In this document: piece after piece, positions 1 through 64,000 of the stretch
Layout of the letters: each line of letters starts with the position of its first letter
Position numbering within the stretch: position 1 is the stretch's first letter
Assembly: GCA_964658305.1 (NCBI GenBank)
Contig: OZ210885.1
Span: 6,882,001 to 6,946,000, forward strand
Source of the DNA: Leptogorgia sarmentosa
Taxonomy: Eukaryota
Reading direction: 5' to 3'
Length of the DNA: 64,000 nucleotides
Program-made: the position numbers and the translations under genes
The notes under the pieces: model-generated
What the model was told of the DNA's origin: nothing
Databases searched by the model: none
The model's input: only the letters and a program-made list of their open reading frames with translations

Positions 1-10073: not shown

Positions 10074-12385
10074 ATTTTTAATAAAAGCCCACATGACAGA
10101 AATCGCCAAGGGGAATCAAATATTTACATATTTACATGAATACTCCATGTTCTAAATCAATAAATGTATCTTATTGTTCACTACTCTCGCTAATACACTA
10201 CGGACACACCATCTTACTTAAAATTGTTCTATGCTTAAAATATATTGTTCCATTTTCAACCTGGTTCGCACATAGTTTGTAAAATACAGTTCACAGTCGA
10301 TTTTCTCGTCTTTCTTGAATTGATACGATACACGCTGCTTCCACGCCGCGAACTTCCCCACACTCACCAGATACCGCAATAAATCCTTTGTTCGCCTTTG
10401 CGGAAAACAACCAAGTAAGATACTCTTCTCCCCGAAACCTACCACCGTTGGGTCAATCCGATTGCATAATGTCAATATAAAAGACCATAACTTCGCGATC
10501 CGCGGACAGTGAACTAACGTGTGCTCCAATGTCTCCACCCGAGCCCCACAGCAAGCACAGGCTGCCGATATCCGGGAATTCCATTGACTCATTCGTACAT
10601 TAACTGGTAAAACCCGATGAACCGTTCGCCAATCAAAATCCCGCAGCAGGGGATCATTCCAGCTTCCCGCAACCTCTTTCCAAATCTCATTCCACCTCAA
10701 CCCCGGGCCAAGCTGGCGATTCCAGATGTCCTCACATCGAGCCCGAACCGGGGTGACACAATTTCGAATTTTCTCCCCATAGAACGCATGTGATGACCGA
10801 CGACAAGAAATGTCCACATTAAACTCACGCAAAACACGAAGAAAGTGACTATAAAAAGGTGTTGGTATGTCACAATTTGGACGAGTGTTATCATTAAATC
10901 CCAGCATTCGATTTACGTAGTATCTCATCAGCTCTTTCCACGCGCAGTCTGGCTGTTCGGCGTCCAACAAACGAAAAAGCCGACCAATCAGGAGGGCTTT
11001 GCTCCTTGACCCCACATCCACAATGCCCAGACCACCAGCTGCATAACCTGACGTACATGTTTCTCGCCTCACCAACTCAGGTTTTTTAGACCACACAAAC
11101 TTCCAAATCGCCGACTGGATGGTATCGATAACTTCTCGGGATGGCGGATACACCTTCGCTACATGCCAGATGGTGGACACAGCAAGACTTTCAATAACCG
11201 TTTTTTTCCCCCTCAAAGTTAGGAAGCGAGATTCCCATTTCTTTAGTACCGAGTTAAACTTCGCTGTCACCTCGTCCCTGGACTTTGCACGTGCGTTTTC
11301 ATCCCCAAAATACAACCCAACTATCTTCAAACTCGAGCTTAGCCACGAAATACCACCAGGAGAGTCTTCTCTCATTCGCCACCGTCCAAGCCACAACCCA
11401 TGAGTCTTGGAGGTGTTCAGACGGGCACCCGAGGCTCGCCCATATTCATGAAAAATGTCGATCACTTTTAAAATGCCATACGAGTTGGTAACAATACAGG
11501 TATTATCATCTGCATACTGCGAAATTTTTACCTCACGACCTCCCGGAATCCGAAAACCGCTAATCTCGGAGCTTTTTCGAATCGCCTGCCCAAACACCTC
11601 GGCCACCAGTACAAACAGCAACGGGGATAGCGGACACCCTTGCCTTACGCCTCGCGCTACTTGAAAAGACGGAGAGACATATCCATTGGGCAAAATAGCA
11701 CTCTGGATATCTGTATATATACACTTGATCATTGCTCTAAATTTAGGCCCAAAGTTCATCTTTGCCAAAACCCGACCTAAGAAATCCCAGTCTACGTAAT
11801 CAAATGCTTTTTCCTGATCCATGGATAGAAAAGCACATGCCTGCCGTTCATGAACCTCTAGATAATCCGTGATGTCCCTTAAAATCGTTGCATTATCCTC
11901 ACTGGACCTCCCAGGCACCGAACAACACTGGTCCGAATCCACGACACTTGACATAACCGGCTTTACCCGATTAACCAATACTTTGGTGAGAATTTTGTAG
12001 TCCACATTCAGCACCGAGATAGGCCTCCAGTTTTTTAGGTATTCCGGATCATTCTTCTTAAACAGCAGTGTAATAATGGCCTGTCTCAAAGTGTCTGGCA
12101 TTACTCCATCCGAAAGACAATTGTTCAGCATCTCGAGCAAGTCGTCCTTCAGCAACTCCCAGAAGCACATGTAGAACTCTTTTGGAAGGCCATCCGACCC
12201 TGGCGTTTTCCCATTACGAAGTGTCTTTAATGCCGCAAGGCACTCCCCCTCAAGGAGATCACCTTCACAGGAGTTACTTTGTTCATCCGACAGCTTTCTA
12301 TCCAGCAGATCGAGCAAACGATCCTGGGCGCCCCGATCTGTAGGGACCGCGGAATATAATTCTTTATAAAATCGAACCTAATTCA
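10074..12385 (-). mobile_element. Tx1-clade non-LTR retrotransposon copy A, lacking ORF1 and endonuclease, inserted in U5 loop 1
   Basis: RT plus C-terminal zinc finger, 3' end ...GGGCTTTTATTAAAAAT, flanked by the two halves of U5. Confidence 0.92.
10218..12377 (-). CDS. Tx1 ORF2 C-terminal part (RT and zf-RVT)
   Basis: KTPGSDGLP, WRPISVLNVDYK, DQEKAFD, RQGCPLSP, QYADD, CACCG..ETLEHTLVHC. Homology to copy B extends back to VRFYKELY at ~12377. Confidence 0.92.
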   Translation of the reverse strand, partial: VRFYKELYSAVPTDRGAQDRLLDLLDRKLSDEQSNSCEGDLLEGECLAALKTLRNGKTPGSDGLPKEFYMCFWELLKDDLLEMLNNCLSDGVMPDTLRQAIITLLFKKNDPEYLKNWRPISVLNVDYKILTKVLVNRVKPVMSSVVDSDQCCSVPGRSSEDNATILRDITDYLEVHERQACAFLSMDQEKAFDYVDWDFLGRVLAKMNFGPKFRAMIKCIYTDIQSAILPNGYVSPSFQVARGVRQGCPLSPLLFVLVAEVFGQAIRKSSEISGFRIPGGREVKISQYADDNTCIVTNSYGILKVIDIFHEYGRASGARLNTSKTHGLWLGRWRMREDSPGGISWLSSSLKIVGLYFGDENARAKSRDEVTAKFNSVLKKWESRFLTLRGKKTVIESLAVSTIWHVAKVYPPSREVIDTIQSAIWKFVWSKKPELVRRETCTSGYAAGGLGIVDVGSRSKALLIGRLFRLLDAEQPDCAWKELMRYYVNRMLGFNDNTRPNCDIPTPFYSHFLRVLREFNVDISCRRSSHAFYGEKIRNCVTPVRARCEDIWNRQLGPGLRWNEIWKEVAGSWNDPLLRDFDWRTVHRVLPVNVRMSQWNSRISAACACCGARVETLEHTLVHCPRIAKLWSFILTLCNRIDPTVVGFGEKSILLGCFPQRRTKDLLRYLVSVGKFAAWKQRVSYQFKKDEKIDCELYFTNYVRTRLKMEQYILSIEQF

Positions 12386-12387
12386 CT

Positions 12388-12454
12388 TTCCTCCAAAAAA
12401 AATCTTTAGTAAAAGGCGAAAGATTTATACGCGGATTGAAGGAAAACCAGAGTT
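12388..12454 (-). ncRNA. RNU5: U5 snRNA 5' part upstream of Tx1 copy A, including duplicated target sequence
   Basis: AACTCTGGTTTTCCTTCAATCCGCGTATAAATCTTTCGCCTTTTACTAAAGATTT(TTTTT)GGAGGAAA. Confidence 0.92.
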
Positions 12455-13072
12455 TGATAACTACCACAAACTTTTTCACGGATCTTAAACTACAAACCAC
12501 GTCCTTTCGCTTGTGGGCCACAGAATTGAACCCACGCAAAGCTTGTGGGATGGATGTTACGCATGCGCAGTTACAAAAAAATACTTGTATTCTACATGCA
12601 ATTATCGTAGAGTATAAACTTTTATGTTGTATGTGGCAGTGACGCCAAAACTGGCGTACTTAATGTACTGAATTGTAAAATAAATCATATATATATATAA
12701 AACCATATGAAAAGCGATTTAAAATGTTTAAATAATTCAACAGTGGCTTTGGCCACACTAGAACATAGAGCATCATTTGGTTGGAAAGCATCAGATCTGT
12801 GACTTCCTTTCACTGGCCGAATAGAAACACGTGCAGTCAAAATAAAGTAAGACTGGATTGACAAGAAAGAGTGACAGCATTCCATAATCCACCATCCATA
12901 AATGATTCTTTATTTTCGTTTTAGAAACAGTTTAATAAAGGAAGCGGTTTAGTAAAGTAAGCCTCGTTCAAAGTCCGACCTTTTGCAGTCAGCCGCACAC
13001 TCTGTCGCAAATCCAGCCGCATAATGTTTTATAAAACTGTTTAATGTTCGTTTGGTAATTTTGTAGGGTAAG

Positions 13073-13156
13073 ACCCCGCCGGTAAAGCAGGGTGAAGAAA
13101 AATTAGTCTATAGACTCATTCTGATGTTCTCCTCCACGGAAATCTTTAGTAAAAGG
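13073..13156 (-). ncRNA. RNU5: U5 snRNA 3' part (gene interrupted by Tx1 copy B)
   Basis: CCTTTTACTAAAGATTTCCGTGGAGGAGAACATCAGAATGAGTC..., AATTTTTC, terminal hairpin. Confidence 0.93.
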
Positions 13157-13342
13157 ATTTTTTAATAAAAAGCCCACATAGTGAAAATCACTAAGGGGAA
13201 TCTTTAAATTCTTACACAGTAACCATTACATATTAGCACGAAAGAACACATATTGACACACTTAAATTACGACCTATTTTAACACGCGATAACATCACGA
13301 AAGTTCAACTAATCGAATGTCACTGCATAATGTCACTCTATT

Positions 13343-16300
13343 CTAGATATAAATAGTAACATTGTCCGCCGTTACACATGCTATAACACTCTTTATGCAC
13401 CACTTACGCTCAAATTGTTCCAACGTTAACATACACTGTTCCATCCTTAAACGATTACGCACATAATTTTGAAAGTAAAACAGACAGTTAATTTTCTCGT
13501 CTTTTTTGAACTGATAAGACACCCGTTCTTTCCACGCGGAAAATTTCCCCACACTAATCAAGTACCTCAACAGATTCTTGTTCCTTTCTTCGAAAAACCG
13601 CCAAAAAACAATTGCCTCTCGGAGAGACCCACAACCGTTGCATCAATACGATTACACAACTTCAATATAAACTCCCACATGTCAGCAATCATGGGGCAAT
13701 AAACCAACGCGTGTTCGAGAGTTTCCACTCGGGCTCCACACCGCGCACAGCTCGATGGTATATGTGAGTTCCACTGATGCATTCGAGAGCTTACAGGAAT
13801 GACGCGATGAATCGTTCGCCAATCAAAGTCACGCAAGAGCGGATCGTTCCAGCTGCTTGATACTTCTTGCCACACATTCTTCCATACAAGCCCTGGACCA
13901 AAGTGACGGTTCCAATCTACCTCACACCGTGCTTGTACCGGAGAGATACTATTTCGCACGCGCTCATCGTAATAAGCCTTTGGAGTCTTTGGACGCGATA
14001 AGACCACATCAAATTCACGCAGAACGCGAAGAAGGTGACTGTAAAATGGTGTTGGTACGTCCGAATTCGGTCTCGTATTATCGTTAAAGCCTAACGATCT
14101 TGCAACATAGAACCGCATCAGACACTGCCATGGACACACTTCCTTGCTGGTATCAAGAAATCTGAAGACCCGACTAATCAATAACGCTTTGCTTTTCATC
14201 TGAAGGTCAATAATCCGAAGGCCACCATGTTGATGATCCGATATACACGTCTCCCGTCGCACGAGTTCTGGTTTTCCAGACCACACAAATTTCCAAATTT
14301 GGCTCTGAAGAGAGTCCATCATTTCACGAGACGGCGGATATATCTTCGCCACATGCCAAAGTGTTGATGCAGCTAAACTGTTCAAAACCGTTGCTTTGCC
14401 ACGTAAGGTCAAGAACCTGGACTCCCATTTCTTAATTACACCAGAGAATTTCGCCGAAACATCCTTCCACGAAGCAATCTTAGCATCGTCTGAACCAAAA
14501 TGAAGCCCAACGATCTTCAAGGACGTATTCACCCACGTCAGACCACATGGAGAATCTGTACGAGAACGCCAGCGACCCAACCAAAGTCCTTTGGATTTGG
14601 ATGTATTCAACCGTGCCCCAGACGCCCGACCATATTCGTTGAAGATGTCAATAACTTTGAAGATGCCATACGTGTTAGTAACTACGCACGTGTTGTCGTC
14701 AGCATACTGCGAAATTTTCACCTCTTTACCACCAGGAAGACGTACCCCTTGCACCTCTGGGCTTTTGCGAATTGCCTGACCAAAGACTTCAGCAACCAAC
14801 ACAAACAGGAGCGGGGAAAGAGGGCACCCCTGGCGCACTCCACGCTCCACATCGAAGAACTCGGATGGATATCCATTGGACAGAATGGCACTTTGAATGC
14901 TATTATAACAGCATTTGACGATTGAACGAAACTTCGGACCAAAGTTCATCGTTGACATTACCCTGTCCAAAAACTCCCAGTCGACACTATCAAATGCCTT
15001 CGCTTGATCGATCGATATAAAGGCACACGCAGCTCGTTCACGAACATCTAAGTAGTCACAAATATCGCGTAGAAGGAAGGCATTATCCTCGCTCGACCGC
15101 CCCGGCATGGCACAACACTGGTCTGGGTGAACCACCACGGACATGAGCGGCTTAATACGTTGTACCAACACTTTGGTGAAGATTTTGTAATCTACATTTA
15201 ACAGCGAGATTGGGCGCCAGTTCTTGAGAAGCTCAGGGTCATCTTTCTTATAGAGCAGAGATATGAGTGCTTGACGCAAGGACTCCGGCATAATGCCCAT
15301 GGTGTCACATTCATTCACCATCTCGACAAAATCCTGCTTCAAAATGTCCCAAAACGTAACGTAGAATTCTTTAGGCAGACCATCGGATCCTGGGGTTTTA
15401 CCTGCAGATAAAGACTTCAAAGCGACATAGCATTCGGCCTCAGTGACAACACCTTCACACGAATCACGTTGTTCCTCTGTCAACTTCCGATCTAGCAGGT
15501 TCAACAAACGATCTTGTGCTTCGCTGTCCGTTGGCACTTTCGAATACAATTCTTTATAGAAACGCACTTGTTCTGCCATGATGCCAGCTTGATCAGTTAC
15601 TGTCCGCCCATCTTGCGTACGCAACGCCTGACAAGTTTTCTTGACCGCCCGCTGACGTTCTTTTTGAAAAAAGAATCTCGAAGGCTGTTCGTTGGCTTCA
15701 ATCCACTTTGCCTTGCTACGCAGTTGGTTTCCACGAATACGCTGATAATCTAAAGTCATCAATTGCGATTTAACTTGTTCCAGTTCTTCCGCATCCGTGG
15801 AAGACAAAGGGGCACGAGCGAGCAAACGACGGTAAGTATTTAATAATTGCGCACGTTCTTGTGTCTTCCTCCTAGACATCGCCCTTCCACATGACATCAG
15901 TATCGATTTAAGACGATATTTCCCCGTATCCCACCATTCGCCGATGTTGCTGAAAAACTGTTTCTTATTTTGCCATTCACGCCAAAACGTTACCACTTTC
16001 TCCCGCACCCAATGTTCACTGAGCAAGGACACATTCAATTTCCATACTCCAGGACCAATGTTATTGCTTGACTGAACCACATTTAACGAGACCCGAACCA
16101 AATCATGGTCAGAATGTGGGTAGGCTATAATTTCACTGTCCACAAGAAAGTCTTTTAAAAGAGAAGATGTGACATAAAACTTGTCCAAACGACATTTGAT
16201 TGTTCCAAACTTGTTTTGCCACGTAAACTGTCGATCATTCGCATGTTGCTTCCGCCACACGTCAACGAGAGCAAATCTGGTCAATAATTTCTTTAAAAGG

Positions 16301-16797
16301 GGAACACCCGTACTACCCAACGTCGAATTTCCTCCGAGTTTGTCTTTGTCCAAGTCGAACATACAATTGAAATCCCCTCCCATGATGATGCGTCTCCTCG
16401 TAACCAGATGCCTATCAAAGGTTTGGAAGAATTCAATGCGCTGACTGCCATCAGTCGGGACATAAACACTAAGGAAGCGGAAATCCTGCTTCTGAATGGT
16501 ACAATCGAACGTGACAATCCGTCCATCACTATCACAGCGAAAACTACAGTTCTTAAAACGAGAGTGATCTCGAAGTAAAATTCCGACACCACAAGAATTA
16601 GTTGCACCCAGGCTCCAATAACCCTTGAAACCTGACTCACGATTCCAACGAATACAGTCCTCTACGGTGGCAATATGCGTTTCTTGAAGGAACATCACAT
16701 CGAAACTTGACGATTTTAAGAAATCAAATAATACTAATCGTTTCTTCTCAGCTCTGATTCCGTTAACATTCAACGTGATAATAGAAAGGTTCGCCAT
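13343..16797 (-). CDS. Tx1 ORF2: AP endonuclease, reverse transcriptase, zf-RVT. One frameshift near 13580
   Basis: TLNVNG, FLQETH, GGDFN, RLDKFY, SDH; RQGCPLSP, QYADD; CARCG..ETLEHALVYC. The C-terminus continues in ORF 13343-13570 (RYLISVGKF), which matches copy A. Confidence 0.95.
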
Positions 16798-16809
16798 CAA
16801 AATGTCCGG

Positions 16810-18168
16810 TTATTTCTTCTTCTTCGTTCGTTTCTTCTTGTGAGGTTTTGACCGAGCAGCCACAACACCAGCACCAACCCGTGCCGGTTCTACTTCCCCG
16901 TCCTCCGGCACTTCCTCAGGCAATGCCAATTCCGTATCCGCCTTTCTCTTGTTGTGATCCATTGCAACTGTTGCATCGACCTTTGGGGGTCCGCGGGGTA
17001 GGAAGAGTGGGTCCTCATCACTGGATACATCACCCATTTCCACATTTTCACTCTCGGATGAATCGCCGTTGCTGCTTGGTGGTGGGTCATTCGCCGCCGA
17101 CTCACGTGAATCATTAGCCGCCGAGTCACGTTGCTCGTTGTCATCGACCATTTCAGTATCCCGAGGAACTGAACTGTTCGTGGGGCACTCGGCCCTTAGA
17201 TGACCAAAGTCGCCACAGAGAAAACACTTGAAACATTGCCGGCGGACGTGTCCGTCTTTCCCACACCGAAAACACTTGACTTCGTTAATACAAGTAGCAA
17301 CTCTATGACCAAACAAGCCACATCGCCCGCATTGAGGAACTTGGCCACGATAACGCGTCTCGACCGGGTAGGGACCAATGAAGAAACGCCGAGGTATACC
17401 TTCAACTAGATCCAACATCGTTACAATTCTTGCCCCCGATTCCACAACAGCCCAATCACGATACATCTCACGGTTCACATTGACAACCTTGCCATACTTC
17501 GCCAACGATTCCGCCACAGCTTGGTTTGTTATTTCATTAGGAACGAACAATACTTTAACCTGCAAGGTGGGGGCATCAATCTCTTGAGCAATAATCCGCT
17601 CTCCCCTGAGCAGGATAGGATGATTTAAAAATAGCTGCTTAGCCTCGTATGTACGAAACGTGAGTCGATACCGCGGACCTGGAACTTGCTGGAGACATTT
17701 AATTGTCTCCAGTGCTGTATGCTTTAGAATAGCCTCCATCACCTCACGAACAGTAATGTTTTTAAAAGCTTGCGTATGTAAGACAACTGTATTCGGCCTT
17801 GGGACTCGTCCTCCCGAGAGGAAGGTCGGGAGAGGGACTGCATTTCCACGACCAGCCTGTACATCATTTCGCGCAGCAACTACATCTGCCCAGGATTGTC
17901 CACCAATTCCATCCGATACGCTACGTCCAGCATCACCACTGCGTCCAGACACCGCATCAGCAGGAACACGCCTTTCACCAGCTTCACCGGTCATCTCAAC
18001 ACCATTCCGCTGTTCCCTTGTACTGTCGCCTTCAACCCCTTCTCCAGCGCCCCCACGGCCTGAAACCACAGCTGCACGACTTGTAGTTGTATCCCCAACA
18101 GCACGACTTGAATCCCCAACAGCTGCTTCTACACCAGCACGACTTCCTTGATCCAATTTCTCCTCCAT
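16810..18168 (-). CDS. Tx1 ORF1 gag-like nucleic acid-binding protein
   Basis: RRM-like region, CGRCGLFGHRVATC, CFRCGKDGHVRRQC, CFLCGDFGHLRAEC, basic C-terminal tail. Confidence 0.92.
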   Translation of the reverse strand: MEEKLDQGSRAGVEAAVGDSSRAVGDTTTSRAAVVSGRGGAGEGVEGDSTREQRNGVEMTGEAGERRVPADAVSGRSGDAGRSVSDGIGGQSWADVVAARNDVQAGRGNAVPLPTFLSGGRVPRPNTVVLHTQAFKNITVREVMEAILKHTALETIKCLQQVPGPRYRLTFRTYEAKQLFLNHPILLRGERIIAQEIDAPTLQVKVLFVPNEITNQAVAESLAKYGKVVNVNREMYRDWAVVESGARIVTMLDLVEGIPRRFFIGPYPVETRYRGQVPQCGRCGLFGHRVATCINEVKCFRCGKDGHVRRQCFKCFLCGDFGHLRAECPTNSSVPRDTEMVDDNEQRDSAANDSRESAANDPPPSSNGDSSESENVEMGDVSSDEDPLFLPRGPPKVDATVAMDHNKRKADTELALPEEVPEDGEVEPARVGAGVVAARSKPHKKKRTKKKK

Positions 18169-18207
18169 GCGAAAGATTTATACGCGGATTGAAGGAAAAC
18201 CAGAGTT
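18169..18207 (-). ncRNA. RNU5: U5 snRNA 5' part directly abutting the ORF1 ATG of Tx1 copy B
   Basis: AACTCTGGTTTTCCTTCAATCCGCGTATAAATCTTTCGC|ATGGAGGAGAA. Confidence 0.92.
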
Positions 18208-18300
18208 TGATATCAACCACAAAGTTTTTAACGGATCTTAAACTACAAACCACGTCCTTTCGCTTATGGGGCGCAGAATTAAACCCACGCATGCGCACGC
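18208..18300 (-). promoter_or_regulatory. Putative U5 snRNA promoter (PSE-containing). Conserved upstream of all four full U5 5' ends (also 12455-12570, 40124-40214, 40874-40988)
   Basis: Shared CCCA(C/T)AAGCGAAAGGACGTGGTTTGTAGTTTAAGATCCG...TGTGG block and upstream TGCGCATGCG. PSE role inferred from position only. Confidence 0.6.
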
Positions 18301-18498
18301 ATTTAACGTATCAGCAAGAAAGTATGTAGTCTCAAAGCTGACAATTACGAAGACTAGAGGCTTTCAGTCTGAAACATTTCACTTTGTTGAATTGGAACAC
18401 GCCGTGGTTAAAAAAAATGCCAATTATTAAAATGGTGAAACAATGAATTGAAACAATGAATCGAATCTTATTAATCCAATTATTTTGTATGGTAAAAA

Positions 18499-18590
18499 CA
18501 CCCCGCTGTTAGGCAGGGTCACGAAAAGTTAATCTATGAATTCATTCAGTTATTCTCCTCCACGGAAGGCGAAAGATTCATACGTGGAAT
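18499..18590 (-). pseudogene. U5 snRNA pseudogene (5' truncated, 13-nt deletion in loop 1)
   Basis: TCTTTCGCCTT^CCGTGGAGGAGAA... Same lesion in the paralogue at ~39833-39925. Confidence 0.85.
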
Positions 18591-20872
18591 GTCAAATTCA
18601 ACGCCGCCATTGACAACCACGAAGCGAAAAAGTGACAATTTTCAAACCCTGATTTTGACCTTAAAATGATGCCTTTTTTACTTCATTTTAAGCTAAATAT
18701 CTTTTAAATAGATTGAAATTTAATATTTAATAATTTTTTTCGCGCATCGATGGAGTTTGAGAGGTTTTGATGCACGTCGAAAATGAAAATGATTTTTTTT
18801 GAAATAATTTCGGTACAATTAAGAGTGGTACCAGAAACGTTATCTACACAGACAGACGTGAATCACACTGAGCTATACAAAAACATGGTTTTTAGGCATC
18901 AAAACCCTATATTGCGGCTCAAAACAACGTATTTTTGACATTTTTTTTCAAAAACCAAGGTTTTGTTTAAAAATTAAAACCAAGGTTTTGTTTACAATAT
19001 ACTCTCCCCAGGCCCACTGAAAGTCCGAAGCCGAAAATAACACCATTCGAAAAACGTCGATTTATTCATGTTTTAAATGATATAAAGCAGCAATAAAACG
19101 TTTAAAATCAAGAAGGATACTTGGCGTTTATTGCAAAATAGGTTTGGGACTGTCTAAACGTTTCAAAATATATATTTTTGTCGGTTGAAGAGCAAAGTTT
19201 TTTTGACACACCAAAACATTTGCCATTTTTTTGAGATATAGAAATAAAAATGCTCACTTTTTGCGGCAGACGGACGTAAAACAGTTGGAACTTAACAGGA
19301 AACCTGGTATGAATCCAAAACATCGATGTTTTTCTGCTAAAAACCGTGTTATTTCTTGCCATTTATGCTCATAAACAAGCCGGGTGAAAAAATTCTCGCT
19401 CCTTAGAACTCTCCCCAGTCCTTTCCAGGTGATCTCGATACACGGAAAAGGACTGGGACTAGTGGTCAAATAGAAATCCATTTTCCGATTGGAACAACTG
19501 AATATCTCCCATAAAATACTTTATTTCGATTCCATATTTTTGTCAGAGCTATAGTTCTCATAACCAAACACAATTACAAAATTTCAGCTGGTTTCATCCC
19601 GAATAACTAAAGATATAATTGAGTGAATATAGCAAAATGGATTTCTATTCAGGCAACCCTTTCTGGGCGCCGATTGGCTAAAACACGAACACGAGATCAC
19701 CTGGTTTGAATGTTAATTTTCTTGCCCGCCGACATCAGCCAATCATAGGACAAATCATAGGAGTTATCGTTCCAGGTATTAATATAGTTCACCGCCTTAA
19801 CCACTCGGCCACGACTACGTTGCTACAACCAACAGGTTTCGCGTTGTAGAACAAACATTCACATCTACAACATCTACTCTGAGGTGACCGCGTGGGACGT
19901 AGGCCCAAGGTTGCTTGGGAATAATATGGATTCTTTTGGGTGTTTCTTTCTTGATAATATAGATAAAAGTATTACTCGAGTACTGAGTTACTCCCAAATC
20001 ACAGTGCAATTTTGTGTAATCACAGTGCAATTTTCAGTGTAATCACAGTGTGCAATTTCTTGTTATCACAGTGAAATTTTCTGTTATCACAGTGCTTTTT
20101 AATGTTATTACTTTCAACCAATCAAATTAGAGCTCAAGCTACAGTTTGCTTCAAAACAAAACAAACATGGCGGCCGCGCTATGCAAAGCAAAAATTATCT
20201 TCGGTTCGCAAATATAGCTTTTATCTTTTTCTTATAACGGAAAAAACGACAGTTGTCTCCAATACTTTTCTGCAAACTATTAACTTGTAATAGTGTGGTT
20301 TCTCGTGAATTCGGATAAAAATGCACTCGTGAGGTTTCCAACGACCTCCAGTTGCACTCGTCTTTGGGACTGTTTCTAATTTGAGATCTTTGCAAAACTC
20401 ACTGGTGCATATTAATTCCAAATCATCGCCAGAAATCGTCACCACGCGAATTAATTATACTCTCCCCAGCCTACTTCATTGCGCGAGATATATAACAAAA
20501 ATAATAGGAAAACATATACAAGGCAACATTTATTCTTAAAATACAGATTTTTAGTACAGTTTGAACGATTTGTGAACCTCAGACGTGAATAGGAAACTTA
20601 TAATCTAAGTTAGAATCCAAAATTTTGTTGGAAAATTTTAAAAAAGTTCTTTTTTTTATAACGTGAATTTTTATACCAGAAAGTGGCACAAACGCGAGAC
20701 AGCTAATATAAACCCTATTAATTTGATAAAATATGTCAACTTAATTTCCAAATTTAAACGAAATAATAGGGCTAGGGAATGGAGTCAGACGCGCTACCAA
20801 TTGCGCCACAAGATCGTAGCGCTGTTGAAATGGTTTGGAATTGCATAATTTTTCCTTCTCTCGCAAGTATTA

Positions 20873-20944
20873 TTCCCATGCCGAGAATCGAACTCGGGTC
20901 TTGGCGGTGAGAGCGCCACATCCTGAACACTGGACTACATGAGA
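20873..20944 (-). tRNA. tRNA-Glu(CTC), several substitutions
   Basis: TCTCATGTAGTCCAGTG..TGGCG-CTCTCAC-CGCCA...GTTCGATTC..CATGGGAA. Confidence 0.75.
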
Positions 20945-21040
20945 GAAACATTTGTCTTTTCTCGCAATGTGAAAATAACGATAACATTTTTAATTTGAAT
21001 TTGGAAGAAAATTTCGAGAGACAGCGTGCCCAGAAGTGCT

Positions 21041-21122
21041 TGACCTTGAAGTGAATTGAACACTTAACCTTCTGATCTTTCTGATCTGGAGTCAGACGCG
21101 CTACCAATTGCGCCACAAGGTC
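21041..21122 (-). pseudogene. tRNA-Trp(CCA) with a 9-nt internal duplication (AGATCAGAA)
   Basis: Otherwise identical to the intact copies at 38002 and 43859. A 5'-half fragment also lies at ~20781-20815. Confidence 0.8.
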
Positions 21123-21208
21123 GTAGCGCTGTTAAAATAGTTTGGTTTCAGAGAACGAGTTGGAGAATGTGAACACAAGCTGCTTCAAATTGAAATTTCC
21201 AGAAAAAA

Positions 21209-21280
21209 TCCCCTAGCCGGGAACCGAACCCGGACCATGGCGGTGAAAACGCCAGATCCTAACCACTAGACCACATGGGA
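21209..21280 (-). tRNA. tRNA-Glu(TTC), degenerate acceptor stem
   Basis: TCCCATGTGGTCTAGTGGTTAGGATCTGGCGTTTTCACCGCCA... Confidence 0.75.
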
Positions 21281-21364
21281 GTGATAACTTGTTGACTATT
21301 CCTGTGTTACAAAGCCAGTTATTTTCTCGTGTTGCAGTTGACATGCAACAAAATGAAAATAATC

Positions 21365-21435
21365 TGCGTTAGCGGGGAATCGAACTCCGGTCTCCCGCGT
21401 GGCAGGCGAGAATTCTACCACTGAACCACCAACGC
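21365..21435 (-). tRNA. tRNA-Gly(GCC)
   Basis: GCGTTGGTGGTTCAGTGGTAGAATTCTCGCCTGCCACGCGGG...CTAACGCA. Confidence 0.88.
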
Positions 21436-21993
21436 AAAGTTGCCCAATTTTTTCGTTATAATGTTCATATTCCACAAGATGCCGAACATTTGCACGAAAC
21501 ACCTTCAAATAATAAATCAGAGTAATTTCTAGGAAATTGTTACACTTTAAACATGATCAACAAAATCAATTTACGTGACGGAGGCACACATTATTTTATT
21601 GGAATTTTCCCAATTAATCGCAGTTAAAATCGAACGATTTTAAAACCATTGCGAATTTTCAATAGTCATCGGAAATATTGTGTTTATGTGTTTTTTATAT
21701 TATCTTGTTAGTGTTTGGTAGGGTTAAATTTGGGGATTGCTATACATTTCTTGTAGTGCACTGGTTACTACACGTGCTTCTAACACTGCAAGGACCCCAG
21801 TTTAAATCTGGCAAGATACCTAATAAATACCGAATACTGAGAATTAGCCGGTGCTTTCTGACCAATCAGGAACTAGAATAAATATTAAATGTATAATAAC
21901 GCAGATTATTTTCATTTTGTAGCATTTCAATTTCAACCGCAACACGAGAAAAAAACTGGCTTTGTAACACAGGAATAGTCTACAAGTTATCAC

Positions 21994-22065
21994 TCTCATG
22001 TGGTCCAGTGGTTAGGATCTGGCGTTTTCACCGCCATGGTCCGGGTTCGATTCCCCGCGTGGGAA
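21994..22065 (+). tRNA. tRNA-Glu(TTC), inverted duplicate
   Basis: TCTCATGTGGTCCAGTGGTTAGGATCTGGCGTTTTCACCGCCA...GTGGGAA. Confidence 0.8.
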
Positions 22066-22359
22066 TTTCTTCTGAAAATTTCAATTTGAACAGCTTGTGT
22101 TGACATTCTCAAACTCTGCTGTTTTACTAGACCAGTGTTCTAACCCCTGAACTAAAGAGGCAACTTCTTCCCTATTGAAACTCAGAACATAAATCCAATT
22201 ACAGAGTTAATTAAACTTAATTTCCCGGATTATCACGTGTTTTCATGAAATAAACTCACTTGAAAATTTAGTTTCAGGTCACACTTATACAAAATGGAGA
22301 GCCAACTGCATTCCTTGTAACCAATCATAAAAAGGAAGTGAATGAATACTTATTGATAC

Positions 22360-22432
22360 AGCCTCATCAGAGAATTGAACTCTGGACCACTGGTTTACGA
22401 AACCAGTGCTCTAACCCCTGAGCTAATGCGGC
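22360..22432 (-). tRNA. tRNA-Thr(CGT)
   Basis: GCCGCATTAGCTCAGGGGTTAGAGCACTGGT-TTCGTAA-ACCAG...GATGAGGCT. Confidence 0.8.
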
Positions 22433-22591
22433 GACATGCTAAAATAATCTGTATGTACCTAGCATGTTTTTTCCGACATAGTACTCTTTCAATACCTTTT
22501 TTATTTCATCAGATTTAACTCACTGAACAGCACATGGAATACAATCTGCGCGTTTGTCTTCTACGTCCTTCAGTGTTTTCAAAGAAAATAA

Positions 22592-22664
22592 AGCCTCATC
22601 AGAGATTTGAACTCTGGACCCCTGGTTTACAAGACCAGTGCTCTAACCCCTGAGCTAATGAGGC
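22592..22664 (-). tRNA. tRNA-Thr(TGT)
   Basis: GCCTCATTAGCTCAGGGGTTAGAGCACTGGT-CTTGTAA-ACCAG...GATGAGGCT with a perfect acceptor stem. Confidence 0.9.
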
Positions 22665-22907
22665 AACTCAAAAGCTTGCTGTAGAATTATATTACTTTAC
22701 CATCCTGCACTGCTGTGATGTTTCAAAAAGGTAAAAATGCGAGTGAAGATTATGCACCTGTTTTCATTCTTTGTAAAACGTTACCATTTATATTCTTTGA
22801 TTGATTTATAATAACGAATAGATTTCAAACTAGTAAGGGGTACTCTGAGTTCCACTTTATAATTATTTCGCATTCTCAAAACTAACTTTTTGATAACGAT
22901 ACTTTTG

Positions 22908-22975
22908 AGCCTCATCAGAGATTTGAACTCTGGATCCCTGGTTTACAAGACCAGTGCTCTAACCACTGAGCTAAT
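22908..22975 (-). pseudogene. tRNA-Thr(TGT) lacking the 5' acceptor strand
   Basis: Same body as 22592; the 5' GCCTC is replaced. Confidence 0.78.
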
Positions 22976-23466
22976 AACGAGAGGGAAATAAACGGCACCG
23001 ATGAAAGAGTTTACTACTTTACTTCAGAATAGTCAACAAATAATACTTGATAGTAATGCGCAGGATTTTCAAGTCTGGGAAATACAGATTTTCAAAAGCT
23101 TACTAACACTAAATTCAAGTGGAATTTCCTACCACATTTATTCTTTGCCACCTTCAACATGCCACATTCCATTCTAATTCTTTCCCTTGAGAATTTGCCT
23201 GACCCAAATACGTGAAAGGGGTACACATTATTTTATTAGAACTTTTTCTATAATTCCAGTTTAAAACAAACGATTTTAATACAAAGTCTTTCTTGGCATG
23301 TTTCATAACCTTAAAACAATAAAAAACGCCACTTCTTTCTCTTGATTTTGTAGATGGAATTTAAGCATTCAGCCATCACCACCGAGAACAGAATTTCCTC
23401 TCCTAGAGTTTTTCCCCAAAAAAATCGTGTTTGAATTCGAGACGGAAATATTGAAAATATGCATAA

Positions 23467-23548
23467 CGTTGTCGGCAGGATTTGAACCTGCGCGGGAAAC
23501 TCCCAACAGATTTCCAGTCTGTCGCCTTAACCGCTCGGCCACGACTAC
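23467..23548 (-). tRNA. tRNA-Ser with anticodon GGA (variant, possibly pseudogene)
   Basis: GTAGTCGTGGCCGAGCGGTTAAGGCGACAGA-CTGGAAA-TCTGT, long variable arm. Confidence 0.8.
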
Positions 23549-24026
23549 GTTGCTACAACCAAAAGGTCTCGCGTTGTTCAACTTAACGTTGACGTCACAG
23601 GCGCGGATCCAGACCGTGGCGAAAGTGGCTCGAGCATCGGTCAGATTTTTCTTTCTCAGGAATTCCCGACATTAACCGTTTTTTTGATAGTAGAAAAAAT
23701 ATTCTACGCGATTCTAATCATTCTATGTTAATTATTTGGCAGCAGCAAAAATAGGTCTATGGCAAGCAATTCAAACCAAATATTTCCCAGTTATTCTTAT
23801 GGATTCGTGCTCACAAAAAGGAAAAACGTCCAAAATATTTCCTTCTTCAATAGTATAATCATTAAAATGTATACGTTGAATTGTATGCATCATACGCTGG
23901 CAAGTTTATGAAAAGATCGGGTCCTTAGAAATCATTCAATGAGCAAACCCAGGCTAAAATTTATCAGTGGAAATATTGTTGTGGATACAAAGTAGAAAGA
24001 TTGCGCCGTACGGAGTGACATGCGAT

Positions 24027-24085
24027 CGTAGTCGGCAGGATTGTACCTGCGCGGGAATTTCCCAACAGATTTCAAGTCTGTCGCC
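24027..24085 (-). pseudogene. tRNA-Ser(TGA) 3' fragment
   Basis: GGCGACAGACTTGAAATCTGT...CCTGCCGACTACG without the 5' part. Confidence 0.7.
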
Positions 24086-24420
24086 GTTGTTGTGGGACTC
24101 GTTTTGTGAATTTCATTGCGCATGCGCGCGTACGTCAAAATTTGTTTTCTTAGTGTTTTTCAACATCCCAGACATTGTAAAAGTGTTAAAAAGCAAGAAT
24201 AGTCAAGGAATTTGAGATGTTTAAGTGAAAAAAACCCGAAAATAATTCGTCAAGGGTCCTACCATCCGCACAGAACGAGTCTGGTAGATCGCCAGTAGGG
24301 ACTTACTAAGGCAACCGGAACGCATCGGGGATGCCCGCTATCTCCTCTCCTAGAGCTTTTCCCCAAAAAAATCGTGTTTAAATTCGGGACGAAAACGCAT
24401 ATGCATACGAATATGCATAA

Positions 24421-24502
24421 CGTTGTCGGCAGGATTTGAACCTGCGCGGGAATTTCCCAACAGATTTCAAGCCTGTCGCCTTAACCTCTCGGCCACGACT
24501 AC
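24421..24502 (-). tRNA. tRNA-Ser(TGA)
   Basis: GTAGTCGTGGCCGAGAGGTTAAGGCGACAGG-CTTGAAA-TCTGT... Lies within a duplication of ~23395-23705. Confidence 0.82.
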
Positions 24503-24658
24503 GTTGCTACAACCAACAGGTCTCGCGTTGTTCAACTTAACGTTGACGTCACAGGCGCGGATCCAGACCGTGGCGAAAGTGGCTCGAGCATCGGTCAGAT
24601 TTTTCTTTCTCAGGAATTCCCGACATTAACCGTTTTTTTTATAGTAGAAAAAATATTG

Positions 24659-24906
24659 AGTTTCGAATCGTTCCGTACTGATTGGGGTCAACTTTTGTAA
24701 GCACAGCTGGTTTTATAAAATTATCAACAAAAAAGTCCTCCAAGACTTTCGACACAATCGTGCTAAGGGAAATGGGCCGAAAGTGGCGGTTAACATCGCG
24801 TACTGGGTCTTTTTTCGGAATTGGTACAACATCAGCGTGTTTCCAAGATTGTGGGAGACCTCCTTTGCGACACGACGTATTTACAATTTCTGCAATGGGA
24901 ATGGTG
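24659..24906 (-). mobile_element. Fragment of a CR1/L2/Jockey-type LINE reverse transcriptase
   Basis: My translation of the minus strand: PIAEIVNTS...PQSWKHADVVPIPKKDPVRDVNRHFRPISLSTIVSKVLEDF...DPNQYG. Confidence 0.8.
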
Positions 24907-25103
24907 CAAAAATATCAGCATTTAATTTCTTTAAGGCGACCTTCCCTGCTCGCTTTTTAAATGTTACATAATGCCTTCCCGCTATAAATACTTTTGTTTT
25001 CAAAGATTTTCAGCGAAAATTGCGTCGGCACCAAGAAATGTGTACGTCCAATTAGAAAATGTACAGTCAAAAGACTTTCGAAAAACAATCAACATGATTT
25101 GTT

Positions 25104-25427
25104 ATGTCAGCGTTTCTCATGTCAGCGCTTTCCATGTCAGCGTTTTCCATGTCAGCGTTTTCCATGTCAGCGTTTTCCATGTCAGCGTTTTTCTTGTTAG
25201 TGTTTTCCATGTCAGCGTTTTCCATGTCAGCGTTTTCCATGTCAGTGTTTTCCATGTCAGCGTTTTCCATGTCAGCGTTTTCCATGTCAGCGTTTTCCAT
25301 GTCAGCGTTTTCCATGTCAGTGTTTTCCATGTCAGTGTTTTCCATGTCAGCGTTTTCCATGACAGCGTTTTCCATGTCAGCGTTTTCCATGTCAGTGTTT
25401 TCCATGTCAGCGTTTTCCATGTCAGTG
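25104..25427. repeat. 15-bp minisatellite (ATGTCAGCGTTTTCC), ~21 copies
   Basis: Direct tandem repeat. Confidence 0.95.
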
Positions 25428-27467
25428 TCAGTGTGTCAGTGTCAGTGTTTTCGAGATAACCCTTAGGGACGGGTGGTAGGGGAGTGAATTGATTTGGCTT
25501 TATTTAATTGCAACTTGTGCTCTGGATTCGGACGATAGTATTGATATTTGCAACATGAAGTTAGAAATAAAAGAACTCTCAAAAAATCGTATTTGTTATG
25601 CAAATACTTCCTGTGTAATATTGAGTGTCAAGTTACATTTCGCGACGCAAGTTGGATCAGATTTCAATAGACAACAGGGCCAGAGGCGCTTGAAGAGGAA
25701 AGCCGATATTTCACCGTACGAACATATTGTATAAGCAAGCTATGAAAAACAAACTATGAAATATACATATAGGAGCAACGTATACATAGGGACATACATA
25801 ACTTAGCGATTCAGCCTCGTTTTCGAATTTACTGACTTTATGCTTCGCAAAAACATGTATTATTTATAGATCATCATGTTTGGTTGTACAGTTAAATTAC
25901 TGTAAAACAATTCATAATACATATTCAGACAACTATGAATTTCGCAAATTTTTATTTAACAAATAAACCCATGCATACAATGTTAAATACTACAGTGTTT
26001 GTCTATTTGTGCCAGTGTATTATGCATGCAATTTTAAAAGAAAAGTTCTTTCAAACTAGTTAATTGTTGCCCTTATAACAATTAAAGAAACAATTCTGAA
26101 CATGTCATGCAGAACTTAATTTATACCAATAGTCAAGTCAATTTTGTACGTCCACGCTGTATCTGTGATTATACTACTGAATGGCATCACATTTCAAGCA
26201 TGTAATCATGCATACGTTATAAACGTGGAGTAAAGCATAACTTGCTAATTTCCAATACGGAAACTTCGTATTTAGATTGATAAGAAGAAAAACGTGCGCA
26301 TGAGCAAAACGGACTTGACTACAGATTTAAATGTCTAGGAAACAAGTAACCAGATTTTTAATAAGCTAGCGTAGTAGCCATAGCTACAAATTATCTCTAA
26401 ATTATTACAATCATACAGGGTGTACGTACTGTATATACATCTACAACCTTTATAATGAAAATGTGCAAATAAGATAAGAAAGTTAAGAATTAAGAAAGTT
26501 AAGAATTTAAGTTATATGTTACCAGATTACATGATACCAAAGAAAAAACCAAATGGCATCATGCAACAAGCTGAATTAAGCGAGATCGATGTCCAATGTA
26601 TTGGAATTTTGGAGGCATATATCAAGACATAAACATGATGCCTCCTTTCACGTTCTGAAAAACAACTATAATAAAATATAAAGTAAGGATTAGAAAATGG
26701 AACACAAAGCAATCTTAAAGCAATCGTGAACTATAGACAGAGTTTAATTTTATTATATTCTGACTACAATGGGACAATAGGAGACGGAAACTTTATTGCT
26801 CACATTTACAACTTTGACTTTTTTATTGTTATAAAAAACATCCTGATTTAGGACCACGCTATACTCCATGCAGGTAAAAATATTTGGAATTCTTAGTTTG
26901 TAATGTTGCAAATATGGCAAATTTTAATTGTAATTAAAGCAATTAACTTTTAGTTAAATTGAACCCGGTAATTAGGTTTGTTTAGTGAAAAGTAGCTAAT
27001 TAATGTTAACTGCATTTATAAAAAATAGCAAAAGTGTTTTATATTTTTTCCTCATTATAGTTTAGCGAAAACAATTTGTTCTTTCTTTGGTTATATTGAG
27101 GCATTTCTACAATATTTCATGGACGAATTCCATTCTATCTGTCATCATAATGTGGCCGGATATAGCTACAACAGCAAAACTTTATCTACTTTTCTATAAA
27201 CAAATTACAGTAAATGATGCAATAAAGGGCTAGGGCTGTTATGTATCTTAGGAAGAGGTCTTTATAGATTGCTAAGACTTGTCGATTTTTAGACACGGAA
27301 ATTTTATGTTCCCTAAACATATAAAGTTCCCTAAATTATAAAATTGATTGAGGTGTGTTTTACAATCATGGAGATTACATGGGAGTAGGCTTTTTTTCAA
27401 ATCATTTTCGGTATTTTCTGCTTTATGTTAAAATTATTTACCTTATGGCATTGTTGAAGTATAGGTT

Positions 27468-28817
27468 TTAATTTAGATACAAGACTTCGACTTCTGATGG
27501 AGTGAAGAGATAGCTTCCCGCCAGGAGGGATTTTGTGTTGGCTTGGCCGTGAGTGTATCTTGGAACTTGGTAGGTGGAACCAAAATTCGTGTAGGATTTG
27601 GAGTTTGATTTCGCATCGTTGGCAATGCGCAAGTCGTGACCACCACCAAATGTGGGTCCATATCCAATGCAACGGTAAATTGCATTCCCGTGATTCTGGT
27701 GCTTCAGCGGAGCCTTGAATGGTGGAAGGTTAACTTTATTGCGCAGAGAAAACAAAAATGATCCTGGAGCAGATGTATAATAACAATCTGTCAAAACAAA
27801 CACAACAATCCTGGGTCAGATATGATTTATTGCTCTGTCTCTTAGTAATCGGGTATTTCATTCGTGAGAAAGATCATCAGTTTCAAAGCAATTCAGGAAA
27901 TTCTCGAGCGGGCGTTGTCAGCATGGGTGGGAGAAATAAAACTACTTTAACTCCTTAATGAAGATATAAATTTCTCTCCATAATGAGTAAATTTGGTGCA
28001 TAAATTGTTAAATTAACACCGGTCCAGTATAAAGAGCTAAATTAACATTGTGCCACGTAGGCTAAACATGCTACTTGAAAACCACCTACTAATAATACGC
28101 GTATTTAATTACTCGAATCCCATTTCAGATGGCAACTCCTTTATACGAGGACCGATTTTAATTAATCTCCCTGCTATCTCATTCAGGCATAAAATTGAAA
28201 TTGTGAAAAACAGCATCATGGTATATATACTGGCAATTTATTTTATACTACAGGGCACTGTACATTCATATATAACGCCGGGATTTAAGCAAAATGTCAA
28301 GCATGTATCAAAATGCATGATTACGCATTCAGATTTTCCACCTTTAAGCTTGAGACAAACCTTTAGCAGATTCTTATCGTGTTTTTGTCCAATTTCATCA
28401 ACAAATCTCTGTAGCACAATAATTGTAGTCATTGCCGGACCATGCAGGTAACAAATCCAATTAATAAAATACTCGTTCAGTAAGAGTCAGTTAAGATGGA
28501 GCGAAGAGAAGAACCTGATACATGATTAAAATAATAACTCATGTAACTTAATCATTCAAACTTACTGGGGCTGTGGCGGATACCCTGCTTCCATGATGCT
28601 GTAGCATAACCACCAAAAACGTACGTTTTATTGTTGTTGATAACTTGAACGATAGTTAAGGTTGGTGATTTTCCATCGCACCTTGAATGAAATATACTCG
28701 CAGCCCAACCATCTCGTGTTGCTCGCCAACAAATGCTCCAATCTCCAGTTTTTGGCAACCATTCTTGCAACTTATTTTCGAATTCGTCTGGTTCATTTTT
28801 CAATATCTCTGACACGT
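27468..28817 (-). CDS. TLDc-domain gene, last two exons (28817-28566 and 27787-27468); paralogue of the + strand genes
   Basis: [10 protein letters not shown]....[12 protein letters not shown]...FGGY, then SFLFSL...[10 protein letters not shown]...EVEVLY; AG/GT boundaries. Confidence 0.85.
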
Positions 28818-29290
28818 CTAGGTATACATGTTATATAATAGGTCAAATACGAGGACGAAGACTCTACCAGGACATGGAAGTCCAAAGCCTCATGGGAATA
28901 CCAGCCACATTTTTAGGGCCGGGAGGCAGAGATCCTTTTCCCCAGGGAAAGCGTGGAAATTTTGAAATTTAGAACCTCATATAGATGAGCGGAAACGGTT
29001 ATTTCATGCAGGATTTTAACATTACTTTTTTTGGTACCCTCATATTGATACAATATCGCACAATGCACAGTGGAGATAAACAAGGGAAAAGCAAGGAATT
29101 GAGACGAGTCAAGATGATCCAACATGTTGTCGAGCATTAGCCTCAATTTTCATTATTCTCAATTTTCATGTCTTCCATTTAAAAAAATAATTATGAAAAA
29201 GCAAAAAAAGTAAAAGTTTGACAATATAGCTATTTAGATACAAAAACTACCACAGTTTGTGATGCATAATTACCTGGAAAAAAATATATA

Positions 29291-29437
29291 TATGTTATTT
29301 ACCGGCAGGGAGGTCCGTACGGGAAAATATTTTGTCGAGGTCTCAAAAACGGCCCTAGGCCGAAGGCCGAGGGACGTTTTTGAGACCGAGACAAAACATT
29401 TTCCAGTACGGACCGACCTAAATGGTAAATAACTTAT
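29291..29437. repeat. Palindromic hairpin repeat (Crypton-like)
   Basis: GTTATTTACC..GGTCCGTAC..GGTCTCAAAAACG / CGTTTTTGAGACC..GTACGGACC..GGTAAATAAC. Confidence 0.7.
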
Positions 29438-30836
29438 TTATTTTTTTATGCTCGAAGCTATAATAAAACTCATAAGAAATTCCAGTGTTGCGAACTAGAT
29501 TTGAGATCAGTTGTGTTTGTTTACTTTGCTACTCTATCGCAAATATGGCTGCTAAACAGCCAAGACGAAGTGAGAAAAAACCCTTCAATAATGACGCATT
29601 TGCTTCAAAATAACGCTTTTCTACTAAACATTACTACGAAAAAGGTAAACTTATTAAAATTATTTATTTTCCCGTTCGTTTCACGATACAAACATGGTTA
29701 AAATACACTTTAGACACCGAAATATTTCGCAGAGAATGCTTTGTTTTGTTCATACTGATGAGACTTTGTTGATACCCCTAAAATATCCCTTATTAGCATA
29801 ATAAAATGAACTTTCATATGTTCTTTATCGCCTAAATTCGTTTTGAATGTTTTAAAAGCGGCCATTCAATTTTAAAAAACAAAAACATTGACTATATTTG
29901 TATCTACGAGAATGCGAGCGGTCCGTACCGTAGGATACGGACCGCTCGGCAACCAATCAGAAAGCTCTATTTAGGTTACGGACCTGGAGTTACGGACCGG
30001 AAGAAAATAAAAACCGTTATCTTCGTATTGTTTAAGTAATTGTTAAAAATTCTCTGGCGGCGGTCATGCATGGAAAGCTTAGATTAATAAATTATACATG
30101 ATGATTGACACAAATTGTCTCTTGTAATTAAACTGTTGGATATTTTCAATGCTGGATATTTAGGACAACTCACTTCTTATTTTGCCATTTTTGAATTTCG
30201 GAAGGCAGCTTCCATTGTATTCCTATATTATAAGGTAAGAAATCTCCTGTAAACGTTTTATGATAAAATTACTACGCACTGATCAAATATTGATGCGCAT
30301 AAATTGATAGAATAGAAAATGATCATATGAAAAAATGTTCAGGAAAATTGGGAACATTACAATCATTCCCAATGCAACTGCGCCCGTCAATGATTAGCTA
30401 AATCATTGTTTTAAATCCGGGTAAATGCGGACATAGCGAAGTTCAAAATGAAAGTCATTCTCATTTGTTATGAAGTGATTGAAGTCAGTGTAGTCTTTGT
30501 AATTGTATACATACGCGGGTACAAGTGAAGAATACATTAGGATCTATCAAAAGGTAAACTCAATACATCAAAAGTGAATGAAAATTTGGTTCTTTGTCGT
30601 AACTATCTTCTAATTTTTTCCGAGAATTTTCATTTGGAAATAATGCAATAAAATTATTTCACATTTTATGAATTTATTGATCATTTCTTCTAATTTCTTC
30701 TCGCCCTTTCGGCTACATAGCAAGCAGATATTTCCACCTAATGCCTTTTTACATTTCTAATATCCGAGAAGCTATGAAGATTTTTTCTAACATCCGTCAC
30801 CAATGCATCTTTACTCGATCTTGAAAAAATTATAGC

Positions 30837-30996
30837 CAGTGGCGTAGCCAGAACGATAATTGGAGGGGGGGGGGCATATTCATATATTCGTGTTCACATA
30901 CCATAAAAAGAATGGATTTGAAAAGAAATTAATAACGCAGAACATGAATATATGAATATGCCCCCCCCCCCAATTATCGTTCTGGCTACGCCACTG
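30837..30996. mobile_element. hAT-type MITE
   Basis: Long TIRs CAGTGGCGTAGCCAGAACGATAATTGG; perfect 8-bp TSD ATTATAGC. Confidence 0.9.
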
Positions 30997-31855
30997 ATTA
31001 TAGCCATGTGCAATAAACTGTACAGAAGTACAATAGAGAACTATTGTGAACCATTTTTACCTTTTGAGGATTGTTCAGATAAACATGGTTATAAGAAAAA
31101 TTGGCTTCCAAGAATTCCTGAGAGATATTGTAGACCATATTATGCAACATTTCACAATTTGATTCATTCTGTAAGTTCAATGTGTTTTTAAAATTGATTG
31201 ATCGACAGCATGGCTCTGTGACACATTCGAACAAACAGGCAAGCCAATCAGGAACCACTTTTCTCATGAAAACTGTCACATTAAGTCTGTAACCTACGAA
31301 ATTAAAACATCGTCATGTAATATTTCATAGGCGGTTAAAAGTATTTTACAGAGATGGATTCCCCAAAACGCGAGAGCAATATAATATGATATTGTTTACC
31401 AGAATTGTATCTTCTGGAGAACTTGTGAAGCGGCAGAGACAATGACAACACTAACTAGCCAACACTCAAACTACAACCAACATTTCTCACTGTTTTGAGT
31501 GCTTTACAAACTCGAGAGAACAAAATATCTTATGGTAAACAGTAGAGTGCGTTCTACATTATTGTTCAGTATTTTGAAACCTCAGTAAAACACGAAGCAC
31601 AAGTTAATGAAGTTATGTCCCAATCGACAATAGTCCTGACGTTTTATAATCAAGAATTATGATAATACAGTTTTCATCATTTCCACTGTCGCAATTATAA
31701 GTTTGTTCTTCGCCGGGGTTTCCGAACCCATGCACGTGACAAAATACTGCTATTTCATTGGTTTATGTGCTTATCAATTATTAATAAGTTTCAGAAGAAA
31801 CACAACTGAGCTGAATGAACAAACGTCTCGTGATTTTCACACCATGCATACTTAC

Positions 31856-31982
31856 CCTCAAGACTTGAATTGAAGCAAACATTTACAACTTTTTGTTCCT
31901 CAGCATTTTGGTCTTGTGCGACGATTTCTGCCCGTAATGTATGTGCGATGAAAAAGGTCAACAAATGAAACTTCACATGCAT
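31856..31982 (-). CDS. Candidate signal-peptide first exon, possibly of the minus-strand TLDc gene
   Basis: MHVKFHLLTFFIAHTLRAEIVAQ...SSLE followed by G|GTAAG donor (phase 1). Confidence 0.45.
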
Positions 31983-33456
31983 CGTTTCTTTTCCACCAAT
32001 TTTCAAGTAATGCTGAAAGATTATTATATTCCTTTAGAAAATGAAAACAACTGTTATTTTTCTGATCAGCACACATTTAACAAAAGTGAAAGATTTTGTT
32101 GATATTTCTGAATCTTCATTTTCCAGTAATTGTTGAATTTCAACTTCACCAAGTTTGACAAACCTTTCAATGGAAAAAGCCTCTTGAATTTAAAAACAAC
32201 AAAACCTTAATCATTTCGCAGCTGTCGTCATCCTCATGTCAATTACGTCGGCGAGTCAATACGGCTCTCGTCGTCATAGAAAAATGGCGCAAATACGTCC
32301 AAATTTTTTATTTCGGCTGGTATTTTTGAAATTAGGACATAAAAGTGACTGTGTGATAGTCGTATTTATAATGTTTTCAAAGTCATAGGCACAAGAACAA
32401 GGACAGAAGAGATCAAATCTTCTGAACTAAAAACTATCTGCATGGACACTGAATTTGGCAGGTGGACATTCGGACACTGAATTTGCGGGAAAGAAACTTG
32501 CACTCTGATGTTAAAAATTAAACAATACTTTTTAATTTCTAATTTGGTTTTCCGAACAAACTTCCAAGCTGCCTTTCATTGTGCGAAAGCCAGTTCGATG
32601 CTAAATTGCAAGCAAAATATTTCGGCAATCTGCATCCGCTACGCAATTACGCTTGGCAAATGACAACGTACGTAACTAAATAAAAATTTCGGGGCCATTC
32701 TTCAAAGAAATGGTAGAATAGTCATTCGAAGTATACCGCCAAAGCAACTACACTAAAAAATGGTAGTGATGTTTCATAATCTTTATATACACTCTACATA
32801 ACGTTGAATTGAAATAATTGTGTTTAGGTTTTTATTGCACTCAGTAAAATCACTCATACACTATTTGTGAAAGTTGGATTTCGTTCTTTTATACGCTCTG
32901 TGTAGTATCACTTAAGCAAACATTTTCAATTCATATTCAAGGTTATCCCTTTAACCATTAAACTCTAATAAAACTTCAATCTTTAGACTGTGAGCGCGCA
33001 TGAAGTGAAATCACCATGATGCTTGAAGCATCATACAAGCACTAGAATGTAAGCGAGAATTTCGAATTACCAACAAAACAACTACTCTAAAATAAAATAA
33101 AATAAAATTGAAAGATATTCGCATAAATCTAGAATAGAAACTCACCAAAGACAAACTGAAAATTTTCACGGCTAAAATTTTCTTCTTTCAAGTATGAAGC
33201 GTGCAGGTGTTGTAATGAGAGTGATGTTTTAAAAGCTATATGTGCATGCACTTTACATAACTTTGAATAGAAATAATTGTGTTTAGCTTTTTACTCACTT
33301 AAATATTAATCATATCTTCAGACACTAATTGCACCCGTTTCACCAATTCTAAATCGCTCAAAGCGTTACTTCTAAAATTTAGAAAAGCGCTTTTAAGCGT
33401 CACCAGAATGCATTCTGAATATTCTATTGTGACGTGTCCGATCATTTCTGTTCAAC

Positions 33457-33624
33457 ATGGCAGAAAGTTGTTGTCGACTGCGTACCTACGAAAAAATTAC
33501 AGACGAACAGCGTAAAATACTGTCCAGTTATTACGACAATGGAATGACTACGACCGGGAGCAATATGCAAAATGTTATCGAGGAAGCTGCAACTAAAGCG
33601 AAGCTGGATATTGAGCGAGTTAAG
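33457..33624 (+). CDS. Exon encoding an HDX-like divergent homeodomain (helices 1-3)
   Basis: TDEQRKILSSYYDNGMT....IEEAATKAKLDIERVK|GTGAG. Resembles the N-terminal homeodomain of HDX and ends at the common homeobox intron position. Confidence 0.65.
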
Positions 33625-33789
33625 GTGAGAATTAAGCATCAGAATTAGGAGTGCAGAACATAATTTACATTTTACACGCCGCTTCGTGAACCGAAAGTGT
33701 TCAAATGTGGTAAATGCCCAGCAAACACACGACGTCGTTTCGACGTCGAATTTAGGTTGATATTTGGTCGGGACGTCGATCGACTATAT

Positions 33790-34735
33790 ATCGACGTTGA
33801 ATCGACGTCGATAACCTGACCTCATATCGACGTCGACAAATTGACCTCGTTTCGACGTTGAATCGACGTCGTTAACCTGACTTGATATCGACGTCGACAA
33901 ACTGACCTCGTTTCGACGTTGAACCGACGTCGTTAACCTGACTTCATATCGACGTCGACAAACTGACCTCGTTTCGACGTTGAATCGACGTCGTTAACCT
34001 GACTTGATATCGACGTCGACAAACTGACCTCGTTTCGACGTTTAATCGACGTCGTTATCCTGACTTAATATCGACGTCGAAAAATTGACCTCGTTTCGAC
34101 GTTCAATCGACGTCGTTATCCTGACTTAATATCGATGTCGACAAATTGACCTCGTTTCGACGTCCAATCGAAGTCGTTATCCTGACTTAATATCGACGTC
34201 GAAAAATTGACCTCGTTTCGACGTTCAATCGACGTCGTTATCCTGACTTAATATCGACGTCGAAAAATTGACCTCGTTTCGACGTTCAATCGACGTCGTT
34301 ATCCTGACTTAATATCGACGTCGACAAATTGACCTCGTTTCGACGTCCAATCGAAGTCGTTATCCTGACTTAATATCGACGTCGAAAAATTGACCTCGTT
34401 TCGACGTTCAATCGACGTCGTTATCCTGACTTAATATCGACGTCGAAAAATTGACCTCGTTTCGACGTTCAATCGACGTCGTTATCCTGACTTAATAACG
34501 ACGTCGAAAAATTGACCTCGTTTCGACGTTCAATCGACGTCGTTATCCTGACTTAATATCGACGTCGAAAAATTGACCTCGTTTCGACGTTCAATCGACG
34601 TCGTTATCCTGACTTAATAACGACGTCGAAAAATTGACCTCGTTTCGACGTTCAATCGACGTCGTTATCCTGACTTAATATCGACGTCGAAAAATTGACC
34701 TCGTTTCGACGTTCAATCGACGTCGTTAACCTGAC
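33790..34735. repeat. 61-bp tandem repeat (~15 copies), left subterminal array
   Basis: Unit TATCGACGTCGAAAAATTGACCTCGTTTCGACGTTCAATCGACGTCGTTATCCTGACTTAA. Confidence 0.95.
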
Positions 34736-36675
34736 CTGAACATTAAAACAACTAATTAAAAATATATATATTTACGTTTTGGACCCTATAGCTGACGTTG
34801 AATATGGATCAGCATATTTTTATACCCCAACATACAATTGCATATCAACACTTTAGAAACTGATCTTTTGGGCAAAGTTCGTACCGACGACTACGTTTCC
34901 TATTTTCAACATGTGATTGATCGTATTTATTAAGACATTGATAGTTTTTAAATAATTTTGAATTTTTAGGTAGGGTATTTGTATAGGAAATTACTCGGTT
35001 CGAGAAGTATTAATGAAAAATTGCACGCGTGTTTGGACTTTGGCGAAATACTAATAAGGTGTCGCGCATTCGGCCCAAACTCGGTTCGGGCCGTTCGGCT
35101 CGGCATACAATCGGCGATGACACGAGACTGAGAATCATGGGAAGTGTTGTCATAGACGCTCACAAACCGCGTGTATTCAAAATTTCACACAAAGGATTTC
35201 ATTGCTTGTCGTTGTTCTTGTCTTTTGGGGATAATTTCCCGTTCATTTAGTTGATTTAATTCAAGACTACAGAAAAGGTTAGTATAATATGCAACTTGTT
35301 TATTTTTATTTTGTGATATATCGCTTTATATTTCGTTCAATCAGTGTGCACTGCGATGCGCTTCGAAGTTCGAAGTGCTCGTGCTTCAAAAGTGCCGGTT
35401 CAATAAACTGAACTGGAACACTAGTGATCAGCACTATAATTCACAAAATTAATCGCTTCTACATAAAGGTCAATTCTGTATCATATATTCTTACTATGCT
35501 ACAGAAAAGTCGATTCCTAGCTCTTGCCTCGACAATGATGTGTAACGTTTGTGTATTTGATTAGCAGAGTTACATTTTACAATCCAAATCAATCTAGTAG
35601 TTTAGTTAGGCTTTGTCAGCCTGGTTTCATCAGTGATATATTAAAAACCGAGTATTTCTGCGTAGGAAATTTTTTGTAATTGATTTAGGCTGGTTTTGAA
35701 TTTTTTCAAATAGAATTTCAGACAACCAATTATACAGACTGAGCATACAAAGAGGCAGTGGAAGCGAATTTTTTAAGGGGGGTGGGGGCTTTAAGCAAAT
35801 AATCACTAGTTAGTAGGGTCATGCATAACTCATCAGGTTTGTTAAGCAAATAATCACTAGTTAGTAGGGACATAACTCATCAGGTTTGGCAAAAGCAATT
35901 AAGCAAACTGATTTTTTTGATATCCTTTCAAAATTTGTTGACTTAAACTGGCTATAGTAGATCGAGACTATAAACCTGAACTACAATGCCATTTGCTATG
36001 CTAATTCCATACTGGCTGGCACACATTATATTGTGTTGAAGATGGAAATTGAGAATTACTTGCTTTCAATAAATCGATTAACAAAGGCATCAAAAAGATA
36101 ACTGCTTAGTTATGTAGAGGGATATACTGTAGCTACATTAGAGAGACAGGCTTAATTAATTGATATTTTTCACTTATTAGAGCACCGAAAGTGATGTTTA
36201 TAAAGCAATGGGACAGATTTTAAAGTATGCTCCGGACAGGAAAGGGGGAAGTAGAAAGTCTATCTATAATCGATCATTATGGGACATTTTTCATAATAAA
36301 CATATAGTCCATACACAAGATTGATAACTGTAAATGCAGAAGAATACAAAATTTGCCAGGAATCTACATTTTACAACCAATCTTGGTAATTTTACCAAAC
36401 TTGTAAGATGTTCTTTCAAATAATATCGTGGTAACAAATTAATTAACGTATAGCTAGTTGATAATAAATTAGTGCAGATAGTATAATATAGGTCCAAATT
36501 GGAATCGCTTAATTACAGTTCGGTGTTTGTAAATAATCAAGTGTATTAAAGTATATAATATGTAATATGTAAGATACTGACTGAGTTCGAAAATAAATAT
36601 ATCATCAAAACAAATTGCAACAGAAAAATTATTAATTTTAATCAATTTGCAACTTCGTCGTATTTTCCAACGTAC

Positions 36676-37018
36676 TATCGACGTCGAAAAGTCAACGTTG
36701 AATCGACGTCGAAACGTCAACGTTGAATCGACGTCGAAAGTCTAACGTCGATTCAATTTGCGTTTTCGACCTGTTTTTCGACGTCGTATCGACGTCGAAA
36801 AGTCAACGTTGAATCGACGTCGAAAGTTCAACGTTGAATCGACGTCGAAAAGTCAACGTTGAATCGACGTCGAAAGTTCAACGTTGAATCGACGTCGAAA
36901 AGTTAACGTTGAATCGACGTCGAAAATGTAACGTCGATTCGATTTGCGTTTTCGACCTGTTTTTCGACGTCGTTTCGACGTCAGGTAGTAACGTCGATTC
37001 GACGTTGAATCGACGTCG
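36676..37018. repeat. Short AACGTTGAATCGACGTCGAA repeats, right subterminal array
   Basis: Direct repeats in inverted orientation relative to the left array. Confidence 0.9.
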
Positions 37019-37341
37019 GTGTGCTTACTGGGTGTGCATTAGCAGGGATGTTGTACGGGGGCCGGTTGTTCGTACGTCGTTTAGCTTAAACGGCGGATAA
37101 GTCCAGAATATCAAACAAGACTATGTATTCATTGAACGATCAAAAAAAAATCCTTGAATCTGAAAGGAATATTTATGTATACAATTATATATTCAGTGTT
37201 CAAAATTTATGTTCAATTATTCACATTATAATGTTGATATTCCACAAGAAGCCGAACATTTTCACCAAACACCTTCACATAATAAATCAGAGTAAGTTCT
37301 AGGAAATTGTTACACTTTAAAATTGAAATTTTCAGAAAAAA

Positions 37342-37413
37342 TTCCCACGCCGGGAATCGAACCCGGGCCATGGCGGTGAAAACGCCAAATCCTAACCACT
37401 AGACCACATGGGA
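37342..37413 (-). tRNA. tRNA-Glu(TTC)
   Basis: Intact cloverleaf TCCCATG...CGTGGGAA. Confidence 0.9.
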
Positions 37414-37497
37414 GTGATAACCTGTTGACTATTCCTGTGTTACAAAGCCAGTTTGTTTCCAGTGTTGCAGTTGAAATGCAACAAAATGAAAATAATC

Positions 37498-37568
37498 TGC
37501 GTTAGCGGGGAATCGAACCCCGGTCTCCCGCGTGGCAGGCGAGAATTCTACCACTGAACCACCAACGC
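37498..37568 (-). tRNA. tRNA-Gly(GCC)
   Basis: Intact cloverleaf. Confidence 0.92.
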
Positions 37569-37840
37569 AAAGTTGCCCAATTTATTTGGTCATAATGTTC
37601 ATATTCTACAAGATGCCGAACATTTGCGCAAAACACCTTCAAATAATAAATCAGAGTAAGTTCTAGGAAATTGTTACACTTTCAACCTGATCAGCAAAAT
37701 CATTTTTTTTTTGTGGAAAAGAAAGATGTCAACAAGGACTTAAATACAGAAAACACCAAAAGAATGGTAAGAGGGATAGAGCTAGTATAATAGCAATGGT
37801 TTTGCTAATTTCTCGAACTGCATATTTATATACATACTGA

Positions 37841-37904
37841 TCGGGAATCGAACCCGGGCCTTGGCGGTGGGAGCGCCAGATCCTGACCACTGGACTACAT
37901 GGGA
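37841..37904 (-). pseudogene. tRNA-Glu-body pseudogene (anticodon CCC, 3' acceptor strand lost)
   Basis: TCCCATGTAGTCCAGTGGTCAGGATCTGGCG-CTCCCAC-CGCCA..GGTTCGATTCCCG, then unrelated sequence. Confidence 0.8.
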
Positions 37905-38001
37905 GAAACATTTATTTTTTTCTCTAAATGTGAAAATAACGATAACATTTTTAATTTGAATTTCGAAGGAAATTTCGAGAGGCAGCGTGGCCAGAAGTGC
38001 T

Positions 38002-38074
38002 TGACCTTGAAGTGAATTGAACACTTAACCTTCTGATCTGGAGTCAGACGCGCTACCAATTGCGCCACAAGGTC
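38002..38074 (-). tRNA. tRNA-Trp(CCA)
   Basis: GACCTTGTGGCGCAATTGGTAGCGCGTCTGA-CTCCAGA-TCAGA...CAAGGTCA. Confidence 0.88.
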
Positions 38075-38319
38075 GTACTGCTGTTAAAATGGTTTGGTTT
38101 CAGAAAACGAGTTTGAGAATGTGAACACAAGCTGCTTCATTTATTGATTGCCACGCCCATATGTGCACTTTTACAACATTTTGTCTATTTTTACAACTGT
38201 TGAAAAAATCACTATCAAGTGGATAAAGTTGATATCCGAATTTCGTACAACTGGCCTCTGATTCTATCGGCAATTAATGCCGTAATTGGATTTATATTCT
38301 GAGTTTCAATGGGAAGTTC

Positions 38320-38393
38320 AGTAGCTAAGCGGTTAGAGCATTGGTCTTGGTCTAGTAAACAAGGGGTCCAGAGTTCAAATTTCTGATGAGGCT
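38320..38393 (+). pseudogene. tRNA-Thr(AGT) pseudogene
   Basis: Degenerate 5' end and duplicated TGGTCT. Confidence 0.7.
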
Positions 38394-38634
38394 CAAAAGT
38401 ATCGTTATCAAAGAGTTAGTTTTGAGAATGCGGAATAATCTTAAAGTGGAACTCAGAGTACCGCTTACTAGCTTGAAATATATTCGATATTATAAATCAA
38501 TCAAAGACTGGATGGTAACGTTTTACAAAGAATGAAAACAAGTGCATAATCTTCACTCTTGTTTTTACCATTTTGAAACATCCCATCAGTGCAGGATGGG
38601 AAAGTAATATAATTCTACAGAAAGCTTTTGAGTT

Positions 38635-38707
38635 GCCTCATTAGCTCAGGGCTTAGAGCACTGGTCTAGTAAACCAGGGGTCCAGAGTTCAAATCTCTGA
38701 TGAGGAT
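38635..38707 (+). tRNA. tRNA-Thr(AGT), minor mismatches
   Basis: GCCTCATTAGCTCAGGGCTTAGAGCACTGGT-CTAGTAA-ACCAG... Confidence 0.78.
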
Positions 38708-39832
38708 GTGGCAATAAGTATCCATCATGAATAAGAATTCATCCATTTACTTTTTGTGATTGGTTACAAGGTATGCAGTTAACACTCCAGATTGTATAAG
38801 TGTGACTTGTAACAAAATTTTTCAAGTGAGTTTATTTCATGAAAACACGTGATAACACGGGAAATTAAGTTTTATTAGCTGTCTCGCGTTTGTGCCACTT
38901 TCTGGTATAAAAATTAACGTTATAAAAAAAAGAACTTTTTTAAAATTTTCCAACAAAATTTTGGATTCTAACTTAGATTATAAGTTTCGTATTCACGTCT
39001 GAGGTTCACAAATCGTTCAAACTGTACTAAAAATCTGCATTTTAAGAATAAATGTTGCCTTGTATATGTTTTCCTATTTTTTTTGTTATATATATCGCAT
39101 AAAGAAGTAGGCTGGGGAGAGTATAATTAATTCGCGTAGTGACGATTTCAGGCGATGATTTGGAATTAACATGACAAATGTTTTGGTGTGTCAAAAAAAC
39201 TTTGCTCTTCAACCGACAAAAATATATATTATGAAACGTTTAGACAGTCCCAAACCTATTTTGCAATAAACGCCAGGTATCCTTCTTGATTTTAAACGTT
39301 TTATTGCCGCTTTATATCATTTAAAACACGAATAAATCGACGTTTTTCGAATGGTGTTATTTTCGGCTTCGGACTTTCAGTGGGCCTGGGGAGAGTATAT
39401 TGTAAACAAAACCTTGGTTTTTGAAAAAAATGGCAAAAAAACATTGTTTTGAGCCGCAATATAGTGTTTTGATGCCTAAAAACCATGTCTTTGTATAGCT
39501 CAGTGTGATTCACATCTGTCTGTGTAGATAACGTTTCCGGTTCCAGTACCACTCTTGTACCGAAATTATTTGAGTTTAAAATTTCAAAAAATCATTTTCA
39601 TTTTCAACGTGCATGAAAACCTCTCAAACTCTATTGATGCGCGAAAAAAATTATTAAATGTTAAATTTCAATCTATTTAGAAGATATTTAGCTTAAAATG
39701 AAGTAAAAAAGGCATCATTTTAAGGTCAAAATCAGGGTTTGAAAATTGTCCCTTCTTCGCTTCGTGGTTGTCAATGGCGGCGTTCAATTTGGCTTCAAAG
39801 ATGGCGGCCAAGGTATCGTTTCCCCCTAACCC

Positions 39833-39925
39833 ATTCCACGTATAAATCTTTCGCCTTCCGTGGAGGAGAACAACTGAATGAATTCATAGATTAATTTTTC
39901 GTGACCCTGCCTAACAGCGGGGTGT
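39833..39925 (+). pseudogene. U5 snRNA pseudogene with loop-1 deletion
   Basis: GTATAAATCTTTCGCCTT^CCGTGGAGGAGAAC...AATTTTTCG...hairpin. Confidence 0.85.
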
Positions 39926-40214
39926 TTTTACCATGCAAAATAATTCGATTAATAAGATTCGATTCATTGTTTCAATTCATTGTTTCACCATTTTAATAAT
40001 TGGCATTTTTTTAACCACGGCGTGTTCTAATTCAACAAAGTGAAATGTTTCAGACTAAAAGCCTCTAGTCTTCGTAATTGTCAGCTTTGAAACTACATAC
40101 TTTCTTGCTGATACGTTGAATGCGTGCGCATGCGTGGGCTTAATTCTGCGCCCCACAAGCGAAAGGACGTGGTTTGTAGTTTAAGATCCGTGAAAAACTT
40201 TGTGGTTGATATCC

Positions 40215-40336
40215 AACTCTGGTTTTCCTTCAATCCGCGTATAAATCTTTCGCCTTTTACTAAAGATTTCCGTGGAGGAGAACATCAGAATGAGTCTATA
40301 GACTAATTTTTGTTCACCCTGCTTTAACGACGGGGT
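40215..40336 (+). ncRNA. RNU5: U5 snRNA, intact (empty-site paralogue of the copy B locus)
   Basis: AACTCTGGTTTTCCTTCA...TCTTTCGCCTTTTACTAAAGATTTCCGTGGAGGAGAAC...AATTTTTG Sm site, 3' hairpin. Confidence 0.95.
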
Positions 40337-40988
40337 CTTACCTTACAAAATTACCAAACGAACATTAAACAGTTTTATAAAACATTATGCGGCTGGATTT
40401 GCGATAGAGTGTGCGGCTGACTGCAAAAGGTCGGACTTTGAACGCGGCTTACTTTACTAAACCGCTTCCTTTATTAAACCGTTTCTAAAACGGTTTCGTG
40501 CATGTGTTGAGGCGTACTGAAAATAAAGAATCATTTATGAATGGTGGATTATGGAATGCTATCACTCTTTCTTGTCAATTCAGTCGGATTTTATGTTGAC
40601 TGCACGTGTTTCTATTCGGCCAGTGAAAGGAAGTCACAGATCTGATGGCTTTCCAACCAAATGATGCTCTATGTTCTAGTTAGGCCAAAGCTACTGTTGA
40701 ATTATTTAAACATTTTAAATCGCTTTTCATATTGTTTTATATATATATATATATATGATTTATTTTACAATTCAGTACATTAAGTACGCCAGTTTTGGCG
40801 TCACTGGCACATACAACATAAAAGTTTATACCTTTCGATAATTGCATGTAGAATACAAGTATTTTTTTGTAACTGCGCATGCGTAACATCCATCCCACAA
40901 GCTTTGCGTGGGTTCAATTCTGTGGCCCACAAGCGAAAGGACGTGGTTTGTAGTTTAAGATCCGTGAAAAACTTTGTGGTTGATATCA

Positions 40989-41110
40989 AACTCTGGTTTT
41001 CCTTCAATCCGCGTATAAATCTTTCGCCTTTTACTAAAGATTTCCGTGGAGGAGAACAACAGAATGAGTCTATAGACTAATTTTTCGTCACCCTGCCTAA
41101 CGGCGGGGTG
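40989..41110 (+). ncRNA. RNU5: U5 snRNA, intact (empty-site paralogue of the copy A locus)
   Basis: Invariant loop 1 GCCTTTTAC, Sm-like AATTTTTCG, hairpin CACCCTGCC/GGCGGGGTG. Confidence 0.95.
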
Positions 41111-41132
41111 TTTCTACTTTCTACACAGATTA

Positions 41133-41275
41133 AAGGCCGTTTCCTACTTCAACCGAATCGTAACGTAACGTAGCGTATATTATTGTTTCCTGAGCAGTGA
41201 AATGGATCTAACGACTTCGACACAAAAAAAATGCTCCGTTACGTTACGATGCGCTTGAAGTGGAAAACGAACCTA
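41133..41275. mobile_element. MITE (Harbinger-like) just downstream of U5; absent from the left paralogue
   Basis: Imperfect TIRs AGGCCGTTTCCTACTTCAA..CGTAACGTAACG / CGTTACGTTACG..TTGAAGTGGAAAACGAACCT. Confidence 0.65.
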
Positions 41276-41583
41276 AGAGGACCAGATGTATAACTTCAGC
41301 CAAAAAGCGTAAGGGCTCCGTCATAATCGATATACGCTGCATGCTTTACGACGCCTTCGAAAATGGCCTTTGTACGGTGTCGACTCGCGAAGGATGCCTT
41401 CCAGCCTGCCGAGACGCATACTCACTTCAAATATTACGTCACATCCTGTCGAAAAGTCGAAGTCGTCCGTCAAAAACCGTCCTTGCGTAAGCTCTCTATT
41501 GCCGTTGGCAAAAAATGAGATTTTGAGCAAAAATATTATCCATTATTTTTTTATGTCCTTTCGGAAGGTTTACAATGGAGTCG

Positions 41584-41647
41584 GTCTTTGTGGCGCCATC
41601 GGTTAGCGCGTTCGGCTGATATCGCAATCGAATCCAATCAGAGACGT
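41584..41647 (+). pseudogene. tRNA-Asn pseudogene (anticodon arm disrupted)
   Basis: GTCTTTGTGGCGCCATCGGTTAGCGCGTTCGGCTG...TCGAATCCAATCAGAGACG; paralogue of 7685. Confidence 0.75.
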
Positions 41648-41764
41648 TTGTGATGTTATTGAGACGTCGTGACGGTAAATGTAACCGAATTTTTTTGCGC
41701 GAGGTTTTCTAAGGATTTACGGAAGCTTTCAAAAAACAGAACGTCTTACTTGGTTAATTAACTA

Positions 41765-41819
41765 GGGCTTGCACGAGAATCGAACCCGTGCGAGAATCAG
41801 ACCACTAGACCAGCAAGCC
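41765..41819 (-). pseudogene. tRNA-Pro pseudogene (anticodon loop deleted)
   Basis: GGCTTGCTGGTCTAGTGGTCTGATTCTCGC^ACGGGTTCGATTCTCGTGCAAGCCC. Confidence 0.78.
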
Positions 41820-41931
41820 ATTGATGGCATCAAAATGTTTTCTAATGTACTTTGTACTGACGGAGAAAAATAGGGGAATTAATGTAAAATCTCAGCCGTT
41901 CCAAAACATTTTCCAATCTTCCATCGAAGTC

Positions 41932-42003
41932 GCCGTGATCGTATAGTGGTTAGTACATTGCGTTGTGGCCGCAATAACCCAGGTTCGAATCCTGGTCACG
42001 GCA
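41932..42003 (+). tRNA. tRNA-His(GTG)
   Basis: GCCGTGATCGTATAGTGGTTAGTACATTGCG-TTGTGGC-CGCAA...GGTTCGAATCC..TCACGGCA. Confidence 0.93.
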
Positions 42004-43137
42004 TCTGTTTCAAACACCAAAAATTGTTGTAATCACCATTGCGGGCATCGTGGCCGTTGAAGTTCTGTTTATTATTGCCGTTGCATGTGGCCTTGGCTAA
42101 AAATCAGATTTTGACTAAAAATAAAAACATATATTAAGTATTTATATATGTAGGTAGTTTAAACTTTCAATCGAACGATTTGTTAAACTTAAAATGCTAA
42201 CGGCATTACCTTATTATGGCCATATATATACATACATATCTTGGTCTGATGAGATATAAAGGAAATCTGCGCCATAATCCATCCGATGCACGCGAAATCA
42301 ACATTTCATCGGCTGCTAAATCCTAATATTTTCAATTCGCAAATTTATGTTGTTAACTTGTTATTGAAATATCAACAATATTACCAGAAGCCAATCATTT
42401 GAGACGTTCTTTACCTTACTTTGCGCAAAATAATCCAATCACAACCCTCCATGCAACTGCAGGATTAGTAAAAAAATCCACGTGCTTTAGTCAAAATTTT
42501 GCAATGATTATAGTCAGAATATTTTTGACCAATCAACACGTCTGTAATGTGTGGCTTGAGCAAATTGGACCAATCAAATTACATTATCTAAAACGCAGAT
42601 TAGTCAATTCTCATTCGAATACCGCTTATTTGACTAATCGGTTGACTAATCAATCGCTGGCTCAATGTGCAAAAACTGATCGCATTTGAGCGCTGGAGTG
42701 TGATGGATTTTGATTGCGTAATTGAAATTTGAGAGGAGTTTCAATCAATTGGAAAATAATTTCGAAACCTTGTTCCAAATTCCAGTTTTTGCTTTTGTAT
42801 AGCCCGGCCGCCATGTTTGTTTTGTTTTCGGAAACAATCTGTAGCCTTAGCTCTAATTTGATTGGTTCAAAGTAATAACATAAAATTGCACTGTGATTTA
42901 GGATTGACTGCGCAGAAATCAACAATCACAGTCAAGTAATACGTTGATTTATATCATCAAGAAAGAAACACCCAAAAGAATCCATTTTATTCCCAAGTAA
43001 CCTTGATCCAGGTCTCACGCGGTCACCTCTTCTCACAAGTCTACTTCATATTATTCACAGTGTAGCGCTGAGAGTGTAGGTCAGTTGTAGATGTGAATGT
43101 TTTGTTGAACAACGCGAAACCGTTTGGTTGTAGTAAC

Positions 43138-43219
43138 GTAGTCGTGGCCGAGTGGTTAAGGCGACAGACTAGAAATCTGTTGGGAGTTTCCCGCGCAGGT
43201 TCAAATCCTGCCGACTACG
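43138..43219 (+). tRNA. tRNA-Ser(AGA)
   Basis: GTAGTCGTGGCCGAGTGGTTAAGGCGACAGA-CTAGAAA-TCTGT...CGACTACG. Confidence 0.93.
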
Positions 43220-43690
43220 TTGTGCAATGTCTTCAACATTTTAGCCTCGAAGATAAACATGAATTGTTTTTGGGAAAAACTCGATAACAGGAAGTTCTGT
43301 TCTCGGTGGTGGTGGCTGAGCATTTAAAGTGACAGATTAAATGTCCAAGTTTTCCATCAACAAATTCGACGGAAAGAACTCCCGTTTGTATTGTATTGTA
43401 TCAATTGATATATATAGTTATGAAATATGCCAATTAAGAATGATTTTCTATTTGTGTTTCAATTGAAATGCAACAAAATGAAAATATTCTGCGTTACAAT
43501 TTCTAGGAAATTGTTGCACTTTAAACATGATCAGTCAAATCATTTTTTGTGGAAAAACAAGATCATGTCAACAAGGACTTAAATACACAAAACACCAAAA
43601 GAATGGGTAAGAGGGATAGAGCTAGTATAATAGCAATGGTTTTGCTAATTTCTCGAATTGCATATTTGTTTCCTTCTCTCGTAAGTATTA

Positions 43691-43762
43691 TTGCCACGCC
43701 GGGAATCGAACCCGGGCCTTGGCGGTGAGGGCGCCAGATCCTGACCACTGGACTACATGGGA
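43691..43762 (-). tRNA. tRNA-Glu(CTC), U33C and an acceptor mismatch
   Basis: TGGCG-CCCTCAC-CGCCA. Confidence 0.75.
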
Positions 43763-43858
43763 GAAACATTTATCTTTTCTTGGAAACTGAAAATAACGAT
43801 AATATTTTTAATTTGAATTTCGGAGAAAATTTCGAGAGACAGCGTGGCCAGAAGTGCT

Positions 43859-43931
43859 TGACCTTGAAGTGAATTGAACACTTAACCTTCTGATCTGGAG
43901 TCAGACGCGCTACCAATTGCGCCACAAGGTC
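43859..43931 (-). tRNA. tRNA-Trp(CCA)
   Basis: Same sequence as the 38002 copy. Confidence 0.88.
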
Positions 43932-44017
43932 GTACTGCTGTTAAAATGGTTTGGTTTCAGAGAACGTGTTTGAGAAAGTGAACACAAGCTGCTTCAAATT
44001 GAAATTTTCAGAAAAAA

Positions 44018-44089
44018 TTCCCACGCCGGGAATCGAACCCGGGCCATGGCGGTGAAAACGCCAGATCCTACCCACTAGACCACATGGGA
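44018..44089 (-). tRNA. tRNA-Glu(TTC)
   Basis: Near-intact cloverleaf. Confidence 0.87.
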
Positions 44090-44173
44090 GTGATAACTTG
44101 TTGACTATTCCTGTGTTACAAAGCCAGTTTGTTTCTCGTGTTGCAGCTGAAATGCAACAAAATGAAAATAACC

Positions 44174-44244
44174 TGCGTTAGCGGGGAATCGAACCCCGGT
44201 CTCCCGCGTGGCAGGCGAGAATTCTACCACTGAACCACCAACGC
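44174..44244 (-). tRNA. tRNA-Gly(GCC)
   Basis: Intact cloverleaf. Confidence 0.92.
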
Positions 44245-45840
44245 AAAGCTGCCCAATTCTTTCGTTAGAATGTTCATATTCCACAAGTTGCCGAACTTTT
44301 GCATCAAACATTATGTTCTCAACAGCTCGCTAAATGCAAGGAAGAAAAAACGAGAGAATTTATTATACATTTAATATGTATTCTCGATGTTCATTTGTCA
44401 AAAAGCACCTGCTAATTCTCAATATTCCATATTCAACTGCGCCGTAGCTAGAGGGTTGATTGAGTCGGGGGGGGGGGGGGGTCTACTCACATATTCGTGT
44501 TCAGTGCCACTACTCCTAGATTTACGAAAAAATTATGCAGTAGGCCGTCCCTTTCACGCTTTGCTTGAATAGTTACGTCAACGAACTGGCAAATAAGTGT
44601 AACGCCATGGTAGTCTACGCTCTTCAAGTTAAATTTTTAAATTCATTAAATTTTTCCAAATAAAAAAATCAATTTAGCTTTTTGCTATTTAAAATCTTTT
44701 AACAGGCAAGCAGTATAGCGCACGTAGCTGCCACATTTCAAATTCATGCAATTAGTAGAACCGATCGGTCGTCACTGTTGTGGAAATGTACTACTCTGTA
44801 AAAAGTTGTAAAAATGCTATATGAAAGACTTGAACGGTTGAACATGTGTAATTTCGAGTTGACAATCTTCAATGGACCGATTGCTTGATAGACAAGTTTT
44901 TTAAAAATCTCGAAATAGTATAATTCATAGCAACAGCGTTTAAGAGCATCTCAAAATTAGTAAAAATATAAAGTTTGGGAGCTAAATGTTCTAAAATGTG
45001 CAAGATATGACCCTATAAAGTTTGCAATTTTTGTGTATTTTAATATTATGCACGGCAAATTGTACCCATGTCGAGAAAAGGATTAAAGGATATCAATTTT
45101 GGATGCGTAATACTAAAATATATAAAATTTGCAAACTTCACAGGAGTATATTTTCCCCATTTTACAACATTTTGCAATTTTGGGATGCTCTTTAACGCTG
45201 TTATTATGAATTGTACTATTTCAAACTTTTTAGAAAATTTGTCTATTAAACAATCGGTCCGTTAAACTTAATTTATTTGATGATTGTTATGTATTCGAAT
45301 ATTTTAAAATATGCAAGTCAATTTATGAGCGGAGTTCTCTGTCAGGACTCAGGCACAATTTCATGCCGTCCTGTTTATATTTAACAATAGACCGGCCTTA
45401 ACACGATTATAAAGATTTTATCTCCGTTGCCCATCGTGTATAGAATTGTTGAAAATAATATTTTTCATGTCTGAACTATAGCATGTGAATTTGTTTTCAT
45501 TCGTATATATACTACTTTGTTTCTCACGGTCCTTTCATATTCTGAACTACGAGATATTATCAATTATATATATTAATCCTTATTTAAAAGTTTTAATTAA
45601 AAAGGCCGACCGTTGCTATAGTCGGCACTGTGTCCTGACAAGCATGTTGAGAAATATTTGAAATGGGAAACGCAGTTTTAGGCATTGCTAGAGTTAGTAT
45701 TGATACTACAAGAAGAAAACCTAAACTATCTTTTCCTTTCTATTGAGTACCCTATCATTGTTTATTACTCTTAGATGAAAAGTGACACAGCAAGATTATA
45801 AACACATTTCAACTTTATTATATAATTATTCCTAGGGGAT

Positions 45841-46131
45841 ATATGATCCCACTTAGGGATTAAATGAAGCGTTAAATGATTTTGAGGTATTGAAATGAGT
45901 CATTTTGTGAAACGAAACAACCAAAGTTAGATCATTTCTGACTCTGGTCAATAGAAAAGATAAATTTTACCACCAAGTATCAATGCCCAACAGCATTTTT
46001 ATTATCTGTTTGACATTGAAGCAGAACAAAATCTCAAGCAATCAGGAATTCAATACTGTCTTCAAGTCATAAACTTCAATACCTCAAAATCATTTAACGC
46101 CTCGTTAAATCCCGGGTAAGCGGGATCATAT
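45841..46131. mobile_element. MITE upstream of gene 1; absent from the paralogous upstream region of gene 2
   Basis: TIRs ATATGATCCCACTTA..GCGTTAAATGATTTTGAGGTATTGAA / TTCAATACCTCAAAATCATTTAACGC..GGGATCATAT. Confidence 0.7.
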
Positions 46132-46384
46132 CAAACAGCCTCTTACAGTATATCATGCAGGTGTTTAGAACTGCGATAAAATAATAAAATATTATTGCTG
46201 GAATAAAACATCTGCATAACAGACGAAGATGTTACCAAAGTCTTGAATCATTGTCAAGCACCTTTTTGCTCAAAGCACTTTACGTCAAGAACTCCGCAAG
46301 TCCGTCCACGTTTTTCAAGAGTATAAAGAGCTTCTTATTACCTCATCGAGACAAGAAATATTTGGGAATTATAAATGTTTGAAA

Positions 46385-49300
46385 ATGAATTTCCCTGCAT
46401 TGTTACTGGTGACATTTTCAACGTCCACTGCCCTGGGAACTGTCTTCAAAGACGAAAAGTCATGTACTTGGAGACATTTCATGAAAACCAGCTTAGGTAA
46501 CTATTCTTCATATGGTTTTAACTTTCCTATGCTTTGCACTAAAGACCAAGTCAACCTGGCGGGTATTATAGATCCAGCGGCTAAATTGCACTTATAGTAT
46601 GGGCGTAATAATGAAGGTGACCTTCGGTGGTAGAATGTTTCTGTGGACGAAATTCAAGTCCAATCGGTCGGGATGTTGGGCATATTTGACTTAACTAAAA
46701 AAATCATTAAAGTACTGCTATGTCAATTACTGAGCAGAAAGGGGGTCTTTTTTGCAAACGAGATTTCTAGATAACAATTTATTATAATAGCGCGGAATAA
46801 CTTTGTGACTGCTATAAATAAATATGTTTCATACATATATGTTTGTCGCGAATCTTATTTTTAAGCTCACTATCGAGATCAGGGCGTTATTATTATTTAA
46901 TATATGGCAAGCATTTGTTTTGGCGAATGGCGCAATCTGATTGGCTGCTTACTCGGCAGGATTTTCACGCAATTTTTTATATTTGCCCTATAGGAAAACA
47001 ATCACAAAAAACTTTCAAATTCAATGAAATTTTATTTATTTAAGTAAAAAAGTGTTAAAATGAGCGACGAAATAAGTTAAAAACATGTTTGAACATTCTG
47101 TTCTTTTTTTTGGTAGCCAATAACATTTTAGAGAACAATTTTTGCGACCGTGCAGTATCCTCCAGTACGGATCTCACACTCAGTCAATGAAATATATGTA
47201 TGTCCAGAAAGTTTGGTATTGAATTCTCGAATATCAGTTGTAGCAAAACTACACAGCTTTATTCTTTTTATATATAACTCTACCAATTCAAATGTGTTTG
47301 CTTCAGGGGCGCACGTACGTCAGGCATGAATGTCGAGTCAACACACTCCCTTAATTCAAAAGATTGAAAATTTCAATCTTCAACAGTTTGAAAAAGAAAT
47401 CAGTCTACTATATATTATTGAATTTAGAGTGAAAAATACTGTCAGTGGATAAAGACGACTGAGAACCATTTCAATCTTTGTAAAGATTAAAAATTTTAAG
47501 TCAATCATATTGCTCAAACTTCGCGTGTGCGGCAATAGCAGAATAAGCTTCTTTGAATCGAAAATCGATTGAAATTTGATTGAAAAGTCACTCTTTTAGA
47601 TTGATTTTTTTTCAATCTCCCATAGAATTGATTTTCAATAGAAAAAGTTTGGTCCGTAAAAACAATCCTAAAGAGATTGTTCTTACGGATAAATAAATTG
47701 AATTTTCAATCGTTGGAATTTAGAGAGCAGCGTTTTTGTTCTTTGTCAGGAAACCAAGCACTTGGTCCATCAAACTTGATCTCAAGTCACAACGTTCATC
47801 TTTTGGCAGAATGTCATCTTCTCTGTGTAAATGCAAGTAATTGCTACGGTTATAACTTCAGAGTCAGACCTAGCAGTGTTAATACAGCCAACTGCCAGTT
47901 GAGTAACAGCTCCGTGAAAATGAACGGTACAGAGATGAGAAATGGGACTTGGATTTTCTACGAGGATGTTTTGGTAAGAATATATCAGTGAATCAAGACA
48001 TATTTATTCAGCCGAGACGATTTTGAGCATAGGCATTTTGCTTGCTTACGCAAGGAAACAGTAATCAACTGAATTTTCCGTAGTTGTTTGAAAATACTAG
48101 TAGCAAGCTATGACAAATAGTCTGCTCAGCCAATCAAAATGAAGATTTCGCAATAGCATAGTACAAAAAAAATCACGCGTGAGATTAATTAGTAGAGCAA
48201 AAAAACTTTTCGAGCTACGTCCTTCAAATAAGAGTTACTGTATCTAAAGAGGAATAACTCATGTTGTGATAGGTAAAAAATTTTGATAGAATATTAATAG
48301 ATGTATCCAAGTTTCAATTCCAACTAGCATTTATTGCAATGCCTAAAACTAGCATAGTGTGGTCAACTGAACATGTAACTTGAACACATTGCTTATATTT
48401 ATTTATCTAGAAATTGTTAAGCAGAAAATAAATAACAGACCCAAACATATCTATGCACAAAAGCGTGCACCCCCATATTTGGGCTCTGACCGTATTTCAT
48501 GCCTCAGTGTGTAGCTACTAAAAATTCTTACGCAAAATTCTATCACATTGTAGGTCACTGAAGGTAAGCGAAAATTATGAATTACTGAGGACTCCTTCCA
48601 CAAAGGTAAATACGTGACGCTCGACATATAACCACATGAGACTGACATCTAATTTTGTGAATACAATTGCTTTTTATTGCGTTCCTTTTATCAATCATAA
48701 AAGTTTCGATTCAAACTACATCAAGCGGGGCGACATAGAGTGCCCTGGCTTGTTCCAATAACCAAAAAGGGTACTGTTTTGATACTCTATTTTGAGCTTT
48801 TTAATCATTGTTTCATGTTTCAGCTGCCTAGCTGAGTTTTGGGCAGTGACCTCTAAAGGCCCGTTTACACTTGCAACTTTCACTGCAATTTTTAGTGCGA
48901 TTTTCTGCTTTTGACGGATGTGAATGAGTGAACCAGTCACGAATGTTCACGACGGAGACATGCACTCAGCACATTCGTTGTTAATCCGCTCATTCACATC
49001 CATCAAAGGGAGAAAATCGTATTGGAAATCGCCGCAAAAATCGCAAGTGTAAACGAGCCTTAAGTTCACTCGCTCTTTGGCCGGATTCTATCTCCCATAC
49101 TTCAATTATTTCAGACATTGACGAATGCTCACAGGATAGCCACAGATGTCATTTCAATGGAGCATGTATCAACACTCCAGGTTCTTACGACTGTCAGTGT
49201 AGAAATGGATACACAGGAAATGGCCGCACTTGCACAGGTATTGGCATATGATCAATATTTGTGATGGAAATGTAACTGGTTCCAATACTATAACGGAACA

Positions 49301-52225
49301 CGATGTATTATAACCGAAGCTACCTTTCTGACGGCATAATCTTAAATCAAAGAATGAGCTCGCTGATTTTTGTTATTCCGTTAGATATTGACGAATGTCT
49401 GGACAAGTCCAATCATTGCGACCCGAATGCAAACTGCACAAATACTGACGGTTCATACAAATGTAAATGCTCTCAAGGTTACCGAGGAAATGGACAGAAT
49501 TGTACAGGTAACTATTTTGGCATCTTCGGCGAAGTTCCGCTAAAAATTGAAACTGTCAAACAGCAAATGTAGGATTTCAATTTTTAAAATTTTTCAGACA
49601 TTGACGAATGTTCTGAAGGCAGCCATGGCTGTCACGCTGACGCAACCTGTAACAACACTCAAGGATCATACAACTGCACATGTCCCAGTGGAAAATATTG
49701 CCAGAACCTCAAAGGTGATTTATTTCGTCGTGAAACGATGTATTTCAGTTTTGTTTGGTGTGACGTGTAGAGTGTGGAGACCAGAGGCGAAGCTAGCCCG
49801 AAAATTTGGTTATGTTCATTCCTCTAGAACTTGATTGTTTTCGCGGTATTTAAGGCTTTGTTACACAACGGATTCTTACAACTTGCAAACCACGTTTACT
49901 GTTGAGAGATGTGAAATTAGCTAATGTCTTCGCTAGATTTTATTTAGGAATTTTTTACAATACAAACAGCCTTCACTATTATTGACTTCTTGCAACTGCG
50001 TCGCAAGTTGCAAGAAATATTGCAACGTGTGACAGGGCATTTAAACGCACAAAAAATTGCATACCATGACCAAATCGTCGGTCTGCACGGCTTCACAACT
50101 AGCGGAGATGTGTTTTCATGTCTACAATGATTAATTTGACCCTATACAAAAGTAATATATCAATCAACAGTAGCGCTGGAAGGTTGACGATGGGTAAATC
50201 GGCAAAATGGGGGGGGGGGGGGCAGATTTATGTATACTCCTGTTTACAGACCTTGAAAACAATTGATTTCAATAGAAATTAGTAAAGCAAAAAAAGGAAT
50301 GCACGAATATGATCCCCTCCCCCGCGAATTATCGATCTTCCGCCACTACTGTTAAACTAATGTTAATGTTTTACTATAAGGGCTGTAGCTAGAGCTAGTT
50401 CTTTTGAAATCAGTTGTTATTAATTTTAAAAGAAATCCGTATGTTGTCGTACGTCAACATCGACATCAACACATGAACATAAATCCCCCTCAAAGAAAAC
50501 TAACTATCAATTCCTATTCGACATTGTTCGATTAAATTTATATTCACCTAGACGTGTCAGAGATATTGAAAAATGAAACAAACGAATTCGAAAATAAGTT
50601 GAAAGAATGGTTGCCAAGAGCAGGATATTGGAGCATTTGTTGGCGAGCAACACGCGATGGTTGGGCTGGCAGTACATTTCATTCAAGATGCGATGGAAAA
50701 TCACCGACCTTAACTATTGTTCAAGTTATCAACAACAATAAAACGTACGTTTTTGGTGGTTATGCTACTGTGCCGTGGAATACTCACAGTAAGTTTGATT
50801 AATCACTCCATCATTTCGCCGCTGCCGCAGAAAATAATGCTATGTGGGGTGCTATTATCCCGCTATTTGAAATATTTTGTGAAATAAAACTCGGCTGCTA
50901 TATATTGCTTTGGCTTTTTAAAATAGAACTTGACGCTCGAAATATCCTTGTTTATATTTGTGTTTTTTAAAGCCAGTTACGTTCTTGTTTTCGATAAACT
51001 TCTGGTTTATTTTGTGTCTGTATTTCGGAAAGAGGAAAGAGTTATCAAACCTAGGCCTCATTAGATTTACTATATACATGCAGGATGTATAAAAGTCAAC
51101 TGCCATAGTTTCGTTTTTCGCTCAATTTAAATCTTGTTCTTTCATGCATCTTGCGAACGAAGGTCCGGTTTTTATGCAAATTTCAGCCGTTGAACAAAGA
51201 CCTCAACGGGTAGTACCCATGTTCTCAATTGAGAAATATCGGGTACTATCCGTTGAGGTCTTTGTTTAACGGGTGCAAATTTTGGGCTAAAACTAATCGA
51301 AGCAGATTATTCCCGTTACTAGCATTTCGGAGCGCATTGCATTGTGGCTTTAGTAGTATCATGCATATTTAAGGCAAGAGGTTTGATGAAAATAGTCAAC
51401 AATTCAGCAAAAATGTTACTGTTGTCCATCCTATACACCTGACCGTAGCTTTTCCAAGAGATTTTGAACGTTTCACCGCATAAATGAGTCACTGAATATC
51501 AGTGATACCACTAAAACCACAATGCAACGCACTCCAAACTATCAATAAGGGGAATCATCTATTAAGTAAGTACAAGCGCTCGTTTTCAGATACTTCAAAA
51601 TATTAATGGACTTAGTTAAACGTAGTTTGCGAGCATTCACAATGCTGTTGTTTAAAACTTCAAAACACCATTCATCATGCCACAGCTAACAATTCCGAAA
51701 AGAACATTCATTCTTGAAAACTAGAGCCATATTCACTTGGAAACTTACACTTCTTGTGAATGACTCCTTATACACCCTGCATACGACACTTCGCTGCCCG
51801 AGTAATCGCATATATATAGTACGTTAAGAACCATTTTAATAAAGCGATAGTTCGTAAGTTTGAGATAAATCAATATTTTATTGCTGACAGGGTTTATTTT
51901 TACAGGTGGTTATGGATCTGCTCCAGGATCATTTTTGTTTTCCCTGCGCAATAAAGACGACCTTCCGTCATTCAAGGCTCCGCTGAAAAGCGTGGACAGC
52001 GGGCACGCACTTTACTGCCACATGACACATGGACCAACATTTGGTGGTGGTCACGACCTGTGCATTACCAACTATGCGAAATCAAACACCAACTCCTACA
52101 CGAATTTTGGTTACACCTACCAAGCTCCACCTGGATACACTTACGGCCAAACTAACACACAATCCCTCCTGGCAGGAAGCTATCACTTCACTCCATCAGA
52201 AGTTGAAGTGTTATATTTAAAATAA
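46385..52225 (+). CDS. Gene 1: secreted PAN/Apple - 3x calcium-binding EGF - TLDc protein. Exons 46385-46496, 47750-47973, 48554-48563, 49115-49237, 49385-49507, 49598-49714, 50552-50788, 51906-52225
   Basis: Signal peptide [21 protein letters not shown]....C.GYNF...CQL PAN motif; DIDEC EGF exons; TLDc motifs. All junctions are GT-AG and phase-compatible. TATA-like GTATAAAG at ~46321. Confidence 0.88.
48857..49060. mobile_element. PIF/Harbinger MITE (intronic)
   Basis: TIRs AGGCCCGTTTACACTTGC / GCAAGTGTAAACGAGCCT, TSD TAA. Confidence 0.8.
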
Positions 52226-53932
52226 AAACCTACTTGTTGTACTACTCCATAAAGTAAATAATTTTACAAATAAGAATGAGATACTGTAAATCAGCGGCGC
52301 AGGCGTGTAAATGCCGTTTGGAAATGGAAACAAATGCTATTATTATACATTTAATATTTATTCTCGTTCCTGATTGGTCAGAAAGCACCGGCTAATTCTC
52401 AGTATTCGGTATTTATTACGTATTTTCCGCCCATGACGTCATCAGCGTTCAATAATTATTTTTTTGGATCGAACTTGCATCCAAAAAAATATTATTGGAC
52501 TCTCTCGTGCCCAGGCCCTAGTGCTGTCAAAAGCTTGAAGGTAAAAGCGCGCGAAAAAAACAAACAAACAAACAATGGCCTGCAGCAGATTTGCTTCGCT
52601 GAATGAAAGTGAACTCTCTTTTAAATGTATAATAAAACAATTATTGGATTCGGCTTTCGCATGATGTCAAGAATTATTCAGACCTCGGTCAATGTTATCC
52701 GCCTCAGCTTCGCTTCGGCAGATAACATTGACCTCGGTCTGAATAATTCTTGATATCATGCTCATCCAATAATTGTTTATTGTTGGCTTTATTGCAATAT
52801 TGTTGGATAAATATTACTCATGAATAAACTTCGTTTAATCGTTTTATTATATATCTACGTGATGAATATTGGATTCGGTTTCGCATGATACCAAAAGTCG
52901 TTGTCCCGAACATAGCTTTTCGGTCAAACTAATTTCGGACGAATGTACCCCACGGCTGGAAATATCAAATCCTCATATTCAAACATAACTCGCTAGGAAT
53001 TGAATGTCTGTCAACTTCAGGTATTAGCGACAAACCGGCAATATATTTATTAATGTCGCTTAAAAACTTTGGGAAATTAAATAAACGATATACAAATTAT
53101 ACAAACGATAGGTTTATTCAATAAATTTGCTTAATTGTTAAAAAAATTGCTTCAAGCCATTAAATGTCCAACGTGAAATGATCATGAGCACAAAAATTTA
53201 TAGCCACTCAGGTTTTAGTAATTTTGCCCTCCTTATGCATGATTAGATCTGAAATGAAGTGCGTGATTAGAAAATTTCACAACTATACTCCCTATACTCC
53301 CCATGTCCTCACTAGTGAAGATATAAATCACGTGATCATTTCCCGCGAATAAATTTATTTTAAATTAAATTTGTTTGTCTAAGAGCGGCGATTGCCGGCG
53401 AACCACTTTTAATCTTTGTTCAAAGAAAAAACAACATGTTTTTGTCGAGAAAATGAAAATATTACGAGAAATACTAAACTGATGCCCAGGTATTCTTTGC
53501 ATTTAGATAATTTGATGTACCTATTTGATAAATTCAGTATTTTCGATCAAAAATTAATTTCACGACGTTTACGACTATAGCTACAATAAAAAGAAAATTA
53601 CACGGCGGTGCGAAGATATGGATTTTATCTTCCCGTGCTAAAATGATGTTTTACTCATTCGCTGCGCTCATTCGTAAAATACTGTTTTTGCCACTCGAAG
53701 ATAAAATTCATATTTTAGCACCGCCGTGTAATATCCTCTATTTATTCACTTTTAGCAACGTGTGCAGATAGGCTTGTAACTGATGATAAGGATGATTAGC
53801 TATATCTGCTTGGTTACGTCGAAACAAAACCGGTAAACGACTAAAATATTAGTCAGTTACAATCTTTGGCAAAATTATTTAAATTATTATAATGCGTATA
53901 CTCAATGCTACTGCTGTCAATCTATGCAATAC

Positions 53933-54084
53933 AGGGTGTCCCAATAAAGCCCCAAAAATTGTTAGAATTTCAATTTTCAGAATTTCTCATTTCATGCATT
54001 CTTGGGTTGAATTAATCGTGCTAGGCATTGAATTCTAACAATAGATTATTTTCAATGGTGGCGTTTTTCTTGGGACACCTCTGT
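53933..54084. mobile_element. Tc1/mariner MITE
   Basis: TA-CAGGGTGTCCCAA...TTGGGACACCTCTG-TA. Confidence 0.65.
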
Positions 54085-54642
54085 AGAGTGAGGTGACCAC
54101 CACCGTCTACAGGCTAGTTTACACCAACAAATTTTATTTCACAAATTTTCTGTGACAAGTCTACTTGTTGAAAAACTGGCATGCCAGTTCTTAAACATTG
54201 AAGTACACTTGTCAATGAAAATTTTATCATTTTTTTTAATTCACACCAACAAATAAAAATTATCAAAGCCGAACTTGCCAAATAAACTTGTTGGTGTAAA
54301 TGAGGCTTACGAAGTTGAAACTAGTGACGCCGTTAATATTTCGCTAGAGTGTTTGAGTTAAAACTGTTAAAGCGCTGAACACCGGTAAATGAAAAATGTC
54401 CGACTGCGGTCTACTGAATCGATATTTGCAACGACGACCGTGTTTACACAACGCCATCTGCCATTCGGTCTTCGTACCACCACGGCAAAAGTGACGTTTT
54501 TGAGCCCCATTTTGTTATTCTTTTGCGCCGTTTTTAGATCAATGAGGAGTTGTCTAATTAAGTCAAGGTAGTCTAAATGTCGTGAAATGGCGACAGAACA
54601 TTATTAGATTAGACGATAGAACATATTAAGCACCGTTCTGTT

Positions 54643-54979
54643 CATAAGCGTACGGGCTGCAGTTTTTCAGGGGGGCAGCAAGATCTTTGCCCGAATTTGA
54701 GGGTGGGGAATGTCACGAGGCGCCACCATGGTTGGCGCCGAGCGAGAAATTTTTGAACTTTTACAACTTCTGGATTGCCGGAAACGGCGATTTCAGAGTC
54801 CTAACTCGACTTTCTAGGTACGTTCGTTCAGGTGAACGACTGGAGGATTGTTGACATTACCTTATTCCTCAGATTTTTACCCGAATTATGCTCAAAGTCA
54901 GTGCCCGAATTTTCCAATTTGAAATTTTTGGGGGGGGGGGCAGTTGCCCCCCTTGCCCCCCCCGCCCCGTACGCCTATG
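54643..54979. mobile_element. hAT-type MITE
   Basis: TIRs CATAAGCGTACGGG / CCCGTACGCCTATG, 8-bp TSD GTTCTGTT. Confidence 0.85.
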
Positions 54980-56711
54980 GTTCTGTTCAGACACTATACT
55001 TATAAAGGTATCGAATTTCGCACCTTGGCAACATAAATCCGTGACGCACGCACGGCAAATTAATGCACAATCAGTAACAATCGCACCCATACTCGTAGTT
55101 TATTGGTCAGAACAATTCACTAAGGTTTTAGATTACACTCGCACTCTGAACACACCTACACGTTTATAATGTTTTATGATTGTATATAGTTGAACGGGCT
55201 CGCGTAATGAGAGCTACTATATGTAATTAAAGAATATATGTTAGAAACTATTGTGTGATCGTCCGTCATTGCTCAGAACGTAACCTATTGAAAGAACCTC
55301 CGCTTACTGCTCTCGATTGTTGTTGAGAGGCAAACACACAACGCAAGAATACAAACGCATACAAACAAGAGACAATCGAGACACTAAAGTCTTCAGGTTA
55401 ATCTGGATGGAAATTTTTACCTAAAATTCATTATTTTTCTCCACATGAAAAAATCAGTTAACTTGTTGCTATGCTTTAAAATATTCAAACAGGTAAGCTA
55501 TTTCGTTGCAAGCAGTATATAGCTACACTTAGGTGGCATGAAATTCATACAGCTAGTAAAACCGATCAGTCACTGTTGTTGAGAAATTCACTTTGTAAAA
55601 AATTGTAAAAATGCTATATGTCAGACTAGAACGGTTGAACATGAGTAATTTCGAGTTGACAATCTTCAATTAAACTTAATTTATTTAATAAATTACATCA
55701 ATTACACAATTTGTCTTCATGTCTGGCCTCAAACATAAGTTCGGGTAAATATTTTAATGATTGTTATGTATTCGAATATTTTAAAACATAGCAATTCAAT
55801 TTATGAGCAGAGTTTGTCTGTCAAGCACAATCGTTTTGATCCTGTCCTGCATGTATGTATTTCACAACAAACTCCCTAAAACAGTTTATCTCCTCGATGA
55901 CTCGTTGTGTCAAGATAATGTGTTGAAAAGGACACTCATTCATATTTGAACGTAATGGATGTGAAATTCAGCATGTGAATCTGTGTTCATTCGTGTTTAT
56001 GTACTATTTCAGAAATACAAATTATAATCTATAATTAACCCTTATTCAAAAGATTTAATTAAAAAGACCGACTGTTGCTATAGTCGGCACTGTGTCCTGA
56101 CAAGCATGTTGAGAAATATTTAAAATGGGAAACGCAGTTTCAGGCATTGCTAGAGTTAGTATTGGAACCACAAGAAAACCATAACTATCTTTTCCTTTAT
56201 ATTGAGAATCCCTATTATTGTTTATTATTCTTACATGAAAGTGACACAGCAAAATTGACGATACATTTCAACCTGATTACATAATTATTCTTAGCAGCAT
56301 TCCGTGCAGGTGTTTGGAAATAAGGCAAATAATTATATTATTGCTGGAATAAAACATCTGCATAACGCAGCGACGACGTTAGCAAACTGTTCAATCTATT
56401 CCAAGCACTTCTCTCCAAGCACTTACGTCAAGAACTTCGCAGTCCATCCAAGTTTTTCAAGAGTATAAAAATAGCTCAGCTTATTGGGACGTCATCGAGA
56501 CAAGAAATAGGAATTCGAGGTTATACATTCAGGAATTCTAGATCAAGCATCGCAACACTTAAATCGGACAGTTTCGTAACATGGAAGGTTGAAGAGGTCA
56601 CGATTTATTCAGTTTTCTAAGAGTAAAAAAAAATAGCTCAGCATACTGAAACCTCATTGAGACAAGAAATATTTTGGTGAATCTAAATTTGAAATTCATC
56701 AGTTTTTGAAG

Positions 56712-59700
56712 ATGAACTTTCTTCCATTGTTACTGGTGATACTTTCAATGTCCGCTTCCCTGGGAACTGTTTCCGAAGACGGAAAGCCATGTATTCAGAG
56801 ACATTTCAGGAAAGTCGGCCTTGGTAAGTATTTTAACGTTTTCTTTGCCCTGCACTAAGGACAAAGTTAGGCTGGTGCGTTTAAAGTCCAGCAGCCAAAT
56901 TGCACTTATAGGATGGGCGTAATAATTCAGGTGATCTTCTGGCATACAGTAGAAACCTTAAGATTCACGCTCCTAGCAAATCGCTAACCGCAAGCGGCAA
57001 AGTTCAAATTGTATTTTAAGGCAAGTTCTACAAGTTTTCAGCAGCAAAGTGGATTATTCACGTCGTTTCAGAATTGTGGCAATTGAAATACCAGGCGGGA
57101 ATCTTAATCTGAATATGAATATTAGTGCCCAGCAAGCGATTTTTATTTCATATTCGGATTATTCACGATTATTCCGTTTACAAATCACACCAAAATACGA
57201 TTGGAAGTTTGCCGGTTTGCAAATAGTATAGCTTGGCCTCAAAAAGGTGCCACTACAGTCAGTTTCATCAGCACACGCCATGCATGAATATCTGTGGTTC
57301 AATAGTCAATGACTACAGTTGTGTTTGTGTTCTTTGGCAGGAAACGAAGCATTTCGTCCACGAAATTTAATCTCAAGTCACAACGTTCATCTTTTGGCAG
57401 AATGCCATATTCACTGTGTAAATGCAGAGAATTGTTACGGTTATAACTTCAGAGTTAGACCTAGCAGTGTTTATACAACCAACTGCCAGTTAAGCAACAG
57501 CTCCGTGAAAATGAACATGACAAAGATGAGGAATGAATCTTGGAATTTCTACGAGGATGTTTTGGTAAGAATAATGTCAGTAGCGGATTACCCAATATGC
57601 TATGTAGGCTGAAGCCTACAGGCCCGGGCTTTCGAGAGGCCCGTAATTCGTAAAACTTATATTTTTACTTTCTATCCAGTTCAAAAAACCCGAAAGCCCG
57701 GATTCCATTTCAACCATGGCTTAACGAAACGTAACGTCTATCATTATTATGCCATTTCTACTAGACGGTTGAACTGGAAAGCATACAAGTTCGAATCCCG
57801 CTTCAATCGACGAATTAGTCAATCGTTGTCTCATACTACTGTCAGTTTATCATGAAAACTAGGCTACTAGCTGCTTAAATTCATAAGTAAATTTAGTGAC
57901 TGGTGGCATGGGAATAGATATCATCTCCAAGGCCCGTAATTTCGTCTTCAGCCTACAGGACCCGGAACTAGTAACCCGCCACTGAATCATGTATCTGCAA
58001 AATGAGTCATATTTATTCTGCTGAGCTGATTCTGGGGAAATAGCTGTGTTTACATATTCTCACAACAACACGGCTGTTAGCCAATTACGCGCGCAAGCTT
58101 TTTCACTTACATCCGGCTATTTTATAAATAGGAATAATGCATGGCTCGATAAAAAATGTCGTATCAACGTTTATCTCTTCGCTTCAAATTTATCAAATCA
58201 AACGTTTCAAATTTATCTCTTACAACGCTGTATATCATTTAATAAAAAATTAGTCCAAAATGTTTAGCATCATTTTTTCAAATTGTTTATTTGTTTTGTA
58301 CGATATTTTGAAAAACACCAGGGGCCGGTTGTACAAAAACGTACTTAAAATTAACTTTAGTTAAGTGCGAAACTTGGCCAATCAGAAACGCGTATTGCAG
58401 AGTTAACTACCATTTAACTGCAAAACGGATAGTTAAAATGTAGTTAAGAGTTTTATACAACTGGTCCCAGATCTATTTCTCGTGTGAAACGTGATATCTC
58501 ACGCGTGCGAGTGGGATGTCATGTTCAACACTCGAAATAAATTTTCGTGTTGTCGCCAAAATTAGGTTGCTCCTAAATCTATTTCCATAATATTGGTTTC
58601 CAAGCACTAAATCAAACTAAAACTAACCCTAAATATAAAACTAACCCTAACTCTAAAGCTAACCCCCTTACCCTAAAAACCCCCAAAAAACTTATTTTAT
58701 TTCATGAAAAATTCTTAAGCTAAATTTTGTTACTCTGTAGGTCACTAAAGGTAAGCAAGAATTATGAATTAAAATAGAATCTCGTACAAAGGTAAACTCG
58801 TAAATAATTATGTCAAAATTGATAACTTACTACCTAAGGGTGAAGGGCTTTCGTGTTTTAAGGAATCGACTATACAGGGTTAATGAAAAGACAAAAACAA
58901 ATATGAAGTCCCAAGACGGTTCGGGGTACGAGAACCTTACCAGAATAATTTGCTTTTTCCATGCTAAATTGACGCTTGTCCTTAATTTGCATATGCACAT
59001 TAGATAATTATGCATGCAAAATGCTAATTATTCTTGTACGTTTCTCCTACCCCGATCCGTTTTGCGAATTTGAGAGCAATTTTAAATTTGTTCAGTTTTT
59101 TGCTTCATACACCCTGTGTACTAAGAGCCCGACAAATAGCCTTTGCTCGAAAAGTCGAATTTTCATCCTCTTTAGATAGTAAGTGTAACTTTAAATGTTA
59201 TTATTCAAAATACGCACTGGATACAGATCAAAACATGTAAGTTGCCTGCAGATTACATGTCGTAGAATATATGAATATATAATTGTGTTCGTTGAATATA
59301 TAATATGAATATATAATTGTTTATCGAGTTCCTTTTATCCTTCCGTAAAAGTGTCCATTCAAACTACCTACAAAGGAGGTTAAATAATAAACATACATGC
59401 AGGGTGGTGAGTCCGGGATTGCGTCCAATCACGGAATTACCGAACCTTGCAGGTATGTTTAGTTTTTATCCCATGCCATTTCGCTAAAAAGATTTATCTG
59501 GACTGCCCGTGCCGAACAAATTTTGGCGGTCATCTTTCGTTACTTCCACTTTGAATATAAAATATTCCATTTTCAATCATGAACCCACCTCCTAAACATA
59601 CGTCAGCGGGTGGGCTCGAGTTCGAACGCACCCCCTCTTAGCCAATATGAAACCGCTAATACGCAAGGTATGGGATAATGTAGAATACCCTGGTTTGTTC

Positions 59701-62700
59701 CAATTACAAAAAAGGGCAATGCATGATTTCTTTTGAACTTTTCAATGATTGTTTTAACTCCCTCCTAATTCGCTCGCCCTTTCTGTCTCCAAAATCTATC
59801 ATGCATATTTCAATTATTTCAGACATTGATGAATGCTCTCAGGATAGCCACAGATGTCATTTCAATGCAACATGTATCAACACTCCAGGTTCTTACGAGT
59901 GCCAGTGTAGGAGTGGATACACTGAAGATGGCCGCACTTGTGCAGGTATATGATATTTGAGATCAAAATGCAATATGTACCAATAATATTATTACGCATT
60001 ATAAAACAATGCACTATTGCAACTTTTTTGTATATCGGAAGTTACTTTCAGATTGCATATTCTTAAATCAAGGAATGAGCTCGCTAATTTTTGTCATTAT
60101 GTTAGATATTGACGAATGTCTGGAAAAGTCCAATCATTGTGACTCGAATGCAAACTGTACAAATACTGACGGTTCATACAAATGTAAATGCTCTCAAGGT
60201 TACAGAGGAAATGGGCATAATTGTACAGGTAAATATGTCGCCAATCTTTTCTTCCATATTCACCTGTATAAAAACCACCATGTTTTCCCTGACCAGCCAG
60301 AGGCAGTGAGGGACTTCTCAGTTCAGTCAACCTTTGGCGCGTTTTTCATGCACCATTATTTTAATTATTTCAGATGTTGACGAATGCTCTCAGCAAAACC
60401 ATACATGTCATTTCAATGCAACATATTAGTGCCCAGCAAGCGATTTTTAATGCATACATATTAAAACCATCCAGTTTTATATAAAATTTATTGCTAACGT
60501 TTCGTTGCTACATCGCAACATCATCAGAGCTATAATGATAATGTAATAGTTGGTGTATCTATATATACATGATTATATGAGTTTTATATTACAAACGGTT
60601 AAAATTCAAATACAAAAGAACGAATAAGAAAAGATTTAGAAAAACGATATGTCAAAAGCAGGAATAAGTTCATTAGTTGTTACAGAGAATTAAGTGATCA
60701 GGTCAAGTTCGAGTGGGATTAGTGATTAAAAAGATACAGAGGTGTAGAAGAAATATTATTGTTGAGGACAGGTTTGAAATTTGATCTCGAAATACGTGAA
60801 AGTCTCCTCATCTCTAAATTCAAACCTGTCCTCAACAATAATATTTCTTCTACACCTCTGTATCTTTTTAATCACTAATCCCACTCGAACTTGACCTGAT
60901 CACTTAATTCTCTGTAACAACTAATGAACTTATTCCTGCTTTTGACATATCGTTTTTCTAAATCTTTTCTTATTCGTTCTTTTGTATTTGAATTTTAACC
61001 GTTTGTAATATAAAACTCATATAATTATGTATATATAGATACACCAACTATTACATTATCATTATAGCTCTGATGATGTTGCGATGTAGCAACGAAACGT
61101 TAGCAATAAATTTTATATAAAACTGGATGGTTTTAATATGTATGCATTAAAAATCGCTTGCTGGGCACTAATATTCATATTCAGATTAAGATTCCCGCCT
61201 GGTATTTCAATTGCCTCAATGCAACATGTATCAACACTCCAGGTTCTTACGACTGTCAGTGTAGAAGTGGATACACAGGAAATGGCCGCACTTGCGCAGG
61301 TATATGATATTTGAGATCAAAATGCAATATGTACCAATAATATTATTACGCATTTAAAACAATGTATTATTGCAACTTTTTTGTATATCGGAAGTTACTT
61401 TCAGATTGCATAATCTTAAATCAAGGAATGAGCTCGCTAATTTTTGTCATTATGTTAGATATTGACGAATGTCTGGAAAAGTCCAATCATTGTGACTCGA
61501 ATGCAAACTGCACAAATACTGACGGTTCATACAAATGTAAATGCTCTCCAGGTTACCGAGGAAATGGGCAGAATTGTACAGGTAAATATGTCGCGAATCT
61601 TTTCTTCCATATTCACCTGTATAAAAACCACCATGTTTTCCCTGACCAACCAGAGGCAGTGAGGGACTTCTCAGTTCAGTCAACCTTTGGCGCGTTTTTC
61701 ATGCACCATTATTTTAATTATTTCAGATGTTGACGAATGCTCTCAGCAAAACCATACATGTCATTTCAATGCAACATGTATCAACACTCCAGGTTCTTAC
61801 GACTGTCAGTGTAGAAGTGGATACACAGGAAATGGCCGCACTTGCGCAGGTATCTGATATTTGAGATCAAAATGCAATATGTGCCAATAATATTATTACG
61901 CATTTAAAACAATGTATTATTGCAACTTTTTTGTATATCGGAAGTTACTTTCAGATTGCATAATCTTAAATCAAGGAATGATCTCGCTAATTTTTGTCAT
62001 TATGTTAGATATTGACGAATGTCTGGACAAGTCCAATCATTGCGACTTGAATGCAAACTGTACAAATACTGACGGTTCATACAAATGTAAATGCTCTCAA
62101 GGTTACCGAGGAAATGGGCAGAATTGTACAGGTAAATATGTCGCCAATCTTTTCTTCGGCGAAATCCCGCCAAAAATTTGAAATTGTTAAACAAAAATAT
62201 TTTTATTATTTTTAATTTTTCAGACATTGACGAATGTTCTGAAGGCAGCCATGGCTGTCACGCTGACGCAACCTGTAACAACACTCAAGGATCATACAAT
62301 TGCACATGTCCCAGTGGAAAATATTGCCAGTACCTCAAAGGTGATTTATTTTATCGTGAAACGATGTATTTCAGTTTTGTTTGGTGTGCCGTGTGGAGAC
62401 CAGTGGCGAAGCTAGCCCGAAAATTATGTTCATTCCTCTAGAACTTGATTGTCTTCGCGGTATTTAAGTTCGTGTTACAACTGTTGAGTTGAGACACGCG
62501 AAATTTGCAAGTACTTGTCTCCATTACATTTTCCTAATGATTTCCTTACAAGTCAGATATAGGTTCACTAATTTACATCTCTTAACAAATGCGTTGCAAG
62601 ATCACGATCATCCCAAATCGTGGGGATGCACGGCTTCTCCACTAGTGGAGATGTGTTTTCATGTCCCCAATGAAGTCTTAAATGGACCAATTGCATAATA

Positions 62701-63322
62701 GACAAATTTTTAAAAAGTTCGAAATAGTACAACTAATAACAATAGCGTTAAAGAGCATCCCAAAATTACTAACATTGCAAAGTTTGGGTGCAAAATGTGG
62801 TAAAATACGGAAAATGTAACCGTGCAAAGTAGGGAAAATTTGTATACTTTTGTATTAGCTACGTGCGTCAATTGCTAACTAAATTAGTTACTTCATTTCG
62901 CACGTAATACAAAAGTATACAAAAGTAACGGCCGTAGCCAGGGCTATTTATTTTGAAATCAGTTCTCTTTAATTTCAAAAGACATCTGCAGAATATCAAT
63001 ATAATTATGAACATTCACCCCCCAAAATTAACGCCCTAGCCTGGGCCTTGTCCGACATTGTTCGATTAAATTTATATTCACCTAGACGTGTCAGAGATAT
63101 TGAAAAATGAACCAAACGAATTCGAAAAGAAATTGAAAGAATGGTTGCCCATAACAGGATATTGGATCATTTGTTGGAGAGCAACACGAGATGGTTGGGC
63201 TGCGAGTACATTTCATTCAAGATGTGATGGAAAATCACCGACCATAACTATCTTTCAAGTTACCAACAACAACAAAAAGTATGTTTTTGGTGGCTATGCT
63301 AGTGAGCCGTGGAATACTCACA
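56712..63322 (+). CDS. Gene 2 (3' end outside window): secreted PAN/Apple - 7x EGF - TLDc. Exons 56712-56823, 57341-57564, 58741-58750, 59823-59945, 60106-60228, 60374-61299 (interrupted), 61459-61581, 61727-61849, 62009-62131, 62224-62340, 63086-63322
   Basis: Exon-by-exon paralogy with gene 1; signal peptide [22 protein letters not shown] boundaries. Confidence 0.86.
58322..58467. mobile_element. PIF/Harbinger MITE
   Basis: TIRs GGGCCGGTTGTACAAAA / TTTTATACAACTGGTCC, TSD CAG. Confidence 0.75.
60425..61215 (+). mobile_element. Penelope-like element 3' remnant with inverted terminal duplication, inserted in an EGF exon
   Basis: 60780-60878 translates [32 protein letters not shown] (GIY-YIG C-terminus). 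Arms 60423-60778 and 60819-61174. 12-bp TSD TCAATGCAACAT. Confidence 0.9.
61062..61109 (+). ncRNA. Minimal type I hammerhead ribozyme (mirror copy on the minus strand at ~60488-60535)
   Basis: TTATAGCT-CTGATGA-T-GTTGC(GATGTA)GCAAC-GAAA-CGTT-AGCAATAA: conserved core, stem II, palindromic stem III, stem I. Confidence 0.8.
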
Positions 63323-64000
63323 GTAAGTTAATTACAGTTATATTAGAAATGCATACCTGCATCAGTCTACTCTCGCCTTAATAATAGAAGATGCGAATTT
63401 ATTTTTTTGTAAATCAGCAGCGGACGGAATCATAGCGTTAAATTAACTTAAGGTTTGCAACCCTAGCGGCTCTTGGAAATAGACCCAAAACAAATCCGAC
63501 GTTTATCGAAAACAAAACCCCAAACGGCTTTAGAAAGAACACAACTTGAAAAGTAGTCTTTACTTTTTAGCCTAGTCCAAAATTTGACACAATAATATAT
63601 TGATAAAAATATTCTGGCTTCAAAATCGGGTCGCTGAATACAATAGGATCATAGATGTAGAGTTGGGGGGGGGGGGCTCTGGGGCTCGGGCCCCCCAGAA
63701 ATTTTATACTGGGGGCTCAGCCCCTGCAAAAATATTGCTGAAATTTGTAAGTCAACTGTACGAAAGAACATTTTCATGCCATCTAATAAATTGACTCAAA
63801 TAGTCAAATAAGATTACTTTAAGCTCTTGTACGTTGAAGTTTTGTTAGTACATTTTGTTAAATTGCTATATACAACCTAAATAAAATTTCTTGGGAAATT
63901 CTGGTGGTTTAAGTAAGTTGCAAATGTTGTATTACAATTCACCTATGTTTTTCACACCCCCTAAACCCTTAAGAGTTAAGGATGTTTGTTGCTTGTACTA

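Follow-up and report, generated by a model that had tools for sequence, protein, structure and literature searches.

A Tx1-type LINE that splits a U5 snRNA gene begins its first open reading frame in U5-like sequence and is likely transcribed from the U5 promoter

Introduction

The promoters of small nuclear RNA (snRNA) genes lie upstream of the RNA, hence the interest in how retroelements associated with these genes are transcribed; for SINEU, which is headed by snRNA sequence, transcription is called an open question in the relevant passages of Kojima (2015; PMC4494074). The window described here (the whole stretch of DNA that was analysed, 64,000 nucleotides) poses the question for a LINE inserted in a U5 gene: from which promoter would such an element be transcribed when nothing of its own precedes its first open reading frame (ORF1), and where did its start codon come from? 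According to the original prediction, made from the letters of this stretch, the host U5 promoter drives a U5-LINE chimera whose first codons copy one strand of a U5 stem.

Results

Two copies of a U5 gene pair, one of them interrupted by LINEs

The window consists of AT-rich animal DNA in which tRNA genes and U5 snRNA genes are clustered. Two U5 genes form a pair that is present twice, the two copies being inverted relative to each other; one pair is intact (40214 and 40988, plus strand) and the other is interrupted by LINEs (9990-18208, minus strand). The flanks of the empty pair align with 18169-19229 and 12400-13156. The features of the first interrupted gene and of its empty counterparts are as follows.

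40214..40337, plus strand: empty U5a paralogue, the pre-insertion reference (Rfam, 87.8 bits)
40988..41110, plus strand: empty U5b paralogue (Rfam, 91.3 bits)
18209..18293, minus strand: U5 promoter-proximal block, putatively containing the proximal sequence element (79 of 85 bases common to empty U5a and U5b)
18169..18208, minus strand: 5' part of the U5a gene, nt 1-40, matching the Rfam-called U5 genes at 40214 and 40988; the presumed 5' leader of the element RNA
18158..18168, minus strand: ORF1 start codon, with 10 nt identical to U5 nt 60-69 in the 3' strand of stem I
16810..18168, minus strand: ORF1, 452 amino acids, start MEEKL (Pfam zf-CCHC)
13342..16797, minus strand: ORF2, with APE endonuclease, reverse transcriptase and zf-RVT (Pfam)
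13157..13341, minus strand: 3' UTR of the full-length LINE, with a terminal hairpin common to the second LINE family
13072..13156, minus strand: 3' part of the U5a gene, nt 40 to the end (loop I, Sm site, terminal stem-loop)

Over the first 85 bases upstream, empty U5a and U5b agree at 79 positions; beyond that they diverge, a pattern that fits a proximal promoter region. The U5a-type region upstream of the interrupted gene matches that of the empty paralogue at 40214 in 96 of 100 and 290 of 300 bases. The 3' part of the interrupted gene aligns with empty U5a with 93 matches, four mismatches and two gaps, and is also a partial Rfam hit.

Other features of the window were recorded. A U5 pseudogene that has lost its 5' end together with 13 nt of loop I lies upstream of U5a in both duplicates (18482-18591, minus strand; 39856-39941, plus strand), so that loop I has been lost there without any LINE. 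A BEL/Pao LTR retrotransposon (2167-7482, minus strand) is in three ORF pieces with DUF1759, RT, Peptidase_A17, integrase and DUF5641 domains, and a tRNA fragment (7496-7557) adjoins it. The tRNA gene clusters lie in shuffled duplicated blocks (20800-24700, 37300-38900 and 43100-44300); ARAGORN called 21 tRNA genes, among them a tRNA-Trp of 82 nt at 21041-21122, the others being 73 nt. There is a near-perfect palindrome of 752 bp at 60423-61174 (96.8% self-inverted) among repeats at 59800-62500; a MITE-like 454-bp repeat with internal inverted repeats at 9035-9487 and 52338-52784 (95% identical); and tandem repeats at 33791-34735 and 24971-25459, comprising a 61-bp array and a 15-bp repeat that gives rise to a spurious ORF of 162 amino acids.

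The full-length element has the architecture of a Tx1-type LINE

The full-length LINE (13157-18168, minus strand) splits its U5 gene at nt 40 and is in sense orientation. ORF1 consists of a Gly/Ser-rich repetitive N-terminus, a conserved core, CCHC zinc knuckles and a basic tail; it has 32 homologues, of which the named ones belong to the octocoral Paramuricea clavata, making an octocoral the likely host. Several public proteins of Paramuricea that bear the name ZCCHC3-like (P0003, P0019, P0021, P0246 and P0247) resemble the ORF1 of this LINE group, the first three with 44-52% identity to the window ORF1.

ORF2 follows after a spacer of 12 nt and gives Pfam hits to Exo_endo_phos, RVT_1 and zf-RVT, with no RNase H hit; an NCBIfam search returned nothing beyond the Pfam calls. 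It matches L1 ORF2p at an E-value of 6e-86 and is 95% identical to full-length proteins of 1152 amino acids. The window copy is frameshifted by 1 bp near 13575, where contigs of all four of four runs have one extra base, and the frameshift is either an assembly error or a private mutation.

Assignment to Tx1 is based on architecture, namely a CCHC-bearing ORF1 with a separate ORF2 that combines APE, RT and a C-terminal zinc motif, together with a sequence-specific target: both LINEs in the window end at U5 nt 40, and relatives also adjoin U5 (P0038, P0201 and a contig designated X12). An indirect indication is 34% identity to P0120, which its source names Transposon TX1 149 kDa. The target is U5, not the U2 of Keno, and the endonuclease is of the APE type and not the restriction-like type of the R2 clade. 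No HDV-like ribozyme was among the four Rfam hits at E-values up to 1 between positions 9800 and 18900.

The 3' ends of the two LINEs carry similar predicted hairpins (13157-13200 and 10074-10115, minus strand) in which bases have changed between families with pairing kept, followed by a short A-run and T and no poly(A) tail. Such ends suggest read-through into the U5 3' part.

ORF1 starts directly behind U5 nt 40 and its first codons match a U5 stem strand

On the minus strand, U5 nt 1-40 occupy 18208-18169 and the ATG of ORF1 starts immediately after, at 18168, with no element sequence in between (nucleotides are numbered from Rfam model position 1, from which the true start site may differ). 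The leader of the original prediction, which is 39 nt when counted from its own starting base, corresponds to these 40 nt. Its statement that the element lacks a 5' UTR is borne out, and P0038 and probably X12 are similar. The U5 leader holds no ATG and has an in-frame TAA 9 nt before that of ORF1; the second in-frame Met of ORF1 is codon 59, that is, 58 codons downstream as predicted. The U5 3' part restarts at 13156, leaving a 1-bp overlap and no real target site duplication (TSD) at this copy.

The 10 nt that begin with the T of the ATG (TGGAGGAGAA, 18167-18158) are identical to U5 nt 60-69. This sequence is found at six places in the window and, outside 18167-18158, only in U5 or U5-like copies. 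In 200,000 resamplings of ORF1 codons 2-90, the chance of a match of at least 10 nt to U5 nt 40-85 was 2e-5, rising to 8e-5 if codon 2 is E or D. The first codons of ORF1 resemble U5 beyond chance, in agreement with the predicted stem-like start.

It had further been proposed that these codons could pair with the leader and rebuild a U5-like stem over the AUG. The stem does appear in both the minimum free energy (MFE) and centroid folds of the first 70 nt, the A of the AUG being unpaired and the G paired, with pair probabilities of 0.34-0.96 that vary with the length folded. Its energy is no better than that of shuffled sequences (-14.4 kcal/mol, z -0.49 for 70 nt; z +0.89 for 120 nt), compared with z -3.11 for native U5 1-83, and we rejected it as a selected structure. 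An extension of the stem by pairing with U5 stem Ia was also rejected, with contigs from runs X1 and X4 differing at base 18153. The folding models do not support a regulatory role for the stem, which is probably a weak by-product of U5 origin.

The U5-like start is found in some relatives, and a sister family retains loop I

We asked whether the U5-like start is a trait of the family. In the sister family, a Met homologous to window Met1 is present in P0001, P0034 and P0038; the proteins start MEDES or MEEES, loop I is retained, and about 20 nt separate U5 nt 40 from the Met. P0038, which is 86% identical to the window ORF1, has an N-terminal extension that is an in-frame translation of U5 (SPFTKDF), loop I included: U5 nt 1-56, about 4 nt (one Leu codon, L) and then MEDES. 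A contig from organism C (X12, record 9, depth 50) matches ORF1 and ends in U5 nt 2-19. If its N-terminus is P0001-like, with which two internal offsets of the record agree, the distance from that U5 match to the ATG would be 40 nt in this contig, compared with 21 nt in the window and 41 nt in P0038, and the X12 ATG would lie some 19-20 nt after U5 nt 40.

More distant relatives gave a mixed picture. P0201 belongs to a family with 60% identity and contains a translation of U5 in a different frame (IFRLLLK), followed by five residues and FGENHR. It has no Met at the U5-like position, which counts against our reading of the locus given below, and for most members of its family the called start is a Met some 11-17 codons further on. 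The relatives P0008, P0059 and P0223 have MDENHR or MDENYR at the start, where U5 in that frame reads VEENNR. Over codons 2-6, these starts are a minimum of two base changes away from U5 (computed for P0008 and P0223), a distance of two or fewer being found in none of 111 distant ORF1-like starts, 86 ORF2 starts and 664 internal windows. Of the 17 starts scored, 15 need four to seven changes and overlap the controls, so that most ORF1 families are only loosely U5-like, which also counts against our reading; the window start itself needs five despite its 10-nt match. The N-terminal extensions of P0270 and P0403 are not U5. Among 423 proteins compared, U5 peptides stand at the N-terminus in two, a small sample at the DNA level; one more five-residue match, inside an ORF2, was taken as chance.

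These comparisons bear on whether the U5 likeness is coincidental, produced by an acidic N-terminus and a G at +4, with the absence of a UTR as the only real observation. Most families do start M-E or M-D, and in a distant family (P0394 and P0399) MEEEQE follows an upstream frame that is not U5, so that acidic starts can arise without U5; for the 7-8-nt matches of the sister family to U5, the chance is 0.7-3.5% given E or D at codon 2. Coincidence would nevertheless have to account for the 10-nt match at 8e-5 with codon 2 already so conditioned, for MDENHR at two changes against none of 861 control peptides, and for a third U5-like segment at the junction of the second LINE (below), and we consider it very improbable.

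The original prediction offered an alternative of its own, an event in a single copy in which a TSD of about 30 bp later lost loop I by chance and acquired its ATG by a G-to-A change. The 10-nt match of the window copy does surpass those of the sister family (MEDES, MEEES), deletions of loop I are known in the locus, and the second LINE matches the U5 variant of its own downstream half over 9 nt. Against this, the sister family, with loop I in place, has the homologous Met and the residues that follow it, the TSD measured at the neighbouring LINE is 17 bp, and a further sample contains the junction at the combined depth of two element variants. As a single-copy event this alternative is largely refuted and we regard it as highly unlikely; the U5-like start likely belongs to the element, and the missing UTR is not private to the window copy. 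The removal of loop I described in the original prediction applies to the window lineage and not to the whole family, since P0038 keeps the loop; its loss is lineage-specific.

Searches of other collections returned few candidates. The U5-translated part of P0038 recovered only P0001. ORF1 alignments gave four loci among metagenome contigs, all 27-amino-acid matches to the knuckle, and none in viral and prokaryote collections. The junction pattern was found at 27 viral loci, none bearing U5 or either ORF, and the U5 core pattern at no viral locus and on four short contigs with intact U5 only; these (L032-L035) are intact eukaryotic U5 genes in four bacterial genome bins and are probably contamination. 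At least four related ORF1 families (including P0004-P0012, P0051-P0060 and P0195-P0250) have many members on shared long contigs, which suggests that several Tx1 lineages are maintained side by side in octocoral genomes.

A second LINE occupies the neighbouring U5b gene

The neighbouring U5b gene is interrupted by a LINE of another family.

12400..12455, minus strand: 5' part of the U5b gene, nt 1-56, including the 17-bp TSD of the second LINE
12378..12399, minus strand: junction segment of the second LINE, 22 nt, U5-like (Rfam U5, 49.8 bits; cut-off 40)
10074..12377, minus strand: second, shortened Tx1-type LINE (66% ORF2 identity; same 3' insertion point)
9990..10073, minus strand: 3' part of the U5b gene

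Its TSD corresponds to U5 nt 40-56, and the 9 nt of the junction segment mentioned above match the U5 variant of its own downstream half. The segment was considered as ORF2 sequence and this was rejected, the family reading MQEQ there (P0083). It may be the family's own 5' head on an internally deleted copy. In that case it would be a MEESE-like start whose first base has changed.

Read contigs share the junction, in part perhaps through duplication of the locus

For a read-level comparison we used contigs from eight of 24 sequencing runs. In run X1 a contig of depth 19.7, matching two N-terminal repeat variants taken together (8.05 + 11.3), spans the window-type junction, with 16 nt of U5 past the junction against a bridging standard of 31 nt. 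It is the one junction type in X1, and no alternative is found among the matches listed in X4; no loose end pointing to a private UTR was found among the 13 entries covered, of 14 for four runs. The junction comparison that had been proposed for all full-length copies returned the same junction in the X1 contig and, in a sister family, a junction that retains loop I.

The N-terminal repeat region of ORF1 (17990-18130, minus strand) is length-variable between copies and species, and its variants total multiples of three (6, 15 and 99 nt), as expected if codons 1-58 are translated. The depth of the element 5' end is close to that of the U5a flank (19.7 versus 20.5 in X1; about 540-640 versus 627 in X4). 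Given a segmentally duplicated locus and similar depths, shared loop-less junctions may be passive copies, and the copies sharing them may be segmental duplicates.

This leads to an alternative in which the U5-like head is element-borne and serves integration or nothing, copies with the loop-less junction were spread as the U5/tRNA cluster underwent segmental duplication, and read-through of the locus or a few active copies elsewhere provide the RNA. The inverted duplicate of the U5 pair in the window, the similar depths in both runs and the loop-I-deleted pseudogene in both duplicates are all in its favour. Duplication accounts less readily for two distinct families at the same nick, in adjacent U5 genes, in sense and behind intact promoter blocks, for the same layout in relatives elsewhere, or for N-terminal length variants that stay in frame. 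We regard this alternative as unlikely.

Discussion

We consider it likely, from comparison of sequences, that this Tx1-type LINE inserted at U5 nt 40 is transcribed from the U5 promoter as a U5-LINE chimera and that its first codons derive from captured U5. Use of the promoter we infer from the anatomy of the locus, and the host-promoter model is directly testable because the LINE has almost no room for a leader of its own. By analogy with R2, an ancestor would have fixed an over-long duplication of U5 downstream of the nick as its own 5' end, in which the GTG of U5 became, or gave way to, the ATG, with loop I lost later in the window lineage. Pol II starting at U5 +1 would produce a capped RNA with U5 as a leader of 40-60 nt; as neither LINE has a poly(A) tail, this RNA probably continues into the U5 3' part. 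At reinsertion, the U5-complementary end of the cDNA would pair with the target and copy the junction of the parent, so that a junction that lost loop I once, as in the window copy, would then be inherited.

LINEs usually have internal promoters, and a promoter in the 5' coding part of ORF1 would give an RNA starting at or near the ATG, with a very short leader or with initiation at Met59. The sister family does retain Met59, and in some other families a Met precedes the SWAD motif. The position of Met1 is also conserved in the sister family, however, the frame from Met1 is open across repeat variants, and the region that would have to hold the promoter is a fast-evolving repeat, unalignable between families. 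Internal initiation therefore appears quite improbable to us, and transcription from the U5 promoter remains our preferred reading.

A bolder version of the U5-promoter reading, which we put forward only tentatively as somewhat doubtful, is that these LINEs are expressed as interrupted U5 snRNAs, starting at the U5 promoter, ending at the U5 3' signal, and with a start codon built from the U5 stem and kept or refreshed by target pairing. If this is true, a retrotransposon mRNA owes its promoter, cap, leader, start codon and 3' end to a spliceosomal RNA gene. If the host-promoter model holds, the locus would be a natural case of an snRNA promoter driving a 5-kb coding RNA and a case of a start codon that arose from the target by capture. 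As a small LINE whose target is defined and lies in a conserved multicopy gene, the element is in addition of interest for site-specific gene insertion.

Published work on the feasibility of such an RNA is mixed. Long RNAs made from a U1 promoter in Xenopus oocytes are described as taking the mRNA export route (relevant passages of PMC2241894), whereas a 1988 paper denies in its title that the human U1 promoter directs mRNA synthesis. Polymerase is also described as terminating readily, both at snRNA genes and close to promoters (relevant passages of PMC11610936), and such early termination speaks against the U5-promoter reading.

With respect to known elements, U5 is already listed among the targets of Tx1, and a U5-targeting family appears in Fig. 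3 of Kojima (2015; PMC4494074); in the available parts of the published Tx1 descriptions no 5' junction, missing UTR or target-derived start codon is described for the U5 family. The relevant passages of two papers on Dada elements name no U5-targeting element. A literature search, to which Kojima and Fujiwara (2004) and Repbase Reports were outside scope, found no U5-derived start codon or snRNA-promoter LINE. U5 is known as a target and, in R2, a target-derived head has a precedent; what appears to be new is a start codon within such a head, together with the probable use of an snRNA promoter.

The window LINE shares with the target-specific Tx1 LINEs two ORFs, an APE-RT ORF2 and specific insertion in a multicopy snRNA gene, and differs from Keno of the same clade in its target (U5 versus U2). 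Utopia inserts at a similar distance, about 39-40 nt into its snRNA gene, and has no TSD in some lineages and one of about 20 bp in others; it has a restriction-like endonuclease, targets U2 as Keno does, and belongs to an unrelated clade (passages of PMC4640811). U6/L1-type chimeric retrocopies and SINEU likewise join snRNA 5' sequence to a LINE or SINE. These are dispersed copies without an snRNA promoter, whereas at this locus the upstream kilobase and the 3' half of the snRNA gene are both in place, matching the empty paralogue; this is not the layout of a template-switch retrocopy.

The closest parallel is R2, which the original prediction had not considered and which offers a precedent for the U5-like head by co-transcript inheritance. 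In the available text of PMC3774820, target sequence in the R2 co-transcript is proposed to anneal to the target, giving uniform junctions and the inheritance of aberrant ones: all earwig copies share a fixed 22-bp duplicate of downstream 28S that differs by three substitutions, and a 7-bp deletion is fixed in springtail copies. The R2 elements of earwig, sow bug and springtail resemble the window LINE in lying in sense in a host RNA gene with proposed reliance on the host promoter, and in having a slightly mutated copy of downstream target fixed at the 5' end (same source). Like a co-transcribed R2, the window LINE lies in sense behind an intact U5 promoter region and has no leader of its own.

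The two differ in that R2 has one ORF and a restriction-like endonuclease, and inserts in 28S rDNA, which is transcribed by Pol I, its RNA being freed by an HDV-like ribozyme. At the U5 locus the promoter is of the Pol II snRNA type and its RNA would be capped; no ribozyme was detected, and the start codon would come from the captured sequence. Judged by this analogy, the observations fit best with a life cycle like that of R2 but on an snRNA gene transcribed by Pol II; if true, this extends the R2 strategy from rDNA to the Pol II snRNA genes.
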